Assembly: GCA_021613535.1 (NCBI GenBank)
Contig: CP075492.1
Coordinates: 18,104,001 to 18,168,000, forward strand
DNA from: Adineta vaga
Lineage: Eukaryota > Animalia > Rotifera
Length of the DNA stretch: 64,000 nucleotides
Direction: 5' to 3'
Under the pieces are notes generated by a model. It was not told the DNA's origin and did no database searches. It was given only the letters and a program-made list of their open reading frames with translations. The translations under genes and the position numbers were made by a program. Positions 1-64,000 of this stretch are shown here, piece after piece. Numbering within the stretch: position 1 is the stretch's first letter; the number at the start of each line of letters is the position of its first letter.

Positions 1-1243
1 AAACTATCAGCAATGAATATAGTTTGATTATCGCGACTCACACAAAGACCTTGAGGACAATGAAGTTTATTCGTTGTAGAATCATGATCATTACCACCGA
101 CAATAGTAAGAGCGGTAGATTTCCATTTCGCATTGTGTGCAATATTGGGTATCACTACAAGACAAATTTATTTGATATGTTAAACAGTTTGACAGAGCTT
201 AACATGAATTTGAAATTCAATTAATGAAGACAGTCATATTGGAGAATACGATTGCTATACGTAGGTAAAATGGTGCGATTTACAAACTGTTTGAACAGAT
301 TTGTCTTTTTTTAAGTATTACTCTAATATGCTCTGGTAGTTAATCGAAAAGATTGAACTTATAATAAAAAACAATCACAACAGGTTCACTTATGGAAAGA
401 TATAACCTAATTTTCTCACCTATCGAATATACAAATAATCAGACTTACTAATACTACTATTTGTATTTATCATCACTTTGTTGAAGTAGACTGGCTCATG
501 TTGCCGTATTCCATTTATAGTTAACGGCTCCTGCGTCTGATTGCTTTGTGTTAACACATCGTTCGTTATGAGTTGGAAAAGATCTCGAATATCGATATTT
601 TCTTTAGCGATATGTTTTAGCAATTTTTTACTAAACAAGTCATCACGAGATGTTTTATTAGCAGCACAAGATAACTGGATCAATGTTCCGTCAATTGGTT
701 GAATTTCATGTAGACCTCTACCTCCATATACACCTAAAGAAAAACAAACATTGTCTTACAAAGTCATTAACGATATTACTTACCACGTGATTCTAATGTG
801 CCGATTCGCCAATATGGTCTACAACAATCCAAAATACATACAGTTATGTGCGATGAAGGTTTCTCTACTAGACGATCGAATATTCTGTCAAAGTTACAGC
901 CGATGTCTTGAACATCTGTATCAGTGTATATTCTATCATCATAAATAGGTATTAAATAATTTTGGTTGTTGACTTGGTTGGCATGACCAGAATAGTAGAA
1001 CAAAACTAAGTCACCATCTTTGATGTTTTCAGCGAATCTTTTCACATTTTCAAATACTTCTTCGGTCGTACGCACATCAATGTATAGTGTAATCTTAAAA
1101 TCGATTCTTTTGAGAATAGTTGACAGCTCTATAGCATTGATGATAGACTGACTTAGTTGATTGTTTGGTCGACGGTAATTTCCATTACCAATAATCAATG
1201 CTAACTTTTGATAATTAGATGAACTCTTTGCAGAACTTTCCAT
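1..1243 (-). CDS. Caspase-like (peptidase C14) protein with downstream NHL-repeat exon; runs off the window start
   Basis: ATG at 1243 (MESSAK). Motifs KLALIIGNGNY, FYYSGHA (His) and ILDCCR (Cys). Phase-1 GT-AG intron 783-734 joins to exon 733-449. A further exon starting at 154 reads IPNIAHNAKWKSTALTIVGGND...LHCPQGLCVSRDNQTIFIADS, an NHL-repeat pattern; its linkage to this gene is inferred. Confidence 0.8.
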
Positions 1244-1387
1244 AGTAAATCTATATCTGTAATAGTATATAAAACAATCTTTCGCAGGTTTTTGAATAAA
1301 AAAAGGAAGAAAACTAATTTGGTTTTGGAAAATGATGTTATGGGAGAATTTGCGAGAGATGTCGAGAACGACGCGAATGATGAATTT

Positions 1388-1493
1388 AATGAAGTTGATC
1401 GTTACCTTCAAACAAAATAAATCATTAAAATAGTGGAATAAACACTCCCTAATATTTGCACGACTTGCTGTGGAGTTCCAGCAAATTCGGCTA
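1388..1493 (+). pseudogene. Short remnant of a hAT transposase C-terminal dimerisation domain
   Basis: Broken translation NEVDRYLQ...LK*WNKHSLIFARLA...GVPANSA resembles the hATC pattern; contains a stop and frameshifts. Confidence 0.45.
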
Positions 1494-2638
1494 GACAGAT
1501 TTTAGAAAAACCAAATGTTGTAGGTTTGTCGATGATAAGTGATATTGTTTTTGTTTATTTATTTACTCTATAATTTGAAACAGAGTGAATGAAATTGTAT
1601 AAAACATTGATATGAATCAGTGATTGATATCATTATCTGATTAGTTAATCTGGGTATTTCGCATATTTCAGTAAGTTACAAATATCTATTTTTCTACATT
1701 AAAAAGGCATACTTCATCGTTTCTAGTGACATTTTGGATTGATAAACGATCAGATGATTTCAAAAAATGATGTCTAAAAATTTTTTTTATCTTCTAAATG
1801 GAACAAAAACATACATTTAATCAGATTGTTTTCATAGATAGCTTAGAATATTTGTTCACAATGGAATGTAATAAAGTTTTTAATAAGCCACAAAGGTGAG
1901 AACATTTCAAGAAACTGTATACATTTGTAGAAAGAAAAAAATATTTCTTACAAAGAGATGATTATAAATTTGTGTTCGATTCAATCTGATTGTTTAGTCG
2001 TGAAAAGGCGCTCATGCCACAAGGCCATACGAGAGAAAGAAAAAACTATTTTCGTTTTGCTTTTTCTTTCGTGATGATCATGGAATTTTTTTCATTGTTT
2101 GTAGAGAAATAATGGATTCTGTTTTGTCAAATTTCTTTACAGTAACAGACAAACACAAGATTCGACTTTTTTTATGCCATTAGTTACTTATCGTACTAGA
2201 TATTTCAATCTATAAATGTCTTTTACTACAGATTTTCTTAGACATTAAAAACTAATTGTTCATAGAGACACAATTCATTTAGAGAGTTACTCAATATTTC
2301 TCTATATTTTCTTCTAAAAATTAGTACATAAACTTTCAAACAATTTTCTTTATGAAACACTGCGAAGATGTAATCATCAGAACAACATGGAATTTCTAAT
2401 GTTTGAAATACAAAATATCCGAAATCTTTCTTCAAATATTTAGTAAGAAAAAAACAAACAAAAAACATAGCAGTGAAGAATGATCTTACATAAGTTTTGA
2501 ATAAGATACTTTTTAATTGCTTGATCTCACAATTCATTCTTTGTTTGGAACTTTCAACCTGAGGGTGTGAATACAAGAGACTCACGTTCCGTTTAAAAAA
2601 GGTTAAGTTTTGTTAAAAATATTCTTCTCATAAGTTAA

Positions 2639-5335
2639 CTACGAAAACCAACATGAAATCGAAAATAGAAACATGAAGAAAAGAAATTTTAGACTATATA
2701 ATATATTGACCAACATCAATTGCATCCGACATTTTGAAATCATTTGCATTTGAATATCAAACTCAGTTACCAATGGATGATCTGAACTTAATGTTTGTTG
2801 ATAAATGTTATGGGATAATGTAAAATACTTTTCTGCATCAACAAACTTTGATCTTTTCATCAAATAGTAGAGACCAATGTTTTTATAACATAACGCGATG
2901 TTTGGATGATCGCTAGGTAAGACATTTGTCCATATGTTCAGGGCTTCTACATAAAAATTGTAGCACACACTATCATCATCATCATCACTATTCTTCCTAT
3001 AGTAAACCTGTCCTATGAGATTTAAACACTTTGCCACATCACTGTGTTGTCTGCTCTTATAAATACATTGATACATCTCCAGTGATTGGTTGAAATAATC
3101 AAGTGATAAATCAAAATTCAATAGATCACAATAAACTTCACCAAAATTTTTCAGTGTGTAAGCTAAGTCTACATGTTCAGTTAAATTAGCTTTTCTAATT
3201 AATTGTAACACAAACTCATAATGTTTTAATGCTTCTGCCAAATTTCCCTGCCGATAAAAACATTTGCCAATATTATTAATTCGCATTCCCATACTCCTAT
3301 AATTATCATCACATTTTAAAACCACTCTTGCCATATTTAAACTTTCGTTAAATAACTTCAAAGCCATTTTATACTCGCCTTTTTTATAATAACACTCACC
3401 CATATTATTGATTCGTACACTATGGGTCAAATGTTCTGTTGGTAAAATTTTCATATGTATTTCACCGCATTTCTCCATGAAATGTAAGGCCTGGTCATAA
3501 TTTCCTTTATGATGATATATCATACACATATTGTTATAGTAATATGAAAGATCATAATGATCTGCGACAGATATTTGTTGCAGAAATGGATACGCTTCTT
3601 CAGAATATTTTAAAGCTAAGTCGTCTTTGCTAAGACGATAGTATGCCAGTCCGATTCTAATTAGAACAAAGGCAACGTCTAACTTGCTATCTAGAAGTAT
3701 GTTCAACATTTCCAATGATTTAAAATAGTAACTGAGAGCAGTTGTATAGCACGCTCGACGATCATAGCTCATTCCCATGAAATATAATATTTTCCCGATT
3801 TTTGTATAGGCTGATGGATCAGTTTCTATGCAGAGATCGTACGCACTCTGTGAGTAGTTCATTGAATCTTCGTATTGACTTATTTCCAGACACGTTCGTC
3901 CTAATCCACGATAAATATCAATCTTAGTTTTTGTGTCATAGTTAAAAGTTAATAAGTCTTGGAAATATTGACGAGCTTTATCATAGTCTCCCTTGTCATG
4001 TATTAAATCACCGAATAAGACAGACACATGAATATTGCTATCATTCATTTCATTCCTTCGAAAATTCAGATAATCTTTAGCTATTTCTAATCCTTTGTTT
4101 GATGCAGTCATCTTACAAATCCAGCAGTTTTTGACTTCATCAAAGTCGACATTTAATATTTCAAATACAGCATCTAAATCGAATAAATATTCTTCTTCTT
4201 CTTGAAATTGACTTATATATGTAATATTAGCTGCAACAGTAGACGCGTGTAACATCGGATCATATTCAATTTCAAAAATAATTGATTGCAAATCGTAATT
4301 AGGCATAGTAGCAGAATTTGTCGTTGTAGCTACCGCTGTTCGAACTCCCGCATAAATTTCGGCTACTAATCGACACGTACTTGTAGAAAGAAAACCATTT
4401 GTAGATATCAGACCACCGATATTCTCTTGGAAGCGTAGAATTTCCTCTTTGGTTAGCTTAGTTCCGCGATAAAGTTTTAATGAATCACAAAGATCAATCA
4501 CATATCGATGATTATCAGCGAGTTGAGTACACAGATCAACTAGGTAGAAACGAAATGTGTAAAGTGATTGAACATCTTCACTTCTTAAAGTCTTATTCAC
4601 AATCTTATATATAAAAGTATCTTTTGTATACCATTCTATAGCATTGTCACCGGAGTATGTCTTTTCAAACGCATCGATATTACGTAGCTGTTGTGTATTA
4701 TCACGATAATATAGACGACATTTATTCAACATTTCCGTTTTAGCGTTGTTATCTCTATTAGGTATCTTCTGTAAAACTTCTTTCAGCAATTGATGCCATA
4801 TAAATGAACCAGTCTCTTTAGATAAATTACGTATTGACTTTTGACTTTGATTATATAAGTTAAATACAGTTGTTTGTTTTTCGACTAATTGTATAGTAGA
4901 CTGAATACTGTTTATTAAACTAACTTGTTCAGTAAAAATACCGACTAACTTTGAATATTCTTCGCCAATCAATGACTGCTCATATTTTAATTTATCTACA
5001 CAGAATATGAAAACACTGTCGAGTTGACGACATTTATATACCTTTGGTACTAGCAGATGTGCATCACTACCTGAGACTACTAGAAGTACGATTTCGGTTG
5101 TAATTGATTTAATATGCTCTTCACATTCTTGATAATCATTAAAAAACAAAACATAATCATTAATTCTGCGTAATTGATTTTTAGTCAATGCTATGTCTTC
5201 AAAATTTGACAGTATGTTTGCATCATACCAGATCAGTGTAATAATTTCTTTGTTACCATGAAATAAATTCTTGTCGTTGCTTCTAGGCTCTAGACGATCA
5301 CTATTGAAACGTTTTAAAACATCGTTGTTGGTCAT
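2639..5335 (-). CDS. ADP-ribosyltransferase (R-S-E type) domain plus TPR-repeat protein, 898 aa
   Basis: Single ORF. ART motifs LYRG, FLSTS and FQEEEEYLF, followed by many TPR-like repeats (e.g. NNMGECYYKKGEYKMALKLFNESL). Confidence 0.85.
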   Translation of the reverse strand: MTNNDVLKRFNSDRLEPRSNDKNLFHGNKEIITLIWYDANILSNFEDIALTKNQLRRINDYVLFFNDYQECEEHIKSITTEIVLLVVSGSDAHLLVPKVYKCRQLDSVFIFCVDKLKYEQSLIGEEYSKLVGIFTEQVSLINSIQSTIQLVEKQTTVFNLYNQSQKSIRNLSKETGSFIWHQLLKEVLQKIPNRDNNAKTEMLNKCRLYYRDNTQQLRNIDAFEKTYSGDNAIEWYTKDTFIYKIVNKTLRSEDVQSLYTFRFYLVDLCTQLADNHRYVIDLCDSLKLYRGTKLTKEEILRFQENIGGLISTNGFLSTSTCRLVAEIYAGVRTAVATTTNSATMPNYDLQSIIFEIEYDPMLHASTVAANITYISQFQEEEEYLFDLDAVFEILNVDFDEVKNCWICKMTASNKGLEIAKDYLNFRRNEMNDSNIHVSVLFGDLIHDKGDYDKARQYFQDLLTFNYDTKTKIDIYRGLGRTCLEISQYEDSMNYSQSAYDLCIETDPSAYTKIGKILYFMGMSYDRRACYTTALSYYFKSLEMLNILLDSKLDVAFVLIRIGLAYYRLSKDDLALKYSEEAYPFLQQISVADHYDLSYYYNNMCMIYHHKGNYDQALHFMEKCGEIHMKILPTEHLTHSVRINNMGECYYKKGEYKMALKLFNESLNMARVVLKCDDNYRSMGMRINNIGKCFYRQGNLAEALKHYEFVLQLIRKANLTEHVDLAYTLKNFGEVYCDLLNFDLSLDYFNQSLEMYQCIYKSRQHSDVAKCLNLIGQVYYRKNSDDDDDSVCYNFYVEALNIWTNVLPSDHPNIALCYKNIGLYYLMKRSKFVDAEKYFTLSHNIYQQTLSSDHPLVTEFDIQMQMISKCRMQLMLVNILYSLKFLFFMFLFSISCWFS

Positions 5336-5527
5336 TATGTGTTAGTCAGAACTGTTTTCTTTCTATTTTTTGTATTTCTCCTTTCTGGTAATAGAATCAA
5401 GCAAAATCGCTTTTTTTTGCTGGCATTCTCCAACTTACAGTAGGAAGAACGAAAGAAACAGTCATTACTCATACTGGTATTTTCTTTATTAAAAAAAAGC
5501 ACCGAAAAAAAGCCTGCGAGTATAAAC

Positions 5528-5582
5528 GAGAGTGTGGGTGTGGATGAAGAGAAGTGTATTAGCCACACCCAACCACACCCTC
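5528..5582. repeat. Short head-to-head telomere-like hairpin (TGTGGG...CCCACA)
   Basis: GAGAGTGTGGGTGTGG...CCACACCCAACCACACCCTC, followed by AAGAT (ATCTT on the minus strand). Confidence 0.7.
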
Positions 5583-5858
5583 AAGATAGTTTGATTATTT
5601 TTACGAAATAAATTTTATAGTTAATAAAAGAAGAGACTATCAATGATAATATATTAAATGAATTTATTAAAATATTTTGATAATTTAAACATAAATATGT
5701 GAAATTCTTTAGTATAAGAGAAGATTATATGATGAATAAATATTTAAAAATCGCAAAAATTTATTCAAATACTTTTATCAGATTTTTAAAAAAAAACTTC
5801 GATTTAATAAAATTATTAACGATTACATATTAAATTAATATTTTGATCAATGGAAAGA

Positions 5859-5919
5859 AGGGTGTGGGTGTGGGTGTTCGATAGATTTAATACTAACACA
5901 CCTACCCTCACCCACACCC
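5859..5919. repeat. Short head-to-head telomere-like hairpin
   Basis: AGGGTGTGGGTGTGGGTGTT...AACACACCTACCCTCACCCACACCC, next to the 3' end of the hAT remnant. Confidence 0.7.
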
Positions 5920-5949
5920 GGATTTCGTTGCTCTTAAACCATTAATAGA

Positions 5950-6775
5950 CATTTCATTTAATGATTATTTTCAGAAAAACCTCTTGCCACATCACTGTTA
6001 CGATGATATGAAGATAATAAGCCTTTCACGAGCTTAGTTAATACAACAAATTGTGGATTACAAATATATGTATTAATATACAATACTTCATACCAATATT
6101 TATCAATAGAAACAATATTCAACGACATTGTCCGAAGAAAATTAACTTTTCTTAAACCATTTTTTTGGAATATTAGCCATTTGATAAATACATAATACTT
6201 GTTCAAGAAGATTCGTCTTTTCTAAATGAAAGTTGAAGACATTGGAGATGTCGTAAAAAACCATTTCTGAGTGGTAATGATTTAATCAATTATTTCTGAA
6301 ATATTGTAATAGTGTCATTTAATTATTTTGAAATCATTACTTACTGTTATAGTACAATATACTTGACGAATATCTTGAAAAAATGTTGTTTTTTCACTAA
6401 CAGATAAATCTTTAAGATATGTTCGAGTTATTTCACCAATATCGATATTTATATATGTTTTTTGGTTATTTTGAAGTTCGAAAGAAAACGTCATCAAATC
6501 ACAAACTTCTTTATCTTTTAAATACTGTTTGATCGAGGAAAACAATGAAATGAAATTTAGCAAGAGTCGAGTTATCAGTTATAAAGTTTTTAATTCGAAC
6601 ATATTTATCATTAAGTTCAATTTTTTTTGTCGGTCATTGGAAAACATGTAAGAAAATATTGTTTAATAATATTCCATTGATTGACGACACGTTCTATTAC
6701 AGGTCCTACTTCAATCCATTGAGTTAAAACAAAACGAGAATAAGTTTCATTAATAGTATTTGCCGCTGACATAAA
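5950..6775 (-). pseudogene. Degenerate hAT-superfamily transposase fragment
   Basis: Fragments in shifting frames: RFVLTQWIEVGPVIERVVNQWNIIKQYF (RW-like motif), IDIGEITRTYLKDL, and NPQFVVLTKLVKGLLSSYHRNSDVARGFSEN (ERxFS-like region). Confidence 0.7.
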
Positions 6776-6780
6776 ATCTT

Positions 6781-6843
6781 GAGGGTGTGGGTGTGAATGA
6801 GAAAATAACTCTTACAAGCAACCTCACCCACATCTACACCCTC
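6781..6843. repeat. Short head-to-head telomere-like hairpin
   Basis: ATCTT|GAGGGTGTGGGTGTG...CACCCACATCTACACCCTC; cuts the 5' side of the hAT remnant. Confidence 0.75.
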
Positions 6844-8244
6844 TATTTTCTTAATACTTCTCTCACATCGTTTGGTCTAGCTTTGACTTTTGTTAACTAT
6901 TATCTTTCATGTATTCTTTTTCTTCCATATTTTGTTTTTTTCTCTCTCCTTCTCATTCTCGATGTGGGGTGCCACCCTCTACGTCGGACGATTAGGTGTA
7001 AGCGAACAGGAACGATATTTTTCTTCGTTTTATCGATCATAGATGAAGTATTTGGTATTGTCGCTTTCTTTCTTCTCTCGGTTATCTCTCTTCATTATTT
7101 TGAGACTAGGTTATATCCAACTTAGAAAAAAAGAATAATATCATCCTTTTTCTTGCAAGTATTTGAAGCAGCGCGAGTGAGAACAACACCACGGATCATG
7201 GGTTAATTCCTCTATCTTCTCGGATAAGTTCTTGAGCTTTCTTTTAAATAAAGATGACTTTTATTATTCTTGGCAAAAGAAAAACACCTTTGTCTACCAT
7301 CGATAAGACTGCAACACGAATATCCTTCCTTACTTTCGGTAACGTGTATTTTGGAAATACAGATTAATTAGAATCTTGGTGTTTAGTAAGTTACACGTGT
7401 AATTGAATCAAGCAGAAAATATGGGCGGAATTAGATGCTCCAAATGTGGTGCTCGATAGTCAGCAGCATGGCTGCGGTAACACGTTTACTTTCTGATGGC
7501 GTGAAGTGGGCTGTAAAAACTGTTCGAGAGTTCGGGCATGCAGTGGCTGCGAGTGGATCAAGTAAGACTAGTTCGTTTAATTGCACGACGTACAGGAAAA
7601 TAATTATAATAATTCTCGCTTAGACAGTGGAGTCCTCGCTAAACAATACAACGCCCAAGAATATAAGTGCGTCAATGGGTATTCTGGTCGTTGGGTGAAT
7701 GATGATTAGAGGTTGTCAGAACGGACCAAAGTTAGAACTTCATAATACCGCTTCTAAAACTATCAATCAATCTTTCTTCGTCGTTTCTTTCATATAAACA
7801 TGATTCTATCATCTTCTCTGTCATTATATCGTGTCTTCCTCAGCTCTTTTTCCTTCATTCAATAATAACATGTGGAAGCACAAATTAATTTTGAGACGCG
7901 GGATTCTTACAGAAGCTTTGACATTGTGTATACTATAGGCTTTTTCTTAGCAGAAGAAAAAAATAACCTCGTACCAAATACGCATGTTCAAATTACGATG
8001 AAGACTTGTCTATTTCTAATTCTTTGAATCTATAGTACTCTAAGGTCACGTTAATATACTTGAATGAAAATCAGAAGCATTTGATTCTCGAGATTCTATT
8101 TTTCGTTTGTCTGTCAAAAAAGACTCGTTTTGAAAGAGTCCTTAAACAAATTCATTGTACTTCGTATTCTTTTGTTCGACGAAGACAAACTGACGCAAAG
8201 GGTGGGTGTGGACGTGGATGAAGAAAGAAAAGACACCCATACCT

Positions 8245-8847
8245 AGCGTAGGAGCACCACAAGGTTCAGTGCTTTCAGGAACCTTGTTTAGACTGCACAT
8301 TCATTTTTTACCTAAATTTCTCTTTCAATTTTGCTCTCATTTATTTGCGGATGACCTTGCTCTGCTTCTCAAAGGTTCATTAGAAAAAAAGTTATTACAA
8401 AATATAATAGAATTATAGGAACAAGCAAAAATAGCAATGAAAATACTTTCATCTTTTTCAAAGAATTATCTATTACCGGTGAATGTAAAAAAAACCGAAA
8501 GCTATGCTGATTTATAGCGCGGTAGCTCCTATAGTCAACCAGAAATATATTTTCAGAATAATCCAATAGAATTTGTATCATATTTCAAATATCTTGGTAT
8601 AGAAATTAGAACTAAACTAGGATGGGGAAAATATATTCAATCAAGAACAATAAAAATTAGAAATATCTATAATGAATTGAGAATAATCGATAAACAAATA
8701 CCTCTGAAATTGATCAATATTCGTAAGAAAATTTTTTATGCCTTTGCACTCCCACATTTTTTATGTTTGTTCGTAACTTGGTTCTATTTTACAGACTATC
8801 AACAAAGAGAAATAGAGCATCTATACGTATCAGAACTTCGCATCATG
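8245..8847 (+). pseudogene. Non-LTR retrotransposon reverse transcriptase fragment
   Basis: VGAPQGSVLS, HLFADDL, LPVNVKKT and FKYLG motifs with frameshifts. Bounded by TG-rich hairpins at about 8199-8244 and 8848-8885. Confidence 0.8.
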
Positions 8848-9281
8848 GATGGGTGTGTTAGTATTACATCTATCTAACACCCACATTGTCAAGATGAATT
8901 TCGTATCTTTCTTCAAAGGGGGTCTTCTATTACGAGGGGGGGGGATTTATTACTTGTGTGTCTTCTAGAACTATGTTTGACTGGGCTAACAAATGAAGAA
9001 TCATTAAGTGTTAATATAATTATTTTTCTTTTCTCTCGGGCTAAAAACCATCATTGATGACATCGAGTTGTTTATTGCGAACTATATATCCAGCGTGAAG
9101 AAAGTCGTAGATAAAAAGAGAAAATATAGCACGTTCGTCATACCTGTATTTTTTTAGTCAATATAGTGAATGTGATATTATTATTTGAGCAAATTTGACA
9201 CAGAGGGAAATATCACAAAGCAGAAAAAGACGTCATTGAACACTGTTCAAGGTGCTGTTATATTTCGTAGTTTTTTGGAAG

Positions 9282-10632
9282 ATGTTGACAACATTAAAAT
9301 ATATTTCAATCGTTCTTTTATTTACAATTGCTAATGGATCATTTCGTTTGTACAATACCAATGTATCGAATAGTCATGACTACGCACATTGCTTATATTC
9401 ATTTAAATTGAACTGTATCTTAAATGAATGGCAATTAGTTCCTTACTGTCTTAGACATAACGTGTCAAGTATTGATGTTAACACTGAACAATGTTATGGA
9501 AATACAAACTACACATTTAAACAGTTGAAATTTCGAAATATCGACAGTCATGATCTGTACAAATGGAGTGCACCCATCGACATAATCAATCATTATCAAA
9601 AATACTTAGATAATAATGATTATTTTTTAGGAGGTTATCACTATTGTAACTGTTCAGGTAAGAGAATATTGCGCATTTCTTCTTCTACTCATATTGAAAT
9701 GAATGTTTCTAGCTGACTGGTTTGGTGATCGATGCCAATATTCGTTTGTGGATTCCGATGGGATAGAGACGTTTAATGAAATAGTCAGATCCCAAAACTT
9801 GGCAAAATCAAACTTGGTATACGCGTACAAGATTGTCCATGATCCATCTATGCTGACATGCTATGAAGGACTCCGATGTCATTCAACAATTTGTCTCGAT
9901 TGGCGACAGATTTGTGACGGTAGTTTTAATTGCGAGCAAGGCGAAGATGAGCCTGAAGAATGTTTTCTACTTGAAACGAATGAATGTGAGAAGGACGAAC
10001 ATCGCTGTCGATATGGTATGTGTATTCCAAAAACGTTTCTTACCGATTTCAGCTTTGATTGTTCCGATCTAAGTGATGAAACTGAAACTTATACAAATGG
10101 CTTGAATAATGACTGGACTTGCTTCCGTAATTCAGAACTTACATGCGACTTTCTTTTATGTAATACCGGATTTTTTTCATGTGGTGATGGACAATGTGTG
10201 GATCAGTCTTCTTATGACTGGGCATTATCGTGTAACAACGGTCGTGACATATTTCTTCGTCGAAGTCTTCTACTTTCTGCTCCGTCGAACGATATCAACA
10301 GTTCGAAGAATATTAGCTTTGAGTGTTGGTATTTAATGCTATGCATCTCTGGTATTAAGAACGTACAACTCTTTGAATACGATTATGCGAGATGTATATG
10401 TACGGAGGAGTCTAGATCCGAGAGGCAATGTGTAGAGTCTTTCAAAAATTATTGTCCAGTATCGTTTGTATATCAAACTAAATATAATTTTCTCTATCCG
10501 TTCGTTCGATTTCTCTATCACGACACGCCGAATATTTCTTCTGAATGGTGGTTGCCAACTCATTTTTGTTACAATAAAAGTCATTGTTCTACTATTCCTT
10601 TTGTTAGTTTGTCGTTGATCGACGGTTTAGTA
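9282..10632 (+). CDS. 5' half of an LDLa/EGF-repeat 7TM receptor gene interrupted by the 16-kb element
   Basis: Signal peptide from ATG 9282. Phase-1 intron 9658-9712. LDLa repeats such as CLDWRQICDGSFNCEQGEDE. The frame reads ...SLIDGLV up to the left TSD. Confidence 0.85.
10625..10632. repeat. Left 8-bp target-site duplication GTTTAGTA
   Basis: Identical to 26743-26750. The bases on either side differ between the two copies, so the length is exactly 8. Confidence 0.95.
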
Positions 10633-10812
10633 CAGAGATGCGCAAATACAAATACAACTTGTATTCTACCTTTTCTATATATATATTATTTTCAAGTATA
10701 TATTCTTTTCAAACCATATATATTTACCTCAAAAGATGCTTCCTTATAACTGCGTCCTCACAGGTTTACCCATTTTTCGTTCAGTATACTACAACTATTA
10801 TTCATGTACTGG

Positions 10813-11043
10813 CCCTACCTTATGCTGTGAAGCTAGAATCGGTTGTCATGTATTGTCATGTATCGACCCTACTTTCCCCTTTTCAGCTAGAATCGGTTGT
10901 CTTGTATTGTCATGTATTGACCCTACTTTCCCCTTTTCAGCTAGAATCGGTTACCTTGTATTCTCATGTATTGTCATGTATTGACCCTACTTTCCCCTTT
11001 TCAGCTAGAATCGGTTGTCATGTATTGTCATGTATTGTCATGC
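10813..11043 (+). repeat. Left subterminal repeat array
   Basis: Three full copies and one degenerate copy of ACCCTACTTTCCCCTTTTCAGCTAGAATCGGTT, separated by 10-bp (CATGTATTGT)-type subunits. Confidence 0.9.
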
Positions 11044-11312
11044 ACTCACTTTATACAGACCTAATATCTAGTATCGGCTAATTTGCTGTGATATGTCTCT
11101 TTATCAACCAAGCAGCAATGACAAAAATTCATGAGGTGCACTTTTTAGTTCTTGTTAAGTATCTAGTTCTACCTTTTCTCATTATTCCAATTTTCCCTCA
11201 CAGGATGAATAGCGAAATTGAGGATCAGTATTTTCAGTCGAATGCTTCAGTAAGTTTTTTAAAATACCTACAAATCGTTCTATTGAAAATCATTGATTAC
11301 TCACTTGTTTTT

Positions 11313-14300
11313 CCCATCTTGCTCGATCTAGATCAGGATACAATTCGTATGATGATCCTATTATTTTTATTTTTTACCCTCTTGCTCGATCTAGATCAGG
11401 ATACAATTCGTATGATGATCATATTATTTTTATTTTTTACCCTCTTGCTCGATCTAGATCAGAATACACTTCGTATGATGATCCTATTATTTTTATTTTT
11501 TACCCTCTTGCTCGATCTAGATCAGGATATAATTCGTATGATGATCCTATTATTTTTATTTTTTACCCTCTTGCTCGATCTAGATCAGGATACAATTCGT
11601 ATGATGATCATATTATTTTTATTTTTTACCCTCTTGCTCGATCTAGATCAGGATACAATTCGTATGATGATCCTATTATTTTTTTTTTTACCCTCTTGCT
11701 CGATCTAGATCAGGACATAATTCGTATGATGATCATATTATTTTTTTTTTACCCTCTTGCTCGATCTAGATCAGGATACAATTCGTATGATGATATATTT
11801 TTTTTATTTTTTACCCTCTTGCTCGATCTAGATCAGGATATAATTCGTATGATGATCCTATTATTTTTTTTTTTACCCTCTTGCTCGATCTAGATCAGGA
11901 TACAATTCGTATGATGATCCTATTATTTTTTTTTTTACCCTCTTGCTCGATCTAGATCAGGATATAATTCGTATGATGATCCTATTATTTTTTTTTTTAC
12001 CCTCTTGCTCGATCTAGATCAGGATACAATTCGTATGATGATCATATTATTTTTATTTTTTACCTCTTGCTCGATCTAGATCAGAATACACTTCGTATGA
12101 TGATCCTATTATTTTTTATTTTTTACCCTCTTGCTCGATCTAGATCAGGATACAATTCGTATGATGATCATATTATTTTTATTTTTTCTCCTCTTGCTCG
12201 ATCTAGATCAGAATACAATTCGTATGATGATCCTATTATTTTTATTTTTTACCCTCTTGCTCGATCTAGATCAGGATACAATTCGTATGATGATCATATT
12301 ATTTTTATTTTTTACCCTCTTGCTCGATCTAGATCAGGATATAATTCGTATGATGATCCTATTATTTTTTTTTACCCTCTTGCTCGATCTAGATCAGGAT
12401 ACACTTCGTATGATGATCCTATTATTTTTATTTTTTACCCTCTTGCTCGATCTAGATCAGGATACAATTCGTATGATGATCCTATTATTTTTTTTTTTAC
12501 CCTCTTGCTCGATCTAGATCAGGATATAATTCGTATGATGATCCTATTATTTTTTTTTTTACCCTCTTGCTCGATCTAGATCAGGATACAATTCGTATGA
12601 TGATCATATTATTTTTATTTTTTACCCTCTTGCTCGATCTAGATCAGGATACAATTCGTATGATGATCCTATTATTTTTATTTTTTACCCTCTTGCTCGA
12701 TCTAGATCAGAATACACTTCGTATGATGATCATATTATTTTTTTTTTACCCTCTTGCTCGATCTAGATCAGGATATAATTCGTATGATGATCCTATTATT
12801 TTTATTTTTTACCCTCTTGCTCGATCTAGATCAGGATACAATTCGTATGATGATCATATTATTTTTATTTTTTTACCCTCTTGCTCGATCTAGATCAGAA
12901 TACACTTCGTATGATGATATATTATTTTTTTTTTACCCTCTTGCTCGATCTAGATCAGGATATAATTCGTATGATGATCCTATTATTTTTATTTTTTACC
13001 CTCTTGCTCGATCTAGATCAGGATACAATTCGTATGATGATCATATTATTTTTATTTTTTACCCTCTTGCTCGATCTAGATCAGAATACACTTCGTATGA
13101 TGATCCTATTATTTTTATTTTTTACCCTCTTGCTCGATCTAGATCAGGATACAATTCGTATGATGATCATATTATTTTTATTTTTTACCCTCTTGCTCGA
13201 TCTAGATCAGGATACAATTCGTATGATGATCCTATTATTTTTTTTTTTTACCCTCTTGCTCGATCTAGATCAGGATACAATTCGTATGATGATCATATTA
13301 TTTTTATTTTTTACCCTCTTGCTCGATCTAGATCAGGATATAATTCGTATGATGATCCTATTATTTTTTTTTTACCCTCTTGCTCGATCTAGATCAGGAT
13401 ACAATTCGTATGATGATCATATTATTTTTATTTTTTACCCTCTTGCTCGATCTAGATCAGGATATAATTCGTATGATGATCCTATTATTTTTTTTTTACC
13501 CTCTTGCTCGATCTAGATCAGGATACAATTCGTATGATGATCCTATTATTTTTATTTTTTACCCTCTTGCTCGATCTAGATCAGGATACAATTCGTATGA
13601 TGATCATATTATTTTTATTTTTTACCCTCTTGCTCGATCTAGATCAGGATACAATTCGTATGATGATCATATTATTTTTATTTTTTACCCTCTTGCTCGA
13701 TCTAGATCAGGATACAATTCGTATGATGATCCTATTATTTTTATTTTTTACCCTCTTGCTCGATCTAGATCAGGATACAATTCGTATGATGATCATATTA
13801 TTTTTATTTTTTACCCTCTTGCTCGATCTAGATCAGGATACAATTCGTATGATGATCCTATTATTTTTATTTTTTACCCTCTTGCTCGATCTAGATCAGG
13901 ATACAATTCGTATGATGATCATATTATTTTTATTTTTTACCCTCTTGCTCGATCTAGATCAGAATACACTTCGTATGATGATCATATTATTTTTATTTTT
14001 TACCCTCTTGCTCGATCTAGATCAGGATATAATTCGTATGATGATCCTATTATTTTTATTTTTTACCCTCTTGCTCGATCTAGATCAGGATACAATTCGT
14101 ATGATGATCATATTATTTTTATTTTTTACCCTCTTGCTCGATCTAGATCAGAATACACTTCGTATGATGATCATATTATTTTTTTTTTACCCTCTTGCTC
14201 GATCTAGATCAGGATACACTTCGTATGATGATCATATTATTTTTTTTTTACCCTCTTGCTCGATCTAGATCAGGATACAATTCGTATGATGATCATATTA

Positions 14301-16101
14301 TTTTTATTTTTTACCCTCTTGCTCGATCTAGATCAGGATATAATTCGTATGATGATCCTATTATTTTTTTTTTTACCCTCTTGCTCGATCTAGATCAGGA
14401 TACAATTCGTATGATGATCATATTATTTTTTTTTTTTACCCTCTTGCTCGATCTAGATCAGGATATAATTCGTATGATGATCCTATTATTTTTTTTTTAC
14501 CCTCTTGCTCGATCTAGATCAGGATACAATTCGTATGATGATCATATTATTTTTATTTTTTACCCTCTTGCTCGATCTAGATCAGAATAGACTTCGTATG
14601 ATGATCATATTATTTTTTTTTTACCCTCTTGCTCGATCTAGATCAGGATACACTTCGTATGATGATCATATTATTTTTTTTTTACCCTCTTGCTCGATCT
14701 AGATCAGGATACAATTCGTATGATGATCATATTATTTTTATTTTTTACCCTCTTGCTCGATCTAGATCAGGATATAATTCGTATGATGATCCTATTATTT
14801 TTTTTTTACCCTCTTGCTCGATCTAGATCAGGATACAATTCGTATGATGATCATATTATTTTTATTTTTTACCCTCTTGCTCGATCTAGATCAGGATATA
14901 ATTCGTATGATGATCATATTATTTTTATTTTTTACCTTCTTGCTCGATCTAGATCAGAATACACTTCGTATGATGATCCTATTATTTTTATTTTTTACCC
15001 TCTTGCTCGATCTAGATCAGGATATAATTCGGATAATGATCCTATTATTTTTATTTTTTACCCTCTTGCTCGATCTAGATCAGGATATAATTCAGATAAT
15101 GATCATATCATTTTTATTTTTTCCCATCTTGCTCGATCTAGATCAGGATACAATTCGTATGATGATCATATTATTTTTATTTTACCCTCTTGCTCGATCT
15201 AGATCAGGATATAATTCGTATGATGATCATATTATTTTTATTTTTTACCTTCTTGCTCGATCTAGATCAGAATACACTTCGTATGATGATCCTATTATTT
15301 TTATTTTTTACCCTCTTGCTCGATCTAGATCAGGATACAATTCGTATGATGATCATATTATTTTTATTTTACCCTCTTGCTCGATCTAGATCAGGATATA
15401 ATTCGTATGATGATCATATTATTTTTATTTTTTACCTTCTTGCTCGATCTAGATCAGAATACAATTCGTATGATGATCATATTATTTTTATTTTTTACCC
15501 TCTTGCTCGATCTAGATCAGAATACACTTCGTATGATGATCATATTATTTTTTTTTTACCCTCTTGCTCGATCTAGATCAGGATATAATTCGTATGATGA
15601 TCCTATTATTTTTTTTTTACCCTCTTGCTCGATCTAGATCAGGATACAATTCGTATGATGATCATATTATTTTTATTTTTTACCCTCTTGCTCGATCTAG
15701 ATCAGGATATAATTCGTATGATGATCATATTATTTTTATTTTTTACCTTCTTGCTCGATCTAGATCAGAATACACTTCGTATGATGATCCTATTATTTTT
15801 ATTTTTTACCCTCTTGCTCGATCTAGATCAGGATATAATTCGGATAATGATCCTATTATTTTTATTTTTTACCCTCTTGCTCGATCTAGATCAGGATATA
15901 ATTCGGATAATGATCCTATTATTTTTATTTTTTACCCTCTTGCTCGATCTAGATCAGGATATAATTCAGATAATGATCATATCATTTTTATTTTTTCCCA
16001 TCTTGCTCGATCTAGATCAGGATACAATTCGTATGATGATCATATTATTTTTATTTTTTTCCATCTTCCTCGATCTAGATCAGGATACAATTCGTATGAT
16101 C
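11313..16101. repeat. Tandem array of 61-64-bp units (about 75-77 copies, estimated from length)
   Basis: Unit CCCTCTTGCTCGATCTAGATCAGGATACAATTCGTATGATGATCATATTATTTTTATTTTTTA. Contains the palindrome GATCTAGATC. Length variation comes from the T-run; there are no unique spacers. Confidence 0.97.
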
Positions 16102-16442
16102 TTTCCGACAGTGGAATGTTATATAAAACGGACAAATGATGGAAAGTTGCATAGTATTTTGATTCTTTTAATCGGTTTTTTTTTGTAGCTTGCTAATTCG
16201 GAAGCAGTTGAACAAGCCATAGACGCAATGTGGAAAATACTGACTAAATAGGTGTGATTTTTTTAAAATTTAATCGGTAAATGAGCTTTATGTTGATGAG
16301 AAAAGTGAAGCAGTGTTCAAAGTTGGGTGGTCTGTTAGCGACCCCTATGGTTTAAATGGTTGATTAGCGGTTATTGGATAGACGAGGGATGATTGGAAAT
16401 GACGGATTCTTCTGTGTTAATCGTTTATTTTTGGTTACGAAT

Positions 16443-17908
16443 ATGTGGTCAAGTTATACTGTACCTCAAGGTACCCATTATATTCATTACATTTTACCAA
16501 GTGCTAAGTTATACTATAAACTTCGTACGTTATTGGACGATGTAATAGTAATGAAAGAAAATGGACAAAAGTCGATCATTATTGGTGTTGAACATGAAAA
16601 TCGGAAACGCTTATTTTTAAACGTAACATTCGATGAATTATCGAAGGTATTACAAAGCTTAGATGTATCGAAACGAACACTATACGAAGTTTTGTGTGAA
16701 AAAAAAAATTGTAAATTATACTTTGATGTTGATATTCATATAACAAATTCGTTGACAATGAACGTTGAAGAATCATTGTTAATTCTACAAAATCTTTTCC
16801 ATTGTTTTATTTTGGATTGGACTAATAAATACACGAAAAAATCAACCGGAATTGGGGATCATTTTCTTGTTTTATGTGCAACAACAGAAGCAAAATACAG
16901 CTATCATTTAATATACACAAACACAGAAATTAGATTTCATTCACAACAAATTGTATTTAAATTTATTAAAATGTTATTACAGCATTGTTCATATTTTATA
17001 TTATCGCATCCATGTCATGAACATCTCGTACAACCAAATAGTATGAATGCAGCAAATGATCTCGATGGCTGTATTAAATGCTTACAAATGATTTTAATGC
17101 ATATAGATTTTTGTAGTTGTATAATACCTGAAACAAAAGTAACCTGTAAAAACTTTCAAAAACTTCTTTTCAAAAGTAATCTTATTTTTTTGTACTTCAC
17201 ATATATAGTTTTATTTTATTCTTGCTAGATTCAGATGGTTTATATCAATGGATTTTTGATCTTAATGTTTATAGTAATAATCAACAATTTAGATTATATC
17301 AATCGACGAAATTTGGAAAACACAATCCTTTGTTACCAACATCAGATTTTCCTTTTAATCCATGCAATAAACAATACGATATATCTATGAACAATGATGG
17401 CATTGATCATTCGATGCTTAAACATTCATTAATAGCTTATATATCAGATGATTCAAATATTGTAGTATTATCTTATAATGATAATAAATGGGTAGCGATG
17501 AATGAACATGATAATTCTATAACTGAATTAACTCCTAGTTACAATTTCGCGGATTCAAGCACAATAGCTAAATTTACAATTCAAAATAACTTAATTCAAG
17601 CAACAGCGACAAAATGCAAACAAGATTTATCTAACAATGAAGAATATTATAAAACTTTTATTTTCAAATTAATGAAAGAAACATATCATACGAACGGTCA
17701 CATACAATCGTGTCAAAAGGGTAGCAAAAATCGATCTATATTATTTTTTAATATTGGCGGTGATTTTCGATTTTGTGAACGATTACAACGTCATCACAAG
17801 TCAAATCAAACTTGCATCATCATCGATACATTTACAAATAATTACCAGATTAAATGTAAAGATCCAGACTGTAAAAACTTCAAACTGCCATGGAAAAAGA
17901 TATTTTAA
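16443..17908 (+). CDS. PRIMPOL: PrimPol-like archaeo-eukaryotic primase-polymerase with C-terminal UL52-type zinc finger, about 470 aa (start codon uncertain)
   Basis: Motif I YEVL...CKLYFDVD, motif II KYSYHL, motif III FDLNVYSNNQQFRLYQSTK, and zinc finger RFCERLQRHHKSN...KCKDPDC. A phase-1 GT-AG intron at 17176-17228 joins the two ORFs in frame. Confidence 0.88.
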
Positions 17909-18633
17909 CTTCTCTTAAATAAATATTGAACTATTGCTCATAATGATACAGAAGAATTTTTGAATATTTCAAACTTTGCTTTGAAAATAACTTCGAACTT
18001 TTAAACGTTATCTATTTCATCTCGTGATCATTGAACCATGTATCATAAAAAAACACATGAGATACTGAATGCATTGAAGAAAATTCATAACAATCTGGGA
18101 GATTAGAAATCATATTAGACTAATTAAATCATTTCGAAAAATAAAAAAATTTAATCAACTTTCATCCAAAGAAAATAATATAAAAATAGAATATTTGTCA
18201 GAAAAAAATTGCTCCTAGTCCAATAAATTTGACACTATACTATGAATCCGTATCATGTAAATCAGAATTTTAGATATAATTTTCTACCGTGGTAATATGA
18301 TAGATGTATCTTGAGTTTCAAATCACATCTATCTATTTAATTTTAGCGTATTTCGGTTAGTGGCTCCATCTTGTGATCATGTTATTTTTTTCTAATATTG
18401 ATCTGTCTACTATTAAATTTAAAAAATTATTTAGTGAAGAATGATAATAGATATATAAGTTACATCTTAATTGTATGTAAGCTGTAATCATATTGTCTAT
18501 GTAACTTCATACGTTTGCACTCACCGTTCGTTAATCGAGTCGACAAAAAGAAGAAAGAATTTTTAAACGAACATTTTATATATTTTTTTCAATTTGATGT
18601 TTCAAACCTGTATCATAATTTAATATTTTTTAG

Positions 18634-21600
18634 GAAAAGAAATCGATCTGGACCGTTCACAACCATCACTTACTCACATCTTTGCTGTTCGTGGCATGTT
18701 AGGAAAGAAAATGCAAACATTTGATGCCGATGCATCTGAATACATTCAACCTTATTTAAATGCTTTGAACTCAAATAAACCACATGTTGGCATTAGTTCC
18801 CGTGCAATTACATCTTACGAACAAGCTGTTGAACGTCGTGGTGCCGAAATGATTGTGCGTATTGCATCAAACATACAATATATGAAAAATATTCTTGAAA
18901 TTATTCATGAAGTTAATAATATCGATTTTCATGAATGTAATCAAAATTTTATTGACCAGGTCGAAGCTATAATTCAATTAAAATATGGATTATCAACAAA
19001 CAATTTACCAAAAAATACTGCATTGGCAACGAATACACAATCGAAAATGATCATTACCAAACAAACATGTGAAGAATCAGTATCCATATTTCTTAGTTTA
19101 TTGATGCCGCAACATTTTACACTGATGAATTCTCGTATTAACAATGATGTAAAAGAAACACAATCTGAATTAACCTTACAAACAAAAATTGTAAAACTTA
19201 CATATCGTGTCTTCCATAAAACAACATTACATGGTAACGACGGTATATTGAAAAATATTGACAAAGATTTAATCAGTTATTTATTGGAACGTATGGTTCG
19301 TCGTGGTATTTTAAAGAAAGGATATTATTTAAAATCCGAACATTCTGTTAAATATGAATCATATTTGAAACATTTACCATCAAATGAATTGGAACAACAA
19401 GAATTAGTATTTGAATTAAATAAGCATCACGTATCATGGGAAGAATATCAAGAGATTTACGAAAATAGCTATATTTTACCAGCTAATACATCTTTGACGG
19501 CCGATGGTTTTCGAGAATTGCAAAATCAATATCCTTATGGTGTTATTACAAACGATACTCAAATTCGTCAATCACCACTTATTTCAAATCCTTCAAATTC
19601 TTTACAAGAATCGACAACAGGTAATTAAGTAAAGCATATTAGTGTTCTTCAGAAAGGTTTGATATTATTTTGTTATAAAGAAATGCTTGAAAATTTTTGC
19701 CTTCACTTTTCACAGAATTTCTTTTTTTTTAGCAATCCATCATCTTCATACGTTGAATCCGTCATCGAGTGATGCACCAGATAACCAACAAACAACTAAT
19801 ACTGCAATACAAGATGATCCATCTTTAAATTTAAGTAAGATGTTTCAAATTTTCGCTCTTGTAGCTTACCGCCTATTTCATTTCACAGGCAACATCACAA
19901 CTGGTGATATTTCAGTTTTACAAAATTATCCAGAGTTGTCCGAAATTTTACAACTGAATACTGGTAGGAACTTTAAATACACCCTCTAGTTTAATAATTA
20001 TTGTAAAAACTGTATTTCATTTCAGGAGATCGAGAAATCAATTGTCAACGATCACTAACAAGTACTGTAAATCGATCCAATAACCAATCAAAACAAACAA
20101 AAAGTAAGGACTTTTTATTGTATAAAAATAATGTAATCGAAAATATTCATTTTCTACTTATTTACTATAATTTCATCATAGTTGGACATCATGCTATTTT
20201 GGAACCAAAAAACGATGATTCTTCGATCAGTGAAATGGAAGTACAACAACAAGGTGATATTTTTAAACAAGGTAAATACTACATTATTACTTTTTTATTT
20301 TCATAATTTTTTCGCTCTTTTCTCTTTTTGCGTCTTATAGAATCAGCATCATTGGATAATTTACAAAATATTATTGATACATCAGTCAATCATGAAAATT
20401 CAACACCTGCATACAAAGAAACTGGTAGGCTGAAAAGAAAGAAATCGTCATCAATTGCAATATATTATTTATATGTCCTTTTTTGTCTTATTTTGTGTAT
20501 GTATTCTAGAAAAAAATCGATCAACTAGTCAAGATTCGTCGATTTTACAAGATGAAACAGATGTTCAACAAAATCATGCATCAAAAACCTTATCATTAGC
20601 TGTGCAGCATCAATCTGAAATGATCAATCAAGATAATCTTCCTTTACATGGTATTCCGCTTATCTATTTTTCTTTAAAATATGTCGCTCTTATTTTTGTA
20701 TTAACCAACAAAATTCTTTTTTTTCTTGTTTAGAAATCGAAACTTATAAGCAATTCAAAACTCATGTTCATATTACATCAACACCTGATGAATTCTTTTC
20801 TAATAGTATAGTTATATATTGTATTTCAATACACTTTTTTCATCTCTCATTAAGGTAATCAACCAAATCATATTACAATACCGGCTAGCGGACAGTGCAA
20901 TGAAAAATCGGATCATGTACACAAGGACTGTTCAGCATCAACAAATGGAAGTCAAATAAGTGAAATATCATCAAAGGAAAACTTAAGCCGTGAAGGTATT
21001 TTCAGATATACTTATAATATGTATTACTTAGCAAATATTTTTGATTTTAGACAGCAACAAATCCAAAAATCTTGAAGGTTCATCATCGTCTTCCAAAAAT
21101 GCATTGGATGCATTTGATCCAGTACGAGCATTAGAAGATCCAAAAACTATACCACGACGAATTATGTTAAAATGCAAACAAATGCTTTTATTCGGCTCAC
21201 CAATCATAACAAAAACGAGTTGGAATCGTCGATTTGGCGGCGATTCCGATTTATGTCAATCAGCCGTTCAACTACTATTCCATGCCAAACTGTTGTTGGA
21301 AGGGCAATTTACAACTACTGCGACCAAGTCTTATCTCAGCTGGATTAAAATATTACCAAATGATTCCACCAATATAGCAATTACATTGAATTTTCAACAA
21401 AAAAAATTAGATATATTTGGTATAACATGGGAACAGTATGCGTCATCGTTCAAAAAAAATCGAATTTGGTCATAACAACGCTACAACATTAATATCAAAA
21501 GAAGGTGCTGAAATTCTCCGATCCAAACCATACCAGGATGTGGGTTTCATCATGGACGAATCTATCGTATTAACAAAGAAGAGCAAAAGTAATGCGTCGA

Positions 21601-22519
21601 ATATTTTTGAAAAAATGTAAATCTTTTGTCTTTATAGATTCAGAAACATTGAACATACCGGAACCAGTACGCAATCCGACCATTAATGAATCAGAATCAT
21701 CAGTTTCGATGATGTCAGTTGGTAAGTTTTCTGTATAAGCATTTTCATTTGTATGACTGTTTTTTGTAATATTTAGAATATGCTGAACCTGATCTAACAT
21801 TAGATAATGTCGCCAATATTACATTAGTTCAAGATGATTCAGGTAATACTTAGATTTATCGACTAATTTCATTTCAATACACTGTATGATGGATAGTTTA
21901 TCGGAATTTTATTATTTTATAAGCAAAGTTGCTTCAGTGAGAAAATTATCTTATAAAAAGCATCTAAAAAGAAACAATATACTTCCTTTTGGAGCTGATT
22001 TGTATAAGAATTTTAAAATTATAGATTCAAATTCAAGTGCTGCAAATTTGGCTAGTACTGCTGTGATTCCATCTCAAGCTGCTGCAACTAGTCCATCCTC
22101 TGATGAAATTCAAACTATTCATTTGAACTCAGTCACCACAGGTAACAAGCTTTAACATTTCTTTATTTTATATGTTTAGAAAAACGACGAAGTTTTCAAA
22201 ATAGGGTAGTTTGAATTCACATGAATTGTACAATCTATCGTTGAATTATCTGAGTACTTGATATCTAATCATTCACATGTTTGACATTATTCGAGATACT
22301 TAAATACAGAGTTCAGTATATAAATATTATTAATTTCAACTTGCCGTTTGAAATATTTGATTATAGCAGTCAACAACGTATTATTAAAATGATTGTTTTT
22401 ATATTATAGATATCTCATCGAATGCCTCAGCATCAACGAATTCATCAACACCAAAACGAACAAGACGTCTTATAAGTCCAATCAGAACAAGGTCAAAAAG
22501 TCGACGTATTGAAAATTAA
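18634..22519 (+). CDS. Multi-exon protein of uncertain function: possible DUF3987/AAA+ helical lid, two copies of a related domain, S/T/Q-rich micro-exons and a basic tail; 5' end not found
   Basis: Exon 18634-19620 is open (QPSLTHIFAVRGMLG...FDADA...RRGAEMIVRIA...ITKQTCEES). About a dozen short GT-AG exons follow, with a larger exon near 21051-21590 that has a frameshift in the A-run at ~21452-21459. Ends KRTRRLISPIRTRSKSRRIEN* at 22519. Confidence 0.6.
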
Positions 22520-23207
22520 AATTATCTTTGTTTGATGTATTAATTTCTGCTTTGTTTGTTTTGTCTGTGTGTTAGCCATTTATTTCTGCTTCATCTTGTG
22601 TTTTATTGTGAACTATTCTTGTTTTTTTTTGTTTACTTTTTGTTATACTTGATACTCTTGTGTTCTTATAACTGTTTTTCTTGTTTTCCTATTTACGTGT
22701 AGGTCTAGTAATTGAAAATTATTTAATCAAGTTAAGAGATTTAATGCTAGTCTTTATTGTTTATCTTGTTCTTATATTGCATATCATATGCAATTCATAT
22801 CATCTTAATGAACATTCGTATGATCTTCTAGAAAATAACTCTTTTTTTTCGTTTTCTGTTTTGTTAAATAACTGACATGCTTAGTAATTATTTGTTCGAA
22901 CAGATACATTTTCTCGTTTGCTTCATTTTTTGTTTGTTATACATATACTGCTTGCATCATATTGAATAAATATGAAATTGAACTGTGATAATGAAATTGT
23001 AATTGTCATCAATAAGGAGAAAGTGAAATTTTATTATACATTGAGTAAAACGATTAGCTCTTTATAATTTCAACATTTGACTACAAAATGAGTGACGAAT
23101 TACATAATATTTTTTAGCTATATGTGATAAAAATCTGGAAATTTGTGATTTATTTCTTATAGATATATTTATACTGCATAATTTTATTTTATTTTATCGA
23201 CATTATC

Positions 23208-25521
23208 ATGTCATCTAACTATTTACTGACAGATAATGAAGAAATTTACATCATTACATTACATAGACACTTCAAAATCAATGTTCTGCAATTGATAAAT
23301 GATCTGAATAATCGTATGGATCATGATATACCAACTCGAGTGACCGATATTAAAATTATGGTTAATACAATGTTTAATACTGATTTATCCGTTACAACAG
23401 TAAATGAAATAATTAATCGATTAAATAATGGAGAGTTGAAACAGCTCTTTCACTCCTATGATGTTGATCAGTTGCTAACTAATTATATTGCAAGTTCAAT
23501 ATCTGATACCAACGCAACATTAATTTGTCTTAAACCATTTACAAATACATGTCTAACCTGTAAACAGGAACTTCAAATTTCATTTAATCAATATGTCACA
23601 ATTTATAATATGGGATCGATCATTAAAGGTGGTGTTTATTATTCTTCTTGCAACAATTGTAGAATGAAATATTATCCAAATTATTATGAACATATCACTA
23701 TTGGTGCAAAATTTGTCACACCAGCATCAATCTATAACCAAAAATATATTTACTTTGGTGGAAAGAAAGTTTACTCTACAGAATTGTTGATACATTTTAC
23801 ATCGGCGTTTCTCAGACAATATTCTGGTTTTGAAAACTTTCAGAATTCATACAATTTAACCATCAAAAAATATATTACTTTATCTGCAAATACCCATACA
23901 GTAAGCATTTATGACATCAGAAACAAAAAATATTTAGAAATTTCTCACAGTTTTGAAATAACAGAAAAACAATGAAACGGATGTCATATATATTTCATCT
24001 ATTTTAATGTTGTTGTATATTTTAGTCGAATGAAATAATGTCGGAAATTAGTCGTGAATATTTTTCAAATATCTGGTTCATTTATCAATTATGTTTATTT
24101 ACCTTCTTTATGAATGATACTTTGCAACTTGAAATACCAAAGTTACTCGATGATTTATCAATTTATAAATTTTTTGATGTTAACTATGATCAATGGTACA
24201 GTGATTTTGTAAACCATTGGGCAATACACCATCGAACCCATCCATGTGATTCTACAAAACAATTCCAAGGTGCTGATTGCATGACGGCATTTGTTGTAGA
24301 CGGAATGCAAAAAGTGGCAAGAGTAATCTGTAATAACAAAAACAAAATGCTTGTAACCAGTGAGTTTCCTGATGGCATCTACGTCGGATGTGGCAATACG
24401 CCCAAATCAAAATCTGGTTTATGTGAACGCTGTAAAGAAGAAGAAATAATACACGATAATGAAACATACTTGAAAACCAATGATGACAAAGGTATCTATG
24501 ATGATCCAACAACTGGCTGCAATGTATCAAGAGAAGATCGGTACGTAAAAAATGTTAATCACTGAATCTGTTTCATTATCATTCAGTTTAAGTTGCATAC
24601 AATTGATTCAGAAAACATCAAGAGGAAATTTACAGATCTACTAACATTTATCAATATGATTTTTTTATTATTATTATTTAAGTACAGAGAATTAGAAATA
24701 TGATAATTATACTCATATTATTTCTGAAATAAAAACTAGATTATTCTTGGTAAATTGATTTTATTCCATCATTTAAGAAATTCTGTACTGATGAGCTTGA
24801 CAATGATGATTACAAAGATATAGATGTGATATTATTCTTTGAATTGAAATATAAAATAATACAGTTTGATCATTCGTACGGATTTAATTCTAATAATTAT
24901 TTTACTTTTAGTTTCGTCGATATGGAGAAGAAAATTTCACAAGGTATTATATATACATTATCTCCATGTGGAATAATCATTGGCTTTGATGAAGTATATC
25001 ATTCAGAATCCTGTTATATAGCTTTGTGGCATTTATTCAGAATGATTAGTCTAGTTGACAATCAACATCATCAATTTTTACCAAATATACTGATTTATGA
25101 TAATGCTTGCAGTTTATATACTTATTTTTGGAATCGTTATGACAAGATTGAGATTAATCGACGTATTTTACAAACACCATCATCAAATTTAATTTCCCGA
25201 TGTTTATTTTTTATTGATCGTTTTCATCAACAAAATCACAAACGACCAATGTGTCAAAAAGAAAGAAACATCGACTATGCATATAAAGGAGCAATCAAAA
25301 TCAATACTGAAGCTGCTGAACAACGAAACAGTATATTGAAGCAATATCAAAATGCCTTATCCTCATATTCTTCCAAAAAGATTCGTATTACTTACTTAAT
25401 ATTATTTCATTTAATGAATGCCGAGCGTAACATGTGTGATGGTCAATTCGAATACAATCGAAATTATGCTCAAGGCAACTTTTCCGCCAATGACAATTCA
25501 TTCAATACAATTTCCGATTAA
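23208..25521 (+). CDS. KDZ (Kyakuja-Dileera-Zisupton) transposase with CxC5 and CxC6 cysteine clusters, about 605 aa
   Basis: Exons 23208-23900, 24026-24540 and 24912-25521 (phase 0 and phase 2 GT-AG introns) give a stop-free frame. CxC5-like CLTC...CNNCRMKYYPNYY. CxC6-like HPC...C..AFVVDG...C...GCGNTP...CERC. Catalytic-region motifs PCGII...SES, YDNAC, IDRFHQQNH...C and NTEAAEQ. Confidence 0.85.
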
Positions 25522-26146
25522 CACAACTACATCGTTTTATTTTCTCGTCATCTACACAATAAAATTCATTATCTCAACAAAATTCTTGTAGTTTGTTCTA
25601 CATCATCAGACTTTTACTTTTTTGTCTTTCTTTTTCTTGTGATTTATTATTCATATCGTCACAATAAAACAATTCTAAAAATCTTTACACAAAATCAATA
25701 TATCCGAAAACACGCAACTACAAAAATTAACACTTATTTTAAAGTAAATCGAGTTTTTTCTAAAGAAAAATGCATATGAGCAATTTTCTAACCTATCTAA
25801 ACTACAACAACACTCCGAGTCACAAAAGATTCACTCGTACCATTATATCTTCTTTAACATTCATAATTTTGGTCATGTTGGTTTCAAACATATTCTTTCA
25901 TAGTAGTACCAATTACTAAGACGACACTCATCATAATATTCAAAAACAAACTTCCATCATGAGAAGCATAAATTCCGCTTAATACCAAAACTAGAACCGC
26001 CACAGGCGCGTATATAAAAGTATACCTTAACTACTTCAAACTTTTACCTCCAAAATCGTGTCAATACACTACACAATAGCACATGATGGTTAAAGTTCAC
26101 CAGTTCTAAACTACACACCCACAAGTATAGACAGTGTATGCAAACA

Positions 26147-26683
26147 CATGAGAATACATGACAACCGATTCTAGCTGAAAAGGGGAAAGTAGGGTCAATA
26201 CATGAGAATACAAGACGACCGATTCTAGCTGAAAAGGGGAAAGTAGGGTCAATACATGGCAATACAAGGCAATACATGAGAATACAAGACAACCGATTCT
26301 AGCTGAAAAGGGGAAAGTAGGGTCAATACATGGCAATACAAGGCAATACATGAGAATACAAGACAACCGATTCTAGCTGAAAAGGGGAAAGTAGGGTCAA
26401 TACATGACAATACATGACAACCGATTCTAGCTGAAAAGGGGAAAGTAGGGTCAATACATGGCAATACAAGGCAATACATGAGAATACAAGACAACCGATT
26501 CTAGCTGAAAAGGGGAAAGTAGGGTCAATACATGGCAATACAAGGCAATACATGAGAATACAAGACAACCGATTCTAGCTGAAAAGGGGAAAGTAGGGTC
26601 AATACATGGCAATACAAGGCAATACATGACAATACATGACAACCGATTCTAGCTGAAAAGGGGAAAGTAGGGTCAATACATGA
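26147..26683 (-). repeat. Right subterminal repeat array, inverted relative to the left array
   Basis: Eight copies of CCGATTCTAGCTGAAAAGGGGAAAGTAGGGT at 54- or 74-bp spacing, with (CAATACATGN)-type 10-mers between them. Confidence 0.92.
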
Positions 26684-26742
26684 TAGTGTATAAAAGCTAT
26701 AAAAAGTAAAGTACAAGTTGTATTTGTATTTGCGCAGCCCTC

Positions 26743-26750
26743 GTTTAGTA
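26743..26750. repeat. Right 8-bp target-site duplication GTTTAGTA
   Basis: Identical to 10625-10632. Confidence 0.95.
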
Positions 26751-29700
26751 TGTATAGAGGATACGAAAAACTTAAATATGCTTGGGTTAATGCTTCTCTT
26801 TTCCACTTGTCGTATTCATCATACATCGATTCCAGCTGAGGACAAACGATTATTCTATTGTGACAGATCGATGAAATTCATTTCAAAACATCGAGTAATG
26901 GATACTCATTTCGATTGTTTATACGAAGAAGACGAAGTCTCCACGTTAAATACTACCGTTATAAATAGTCTCAATCTGACATATCATTTTAAATGTGCAG
27001 AAACTGATCAATGGCTTCCACGGCCACTAGTCACTAGCGGCTTCTGTCAAGATAACTCCGATAGATTGTACATCGGAAGTTGCAAAACAGCATTTGATAT
27101 AGGTTGTCAATTCTTACGAGGTCTTGGTTCACACCCTGTAGATTATCTATTTCAAGAAAATTGTAACGGTGTTTTGAAGTTAACGTTTTCGAAAGAAAAT
27201 GAAACAGACGAAACAAGCTGTAACGAATGGCCATGGCCAATGTATCGACGATGTGACGGTCACTGGGATACCAGTGATGGAGAGGACGAATTGAATTGTT
27301 CAAACACAATTCTTTCACACATCACACATACTATTTTAAAATGTAGCATGACCGAACATTATTGTGCGCATCGAAATAAAGCTATTGGTTGTCTAGCAAA
27401 AGAGCGTGCTGGAGACGGGATTGTCGATTGTTTAGGAAAAACCGACGAAAGAGTAATATCATGTGCTCTTTCATATCCTCTTCATTCGTTTACATGTTCG
27501 AATGGCGATTGCGTAAGGTTAGCTAATCTCTGTGATGGACATAATGACTGTCCCAATGGCGACGACGAACTTGTTTGTTCTTGGATCGTCTTCAATGTGT
27601 GCAAACCCTCTGAGTTCCAGTGCGAATCATTTTGCATTCCAAGAGCGAGACAATGTGATGGCTTCATCGACTGTCCATCGAATGGCGAAGACGAATGGTT
27701 CTGCGATCTTGGATATCGAAGAATACCACAATTCTCTCTAGATACAGTTGAAAAATACCCTCCCGTTAGCGATGCGCCACGATTGATGACTGCGACTGTT
27801 TCTCATCAGCTCATATCAATACCACTCATTATCTCAACTAAAAGTAGAAATATCAATCTACTGAATCGATGGTTCTGTAATCAGGGTATAATTGTCACAA
27901 AAAGATCGTTAAATGTTGAATGTTTATGTCCACCTAGTTACTATGGTCCAAGGTGTCAATACCAAGCAGAGCGTTTATTGATTACTATTCGAATTGATAC
28001 ACCAGCTAGTCTAAGTCGACATAAAAATCAACAAAATGTCATTCGATTAGTCGCTTGTTTGCTGCTTGATAATACAGTCGCTCATCATGAGCAAATTTTA
28101 CATGAAACTTTAATGAAACAAATGTTCTATCTTAACTACCCACGACCGCCGCCAAAACAGCGTGGTAACTGGTCTGTTCGTATCGATGCATTTTCTGTGA
28201 CCAAATTCAATGTCGCTTTTCATGCATCGTGGTTATTCGATGTTCCATTTTCGTTTCTTCCTGTTAATCGACTCGTATTGCATGTTACACTGAAAGATCA
28301 CAAAGCTTGTAACACACTCATTTGCGTTCATGGTAGTTGCAAGAGATATTTGAATTCACCATATCGTGAATATTGTCAGTGTGAAGAGAACTATTCGGGA
28401 GATCGATGCAATGTCACAGCCAGATGCGCATGCGCTTACGGTGGAAAATGTGCCAATCAACATTCAACATTGATTTGTGTCTGCCCTCTTGGTCGTACAG
28501 GTAGCGAATGTCGCGTTTCGTTCGATCCGTGTAGTCATATCGACTGTCAACATGGTGGAACGTGTCTGCCGTTGGATGAACGACAGTCAACGAAGTTGTT
28601 CATTTGTTCATGTCGCACTGGATATTACGGATCTCGTTGTGAACATGCTGATGCTAAAATTCAGATTCATTTCTCGAAATCTCTTTTCCATCATAATCTA
28701 CCGCTGTCTGTCGCTGTTTTCGTTCATTTTCTCGTGCTACAGAATAACTCGCCTGGCATTTTGTTTGTTCAAAACCGGTTTTTATATCAAAAAGTACAGC
28801 TAAATAAACCACTCAATGTTTTTAACAAGAATCAAAAGTATCTTTCAAGTTTTATTCTTCTTCAAATCTTCTTCGAACCGGATAATTACGGCTATTACAT
28901 CGCGGGAATTATCAAAAGCAATATGACGACCATCGTTACAACAGTTCACGAGTGGAATCGATGTCTGCACGTTGATAAACTGCTTCTAAATGCAACCATT
29001 CGTAGTTTTCCGTCAAGAAAAAAAGTGAAATATTATGGCCGTGCTTGTGAAGTGAGCAGCAGTATCAGATGGTTCCATGATGAAGCGTATCTATGTTTTT
29101 GTAACAAAGATCGTATCCCCGATTGTCTCTATTTTCAAGAAGAAGATACACAATGTACAACAAATTATTGTCAAAACAATGGTAGATGTGTACAGAACAA
29201 TTTCGATGGTATTTGGGACTTCGGCTGTGTATGCGATGGATGTACCTACGGGTCACTATGCCAGCTGACAACATCACAGTACACGCTCTCGTTAGATGCC
29301 ATGCTTGGCCAAGACATTCTAGAAAATGCGTCACTTACAAATCAACCCGTTTTGATAAAATTAGTATTGGCAGTAATTGTTCTAATGCTCTCTCTTGGAT
29401 TTTTGTCGAACATACTGGCGTTTATAACATTCAAACAACCAAAGGTTCAAGAATTTGGTTGTGGTATGTATCTTCTCTGTCTCCCTTTAATCGGTCAATT
29501 AGGATTGTCAATATTTGCTAGTCGATTCTTTTACCTGTTGGTAACACAGATTTACAATGTTAATAATCGTTTTGCTGTTCATTGGGGTTGTGTCGTGTTG
29601 GAATATTTACTCAGCGTATGTCCAATGCTGTTTGATTGGTTAACAGCGTGTGTCGCAGTGGAACGAAGCGTTAATATTATTAAGGGCGCCTCTTTCAGAA

Positions 29701-30284
29701 AAGGTGACAGTGTCTGGTGGGCTAAGCGCATCATTCTTGTCCTCGTAGTTGTTGTTTTGAGTAGTGCATGGCATGAGCCATTTATTCGTCATCTGATCGA
29801 TGATCCACGAGCTACCGTTCAGCACACATGGTGCGTAGTTAGATTTCGGTGGGTCTGGCTCGAACACTATCGTTTAATCATTAATATAATTAATCTTATT
29901 GTCCCTGTGTCGATAAACTTAGTGGCTACGGTGTTTTTATTACACAAATCAACACGAATGAAACAGACATTAGTTCATAGAACAATCGATAAAAACTATC
30001 TCACGATATTCAAGACACAGATTCCTCTATATGGAAGTCCACTTGGATTGATTTTGCTCAGTACGATGCGGCTGATATTCTCGTTCACACTGGTCTGTAT
30101 AATTCATCAGTGGCAGAAGTATATCTATTTAACGGCATATTTTATTTCATTTGTTCCAAAGATGGGTACATTCCCTATTTTTGTGTTGCCAGCCAAGATC
30201 TACAAAGCTGAGTTCAAGAGCTGTATTCAAAGATCGAAAAGAACATTAGTTGTTTTATCTCGATCCAATGCTCTTAGAAAATAG
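26751..30284 (+). CDS. 3' half of the interrupted LDLa/EGF-repeat 7TM receptor
   Basis: Resumes in frame (CIEDTKNL...). LDLa repeats, EGF repeats (CLCPPSYYGPRCQY), then a rhodopsin-like 7TM region (CVAVERS). Collinear with the paralog at 56363-61282. Confidence 0.9.
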   Translation, partial: CIEDTKNLNMLGLMLLFSTCRIHHTSIPAEDKRLFYCDRSMKFISKHRVMDTHFDCLYEEDEVSTLNTTVINSLNLTYHFKCAETDQWLPRPLVTSGFCQDNSDRLYIGSCKTAFDIGCQFLRGLGSHPVDYLFQENCNGVLKLTFSKENETDETSCNEWPWPMYRRCDGHWDTSDGEDELNCSNTILSHITHTILKCSMTEHYCAHRNKAIGCLAKERAGDGIVDCLGKTDERVISCALSYPLHSFTCSNGDCVRLANLCDGHNDCPNGDDELVCSWIVFNVCKPSEFQCESFCIPRARQCDGFIDCPSNGEDEWFCDLGYRRIPQFSLDTVEKYPPVSDAPRLMTATVSHQLISIPLIISTKSRNINLLNRWFCNQGIIVTKRSLNVECLCPPSYYGPRCQYQAERLLITIRIDTPASLSRHKNQQNVIRLVACLLLDNTVAHHEQILHETLMKQMFYLNYPRPPPKQRGNWSVRIDAFSVTKFNVAFHASWLFDVPFSFLPVNRLVLHVTLKDHKACNTLICVHGSCKRYLNSPYREYCQCEENYSGDRCNVTARCACAYGGKCANQHSTLICVCPLGRTGSECRVSFDPCSHIDCQHGGTCLPLDERQSTKLFICSCRTGYYGSRCEHADAKIQIHFSKSLFHHNLPLSVAVFVHFLVLQNNSPGILFVQNRFLYQKVQLNKPLNVFNKNQKYLSSFILLQIFFEPDNYGYYIAGIIKSNMTTIVTTVHEWNRCLHVDKLLLNATIRSFPSRKKVKYYGRACEVSSSIRWFHDEAYLCFCNKDRIPDCLYFQEEDTQCTTNYCQNNGRCVQNNFDGIWDFGCVCDGCTYGSLCQLTTSQYTLSLDAMLGQDILENASLTNQPVLIKLVLAVIVLMLSLGFLSNILAFITFKQPKVQEFGCGMYLLCLPLIGQLGLSIFASRFFYLLVTQIYNVNNRFAVHWGCVVLEYLLSVCPMLFDWLTACVAVERSVNIIKGASFRKGDSVWWAKRIILVLVVVVLSSAWHEPFIRHLIDDPRATVQHTWCVVRFRWVWLEHYRLIINIINLIVPVSINLVATVFLLHKSTRMKQTLVHRTIDKNYLTIFKTQIPLYGSPLGLILLSTMRLIFSFTLVCIIHQWQKYIYLTAYFISFVPKMGTFPIFVLPAKIYKAEFKSCIQRSKRTLVVLSRSNALRK

Positions 30285-30312
30285 TTTCAAAATTAATTTG
30301 AACCCTTTGACT

Positions 30313-30405
30313 GGGTGAGAGTGAGGCTGTGTGGATATTATATCAATATAAGAATCACATCTATCCAGTTAGTTACACTCTTAATCTTGCCACACTCACA
30401 TCCTC
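30313..30405. repeat. Degenerate telomere-like hairpin between convergent genes
   Basis: GGGTGAGAGTGAGG...CACACTCACATCCTC|AAGAT. Confidence 0.5.
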
Positions 30406-30602
30406 AAGATTTTTCTTAAAAGTATCATGAAATTATACACAAGGAATAGGAATCAAAGCGTATTCTAATTAATGAATTCAACGTGTTTTCGGAAGAAATG
30501 AAGATATTGTACATCCGATTATTTATTTTGGTGAAAGAATAGAAAAACAAACTATAAGAAGACATAAAAGTGAGAAATATGTATATCCTATATCTTGTTT
30601 AT

Positions 30603-33492
30603 TTATCGAGGTTGATAACCCATTAGATCGAATAATTTTGATAACTGAAATCGAAATGTTGATCGATATTCTGATCTTCCATAAAGAAAAATTATTGTTA
30701 AAAACCGCATTATTATACCAATAACCACCAGACAAGCTATTGATCTTTCATTATCTCCAAAAGAATAATGAATACTTAGAGCATCAATTTGAGTACTCCA
30801 CAAACTAATTGTCGACACGTTCTGAACATATTTTTCTGTGTCATAAATAAAAAGTTGTCGTTGAACATGTCTTGAAAATGATAGATAAACTAAATTGTGT
30901 AACATTTCACTTTTTGTTGGATTGAATCCACTAATAAAACAAGAGATGAGAGCAACTAATGTTGCTGCTAAATAAGCGTTTTCAGTTTTTTGGCAGGCAA
31001 CTGAGACAAATTGCCCAATACCTGAACAAGCAAAAGCCATGGCAAGTAATACTGAATAATAATCAGCAAAACTCGATCTTGGTATTATTTCAATATATAA
31101 CATGGTTAAAAATAACAAAGGATAAAGAAATAAATGAATTAAATCGACCAATGTTTTTGCTAACCAATATTGAATTGGATGATAAGAATTTCTTGTTTCT
31201 CTTATAAACGTTTTATCAACCATTTCTATACCAAATAAACGTTGACTAGTAATACATATTGCCATACCAAAGCCTAGACTAATCATTAAATAAATTGCTG
31301 ATGATGAATTGATGTTACAAGATTGTGCTTGATTTTGAAATAAACGACCAATAATTAAACCTAATAGGAAAAAAGCTAAAGCATACATAGCTTCGATTGC
31401 ATAATTTCGTTGAAACATCTGTACACACGTACGACGAATAACATAGATAATTGGCAAAAATGTTGATGGTATGTTTATTGATTTCAAATTAAATATAAAT
31501 GGATTTTTACATTTTAGTGGTGTAATTGATTGGTTTTCGATAGCTACTTTATTCGGATAATGAGCTAATGCATAAATACAAGAATCACAATCATTCTTTG
31601 ATTTGTATATTTGTTGATATTCTTCGCTACCTTCATTCAAATGAACTTGATTACGTAAATGTTGTAGGGCATCTTCTCGTCGACCATAATAAGCCAAATA
31701 ACAATCAGGATTAAGCAAAATCAAATGATCAATTTTCTGAAACAATTCATAACTTGGTTGATGTATAATTAAAATAATATTTACTGGATACAATCGATTT
31801 TGTTTGATAATATTCAATAATTTAAATACTTTATCACAAACAACAGTATCTAAACCTGATGTTGGCTCATCAAGTAATAAAATTTTTGGACAAGCAACAA
31901 TTTCCATGGCAATATTAACACGTTTTTTCTCTCCTATATAATAAAAAATAACAAAAACATAGGATATATATTGAATGAAACTATTTACCTCCGGATAATT
32001 TTTCAGTCATTGTATACGCTTTATGTGTCATATCTAATTTGTTTAAGACAAAATTGACATCATTTCGAATCGTTTGTCTATCATCTTTTAATCGTCGTGA
32101 ACGTGCCGAAAAATAGACAGTTTCGAAAACGGTTAAATCTGAATGCATCACATCTTCTTGTGGAACATAACCAACTAAATCAGAGAGCCATGTATGCAAT
32201 GGATGCCAATGACTATTTTTTTTACTTGTATCACTAATCACAATTTTACCATCTTTCTGCAAACTTTTTCGTCCTTGAATCGTATAGAGTAAACTTGTCT
32301 TTCCACATCCTGATTGACCCATAATACCATTTATTTGTCCACTTTGAATAGAAAATGTAAAGCCTTTATTAGATTTTTCCCATTTTGGTATATTCAATCT
32401 AGCATTTTCCAAATCAATTTTGAAACCATTATTGTTTGCTGTTGATAGATCTATAGGAATCTTAAAATAATCACTTGTCTCTTCTTGTTCTACAATATAT
32501 ATTTTCTTTCGTCGAATACTGTCTTCTAGAGAACAGCATGCGCAATGTTCATATATTCTTACTATACGTTGTATAATTTTTGCATTTACGACAAAACGAA
32601 GTAGAATTAAAAAGACGAGTGGAACTAAAACAATAACCATTGCTATAATAAAAATCCGAGCATTATCTAAAATACCATCTTGACACGTAAAGCCACTGGG
32701 ACAGACGATGGGATCTGTCACTCCTGATGGACAATAGACAGAATCCAAGTTTTTACATGATATTTTTGTGAATGAATTTGGACAGTAAGATCCAGATTGA
32801 CAGAAGCCTTCGATAGACGATCCACCACAGCCATGTTTATTGAACTGAGTAGGCACATTTTGTGGACAATCAACATCAGTGAGACAAAAGCCATTTTTTG
32901 GTATCAACGGTGATGGACAATACGCTGCATCACGACAAGGTATCATGCATGCTTGACCATCAGGACAAAAGTAACCTGGACAGCAAGAGAACAAAACTGT
33001 TTGTGATATGTTATTACTATTATTGACAAATGTTGAAAAGAAAAAACCAGGTTGACACGATAAACTAGAACACTTGGGATTATATAGAGTGACCGTTGCA
33101 TTTTGAAAGTTTTGATAGAATGCATTGATGACTGATGCATTACATAGATGTTGTGCTATAAACTGACTGTTAGAACAACGTAAATCTCCAGCTGAACATG
33201 CTGAATTATAAGACCATTCAAATTGATTTTGAGATGAATTACATTGTAGACAAGTATAAAGAGCATCACCATCTTTAAGACATAATTTGTCAATAAAACA
33301 ATAACCAGATGGTAGATTACACGTACTATTAAAACAATGCGAACAAATGCCACTGATATTCGTTGTGATTGTTGACATCAATTTATCATCATTTTTTAAA
33401 GAACTATATTTATGTTGAAATCGTGAAACGACCGATAATTGACAGTATGAACAGACAAAAGTTAAAGTCAGAATAATAATTACTGATGCCAT
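30603..33492 (-). CDS. ABCG half-transporter with N-terminal signal peptide and Cys-rich extracellular domain (ADP1 / plant ABCG24-28-like architecture)
   Basis: Walker A GQSGCGKT, Q-loop YVPQED, signature LSGG|GEKKR across intron 31988-31934, Walker B LLLDEPTSGLD, then the transmembrane domain. Confidence 0.88.
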
Positions 33493-34519
33493 AGATTGCT
33501 GTGTAGCTTAATGTAATTAAAATAATAGTCTAAAATGAATAAACAAAAAGAGAAACACGCATAAAATCGTATTGTGAATATTTCAAAGTGGAATAGAAGA
33601 ACATGCACGTTAATGATAAAATGGAACGGAATAATAGGAAAATTTAAAGTCATACGAGTCTCTTCGTTATACAGACATCGAATACCAAACGCCTCATCTC
33701 ATGGATTGACCCATATTATTACGTTTTCGACACCTGACATTCATCAAATGACTCGCAAAAAAAGTACATTCTGTTGCTGAAGAAAATATACAAAAAAAGT
33801 CTCATAGTTACCTGAGTAAAATGAGTAAATATTGTTTCTTGATAGTGCGCATGTGAGTAAATGGAATGACAGTACATTAAAATTTTACAGGAACTATAGG
33901 AACTTTCATCGATTCCATCTGATTATCCCTACATATTTGTAAGTCAACCTTATAAAGAATATTCTCAAAACTAAAACAAAAGAATCGTTTTCATGATATT
34001 TAATATCGACTTAATAAAAGAAATTTTACTATTATTTTCAATCGATTATGAAAGACTATATGGTGGTAATACAAAAAAATAACTTTCCTTCTCATGAAAA
34101 ACAAACTTATACGTATAAAATGAAACATGAATAATGCACGTTTATTCTTTCATGCAGTGCGTATGTGCTGAGCAAAAAGGTAAACAAATAAGAACATTTT
34201 ATTCGTCAGTTGTGCGGAGGGTGTAGGTGTAGATGAGATTTAGATGACATTTTGCTTATTGTCAGGATGCATTGGATAAAGAACTTTCTGTCTGATTTCT
34301 AGTGTTTTTCGATGATATACAATTGCATTCTGAGAATCGCCTAGTTTCCAATACACAGAGCTCATGTTGTTGTAAGAATAGACACGACTAGGATGGGTGT
34401 GGTGGGTGTGGGTGTGAATATTTCTTTTATCTCATATCCACACCCTAATGAAATTAAGTCATAAACTAGCTCTGAAATATTCTCAGAAAATGAATGGAAA
34501 TTTGTTTTTGTTTTTTAGC

Positions 34520-36710
34520 GGAGTTCTTTGAAGGTGATATACGTTTTCCTACTGACTCGACACTAACAGATGTAAGTTTATTAATATAATCAAATTTATC
34601 ATTATTAGTTGTATGATTTAGCGTGGTGCTTCAGTACCGTGGACAAATGGACTTGTACCCTATGAAATTTTACCAGGATACGGTAATTATTCTCTTTGAA
34701 GCATATGTATATATATTTTCTAAAAACAAATTTTGTTCATTAAAAGTCTATAAAGAAGCAATGTCATATAATTCATGTCGGTTTAAAATATGAAACACGA
34801 ACTAACTCCTGTTCCTCCTTCGATACTAAATCTATGTCATGATCTATAGGGAAAATGAGGCATTAGGTTCATATTTCTATTGTTTAACACTTCAATACTC
34901 ATTTTAATTCGTGTTTTACAAAAATGAAAAAATTCTTTTATTTCATAGGATATAATAGTCTTATATCCATCTCCTATTTCATCTTTTACTATGCATATAA
35001 GAAAATATTAGTATTGATCTTAAAATATTTTCTTCTAGCATCAACAGAACAATCATTTATTATTGCGACAATGCAAAACATGGAGCGATTAATAGCAATT
35101 AATAATTATAAATGTATTCAATTTCGACCAAAGACTTTATCTGATCCTTATTACATAAGTATTGTTAACGGAAATGGATGTTCATCTTATGTAGGAATTC
35201 TTTTTTTTTAAGAAACAAAATATGTTTCTTCTAATCGTTATTTCAGATCGGACAAAATACAGGCATTAATATGACACGTACCGTTACATTATAACATCCT
35301 GGATGCGTCGATGAGGCAAGAATATGCATGAATTAATTATATGCATTAGCTAATTTATCGAATATTTTCTATAAGTGAATAATCATATTTAAATAATATC
35401 ATCTAGAGAATGAATCAATTCTTCTGTTTTTATATTTTATTCTTTTGTAGTAAAAAATCGAATGGCACTATTTAGAAAAATGAAAATTCTCTTTCTATTC
35501 ATGTTATGCTGTAGAAAAAGAAATAACAGTTCTATATAGTTTGAATGAATGAATGAGCGTTGATCATATTTCTCTTTTTGAAACTAATTTCTATCGATTT
35601 TAATATGTCATCATATTCAAAATAAAAGAAATTATTTCTTCATAGGTTTCTTTCATGAACAATCACGACCAGATCGTGATAATTATGTCAAAATTAATTA
35701 TGCAAATATTCAAACAGGTAAATCTCTGAAGAAATCTTCATTTAAAAAAATATTTATGTATACTCTTCTTCTATAGGCATGGAACATAACTTTGATAAAT
35801 ATACTTATGCAGTTGTAAATACACAAAATACTTCCTATGATTATAAATCTGTTATGCATTATGAAACAGATGCTTTTTCATCAAATGGTCGTCCAACAAT
35901 AGAACCTCTTGTACCAAATACTCCCATTGGACAACGTGATAATATGAGTACAATCGATATACAAGAAGTTAAATTATTCTATAATTGTTCTACGAGTGTT
36001 GTTACATTACCGCCAATTCCAACAACGACAACAAGTGAGAGAACTTAAAATTTGAGTCAAGTTTTTTTAATCAAAAACTAGTTGATTAAATATAATTCAC
36101 TATCGAGTTTGAATCGAAAACGATCCATTAGTAAAATTATATATATATGAACGTCAATGTTGTTTTTAAGTTCATCTAATACACTATAGTTAACTGTCGA
36201 TAACATTTGATCTTTAACTTTAATACACATTCAATATATTATGTATATAAATATATGATTTAATACTTTCAGATCAATTCTATTCAATAGCTAATCTATA
36301 TATAATGAATATAACAATTGCATCATCATTGACAAGCACTAGTTCAAAATTCGCTCGTTTTAATGGTTCAGGATCAAATTACTATTATGATCAATATCGT
36401 ATAACTGTCCCTGTCACCGGTTCTTATGTGTTCACTAGTGTTAGTTCAATTAATACATATGGCTACTTTTATGGTACTCGTTCCGGATCTTCGAATTATT
36501 ATATAATTGCATATGATGACGATGGAGCTGATAGTAATCAATTTAAACTTCAAATGTATCTTCAGGCTACAACACAATATATAATGCGTGTAACAACATA
36601 TAATCAATATGTTACTGGAAACTATATTATAGTTGCATCAGGATTAAATAGAGTTACTATTCGAAGAGATGATGGAACATCAACAAATAGTAGTACTCAA
36701 GCAATTGGTG
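34520..36710 (+). pseudogene. Astacin (M12A) metalloprotease with C-terminal beta domain, apparently disabled
   Basis: Exons read EFFEGDI, WTNGLVPY, CIQFRP...GNGCSSY, GFFHEQSRPDRD and YDYKSVMHY. The exon at ~35247-35350 has an in-frame TAA and a frameshifted, altered HExxH motif. Confidence 0.7.
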
Positions 36711-36840
36711 AGTGAAATTTATAAAACTAATTTCATTGAAGAAATATTCTTCCAACTCAACTTTATTAGAAGAAAATGAAAATATTATATAGCTTGCCTT
36801 GTTTTCTCTTGCATGACATGGAGAATAAATCAAAAAAATT

Positions 36841-37071
36841 AGGGTGTGGGTGATGGCGTGGCTGAGGATCAAGAGGAGACATATCCACCCTCACCCACAC
36901 CCACACCCACCCTCACCCGAACCCAAAATCAAACCCTCACCCGAACCCAAAATCAAACCCTCACCCGAACCCAAAACCAAACCCGCACCCGAACCCATAA
37001 CCGAATCCGAACCCAAAACCGATCCGTTCGGTCCGAGTTACAAACTGAAGTTCGGGTTCGGTCCATGTCTA
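36841..37071. mobile_element. Telomere-like hairpin fused to a hAT-like terminus with 24-bp subterminal repeats
   Basis: AGGGTGTGGG...CCCTCACCCACACCCACACCC, then about three AAACCCTCACCCGAACCCAAAATC units, ending in GTTCGGGTTCGGTCCATGTCTA (TAGACATGGACCG on the minus strand). Confidence 0.55.
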
Positions 37072-37306
37072 CTCATCACTATCTCTCTTTTCTCTTAAAT
37101 ATCTGGTAAAGAATAAATAATAAAATTCTCGACAAACATTGGAGATAAGCTATTATGTTCTCAGGAAAAATATAACTAACCAATGAAAATTCTCGAACTC
37201 AGCTACAATAAGTCTTTATAAGGCTATGTACTCGCGATGATTCTGCACAACTCTCTCTCGATTTCAATTGATAAACCTACGTCGTCGAATCGTCAGCAAA
37301 GCTTAC

Positions 37307-38197
37307 ATGAGTAGAACACTTCAAGTTATAATAACAACAACGTTGTACGTCTTCTACCTGATTCAAATCGTTTTTGCATTGACCTGTCACCAGTGTAATA
37401 ATGGAAAAAATGAAATTTTCAACGGAACTGTAACAGCGGACAATCTATCGCCACTAACCAATTGCACCATTGTTAAAGCGGCAGATGGACAACGACATTG
37501 CGCACTAGGGATTGGGTGGGTGAAAACGGAACGATCCCTCATTCATGTTGGAGCTGCCTGGAAAAGGGAAGATGTTGTTGACGCTGATCATGTTGAAACT
37601 GTTTCAGGAAACCTCAAGGGACCGGTGCCCACTGCCGCCATCACGCACTGGTTATACTATTTGTGCTCTACTGATGAATGTAATCGTGTGGATAAATTCA
37701 AATTGTTGTTACAATCCACAAAAGTCGAATTCGATGTCGATCGGATCACCCAACTTCTGTACTCGCCAAGCCCGCAAAATGGTTCAACCTTAAATTGCTT
37801 TTTTGATTCAAATGCTACTGATGCGTCGGGTGCAGTATGTGCACGTCCATCAGCTAATATTAGCGAGTGTAATTATTGTTCGATCGATGTTAAACAAAAT
37901 ACATTCTGCGCCGATTGTTTCCTTAATCGGAATGTATCTCAATATCGATTTGCTGACATAAGATACCATCTGTTAGGAAACAGAACTATTCAACAAACAT
38001 TAGACATTGACTGTAATTTACCACAATGCAATACAATGGATTACGTGAGACGTGTCCAAGAAGCATACAAAATGTCTTTCGACTTCGACATGTTCTTGGG
38101 TTCAAATTCATCAGTATCAAAATTCATATCCACATCACAAATGATCGTTTGTTCTATGATGTTAATATTCATTCTGTTTGGCGAAATTGGAGCATAA
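37307..38197 (+). CDS. Secreted, probably GPI-anchored Cys-rich (Ly6/three-finger-like) protein
   Basis: Signal peptide, then LTCHQC, CSTDECN and CNLPQCN motifs, and a hydrophobic C-terminus. Confidence 0.7.
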   Translation: MSRTLQVIITTTLYVFYLIQIVFALTCHQCNNGKNEIFNGTVTADNLSPLTNCTIVKAADGQRHCALGIGWVKTERSLIHVGAAWKREDVVDADHVETVSGNLKGPVPTAAITHWLYYLCSTDECNRVDKFKLLLQSTKVEFDVDRITQLLYSPSPQNGSTLNCFFDSNATDASGAVCARPSANISECNYCSIDVKQNTFCADCFLNRNVSQYRFADIRYHLLGNRTIQQTLDIDCNLPQCNTMDYVRRVQEAYKMSFDFDMFLGSNSSVSKFISTSQMIVCSMMLIFILFGEIGA

Positions 38198-38811
38198 CTG
38201 ATCTTTCTTTTCATAGAGTGAATATAAGAACTATCTTTTAATTTTTCCGACAATGCATCACTAAATTAAACTGTTAAAACGAATTTTTTTCAGATACTTT
38301 TATCGTGCATGATGTCAGCTGTTAACAGACGGCTCATGACTGTATTCCGTTTGTTGAGCTACGGAAGGGCATTCTCGTGAAATCTTTTTTCACTCTGTTT
38401 TTACCGATTCCAGTAGGCACTACCGACATATTCTGTCTGTCAACTCTGAATCTCAGAAAGTTCTGCTATATAATACTAAACCATGCAAAGGTTTCTGTTG
38501 GATGATGTAGAACCCAGCGGGTTCTGTCTATTAATATTGAACCATAGTAGATCTTCTGTTCGATTGTATTAAACTAAAGAGGTTCTGTGTAATGATACTA
38601 AATGTAAAAAAGATTTTGCTTAAGGGTGCTAGTTACAAAAAAATCTTAGTATCCTGCAGAACTTCTCAGTGTCTCACTCAAAGTAAGGAGTGCTAAAGGT
38701 TTTGAAAGAGAAAAGATGATCTGTATAGCACTTAGTGTGAAGCAGAGCTGCCGGCCCGGCTGAAAAATGATATCGATTTCTCTAATAATCGAAATGAAAG
38801 AATATCGTTCT

Positions 38812-38925
38812 GATGTTCTTTTTTTCGGGAAATCAAATACTGATGAATTACCTTGTTTATCACAAGTAGCTAGACAAATTCACAGTATTACAGCTGCTAG
38901 TACTGGAATAGAGAGATAATTTAGT
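38812..38925 (+). pseudogene. hAT transposase dimerisation-domain remnant
   Basis: DVLFFGKSNTDELPCLSQVARQIHSITAASTGIER*FS matches the hATC pattern and has an internal stop. Confidence 0.7.
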
Positions 38926-39043
38926 ATACAAATTCAATTTGTACCATTTCGTTCGATATTGAATATACATTTGAACGAGTTGTACATATTATTTTCGATC
39001 AAGCATTATCAAATACATCTAATATTGGATTCTACGTAAGAAA

Positions 39044-39470
39044 TAGAGTCCTGCACGGGTGCAACTTTTTGCACCCGAAACCGAACCGGCTATTTATTTT
39101 AAGCCCGGACTCGAACCGAACTGGACCGGCACTAGTAATATATTTTCAAAAATATCACCAAATTAGTAAACGCTAATATCATGCACAAAGACGTAACGTG
39201 TAGTTTCACTCATAAACAAGAAAGAAAAACATGAGTTATCTAAAATTCCTTAAAAACAGGCAATTTAGGTGAATTAGTATCTAGTTATAATAAATTCGTG
39301 CCACTATAAAAAGACTAGGGCAGCTGAAGACACGTTCACTTATGATTCACGATGGGGAATTTGAAGGAACTGAAAATGCTAAATGTGATAATTTCGAGAA
39401 AACAGTTATGCATTTTTTCGATTTATCGATTACCGGGTCGGGTCCGGATGTCGGGGTACCCGACCGGTTG
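39044..39470. mobile_element. Degenerate hAT-like non-autonomous element ends
   Basis: TAGAGTCCTGCACGGG start with CCGAA/CCGG subterminal motifs, and an opposite-orientation CGGGTCGGGTCCGG cluster at ~39433-39468. No TSD found. Confidence 0.35.
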
Positions 39471-40103
39471 TGAATAAAAACTTTTCAAGTAAATTTGATG
39501 TACGATTATCTTACATACAGAAATATCAGTCAATGTGTGTGTTCATAATATAAGTGAGATTTATTTTTTAGAAAATAATATGTTTTTAGATCCATTGTTC
39601 AAATATCTTTAGAGTACTATATATACGTGTAACATGGGTGATTGTAATAGTTCTACTATGAGAAAATCAGTTACGCTACATGTTATTACAAATGATCATA
39701 TGCGTTCACTGATTTGATCTAGTAATTATATTCAATATAAAAGAAAACAAACAAATTTACCAATGCTAACAATACATTCAGCCAATACAGCAATGAGAAC
39801 ATTAAATTTTCTGTATCCATTGACATTTAGAATTATTTTTTTCTTATTTAAAACATAATTTTTATTATAAGAAAGAAATAAATGTTATATTATCGTCGAC
39901 ATTCACCCGTTGGTGGGTCGGTGTGTGAAAGAGAGAGATTATAAACTTACGTCCATCCTCAACGAAACCGATGAGAAAAACTCAAAATTAACAAAAATAT
40001 GTCTAGATAATCGAATTTGCGCATGAAATGACAAAAAGATGAAACGAAAGAGGATGAAAAAAGTCAATGTGTATATGTGTTTATATTATTTTATTTTATG
40101 TAG

Positions 40104-41759
<1,656 letters not shown>

Positions 41760-42075
41760 GTTAGGATAGATAGGCAAAGTCGGATTAATTTCTTTTTTCT
41801 CTTTGCTTAGTACTGTTGCTGAATCTACTGTATTTTGTTCTAAAATAAACAGAGAAAAAAAGATAATTTATAATGTATGTTTCTGAAAGATGTACTCTGT
41901 CTATCAAGTCGATGTTAAAATAATTTGAAAAAATTCGGTGGACTCGATTATCTAGGAGAGTATGATAGGAATTCGTTGATGAAATCATATAAAATTCTGC
42001 CATCTGAACATAAATACCACACTGCTTCACGAAGTGTGAGAATTTTAGCGTAAAAAAACTTCAAACAATAAAAAA

Positions 42076-42798
42076 CTAACCTGAACTAATATCTGCCATT
42101 AAGAAGACTTTATTGGTTAAACAACTTATGCGATATATCGACTGGCTACCTTGTGTCTGTAATTTAACATCACGGCCAACATCACTCATTATCTCTTCAA
42201 TATCTTTATTAAATGTCATAATAGATTTTAATAAGTTTTGCATAAAACAACCATTTTGATTGTTTCGTGTTTCATCTTGTACTGCTTTATCCGGAGCATA
42301 AGTATAAACAATGAGATTTTCTGACGCTATGTTTTGAAATGAGAAACTTTCATTTACATTCATTATCTGCGTGTGCACAAAATTTCTACAGCAATCAAAA
42401 ACATATATACCGACATGATATTTTCTTTCATCCATTTTCTTTATAATAGATTTAATATTAAATGAATGATTTGTCATATGGTTATATTCATCTTCTTGAT
42501 GATTGTAAGAATAATCTGATGGAAGAAGATAATTTTCGTTGTTGAATTGTTTACTATGACCAGAAAAATAAAAGAATACTAAGTCATCCTCTTTTATTTG
42601 TTCAACAAATCTATTGATTGTGTCGTCGAATTCACGATAATTACAATCTACTTTAGATAATACATGGAAATCCATACGTTTCAAAGTCATTGCTAAATCA
42701 TTGGTATCATTGGTACAATAATTCAATGGATCACAAGAGTATTTATTAATACCAATGATCAAAGCGTGTTTCTGCCGATAAGTAATTGATGTTGCCAT
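42076..42798 (-). CDS. Caspase-like (peptidase C14) domain exon
   Basis: KHALIIGINKY, FYFSGHS (His) and VFDCCR (Cys). The ORF ends at a probable GT donor at 42080. Confidence 0.85.
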   Translation of the reverse strand: MATSITYRQKHALIIGINKYSCDPLNYCTNDTNDLAMTLKRMDFHVLSKVDCNYREFDDTINRFVEQIKEDDLVFFYFSGHSKQFNNENYLLPSDYSYNHQEDEYNHMTNHSFNIKSIIKKMDERKYHVGIYVFDCCRNFVHTQIMNVNESFSFQNIASENLIVYTYAPDKAVQDETRNNQNGCFMQNLLKSIMTFNKDIEEIMSDVGRDVKLQTQGSQSIYRISCLTNKVFLMADISSG

Positions 42799-43248
42799 TA
42801 ATTCTAAAATTCATAAAGAAAATATTACTTTACCATCGCAATGATGAAGGTTTGGGTGTGGGTGAAGGAAGATGTTGTGATTCTGGAATAAGCAACATCG
42901 TGGAATAGGAAGTATTCTCTCATAAAACGGACTGACTTATCTGTTGTAGATCAGACATAAATGAGTGAGGGCGAAAGTGTGAGTCAAAAAAACTAAATTT
43001 TCATAAGACAGACTTTTGCAGCAGTCATTCAAAGAAACAGTCCAGAAAATGTATGTGCATGCTTATTCTTTTTTTTGTGAAGAATGACGTGGTTGTGTTT
43101 TGACAAATTTATTTAATGACATCATTTTCGTGCAACACAAGTTGGATAAATACCCACTTGATGGTTTTCTCCCATTTTAAGAAAATTAACGTAAAATTAA
43201 AATTTACGTGAGATGACATTAAATCAACTACTAATATGAAACCATCTG

Positions 43249-43327
43249 GAGGGTGTGGGTGTGGGTGTGGGTGGGTGGGTGGGTATATCTTCTTCACTCA
43301 CATATACACCCACACTCACCCACCTTC
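43249..43327. repeat. Head-to-head telomere-like hairpin
   Basis: ACCATCTG|GAGGGTGTGGGTGTGGGTGTGGGT...CACCCACACTCACCCACCTTC. Confidence 0.7.
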
Positions 43328-43559
43328 TGGTTAGTGTGAATCATTATAAAGTCCAAACAGTTGAACTTTCAGATTGGTACAGATTTAGCTGTTACCCCAA
43401 ACGTCCCTCCTATCATTCTCAAGAATCTCGTATTATAAATTCTTTCTTCGATTTTCTCGTAGGAAGAAAACGAGCTTTCGAGTTATGGCGAGTATATAAG
43501 CAATTCTGTCGAAATTTTAATTTGTTTCCATCTGTATCACTTTCAAGGGATGAACATGA

Positions 43560-43873
43560 ATTAAAAAATTAACAAGATTATTCATTCCATTGTTAATTCT
43601 ATTATTAATAATTCTTCTTCTGTACACATCCTTAATTCACGTAATAAAAACAATTAATACTGATATGCCTAGTCTTACAGAATATTCACAATTATATTCT
43701 AAATGCTCTCAAACTCTCACATGTCCATGTAAATATATATCAATCAATTATGAGAAATTTTCTTTCTATTGAATATACATTTCATCAAATATGCACAAGT
43801 ATTTTTATTACTGATGAATGAATTTCATATCTTGGCATGTCTAATAAAGCTATAATCTTTGATCTTAACTATC
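43560..43873 (+). pseudogene. Fragment paralogous to the 44480 repeat-domain membrane protein
   Basis: TLTCPCKYISINYEKF...HQICTSIF with stops and a frameshift. Ends abruptly at the GAGGGTGTGGG hairpin 43874-43940. Confidence 0.6.
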
Positions 43874-44479
43874 GAGGGTGTGGGTGTGGATGTGGGCGTA
43901 GTTGGTCTTAACACAAAGAACAATCCTTACACTCGCACCCATAAAAAAAACCCATAAGCAATAAACTTATATTATTGATTTCTTGAAGAATCTGTAAAAG
44001 TTTTTTGAATTGAAGGAAATTTTCACTTTTCTTTTGCGAGTGTATTTATAAAATTAAATAATGTCACACACAAGAAACTTCTTTTTGTTTTCTAGTGGCG
44101 TATTATTCTTTTTTTTTGTTCTTATATTTATACAATAATCAACAATCTTAATATCTTTTTCTCCAGTTGCTTTTCTTTATATCCATAACTATATTGAAAA
44201 TACTTTGTTTCATCTCATACTTTTCATCTTTCATATTTTCCATATGGAATACTTTATCCATATTCATATATTGGCAAACTAAAAACATCATTTACTTGAA
44301 ATAAAATTATTTTAGAAATCGTCATATTCCAGGTGACTTTAATTTAAAAATGTAAACTGAGAGAAACAAAGCATTTATATAATGAAGATTTCTATATGTT
44401 TCTTTTTAGTTAATAACAGTTAGAAATAAGAGTTATTTTGAAAGCATAGAGTTGCAAGTTAGATCTCTATTCTTTTCTC

Positions 44480-47304
44480 ATGTCTACATTTATTCATTGG
44501 TTAAGATCACAAATTTCTACTTTAAATTTATTTGAAAATGAATTATCTCGTTCCAATCAATTTCATTTACGTACATCAATCATTGCTACACGTTTATACA
44601 TCATTCTATTTACAGTAGCCATTATTTTTCTAACTATCTATACTGGATTGAGTAATCAAACATATATTATTACTAAAAATGATATAACTCAAACAATTTA
44701 TGAAGAATTATTTGAAAAATATTCAACAACATTAACATGTCCATGTCGTCATACAGCAATTTCATATGATAAATTTCTTTCAATTATACCTGAATATCAT
44801 CCAATATGTTCAAGTATATTCATTTCAAATATTTGGATTAATCATATATTTAATTCAAATCTAAGTTATTTTATTCCAAATGATTTTCGTTCATCATCTA
44901 GTAGTCATTTTCAAATTCTTGCTACATTTTGTTCTTATGTTCAACGATTAATTAATGAAACATTAGTTGATATTCTTTCGGATATATTCATTAGTACATA
45001 TATAGTTGATTCAAAAATATTAACTAAACGCAGTGAAATTCTTACTATATTCGCACAAACATCAATTACTAATGATATGCGTCGTAGTCTTCGTCTTGTG
45101 CGTAATAATATTCAAGAGAATCAAATGTTATCGGCTTTACAAACTTCTATTGTTAATATTTTATATAATTTTTGGCGTGATTACGTAATGATTACACCAA
45201 CTACAACAACGTTTTTGAATATTGATGGTCAATTATGTCAATGTGATAAAAAGAGTACATGTTTATCTCCATCGGGATTTTTTGATCTATTTGCTGAAGA
45301 TACTCACGGTAATTATACTCCAAGAAAACCTTCAAAATTTAATATTACTGGATTTTTTGTTGGATGTTGGCCAATTGAATCTCTTTTACAATCAACACTT
45401 GAATGTTTTTTTGATAAGATTTGTTTGGAAAATATTCTTCAATACTTTCCTCCACCTTCATTTCCTATCAATACATTAAAATTTATCAATGAAAGTCACT
45501 ATACACCACACTCATCTATTGAAACACTTGTTAATCAACTGTTTATTGAACATTTCTCCACAAGAAGTTCTTTTTCGGCATACTTTTCACAATGTCAACC
45601 AATCTCATGTGTATATACTTATTCAAGTGGAAATAGTATTTCATACATTTTTACGACATTATTGGGTTTATATGGTGGACTAACAGTTATTCTTCGAATG
45701 CTTGTACCACGTATAATTGCATGGATTCGTGGATGTAAATTAATTCAAAACGAACCAAATAATAACACGAGTAAGTTCAGCTAAAATTCATCAATGATAA
45801 TTATTCTCATTCATTATTTCTTATTTAGTTGTACCATTATTCGAACGTTTACAATTGATTTGGCAAAAAATATTTATACAAATACGTGAGTTTAATCTCT
45901 TTGATAATACTATCATACGTCAAGATCCATTCAAATTGCGTACAACTATCATTTCTACTCGAATTTATTTTATTCTTCTTACTTTATTTGTTACTATATT
46001 GGTCATTTTTACAGCAACACGTACTCATTTACAAACATTCAATGTGTATTATCCAACTTATATTACATTTGAAAATTTATATGAAAAATATTCTTCTACT
46101 CTTCGATGTCCATGTAATCAAATAACTATACCATATGGTTCATTTGTTTCAATTTCACCACAATATCATCCAGTATGTTCAAGTTTTTTTATTGGTAAAA
46201 CTTGGATTACATTCCTATTGGATGCACAATATTCCAGTGGAGCTTCTTATTATCAAGATTTTCGTATTGCTGCTATAATTTCATTTAATATATTAAGTAC
46301 ATTTTGTTCATTAATTCAAACAACAGTAGCTGATGCATGGTTTAGTTTTAATCAATCAACATTAATTACACTTGAAACTTTATCGAGATCAGAATTATTA
46401 GCACGTACATGGATTATTTTAAAAACTTTTCAATCAAATACAGTCGCTAATTTCAAACGACTTGTTACTTTAAATGAATTACATACACGTACTATGTTTC
46501 CATCTTTAGAAATTACTACAGTTATGTCTACACCGGATAGATTAAACAGTTCTACACGTATGAAATTTTATCCAGTAACAGCTACTTGGGAAGGATGTTC
46601 ATGTGCATTAACAGAATATTGTTTATATAAAATATATTTATACGAATATGGTGTTTCTGAACAACCCGTATTTACAGTTCCTGACTTTTGGTTAGGTTGT
46701 ACTGCAACACAAGGTATTCTTGGTTCATCATTAGAATGTTTTTTCAATCAAACATGTACTGATAGAATTTTATCGGAAATCTCTCCAAACAATTCGATAA
46801 TTATCCGTGCATTATCTATGAATGACACAAAATTTCCACCGAATACATCAGTTAGTACATTTATCAATGAATTAGTTGAAGAATGGATTGAGAATATTAA
46901 TTATACTGATTATTATACACAATGTTCACCGAATATATGTTCATATACTTTATTAATTCGAAATAATGTACTATATATATTAACAACAATAGTTGCATTA
47001 TTAGGTGGAATATCTGTTGTATTAAAATTTATTGTACCCATATTTATTGATTGGTTACGCAATAGAATACATGGAATAAATCAATTACAAATTCAAGAAC
47101 AAAGTAAATTATTTCGAAATATAAAAAGTTGATTGAAATTTATTTTTTAGATTCACGATTATCTTTTATTCAACGAATATATACAATGTTCAATTGGTTT
47201 ATTATACAAATACGTGAATTGAATTTATTTCAAAATGAAATAACTCTTCACGATAATCATCGTCGTCATCAACAAATTTATTCAACACGTATTTATTTAA
47301 TCTT
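44480..47304 (+). CDS. Membrane protein built from repeated ~430-aa Cys-containing units of unknown function; truncated early in the third unit
   Basis: Each unit: NLF...TRxYxIL-TM...LxCPC...YHPxCSS...SxLECFF...YxxQCxP...TM. Phase-1 introns at 45771-45828 and 47104-47150. The third unit stops at IYSTRIYLIL, where the TGTGGG tract begins. Confidence 0.7.
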
Positions 47305-47394
47305 GAGGGGTGTGGGTGTGGGTGTGGGTGTGGGTGTGGGTGTGGGTGAGGGTGTGGGTGTGGGTATACTCATTCCCACCACACACACACTCTC
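47305..47394. repeat. Interstitial (TGTGGG)n tract with a short inverted CCCAC/CA partner
   Basis: Nine hexamers at 47311-47364 (one is TGAGGG), then CCCACCACACACACACTCTC. Confidence 0.85.
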
Positions 47395-47414
47395 ACTTTC
47401 AAATAGAAGAAATT

Positions 47415-48416
47415 TTATATACAAGTGATCTTTTGTAAAATAACTCGTAGTCCATCGAAGAGTGCTTTACGAAAAACCATTCCACCAGCTAACGTATACA
47501 CATAGAATGGCATTCCATTGCTCATATAAGTACCTAATATAAATAAATTGAGAACAAAAGCACTAATAGATTTTGTACGTGCAGATTTGATTTCACTTTG
47601 AGTAATAATCGTGTAAAGACTGTGACCAGCTTGAGGAAGTGAAAATACAATAACAAGAGTAGTTTGCACACAAAGCATGACAAGAAGTTGATGTTCAATT
47701 TTCTTTAATCGTGAAGATTTTTCGTTGGCAGAACGTCTCTGTATTCTTAATGTTACGACAACGGGTTGAGCACGACGCAAAGTAGTTCGACGAACACTAA
47801 AAATGGTCAATAATCCAAAGATAATCATTACTGAGGAAGGAATAAAAACGGTAATCAAAGCAAATTCTAGATCGTATATAAAACGACATAATACTGTTTT
47901 GCCATAACATTTCAATGGAGTATCTGTAAGATTAGCTTGAAAACAATAAAAGAATTGAACGTATGCTAAACTTGAGAGAATGACGACGCAAATAATACCA
48001 CGTTGGGCATTCTTCAATGTACTCATTTGTCGACGATAGATATCAGCTGATGATGAAAGCCATCGATCGATCATAGCTAATGCAAGCAGCCAAAATGCAA
48101 TGGTTCTCGAAGTAAATAAAACAAAAAAACGAATTCGACAAATAGTGTCATTCGTTTCACTTAGATTAACAGACCAACCTGTTAAAAAACGAACAGTAAC
48201 ACCAGAGATCAATGTAATAAGACTAGCAATAGATGATGCTAAAAACAATAAAGCACAAGGATTGGGACGAAGTGTTCGTTGTGAAAGAGCTAAACAATTA
48301 AGCAGATTACCAATTGTGCCGAAGAAAAATATACCGATTGGCAGATAACGATTGATTTGCATCGAAATAGTAGCTAAACTTTCAATTAGAACTGCATCGG
48401 TTGAGTTCGACGACAT
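47415..48416 (-). CDS. Class A (rhodopsin-like) GPCR, 333 aa
   Basis: GTIGN in TM1, DRW motif at the end of TM3, seven hydrophobic segments, PFYVY in TM7. Confidence 0.88.
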   Translation of the reverse strand: MSSNSTDAVLIESLATISMQINRYLPIGIFFFGTIGNLLNCLALSQRTLRPNPCALLFLASSIASLITLISGVTVRFLTGWSVNLSETNDTICRIRFFVLFTSRTIAFWLLALAMIDRWLSSSADIYRRQMSTLKNAQRGIICVVILSSLAYVQFFYCFQANLTDTPLKCYGKTVLCRFIYDLEFALITVFIPSSVMIIFGLLTIFSVRRTTLRRAQPVVVTLRIQRRSANEKSSRLKKIEHQLLVMLCVQTTLVIVFSLPQAGHSLYTIITQSEIKSARTKSISAFVLNLFILGTYMSNGMPFYVYTLAGGMVFRKALFDGLRVILQKITCI

Positions 48417-49282
48417 TGTAATTAAATTATGTTAAACTTTCTATCTATTAAGAAAATTTTATTTATTGATGCAGATTTTTGACTTACAAGTTCTTTTCTT
48501 ATACTCTGAATAGAATAATTGCATATCGAAGATGAGAGAAAAGAAAAAAAAAGAGAAAAAAATGATGTGAAGATAAGTATGTCCTTCGAACTATCATTTT
48601 AGTATGAAAAGACAGGAAAGATATATATATATATTTATAAAATTGTCATTAGTAGATTTCTAAATCTGCATACTTTAATTAACATTACAAAATACGAGAT
48701 AATAAAAAGAAAGTGAAGTATAGTAACTGATTTAATTGCACGAGTGACTATAAATGATGAAATCTTATCATGCTTTTTTTTATGTTCTAAGATCTTGCGT
48801 AGTTGATAGTTCTGTCATACATTTTATTTGCAGAGAAATATTCTTTTTCTAAGTACCATACTTTGTCAAAGTTAAATATAAAATAAAAAGCACGAATGTT
48901 GACATTGATAGAATAAATAATGCAAGAAAATAAGCAAAATGGTTAATATATTATAGTAAACTTAACAGAATTAATAAAGCAGATGCAATTAAAAGATATC
49001 GATGTTGAACACTTGCACGATTTCGAGCTAAAGAGAAAATGAATCAAATAGATGAGAAAAGCGACAGTTACATAAAAATACAAAGACTTGATTGTGTTGA
49101 AGATAAATCATGATAATTGTTTTTTGTATGAATTCAAAAACTAAAAATGAATTTTTCCTTAGAATACTCGATTACATTATTAGTAGATTATTTTGCTTCT
49201 ATTTGTAAAATAAAATAAAATATAAGTACAGCTGGTGTAGTAATTTTATTAATAGTTTTATCTGAATTATTTTTAAAGAAGT

Positions 49283-50261
49283 TTATGTGATAATAACACG
49301 ATAATCATCATTTGGAATCAAATCGAAACCTCCACCATTAAAAATAGGAGAAAACATTGCCAATGGACCATTTTTGATTCTTGTTATTGTTAATATTTGT
49401 TTTATTTGAAAATTTTTAGTATTAAAATATAATTGTTCAGGTTTCCATTTAAAACAATCTTTACATTGTGTTACTTTCCATTGAATACGAACAGTATCAT
49501 TTCCATTAATTCGATGTGGAGGAGCACTAAGAGAAATATGAATTTCTGAACTTCGATTTAAATTTATCGTAACAGCTTCGGGATAATATAAAATTCCAAG
49601 ATTAGCATCTTGACAAATGATAGACCAATTTTTTGGTATTGAATTAAAATATTTCTCATCTGGTTTACCGATTGATATTATTTTATAATGTGTTACATCT
49701 TGTATAACTTGCATTCCATGACGAACAACTTCAGTTGATCGAAGTGGAATTTGTGTATTTTTTTTGAAAAATATTTCTTGACATGGTAAAATTTCTATAC
49801 TTTCAAGTTCACATCTTTAATTTGCATGCCAATAATCTTCATCTCGAGAAGAATTCTGAGAATGTATCATTTCATAATTAAAATTTATATAGTTTTTTTA
49901 TTTCAAATGAACTTCCATTAAACCACCAATGTACTGGAAAATTATTAAAATTCTTTTCACCATATGTCCAATAGGTTCCATATTGACAATCGACTGATGC
50001 AGAAGAAAGAAATAATTGAACGTAATATTTTGATTGTGGTGAATCTGGAATTGCAAATGGAAAGTGTTGCATTACAAAAGATGTTTGTTGTTCTGTATAA
50101 CTATAATTAACTGTTTGATAAGCACGTTGATTTATTTCATCAATTGCTACTAGTAAACCACTATCAGTAGTAAAAACGAGTTGACGTGGAAAATATGGTT
50201 GTGAACATTCTCCAGAATAAAACGATAAAATAAATAATATTAAATACATATATAGTTTCAT
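49283..50261 (-). pseudogene. Secreted protein of unknown function, disrupted
   Basis: The signal-peptide ORF shifts frame at an A-run (~49893-49899). The continuation NYINFNYEMIH...YWHAN*RCELE... contains an in-frame TAA and then runs into the 49714-49283 ORF. Confidence 0.6.
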
Positions 50262-50613
50262 GACGTTAAGTTTCGAACTAATTTACTCGATATTAATAGA
50301 AGAAACTTATCAGTATAGATTTATGTGTTTATATACATAAAAGAAGATGAGATGACAAAAAAAATATAATGTAATGTTTTTCTTATCTTTACACTCATAT
50401 TATTATCTCACTTTAATGTATTCTCTTTTTTTTCTCAAATAAAACTACGTCTTCTAGTTTATTAAAATAATTTAACAGTGGTCCAAGATGAACATAGATA
50501 AAACTTGAATGTTATATTTATTAACTGATATATACACCCACATCCATACCCTCGACAAAAGTGAAAAAGAAACGAAAATCACGAGAAAGTCATATTATAA
50601 TTAGTTAATATAA

Positions 50614-52698
50614 TTATGGTTTCAGTTGAGTTGATGCAGTCTTGACAAAGAGTGGAAAGTCATTGACAGTAGTAGAAATATTGTATCTTTGACCACCTGG
50701 ATAATTTTGTTTGGTATAATAATGTTGCCACACTAAATTCTGACCATCGAGTTTAGGTAAATAAACCGAACGTGATGTGGCTTGATATGCATAAACAGGA
50801 GCAACTAAATAATCTGATCCAAATAAATATTGATCTTCAGCAAAATAACATTCTTGATCATTACTAAAATCATAAAACATAGGTCGTACAATAGGTGTTC
50901 CATTTTGACTAGAAATATTTAAATGATATTCAATATAATCACGTAAAGTTTCACGTAATCGAATAATAGCAGTAATTTGTTCACTATACTTAAATAACCA
51001 TACTTCATTATGATTACCAGAAAAGCCACATTCATTGTTTGGTAAAGGTGGATAACGTTCACCATGTACACGAAATAATGGACAGAATGCTCCAAATTGA
51101 AACCATCTTACTAACAATTCTTGAAATTCATCATCACTTAAACCAGCATAACGATAACCACCAATATCCGTTGTCCACCAATAAATACCAGATAATCCAA
51201 CATTTTGTGCTATTTTAATCTGTTTTGATAACTCGACCCATGATGAATCAATATCACCACTCCAAACACCTACATTCAATGTTTGACTTCCTACCCATGC
51301 TTGTCGACTAAGCATAATTATATCTTCTTCTTTTTCTCCTCTTAAACCATCATAAAATGTTCGTTGATGTTCTCTTGCCCAAACCATTGCAATTTCATCA
51401 TCATGTCGACCATTCCACCATTGATAACCAGGACGAGTTCCTTCAGGTTCATCAGCATCTAACCAATAGACTTTGATACCATAATCAAAATAATTTTGTT
51501 TTACTTTGCTCCAAAAAAATTGTCGTGTTGCTGGATTAAGCTCATCAGTAATATGAAGAGAATCGAATAGTCTAGGTATAGAACTTCCATTTGCGTCATG
51601 AGTCAATAAATTTTCTGCTTTCATTATATTAAAATTTTCCGAGTCTTCTGCTACAACAGGCCAGACAGAAACCATTACCTTCATTCCATATGAATTTAAT
51701 TGATTCATCATTTGTGGTACATCGGGCCAACATTTGGTATCAAATTTCCAGTCTCCCATCTTCGTCCAATGAAACCAATCAATTACAATAATGCTTAGTG
51801 GTATTTGTCGATCATAGTAACCTTTGGCTACATCTAATAGTTCTTGTTGACTGCGATAACGATTTTTACTTTGCCAAAAACCTGAAGCAAATTTTGGTAA
51901 TGGATTTGGATGACCAACAGCATCAGCATAATTTTTCATAAGAGCAGCATAAGGTGACGAAGAGGTATTTTGTCCATTGGGTGGTGTTGTTGTTATCCAT
52001 AAATCGAGTTGATGTGTAGCAGATGCAGTCCACGCGATTTGACTATCATTTCGAACGCTAAACGAACCATAACCTGGTTGATTCCAAAGAATTCCAAAAC
52101 CTGATGTGTGTATATACCATGGAATTGTTACATCTCCATTCACTGGAGCAGTTGATGAAAAGACAAATGGCAAAAAGAAATTATGGTATGGTAAAGTTAA
52201 ATTATCGAAATAACGATGTTGCCCTAAACCATATAACAATCCATTTTGAACATGAATATAACTCAATGATAATTGATAAAGACTATAAACAGGTGGATAA
52301 ATAGATTGTGGATAGCTATATGGCGAAAATATGGTTGATTGTGTTTGAATAAGAACAACTCCATCTGATATCCGTTGAATAGACCATGTTGTATTATCAT
52401 CACTTATGTTAAATTTAATATTGCCATAAACAAATGTATTTTTATCCGGTTGTTGACAAACTTCTTCGTTTACACTTGGATGTTCTGGACGTAATGCTTG
52501 ATAGTCTGGTGTTTGTACAATTATATCCGGACTTTGACGTATTCGAATACTATCAGTACCCCATGAGTCCACTTGCAATTGTTGTGTTATACCATATGCA
52601 TTTATTTCTCTCTTGAATACACAGGATGATGCATCGGCAAATGAAATCAATACAAGAACCATTGGAATGATCAGCTCATAATAATATTTAGCCATCAT
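50614..52698 (-). CDS. Glycoside hydrolase family 31 (alpha-glucosidase/xylosidase-like), secreted, intronless
   Basis: YGLGQH, GFWQSKNRY, IVIDW, nucleophile WLDADEPE, acid/base WSGDI, DIGG, RWFQFGAFCPLFRVHG and YLVAPV. Confidence 0.92.
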   Translation of the reverse strand: MMAKYYYELIIPMVLVLISFADASSCVFKREINAYGITQQLQVDSWGTDSIRIRQSPDIIVQTPDYQALRPEHPSVNEEVCQQPDKNTFVYGNIKFNISDDNTTWSIQRISDGVVLIQTQSTIFSPYSYPQSIYPPVYSLYQLSLSYIHVQNGLLYGLGQHRYFDNLTLPYHNFFLPFVFSSTAPVNGDVTIPWYIHTSGFGILWNQPGYGSFSVRNDSQIAWTASATHQLDLWITTTPPNGQNTSSSPYAALMKNYADAVGHPNPLPKFASGFWQSKNRYRSQQELLDVAKGYYDRQIPLSIIVIDWFHWTKMGDWKFDTKCWPDVPQMMNQLNSYGMKVMVSVWPVVAEDSENFNIMKAENLLTHDANGSSIPRLFDSLHITDELNPATRQFFWSKVKQNYFDYGIKVYWLDADEPEGTRPGYQWWNGRHDDEIAMVWAREHQRTFYDGLRGEKEEDIIMLSRQAWVGSQTLNVGVWSGDIDSSWVELSKQIKIAQNVGLSGIYWWTTDIGGYRYAGLSDDEFQELLVRWFQFGAFCPLFRVHGERYPPLPNNECGFSGNHNEVWLFKYSEQITAIIRLRETLRDYIEYHLNISSQNGTPIVRPMFYDFSNDQECYFAEDQYLFGSDYLVAPVYAYQATSRSVYLPKLDGQNLVWQHYYTKQNYPGGQRYNISTTVNDFPLFVKTASTQLKP

Positions 52699-54532
52699 TA
52701 ACAATTTGAAATGATTATACTAAATAATAAAAAGAATTTATTTTCATCCCTTCTTACAACCCCAAAAGGCATGTAAATAACAAAAAAAAATTTATATTGT
52801 AGGAACTGATGAATGATCTTAATTTCATTTACAGGTACTCACTCGATTTTAACTACTCGAACGTTTTACCTGTATATATATATATATATGCAGGTGTTTT
52901 ATCTGCCTATCGATAATGGAGGTAGTTCTCAAATAACTCTTCAGTGGCTAATGCAAATAATGAAATCTTGTAAAAAAAAATACACAAGGTTGATAAGAAT
53001 ATACATGTATATGGCGATAAAAAGCCTACCCATTTAAACGTTACTTTGGTGGAGATAAATTTAGACAATCCTATCTTGATGAATGTATTCAAATGAATGT
53101 TTCTGACTGGGTACATTGTGAATATTATGTTGCAAATACTTGAAGGTCGATCTTCAGCTTGTGGGTGAGGATTTGGGCGTGGTTGAGGATAGAAATCGGT
53201 TAGTGTTGTCAGATCCAAAATCTTAAAAATCGGAATTTTTACATCGAATTCGGAAAGCGATTTTCACAGTTTTTGACATTTAAGTTTGAAGTTTTCAGAT
53301 AAAAAAAGTATTCTAAACTTGATTATTTTTTCTGTAAATATATTATATTTCATCATGATCAGAATTAAAACAGATACATTAAATATAGTGCTATTAGAAA
53401 ATATAATTTTTGAAGAAAATACAATTAATACAAGAAAAACAACTTGAAATCTTGTTAGCGTTTGTGATAAGTCACTCAACGCTAAACTGGAGATTAAGTT
53501 GGTTCTTCTAATCTAATTGGCTTAGAACATCTACCCGGATAGCAGAAGGTGTGTGTGCATTCAAAGACAATGATGACACCCTCACCAACCCACATCTTTA
53601 TTCTTGTAATGAGTTCCAACATCACTTTCATGTAAAAAAAATATCAATAGAAAAAGTAGGTAAGCAAAAAGATATGAAATTTATAAGTTTTTTTTTCTAG
53701 TCTTAAATGAAATAAAAGACGATTATACTTCTACAAGGTTTTAGAAAGCCTCATGATCTTTTTTGGATTATACAATTTTCTATTAAATCATGGAAAACAT
53801 AACGAAATTAAATAATAAGAGTGATTACGTGTCGAATCATAGTTTATCAAAGTAAAGGAAGGCACTGAGGACTAGTATAATTCTTTTCAAAAAAAGATTA
53901 GCAAATCTAATGAATGATTGTTACTCGTCTTTCTAGCACGAAATTATCTAATGATGATCAAAGTATGGGTTCGTGTGAGTCTCTTTTTTACATGAAACTT
54001 TATGCAGAGATGTCTGCTTGTCAATCAAAATATTTGTCATAGTTAAATACATGACAACATAATTTTGATTTCAAGAAATATATGCGCTCAAATAAGACTG
54101 ACAAATTTAATTAAATCAATGATATGTTTCAAATAAATGTTTCATAAATAGATAAAATGAGTATTTTAATAAATAGATCATATTTTATTGTCTTTGTCAG
54201 ATATAAATTTCATATCAGAGTGATATTATTTAAAAACCATCGAAAGATAGAAAATGAAAGTTTCAGTATCCGCACACGATTAACTACCACTCTATTTAAA
54301 AAACCTTCTCTGGAAAGTTAACAACATAGAGGAGACGATAGTGTTCAGTTCGATTTGTTGTTCATTTGGCTATTTGTCTTTTGGATAGTAATAATATTTG
54401 TACAGTATTAAAAGGTCTGTGCATCTAAGTTTGTGATATACTAATTACTTGTTTTCGTTATCAGATAATAATTTAAACGATCGACAAAAGAACCATTCTC
54501 GTTTTGTATTTAGAAGAGTCCGTCGCTTCCAT

Positions 54533-56086
54533 ATGGATTCAATGATTTGTGTCACCACCTTTCAGTTCTTGTCAATTCTACTGTTTTTCTTACCGGACAC
54601 AATCGTCACTAAAACAATAATGTGTCGTACAAGTCAGTATATGTATATCACTCAAGTGAACAACTTCGATTACCATGTCTTCAAACAGAAACTTGAACTT
54701 ACTCTTAACAAGATAGATAAATTAATTTCGAAATCAAAAGTATGTACTGCAACCATCGTCATAGATCATACAACTTCAGAAGCGAAGATTTCTTTTACTA
54801 ATGAGAATGCAACGGAAGAAATGCAGGTAAGCAATTCAATTATAATACATAGTTTTATTCATAATAAATAGGCATCCAAGGATGACGGTGGACTACTGAT
54901 TTCACTAGTCCATCACATCTACAGTGAATCGATAGATCTATAAGATCTGTGGCCAGTGCGCCGTCACCATTGGATCTCTAATAACAAATGTTCATCCATT
55001 TATTTGAGTTCTTAATAATTTATAAAGAAATACTTTTTTTGCATCTAAGGTTTCCATTCACTTAATGATCGCTGGCAGCTGCATGATCAAAAACAATGTT
55101 CGTACGGAAGTCAAAGTAAAATGTTCGACTTCTCCATCTTGCAATGTAGACTTTGTACTTTCACTATTTGCATCCTCAAAGAGTTGCTCTTATTTGATCA
55201 ATGATGACACACATAATGAACTGAGAAAGATGCTTGCGAAAATAGTGACTCGTTCCGGTGAAAAATCTAAACCAATGCACTGTTTCGATAAAAGTCTGAC
55301 GTTAGTCAATTGTTCTTTTATAGCAGAAAGATGCGAGGCCAAAATAATTGATTGGAATAACTGGACTATGTCGACATGTACCAACGCAAAAATTGGATCG
55401 ATTAGTGTGTTGATTCAAACAGAAATCAACAATTTATATTCTTATGTCGGCATAAACTACGATGATGCGATTTCCAGACGTACGATTGGTTATTCATGCG
55501 ACTTCAATGCTTGTAACGGAAACACAACCTTACAGGATATTCGAAAAGTGATAGATTCTCACTACAGTATCAATCCTCTCTTGAATCATCATGAATTAAT
55601 GGAAATCACATCGACAAATTTAAATATATTTTCTTATCCTCATTATTATATGACAACAATGAACACAAATAAGTATTTTCATTTGTCTAAATTATAGTTT
55701 ATTAGAGCACTTTGAACTTTAAACTAAGAATCTCTCGAGAATAAAGAAATAATTAGATCAAAAGTTTGTTCGATCATCAAAGTGGCATTTTGCAGACCAG
55801 CGAAGTTAGATTAGTTTCAGTAGACTTGCAAATGACTTATTCTTATTGCTGCATTGCATAAAAAGTAGCCTTGAACAATTTTAGATTAACAACGACATTA
55901 AAGCTAAACCCAACAACAAATTCGGATATGAACATGACGTCGAGAGTTCAGCAAACGTCGACTATATATTTTCCGGAAAATTTAACAACAATCAGAAAAC
56001 CATTCAATTCTGCAATACCTATCCGAGCACAATACATACTTTACAGCGTGTTTATAACCACAATAATATTTGGTACAAAACAATGA
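54533..56086 (+). CDS. Secreted Cys-rich protein with Thr-rich stalk and hydrophobic C-terminus, three exons
   Basis: Signal peptide from ATG 54533. Intron 54827-55049 is in phase 0. YSCDFNACN motif; last exon starts near 55885. Confidence 0.6.
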
Positions 56087-56362
56087 TATATCATTTTGTA
56101 TTTCATCGAAAATACAAAAACAAATAAAGTTTCTATTAATCATATTTATTCTCATCTTCACGTAATTTCGATCTGCGAGTGGATTTAGGACAGTTACTCG
56201 AAAATGTGAATAAGAGAAAGACAATCCACACCCTCAGTTTTTATCCTTTCAAATTACGAGCTAATACATTTCAAACTGATCAAATATCGAGTATATTTAT
56301 TTAAATTTTTCGAAAAAAAAATGCAATGACGATATACGTTTATATGTTTTAAATTTTAGTCA

Positions 56363-59300
56363 CTAAACCCGTTTGAATAATTTCTTCCATTTATCTATGA
56401 AAATTTGAATATACGATGCAGCAGGTAGAACAAATATGATGAATGTTGCTGTTACTGGAATAAATGATAAAAAATAGCATAAAGTTGTCACATAGAGTTG
56501 CCATCGGTATTTAATACATTTAATAGCAAGGATAATAATTAACATGGGAAGTTTGAAGATAATCATCGCAATCGGACTTAAAATTAGATCTTTATGTTTC
56601 ATGAATTGTTTTTTTAAAATATTTGCATATGTTATCTTTCCCGTTTTTTTCTTCACCTTTGAAAGATTAATCAAGAGAATCACAGCTGAAATAAGATTGA
56701 TCAAAAATGGAACGATAATCTTGAAAAGATTCATCATAGCATTGTATGTTTGTAACCAAGGTAATGGGAATTTAATGACACACCAAAGACGTTCATCTGA
56801 ACGTGGATCTGGAATTAGTTCGTTACTAAATACTTGATGAATCGATAATAAAAGAAGACTAATTAATAATATTGGTACAACAAACTTAACCATACGAAAA
56901 CTAAGTGCTTCATCAAAATGGATACCTCGAAGTACACGAACAGTTCGTTCACAAGCTACACAAGCCGAAAGCCAATCACATAAAGAAATTGACAATTGTA
57001 AAAGAAAATCGAATAACTTACAACTAATATTAAGAAATTGTCTGTTCGTTAGAATTGTCATTTGACTAATAAGAAGATAAATGAATCGAGAAAGAAAAAT
57101 AATCAAACTAATTTGACTGACAATCGATAAAACAAGCAAATAGAATCCACAACCGGTGCTTCTAATTTGAATATGAGAAAATGTAAGTAATGAAAAAAGA
57201 TTTGAATTAATACCAATAAAAAATAATAAAATAACAAAAGTCAATAGAATTTTAACAAAAGGTTTTTGTTGATAAAAAAATACGTCAGTAAGAATTTCTT
57301 GACCGAGTATAGAATCAAGAGTGAGTGAATATTGTGTCATAGTAAGTTGACAAAACATTCCGTAATGACATTCAGGACAAACACATGCAAATTGAATTTG
57401 ATCTACACGTTTATTATCTAAACAACGACCTCCATTTTCACAATAATTATGATCAATACAATCCATTACTTCATGATTGAAAAGTAAACAATCAATAAGT
57501 TGATCTCGATCAACAAGACAAATGTATATTTCATCGAAAAAACATCGTACATCTTGAAAATAAATATGATAAAATTTGATTCGTTTAATCCATGATAAAT
57601 TCATTATCATATTCGGTAATCGTTCACTTACATGTAAACATCGATGTTTGAAATTTAATGTTTTTATTAAACTCGTACGATTATGATCAATTAGGGATAG
57701 TAAATAATAGAAACCATAATAAGAAGATAGATCAATAAATGCTTGTACGATTATAATAGATGGTAAAAATTGTTGTTGATAATCATAAATAATAATTTCT
57801 GTATTTGGATGAATATTTTGTAAGAAATAAGTACTTCGATGAGATAAAACACCTGGTGTCCGTTTATGCGTATGTAAGAAGTGTGTTACCATAGCTGGAA
57901 TAAATTCTATTGCTTGTGGAATTAATATTGTTAGAAGTGCAGTTTTATATTGACATAGATCTCCATAGTAATCAATAGGACAAAAACATACTTTATTTAA
58001 AGTACGTTCATCAAGTGATACACAATGACCACCATTTTTACAATGAATTCCATAACATGAATCGTATGGAATACGACAATTGTGTCCAAGACGACCTAGA
58101 GTACATAAACAAACAGCATGATTTCCATGAATAATACATTTCGAATATACAGTATCACAATTCAAATGTTTACATGGATTAATAATTAAACTTTGATTAC
58201 ATGTTAAACCAGTCCAATTTTGATGACATAAACAAAATATTTTTTCACGATCATTAACATATGACATACATTGACCATGAATACATTTGAAACGTTGACA
58301 AAATATTTTATTCGAAGATGTTGATTCAAGATTGAGTAGAAGTACTAATCGATTTACAGGAAGAAATGAAAATTGTATTGGATAGTACCAAATGAGAGAT
58401 AATGAATTCACTTTAGTAGAAGTTACTGGATAAGCTTCAATTTGAACAAAATAATTATTGTTCTTAGATTGATTATTTTGACGAGAATATATTAAATAGA
58501 TAAGATATTTCAAAGTTGATTGTTTACTTGGCATATAAAGAATTGTTTCAAAACTAATGACTTCATAATTATGATTAAATAAGAAAAAAATTAGATGATA
58601 AATTGTATTTTGATCAAAACTAGGAGGTATTTCGCTTCGAAATATAATTGATAATCGTTCGCTTTGATATTGACATTGAGTACCATAGTAACTTGGTGGA
58701 CAAATACATTTAATATCACCATCTTTTGAATATAATTTAATTCCGCGATGACAATGAGAAATGATATTTAATTTAATATCAATATTCTTTTTTTCTTTCA
58801 TTGGAATATTATTATTACTAACAATTGTTTTTTGTAATATTAATCGTTGAATTTGATCTTCATAAGGTTCAATATCAAATCCTATTAATGTGAAAGGACG
58901 ATAAACATCGAGTGTTTTTGTGTTACTTAAGTCACATGCCCATTCATCATCACCATCAGGCAAACAATCAATTTGTCTATCACATCGTCTCCATAGAGTG
59001 ATACACATTCCATTCTTACATCTATATTCATGATTTAAACAACTCATCTTTAAATTCCATGAACAAAGTAACTCATCATCTTGAAGTGGACATTCCGCTT
59101 TTTGATCACACAACTGACGAGTCTCAACAATACTAGTTGAATTTATACATCGACCATAATTTTCTGGACGAAGTATATTAGCAATGTCAGCACTAAAAGT
59201 AGTTACTCTTATTCCAGGTGTTAGTCGTTCATCCATGCCAAATAAACAATCAATTCGACCATCTCCTGCCTTTGATAAAGGTAGACATCCAAGCGTTGAT

Positions 59301-61282
59301 TTATTATACTGAGGACAATAATGTTCATCAATAGAACAATTTGCTATTACTTGACTAATATAATTGGGTATTAAACCAGTACAATTCAATTCATCACACC
59401 CATTTTGACGGTTCCAAATTCCATTGCAACGATGAGCTCGAGTTTTACAAGGCCATGCATCACAATCTGTTTCATCGTCAGTACTTATCTTTCCGAGTAC
59501 TAACATATTTCCGTTGCATAATTCTTCGTAAACTACTGGAAATGATAAACTAAAATTGTAATTACGTAAAAATTGACAATCATAATCGTATGTACATTCA
59601 AATGGAATTAATTCATCGAATGAATTCCAACAATCCTGCCAACCATCATATAATAAACGTCTTGGTAAACATGTACGTGGTGTATCAACTGTAAATAAAC
59701 ATTCAATTCGATTGGTTAAATTCCATGAACATGATTGTGAACTATCAGCTTCATCCTCATCATTTGGATGACAATCATAAAGACCATCTTTTAATCGATG
59801 AGGAGATATCTGCAAACCAATTTTACATGTATATAATGTTGTATAAGATACTGAATTCGAATAATTTGAGAAGATATTTTGTATCATTGATAAAAGTGAA
59901 ATACCATGAACAACATGATTAAATATATGTATCGAGAGTGCATTATCAAAAGCATTCAAATGATAACAATTTAGTCCATGTATTATTTGTAATGGATAAT
60001 ATGAATTCCACGGTTTTATATTATATACTGATGTATTATAACAAACCATACGAGGCATTATCAGATTTCTTCCACCCTTTGGAACAGATTCGTAAAGTTC
60101 TGACCCATATAACCACTGAACATATGGATAAAAAATTGTTGGTTCAAGAAAAAACAATCCATCATTCACTGATGAACATAATGAGGTACGATAATAAAGA
60201 TCTAAACAAAATTGAGCAATATTTTCAATAGCAAGTCGACAGTTTGATTTAGGAACTGTAGGTGACTCATACAAGCATGATAAACCGATGTTGCAAATTT
60301 TCAAACGCCAACATTCATCGGATAATCTATTATTATGATTAGCATATATATGTTTTATTAAAAGAGCATCACGTTGATTAGCACATGATTTTATAAAAGA
60401 ATTTTTCTGTATATAATCTATACATTGACCATCTCCACATGAAAATAGTGAAAGTCCACAAGAATGTTCTTCACAGTCTGCTGATGCCCATTGTTTGCAA
60501 TCGGAATCAAATTTAAAAATCATAAAAGTTTTTTTTTCATCATCCCATTCTGGACAATCGGGTGTAAGATCAAATGAAAATGCTCGAGGAATGCAATGGC
60601 CACTCATACATCGATATTCAGTTTTTTCATTACATTCACTAATCTCCTTTTCTAAACAATGTTCTTCATCAATACTATTTAAACAATCAACTCGACCATC
60701 GCATATTTGACGCCAATCTAAACAAAAACCTGTGTAAGTTGTACAATTTAAGAGTATGTAACATGTAACATCTCTTTCTTGATTTAACGTTCGAATATCT
60801 TCTGTTTTCTCTTGATTAAATGTTGCATCGAATAATTCATCAACTGTTGTTTTGAATAATGCCGAAAAATATTGACAACGATTACCAAATGAACGATCGA
60901 GTTGAGAACAATTGCAGAATGATTCATTTCCTCCCGTACCACTGATCAAATACTCTTGATAATCTGAAATCAAATCAATTGGAGCTATCCATTCCATCAA
61001 TTGTTTGGCTGTAATATCATTTTGTTTTAGTTCTACGAATGTTATTTTCTTTCCATAACATGACAGTTTTGCCTCAACTTGAGATGTAACAGGTGTACGA
61101 ATACAATACGGTATCAAATGACGAGATCGTCCATTTAATTCATTAGCGTATCGATACAAACACGTATGATCTTCATTAATAATCGAGTACTTACTATGAT
61201 ATAGACGAAAATGCGCCTTTGATAAATGAATTATCGATGCGAACATAAATATTACGAGTAAATTATTTAATAGCGACATCAT
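56363..61282 (-). CDS. LDLa/EGF-repeat 7TM receptor, 1639 aa, intact single ORF
   Basis: Signal peptide, many LDLa repeats (CLDWRQICDGRVDC), EGF repeats and a 7TM region (CVACERT). Paralog of the interrupted gene. Confidence 0.92.
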   Translation of the reverse strand: MMSLLNNLLVIFMFASIIHLSKAHFRLYHSKYSIINEDHTCLYRYANELNGRSRHLIPYCIRTPVTSQVEAKLSCYGKKITFVELKQNDITAKQLMEWIAPIDLISDYQEYLISGTGGNESFCNCSQLDRSFGNRCQYFSALFKTTVDELFDATFNQEKTEDIRTLNQERDVTCYILLNCTTYTGFCLDWRQICDGRVDCLNSIDEEHCLEKEISECNEKTEYRCMSGHCIPRAFSFDLTPDCPEWDDEKKTFMIFKFDSDCKQWASADCEEHSCGLSLFSCGDGQCIDYIQKNSFIKSCANQRDALLIKHIYANHNNRLSDECWRLKICNIGLSCLYESPTVPKSNCRLAIENIAQFCLDLYYRTSLCSSVNDGLFFLEPTIFYPYVQWLYGSELYESVPKGGRNLIMPRMVCYNTSVYNIKPWNSYYPLQIIHGLNCYHLNAFDNALSIHIFNHVVHGISLLSMIQNIFSNYSNSVSYTTLYTCKIGLQISPHRLKDGLYDCHPNDEDEADSSQSCSWNLTNRIECLFTVDTPRTCLPRRLLYDGWQDCWNSFDELIPFECTYDYDCQFLRNYNFSLSFPVVYEELCNGNMLVLGKISTDDETDCDAWPCKTRAHRCNGIWNRQNGCDELNCTGLIPNYISQVIANCSIDEHYCPQYNKSTLGCLPLSKAGDGRIDCLFGMDERLTPGIRVTTFSADIANILRPENYGRCINSTSIVETRQLCDQKAECPLQDDELLCSWNLKMSCLNHEYRCKNGMCITLWRRCDRQIDCLPDGDDEWACDLSNTKTLDVYRPFTLIGFDIEPYEDQIQRLILQKTIVSNNNIPMKEKKNIDIKLNIISHCHRGIKLYSKDGDIKCICPPSYYGTQCQYQSERLSIIFRSEIPPSFDQNTIYHLIFFLFNHNYEVISFETILYMPSKQSTLKYLIYLIYSRQNNQSKNNNYFVQIEAYPVTSTKVNSLSLIWYYPIQFSFLPVNRLVLLLNLESTSSNKIFCQRFKCIHGQCMSYVNDREKIFCLCHQNWTGLTCNQSLIINPCKHLNCDTVYSKCIIHGNHAVCLCTLGRLGHNCRIPYDSCYGIHCKNGGHCVSLDERTLNKVCFCPIDYYGDLCQYKTALLTILIPQAIEFIPAMVTHFLHTHKRTPGVLSHRSTYFLQNIHPNTEIIIYDYQQQFLPSIIIVQAFIDLSSYYGFYYLLSLIDHNRTSLIKTLNFKHRCLHVSERLPNMIMNLSWIKRIKFYHIYFQDVRCFFDEIYICLVDRDQLIDCLLFNHEVMDCIDHNYCENGGRCLDNKRVDQIQFACVCPECHYGMFCQLTMTQYSLTLDSILGQEILTDVFFYQQKPFVKILLTFVILLFFIGINSNLFSLLTFSHIQIRSTGCGFYLLVLSIVSQISLIIFLSRFIYLLISQMTILTNRQFLNISCKLFDFLLQLSISLCDWLSACVACERTVRVLRGIHFDEALSFRMVKFVVPILLISLLLLSIHQVFSNELIPDPRSDERLWCVIKFPLPWLQTYNAMMNLFKIIVPFLINLISAVILLINLSKVKKKTGKITYANILKKQFMKHKDLILSPIAMIIFKLPMLIIILAIKCIKYRWQLYVTTLCYFLSFIPVTATFIIFVLPAASYIQIFIDKWKKLFKRV

Positions 61283-61731
61283 ATACTTTCATATACATGT
61301 ATGTTATGATTATTTTATTTTATCTACTACTGTCATTTTATTAACTATGTATAATACGATAAAACTTGGAGATGATTAATCAATATAATGGCTACTTCAA
61401 ACATGTCAAATAAAAAATCTTGCTCTATTTGACTAAATATGTCAAAATCCAGGATTTATGATGACGAAAAGTATGACAGATTACTTTTTCTCTAATGCAA
61501 GCAAAAGAATATCGAAATAGATAGACACGTTGATACTAGAAGGTATTTATGAAAAGATGAACTCATTGAAGGTCTTATTTCCTCGACTGAAAGGACAGTC
61601 ATATGGAAAAAATGATTCGATTTAATTACTAATTTTGACATATTGTGAAGTAGAGTGTTCAGATACTTGATTAATACCGATAGTTAAAGATCTTTATATC
61701 GTATTTGTATACCTTGACATACAACCATCTT

Positions 61732-61785
61732 GAGGGTGTGGGTGAAAGTGTAACTATCTCTCTTTTACCCACACCAACACCCTTC
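61732..61785. repeat. Head-to-head telomere-like hairpin
   Basis: ACCATCTT|GAGGGTGTGGGTGAAAG...CTTTTACCCACACCAACACCCTTC. Confidence 0.7.
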
Positions 61786-62574
61786 AATGTACCATTCTCA
61801 CGTGTGCAACGTTTCTATGATTTAATTATTTAAAGATGTTTCGATCGCAAAGTGATATTAATGAAAAAATGATGCAAATATCAACTTGCTGAAATAGAAA
61901 GATTACATGAATTATATATATAGTAACGCAACTGCGCTTTTGGCGCCTACAAAATATTTTTTATCTTAAAACATTCAACAAAAAAGACTGAACATTTTTT
62001 TTTTGAATGTTTCGATTTAAATGAAGGTATTTGTATTGCTTATTTCTATACTACTGCTAGACCATTCCTTCGAACATTAGCAGATGCCAAAAAATACTTA
62101 TATCTTTCTCGCAGTCGAGGGTTAAGTGAATCGAAACGACGAATACTACTTGCAAATTACTATAAGTAAAATTAACATTTTTGTTTAAATCATGAATTCC
62201 ATTTTGTGCAGCAAATGATGAATGATTATTGGATGAAAAAAGTTTACGTGTTAATTCAAATCTAAAATAAACTATTTCACTACATGATACTGAAGTGAAT
62301 GTAATTTGTGATCAAGACCACAATGCATGTACTTTTCAATTTTTGAACAGATATGTAGTTTTAGATCATCTACAAAATCACCACATATACAACTCGCTTC
62401 CATCTTCATCGTATTTCAGAGAAAAAAAAGATGTTCATTGATTTTTTAGTGATTAAAGCTAGATAGTAAATCAAACTTTTTTACGTTCTTTTACATGTGT
62501 ATTGTCATAGTCATATAGTGATAAACGAAAAATCTTTTCTTATAAATATAACTTCACAATCAGTTTTAATCCAT

Positions 62575-63992
62575 TCAACCTAATGCAAATGTAGCTGCAA
62601 TTTCGGCAGCAGTTCGTACAAATGGATAAAACCAAACTTCATCAATGCAACCACTAAAACTGATATTAGCAGACGGTTCATACAAAGCAACATTGCCGAT
62701 TTCTAATGAATATGGTACACCTAGAATAGGTCCATGAGAACCACTCGATGAATCAAAAGTTCCATTGATATAGATAGATATTGTAGTTGATGTGAGATTA
62801 TAAACAGAAGCGACATGAGTCCACGTATTGTTCGATAAAGTGCGAACGCTCAGATGACTATCTGACCGGAAATTGAGAACCATGTTACCAGTGCCAGTGA
62901 TCGCAGTGCGAACGCACTGACGTGTGTCTAAAACTGAGCATTGACCGAAAATGACCTGTTCAGTACCATCACCGATTCGTGATGATTGAATCCAAGCTTC
63001 TACTGAATACGATATAGAACGTAAGTCAACCAATGGAGTTTGACTAATTGTTACAGACTGACGAAGTGATCTCGATAGATTTAAACATTTACCACATCCA
63101 TTTCGACCGATTCCGTACGATAATGGACCATTTCGACTACTGCCATTATAAACATTAAATTTATCATTTAAACCATTGGCAAACAACCATCCCAATGTTG
63201 CAGCTAAAGCACAAAGAATTAATAAATGTGATGATGAGAGAAAAATACGTATTTCATACATCTTCCTGAAGGTGTTACTTCAGTGTTGATACACTCAGTC
63301 GTTGTTGTTTGTGATGTTGATGATGTTGCTGTGCTTGTAGATGTTGTTGTTGTAGTTGGCCCTATATCGAATAATAAAAGTCAAAGTAAATCTACTTAGA
63401 GTTTTTACTATTTGAATACTCTCTATCTATCAAACGAGCTATAAATGAAAGAAATTAACGTTAAACAGCTTCTTTTAATCTGCTCGAGTCGTTGCAACGA
63501 AGGATATCGAAAAAACGACTGTTTATCACACATCAATAATCTGAAGGATACTACAATTATCCCTATAAAGTATTATCTAGTCTAATACCTATCTAAAAAA
63601 GCTCATTTCTCGTTGTAAGATCTCTATCAAAATATATAATAGTTATACTAACCAGGTGGATTTCGAGTACCAGTGATAACAATCATGGTAATAGTGTCTT
63701 CAACAGCTACCATATTACCAGTCTCACTTTGAATATTATCAAACAGTTCACAACGTGACGTTGATTTATAGAAGCTCATTGCTGTACATTGTATTTGTGA
63801 TAAACAAGCTGTTTGACATTTCCGAATAGTTGCTAGATTAACCGCCACCAATGGTACACATGTTGTGTTAGTACATTTAAATTGCAAACCATGTATAGCA
63901 AACATTCGAACTGATCGCATCTCTTCTTCAATGGACTGTTCACCAAATACAAATAAAAGAAACAAAAAAGAAACACTTCTCAAAGTCATCAT
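62575..63992 (-). CDS. Secreted PAN/apple + Thr-rich linker + LamG (concanavalin-like) protein, multi-exon
   Basis: PAN exon (CQTACLSQIQCTAMSF...CELF) ends at a GT donor. A Thr-rich exon lies near 63362-63250. LamG exon reads YSVEAWI...WTHVASVY...IYING...FSGCIDEV. Confidence 0.7.
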
Positions 63993-64000
63993 TGCTAATA

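Follow-up and report, generated by a model that had tools for sequence, protein, structure and literature searches.

A KDZ transposon carrying a predicted PrimPol gene interrupts a receptor gene of Adineta vaga, a bdelloid rotifer

Within a 64,000-nucleotide stretch of Adineta vaga contig CP075492.1, here called the window, positions 10633-26742 form a single mobile unit of 16.1 kb (Table 1). A sequence-only reading of the same DNA had described TIRs and an exact 8-bp target-site duplication (TSD), and both hold up: the TIRs share an exact 25-bp core, GTTTAGTA stands on either side, and in silico removal of the element with one TSD copy leaves the flanking host segments as a single frame of 1,487 codons, uninterrupted by stops. 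The TIR pair is imperfect (28 of 31 positions match, including 3 of the outer 6), and its core occurs twice in the window and never in 100 shuffles. The inverted subterminal arrays of that reading were likewise located at both ends, with 82-97% complementarity among the 25 longest arm pairs, and are likely transposase-binding sites. The 4.8-kb repeat array reported upstream of the genes proved to consist of 76.7 copies of a 63-bp unit; its palindrome was counted 77 times, with a spacing of 63 bp in 49 of 76 cases. Array units were also considered as micro-exons (AG, 15 nt, GTATGA), a candidate that we rejected; stops fall in 24 of the 77 units in the frame of the upstream candidate exon. As had been noticed, three intron-containing genes including PrimPol share one strand: we obtained three spliced gene models, all on the plus strand, with a low GC content of 0.28-0.31 versus 0.39 in the host frame.

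Table 1. Features of the element and its insertion site (positions in the window).
Feature	Position	Strand	Basis
Interrupted host LDLa-EGF membrane receptor gene, 5' part (outside element)	9703..10632	+	domain search, frame restoration
Target-site duplication, left copy, 8 bp, GTTTAGTA	10625..10632	.	exact repeat at right end
Left TIR, 31 bp; exact 25-bp core 10639-10663	10633..10663	+	end comparison; foreign flanks joining at 10629-10633
Left subterminal array, 54-64-bp units, 4 core copies	about 10803..11053	+	repeat analysis
Internal tandem array, 60-64-bp unit, palindrome GATCTAGATC and T-rich tract	11308..16100	+	repeat analysis
PrimPol-type primase-polymerase gene, 488 aa, intact	16389..17908; exons 16389-17175, 17229-17908	+	motifs, splice model
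Gene 2, 14 exons, about 894 aa, DUF3987/MCM-like family	18633..22519	+	splice model, family and fold comparison
KDZ transposase gene, 605 aa, no internal stop, CxC5	23208..25521; exons 23208-23900, 24026-24540, 24912-25521	+	Pfam, alignment, splice model
Right subterminal array, 8 core copies, inverted relative to left array	about 26123..26683	-	repeat analysis
Right TIR; exact core 26712-26736	26712..26742	-	end comparison; foreign flanks leaving at 26742 and 26744
Target-site duplication, right copy, GTTTAGTA	26743..26750	.	exact repeat of left copy
Interrupted host LDLa-EGF membrane receptor gene, 3' part (outside element)	26751..30284	+	domain search, frame restoration

The first gene encodes a predicted primase-polymerase with DxD/SxH/hD motifs and a UL52-type zinc finger. 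The sequences FDVD, SYH, FDLNVY, CERLQRHH and CKDPDC are all present, and we take them to represent motifs I, II and III and the zinc-finger motif. The UL52 Pfam match is weak (E=0.0047); the relative P0004 matches human PRIMPOL (PDB 7jk1) over motifs I-III with E=4.7e-8. Against the related locus L001, dN/dS is 0.37 and 0.34 (about 0.35), an estimate that covers the whole time since the split from L001, and 13 of 21 changes among the listed differences from a divergent contig lie at third positions (p=0.007). Judged from these comparisons, the coding sequence of the predicted enzyme has been kept under selection. The clade to which it belongs shares only 23-28% identity with P0008, an acanthocephalan PrimPol (one value 25.6%), and the element has DxD at motif I where P0008 has DxE, so that recent capture of a host PrimPol is unlikely. 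The annotation merges PrimPol and gene 2 into one protein, P0001; we dismissed this as an artefact of the gene model, since P0001 misses the final zinc-finger cysteines kept in P0002-P0005 and P0007. In run X16, presumed to be RNA, a contig over 16286-17950 retains the PrimPol intron; the run may therefore be DNA and is counted neither for nor against splicing. Spliced transcripts did not come to light in the runs examined. A structure model of PrimPol, built from 3 sequences (pLDDT 37.7), was left out of the conclusions.

The second gene had been described as possibly helicase-related, and this stands at the level of the family. DUF3987 clusters give an atlas score of 0.91 for its window exon and 0.95 for its closest relative P0023, which is 54% identical and has an ATPase core. 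MCM subunits are the top fold matches of the P0023 model (best Z 8.8), winged-helix matches occur as well, and the Foldseek E-values against MCM are weak (0.016 at best); the model has no Walker A, and a Pfam search of P0023 found no family. Gene 2 is truncated at its 5' end and comprises a lid, two winged-helix-like domains and low-complexity linkers, with its 14 remaining exons open. A six-frame search of the element for the ATPase core reached E-values of 2.1 at best with P0023 residues 1-170 and 1.5 with a 6-sequence profile, versus 6.5e-57 for the control. One extra base near 21452 of the window is lacking in run contigs and in P0001. By family and fold comparison, gene 2 is a member of the DUF3987/MCM-like helicase family without the ATPase core.

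The third gene had been called an intact CxC5-CxC6-KDZ transposase. It is intact, and CxC5 scores 31.7 bits, above the Pfam cut-off of 26.9; KDZ, matched on one exon (E=7.7e-4, 19.7 bits), stays below its cut-off of 26.6, and CxC6 has no Pfam match on the protein. The relative P0022 matches Pfam KDZ with E=1.5e-4. The acidic motifs are conserved in the alignment, and D323, D466 and either E536 or E539 are candidate catalytic residues. The element is a KDZ-group DNA transposon with TIRs and an 8-bp TSD.

Relatives of these genes point to a fuller gene set. In two of them, P0005 and L001, an RPA70-like gene lies directly upstream of PrimPol. P0005, a fused gene model, joins RPA70-like OB folds to PrimPol; in L001 an RPA exon match lies ~310 bp upstream of PrimPol (34.3 bits versus 23.1 for the best of 300 shuffles) and carries an in-frame stop. 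The RPA-like gene is absent from the element at 10633-26742. The module is decaying, given the absence of the ATPase core and RPA from the element and the stop in the L001 RPA exon. All three element genes show similar identity to their best relatives (54-58%, 49-54% and 64-67%). Linkage of PrimPol to KDZ was observed in Adineta vaga only: viral, prokaryote and metagenome contigs yielded no relative with both, and among the listed longest contigs, one per cluster, no length occurred both for a PrimPol relative (P0003-P0007) and for a KDZ relative (P0010-P0022). Candidate loci of relatives numbered 0/29, 0/7, 0/17 and 0/135 in viral contigs (with 0 TIR matches), 0/74 and 0/183 in prokaryote genome contigs, and at least 3 in metagenomes (3/591 among the matches listed, all <1.7 kb). 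Comparison of 5 proteins with PHROGs returned nothing useful. A Pfam scan of 7 element ORFs and P0001 found no family-B or other replicative polymerase, primase-SF3 fusion, rve integrase, tyrosine recombinase or capsid gene, and no gene for a processive polymerase was found in the element; the space outside the scanned ORFs consists of the array, introns and short arms.

Contigs assembled from public runs indicate that the element is present in several copies. Run X20, from another organism and mostly in 151-bp pieces, was left out. At the left end, contigs cross from flank to element in 4/4 runs, with other flanks in X1, X4 and X5; at the right end there are 5 other flank contigs in X1 and 3+1 in X5. 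Element depth is ~2-3.5x that of the flanks and flat over all three genes in both DNA runs aligned to them (2/2), in which contigs also run across gene boundaries. In X1, depth is 88-92 over 16110-26175 on two contigs versus 25.7-28.5 in the flanks; in X5 the longest interior contigs have 420-442, and the full set of listed ones 367-567, versus 157-208 in the flanks. The copies are nearly identical, divergent contigs with PrimPol and gene 2 occur at a depth of ~11, and element depth relative to the flank varies between samples. From the several flanks at both ends and the flat, raised depth we conclude that the element is multi-copy and young and not a one-off nest. The 8-bp TSD is established at this locus only: elsewhere TSDs stay unpaired, since a number of flanks collapse into a single consensus and none of the 3 left flanks that were resolved singly matches the 1 such right flank. 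The sequence-only reading had named two outcomes that would count against it. Neither occurred, as no internal TSD or TIR above chance was detected within the element, and the three genes have the same raised depth in two DNA runs, with several flanks at both ends.

We propose, with a probability of roughly 0.6, that this is a young multi-copy KDZ transposon, likely of the cut-and-paste type, whose intact PrimPol and truncated MCM-like gene are likely what is left of a priming module (RPA-like SSB, PrimPol and helicase) in its lineage. The transposase would bind the subterminal arrays, cut at the TIRs and insert with a stagger of 8 bp. Complete relatives might use their helicase to unwind the element DNA, the RPA-like protein to coat it and PrimPol to prime on it, while host polymerases would perform the bulk of synthesis and copy number would rise. 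In the Adineta vaga family, PrimPol might work by itself or together with helicase and RPA supplied by the host or in trans, and would either reprime across the long palindromic array or assist in refilling the donor gap. Overall, the element would be a transposon with primosome parts of its own and not with a polinton-like replicase. The earlier idea of an element that copies itself is not supported for this family, since it has neither the ATPase core of the helicase nor the RPA-like gene seen in its relatives, and no processive polymerase was found. With its priming module partly lost, the family cannot be a complete self-replicator; priming or gap repair is the likelier putative role of its PrimPol.

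A bolder and more tentative reading, to which we give somewhat less than an even chance, is that of an undescribed bdelloid KDZ lineage whose complete members would encode a small replisome (RPA70-like SSB, PrimPol and MCM-like DUF3987 helicase) for self-priming amplification before or after excision, with 10633-26742 as a reduced, still mobile member. PrimPol and gene 2 might instead be passive cargo: a KDZ element would have captured part of a primase-helicase-SSB element or of a host region, which became fixed in the family, and the transposase alone would matter for movement. The truncated helicase, the missing RPA and the observation of PrimPol-KDZ linkage in Adineta vaga only suit such a capture, the selection signal on PrimPol could predate it, and giant KDZ elements do have fixed nested insertions and accessory genes in the available portion of PMC12477816. 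We consider it a serious rival but the less likely reading, as the element has no internal boundary in the form of a TSD or TIR above chance, PrimPol and the remaining gene 2 exons are still open, the three genes diverge similarly from their relatives, and the distance of the PrimPol clade from P0008 speaks against recent host capture.

Improbable, in our view, is a self-synthesising transposon, in which PrimPol would copy the excised 16 kb outside the chromosome, starting at an origin within the 63-bp array, before reinsertion. The intact PrimPol and transposase, the upstream array, iteron-like with its 77 phased palindromes and T tracts, and the depth differences between samples all speak for it. 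The element nonetheless lacks the ATPase core and an SSB, and the scanned ORFs contain no replicative polymerase. The near identity of the copies also fits poorly with PrimPol enzymes, which are distributive and error-prone. That the unit is an assembly chimera or a one-off nest of unrelated insertions is scarcely credible and largely refuted. The window does differ from run contigs at 16285, 21452 and 22165, and so holds errors or private variants, and no aligned run contig spans the whole 4.8-kb array; against this stand the TSD with its restored host frame, the flat multi-copy depth, the contigs across gene boundaries and the flank-to-element contigs at the left end in every run.

The element seems to have jumped not long ago in an asexual model animal that is kept in culture, and a host gene is interrupted by it; existing lines therefore allow tests of its mobility and of what PrimPol does. 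Among eukaryotic integrating elements in the literature searched, Polintons and polinton-like viruses have DNA-synthesis genes of their own (available portions of PMC4779613 and PMC12220804). If the proposed reading is true, a cut-and-paste transposon that has spliced genes and no capsid, carries PrimPol and comes from a lineage with RPA and MCM-like genes would represent another route to extra copies, and KDZ accessory genes would gain a testable job. A replisome-encoding lineage would add self-priming transposons as a kind distinct from Polintons and casposons. Were the genes mere cargo, a well-defined giant KDZ family would still result. No KDZ element pairing its transposase with PrimPol was found in the literature searched, which lay outside Iyer 2014, Böhne 2012 and Repbase, and the main text of a bdelloid TE survey (PMC7943196) does not mention a giant KDZ family of this type.

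Comparison with known systems draws on the available portions of the papers cited. The element resembles Zisupton and Dileera in several respects: a multi-exon gene for a KDZ transposase that has a CxC cluster, TIRs, and a TSD of 8 bp, the length given for Zisupton and for Zisupton-1_PGr, a Dileera element (PMC12730594). Its transposase is short at 605 aa, compared with 1,166-1,367 aa for Pristionchus Zisupton proteins (PMC9297572), and its cargo is PrimPol and a DUF3987/MCM-like gene in place of TET/JBP; the word 'primase' has 0 occurrences in the available text of these two papers. Kyakuja has a 7-bp TSD and CA..TG ends and lacks TIRs (PMC12730594), whereas our element, with an 8-bp TSD, TIRs and a right end that reads CTC, falls outside that group. 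Like the giant KDZ elements of Ectocarpus and Chlamydomonas, it exceeds 10 kb, is multi-copy and moves extra genes along, but their accessory genes are mostly of unknown function or nested TEs, some of these insertions being fixed and unrelated, and no primase is mentioned in the portion of text available (PMC12477816).

Like Polintons/Mavericks and casposons, the element is large, has TIRs and a TSD, and brings along both an integrating enzyme and a DNA-synthesis gene of its own, but in those systems an rve integrase or Cas1 accompanies a family-B polymerase, which in Polintons is protein-primed, and Polintons add viral genes (PMC4779613, available portion), none of which was found here. Polinton-like viruses with AEP-helicase replicases (PMC12220804, available portion) and the primase-DUF3987/VirE modules of phages and plasmids likewise pair an AEP primase-polymerase with a helicase in an integrating element. 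The present element, in which no capsid genes were found, differs from both in having a KDZ transposase in place of an rve integrase or tyrosine recombinase, spliced genes, a PrimPol/UL52-type primase, an MCM-like instead of an SF3 or SF2 helicase, and an RPA-like gene in its relatives. Cellular PrimPol, as in human PRIMPOL, is close to the element enzyme in the 7jk1 match of P0004 and the UL52-type zinc finger; the element version differs in having DxD instead of DxE at motif I and in residing within a mobile element.

The element is real, young and multi-copy, and it is a member of the KDZ group. The terminal inverted repeats (TIRs), exact 8-bp target-site duplication (TSD) and inverted subterminal arrays of the sequence-only reading were all borne out, and removal restores a host frame: when the element and one TSD copy are deleted, two host ORFs fuse into 1,487 codons with zero internal stops. 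Pfam finds LDL-receptor class A (LDLa) repeats in both halves of this host gene and EGF matches in the second. The 25-bp TIR core has two inverted occurrences in the window versus 0 in 100 shuffles, and with the outer six bases included the ends match at 28 of 31 positions. The subterminal arrays, with units of 54-74 bp, are mutually inverted and hold four core copies on the left and eight on the right. Elsewhere in the window, a likely paralog of the interrupted gene, with LDLa and EGF matches, may serve as a buffer against the insertion; the pair of neighbouring ORFs without Pfam match may have arisen by tandem duplication or be halves of one split gene.

Coordinates of the KDZ element, its parts and other features of the window
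Feature	Position	Strand	Size or copies	Remark
Two caspase-domain genes and a TPR-rich ORF	776-5341 and 42076-42810			TPR-rich ORF with weak ADP-ribosyltransferase match (E=0.0033)
Interrupted host gene	9703-30284
8-bp TSD GTTTAGTA	10625-10632 and 26743-26750		8 bp	both sides of element
KDZ element	10633-26742		16,110 bp	TIRs and TSD
TIRs	10633-10663 and 26712-26742
Subterminal arrays	~10803-11053 and 26123-26683
63-bp tandem array	11308-16100		76.7 copies
PrimPol gene	16389-17908	plus
Gene 2	18633-22519	plus	14 exons	mapped from P0001
Transposase gene	23208-25521	plus
Two neighbouring ORFs	44450-47132	plus	444 and 443 aa	no Pfam match
Likely paralog of host gene	56363-61288	minus	1,641 aa	LDLa and EGF

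The palindrome GATCTAGATC occurs in every one of the 77 units of the 63-bp array, where GATC density is 47.6 per kb, versus about 3.5 elsewhere. Each unit has the look of a micro-exon of 15 nt plus an intron of 45-49 nt, with a GTATGA donor (72/77 units), a T tract and TAG. The 15-mer is constant in length and one frame stays stop-free through all 77 units; this frame differs from that set by an upstream candidate exon at ~11204-11249.

At least half of the sampled words from 16150-26100 were present in 15 of the 24 listed sequencing runs, all 15 from one organism and seven of them flagged as possible sources of the window DNA; contigs of six of the 24 were placed against the window. In run X1, two contigs span 16110-26175 at a depth of 88-92, with flank contigs at 25.7 and 28.5, and in X5 the longest interior contigs reach 420-442 (367-567 over all listed), with flanks at 157 and 208. 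Contigs with other flanks depart exactly behind 26742 (five in X1, three in X5; one more in X5 behind 26744), and others join the left end at 10633 (two each in X1 and X5, one in X4), with further joins at 10632 (X4) and 10629 (X1, X4). Read loosely, contig depth not being copy number, this depth fits the window site and roughly two to five further copies, all with the three genes. At the exact left tip, depth relative to the flank is threefold in X1, 1.8-fold in X5 and equal in X3 and X4, although in the latter two 11003-11300 stands at 2.5-3.3 times the flank; since left-tip depth varies among runs, the samples differ in their end variants, which hints at recent movement. A left-end variant omitting about 127 bp (10657-10785) appears in 4/4 runs at 0.4-0.9 times flank depth. 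Among the loose-end rows listed for four runs there was no empty-site branch, and the TSD was paired at the window locus only. Compared with run contigs at full depth, the window has differences at 16285, 21452 and 22165, which are likely assembly errors.

The PrimPol gene comprises two exons and encodes 488 aa that include FDVD, SYH and FDLNVY; its C-terminal zinc finger is complete. Identity to relatives P0002-P0006 is 48-58%, and P0004 (Rotaria) matches human PrimPol (E=4.7e-8). DxD is present in the element's protein and, among the four relatives with motif I in their models, in three, the fourth (P0006) having DFG; the acanthocephalan PrimPol P0008, 25.6% identical to the element's, has DxE. 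The dN/dS against the metagenome locus L001 is 0.37 (244 codons) and 0.34 (90 codons), and of the 21 differences listed against a divergent run contig, 13 are at third positions (p=0.007). The annotated PrimPol-gene 2 fusion P0001, which drops the last zinc-finger cysteines, was taken as a modelling artefact. A second PrimPol clade on AT-rich metagenome contigs (L002:106-1086 and L003:586-1056), about 30% identical to the element's protein, could be cellular or from another element.

The transposase gene has three exons and encodes 605 aa with zero internal stops. The intact CxC5-CxC6-KDZ protein previously proposed stands for the open frame, for CxC5 (above its Pfam cut-off) and, below cut-off, for KDZ on the last exon (E=7.7e-4), but not for CxC6, which had no Pfam match. 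Fourteen relatives were found among 249 candidates, with identities of 68-73% in Rotaria (last exon), 61% in Adineta steineri and 40% in Didymodactylos; DGMQK, YDNAC, DRFH and NTEAAEQRN are kept in all whose models include these motifs. We take D323, D466 and either E536 or E539 to be candidate catalytic residues. The contigs of four Rotaria KDZ clusters (P0014-P0017) measure 22.9-23.6 kb and may represent collapsed full-length elements that exceed the window's in size.

Gene 2 carries an extra base near 21452 that is missing from P0001 and from X1 and X5 contigs, probably a homopolymer error. Its best match among 37 representative relatives, P0023, is 54% identical and has the C-terminus in common. 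Pfam returned nothing for the family members scanned; Atlas placed the window exon and P0023 with DUF3987 primase-helicase clusters at 0.91 (176/256 features) and 0.95 (206/256 features), respectively. The P0023 structure model, with a mean pLDDT of 62.5 and high values at about 170-480 and 575-685, resembles MCM subunits (best Foldseek E=0.016; VIA Z 8.8 with rmsd 2.9 across 76 residues), phage helicases (E=0.002-0.015) and winged-helix proteins; these matches agree with one another and are of moderate strength. P0023 has 168 N-terminal residues beyond gene 2, with ATPase-core-like motifs and no Walker A in that model. Against all frames of the element, this N-terminal part gave a best E of 2.1 and a six-relative profile 1.5 (control 6.5e-57). 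Judging by sequence, we predict that gene 2 of the window's element cannot encode a working helicase; the suspected helicase-related gene belongs to a DUF3987/MCM-like family but lacks the ATPase core.

Single-strand binding protein (SSB), primase-polymerase and helicase are primosome parts. In P0005 (Rotaria sp. Silwood2), two OB folds matching RPA70 (E about 1e-8) are joined to a C-terminal PrimPol part; independently, L001 has a same-strand match to the end of this OB region at bases 3-86, some 310 bp upstream of where PrimPol begins (57% across 28 residues; 34.3 bits versus 23.1 best in 300 shuffles; in-frame stop). The OB part is absent from the element (best E 0.76). These two cases of RPA next to PrimPol, and one of PrimPol next to a helicase gene, suggest that SSB, PrimPol and helicase once formed one module. 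X1 also holds divergent contigs with a PrimPol match (2,880 bp, depth 10.8, collinear, 16850-17879) and a gene 2 match (5,651 bp, depth 11.4, 19267-21379), which may come from another, older family of this genome, one that might still have the ATPase core; their similar depth is a further hint of a module.

We favor, with a probability of about 0.6, a KDZ cut-and-insert element whose priming module is partly lost and whose PrimPol is kept for repriming or gap refilling. Both excision of the element and its insertion, with an 8-bp stagger, are probably carried out by the KDZ protein. PrimPol enzymes are distributive; in this lineage, a module would probably have opened and primed element DNA, with bulk synthesis left to host polymerases. 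The window element's family would then have lost the SSB and ATPase core and kept PrimPol, which would reprime or help gap refilling, perhaps across the palindromic array, or would be complemented in trans. The weak point of the module reading is that the viral, prokaryote genome and metagenome matches listed include no contig of another species on which PrimPol and KDZ occur together. The predicted PrimPol-KDZ co-occurrence at other loci holds within the runs, where depth is raised over all three genes and flanks are several, but did not extend to other species in those matches.

That PrimPol and gene 2 are passive cargo is possible but rather unlikely. Full self-synthesis by the window element's family, the self-replicating candidate of the sequence-only reading, is improbable: PrimPol is intact, but SSB and ATPase core are absent. 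A one-off nest of insertions with internal TSDs is contradicted by several other flanks at both ends and by the intergenic sequence, where direct 9-mers (1 and 3 versus 1.6 and 2.6 expected) are near expectation and inverted 11-mers are absent; nothing there thus points to a further element nested inside and bounded by ends of its own. An artefact, for which the few differences between window and run contigs speak and against which the restored host frame stands, is highly improbable.

We found no bdelloid PrimPol paper and no Zisupton-primase pairing in the literature, earlier mention in Iyer 2014, Böhne 2012 or Repbase being possible. The papers found on DUF3987 with transposons are prokaryotic by title, as, by abstract, are those found for PrimPol, transposase and self-synthesis in eukaryotes; excerpts of KDZ/Zisupton papers that mention helicase gave no link between the two. 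The main text of a bdelloid TE survey has zero mentions of Zisupton, KDZ or primase (PMC7943196); among the supplementary entries listed, one family with an automatic Zisupton label is represented by two 8.2-kb copies (sheet Ar2018). Replication-gene cargo on a KDZ element is unusual and, it appears, undescribed, and the element would gain in importance if complete relatives turn out to have the transposase together with SSB, PrimPol and helicase within the same pair of ends. In excerpts of the respective sources, the self-synthesising transposons named are Polintons and casposons (PMC4779613), AEP-helicase fusions occur in polinton-like viruses (PMC12220804), and giant KDZ elements carry accessory genes and fixed nested insertions (PMC12477816). 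As excerpted, Zisupton and Dileera make 8-bp TSDs, like our element, and Kyakuja makes 7-bp TSDs without TIRs (PMC12730594), unlike our element, which has them.
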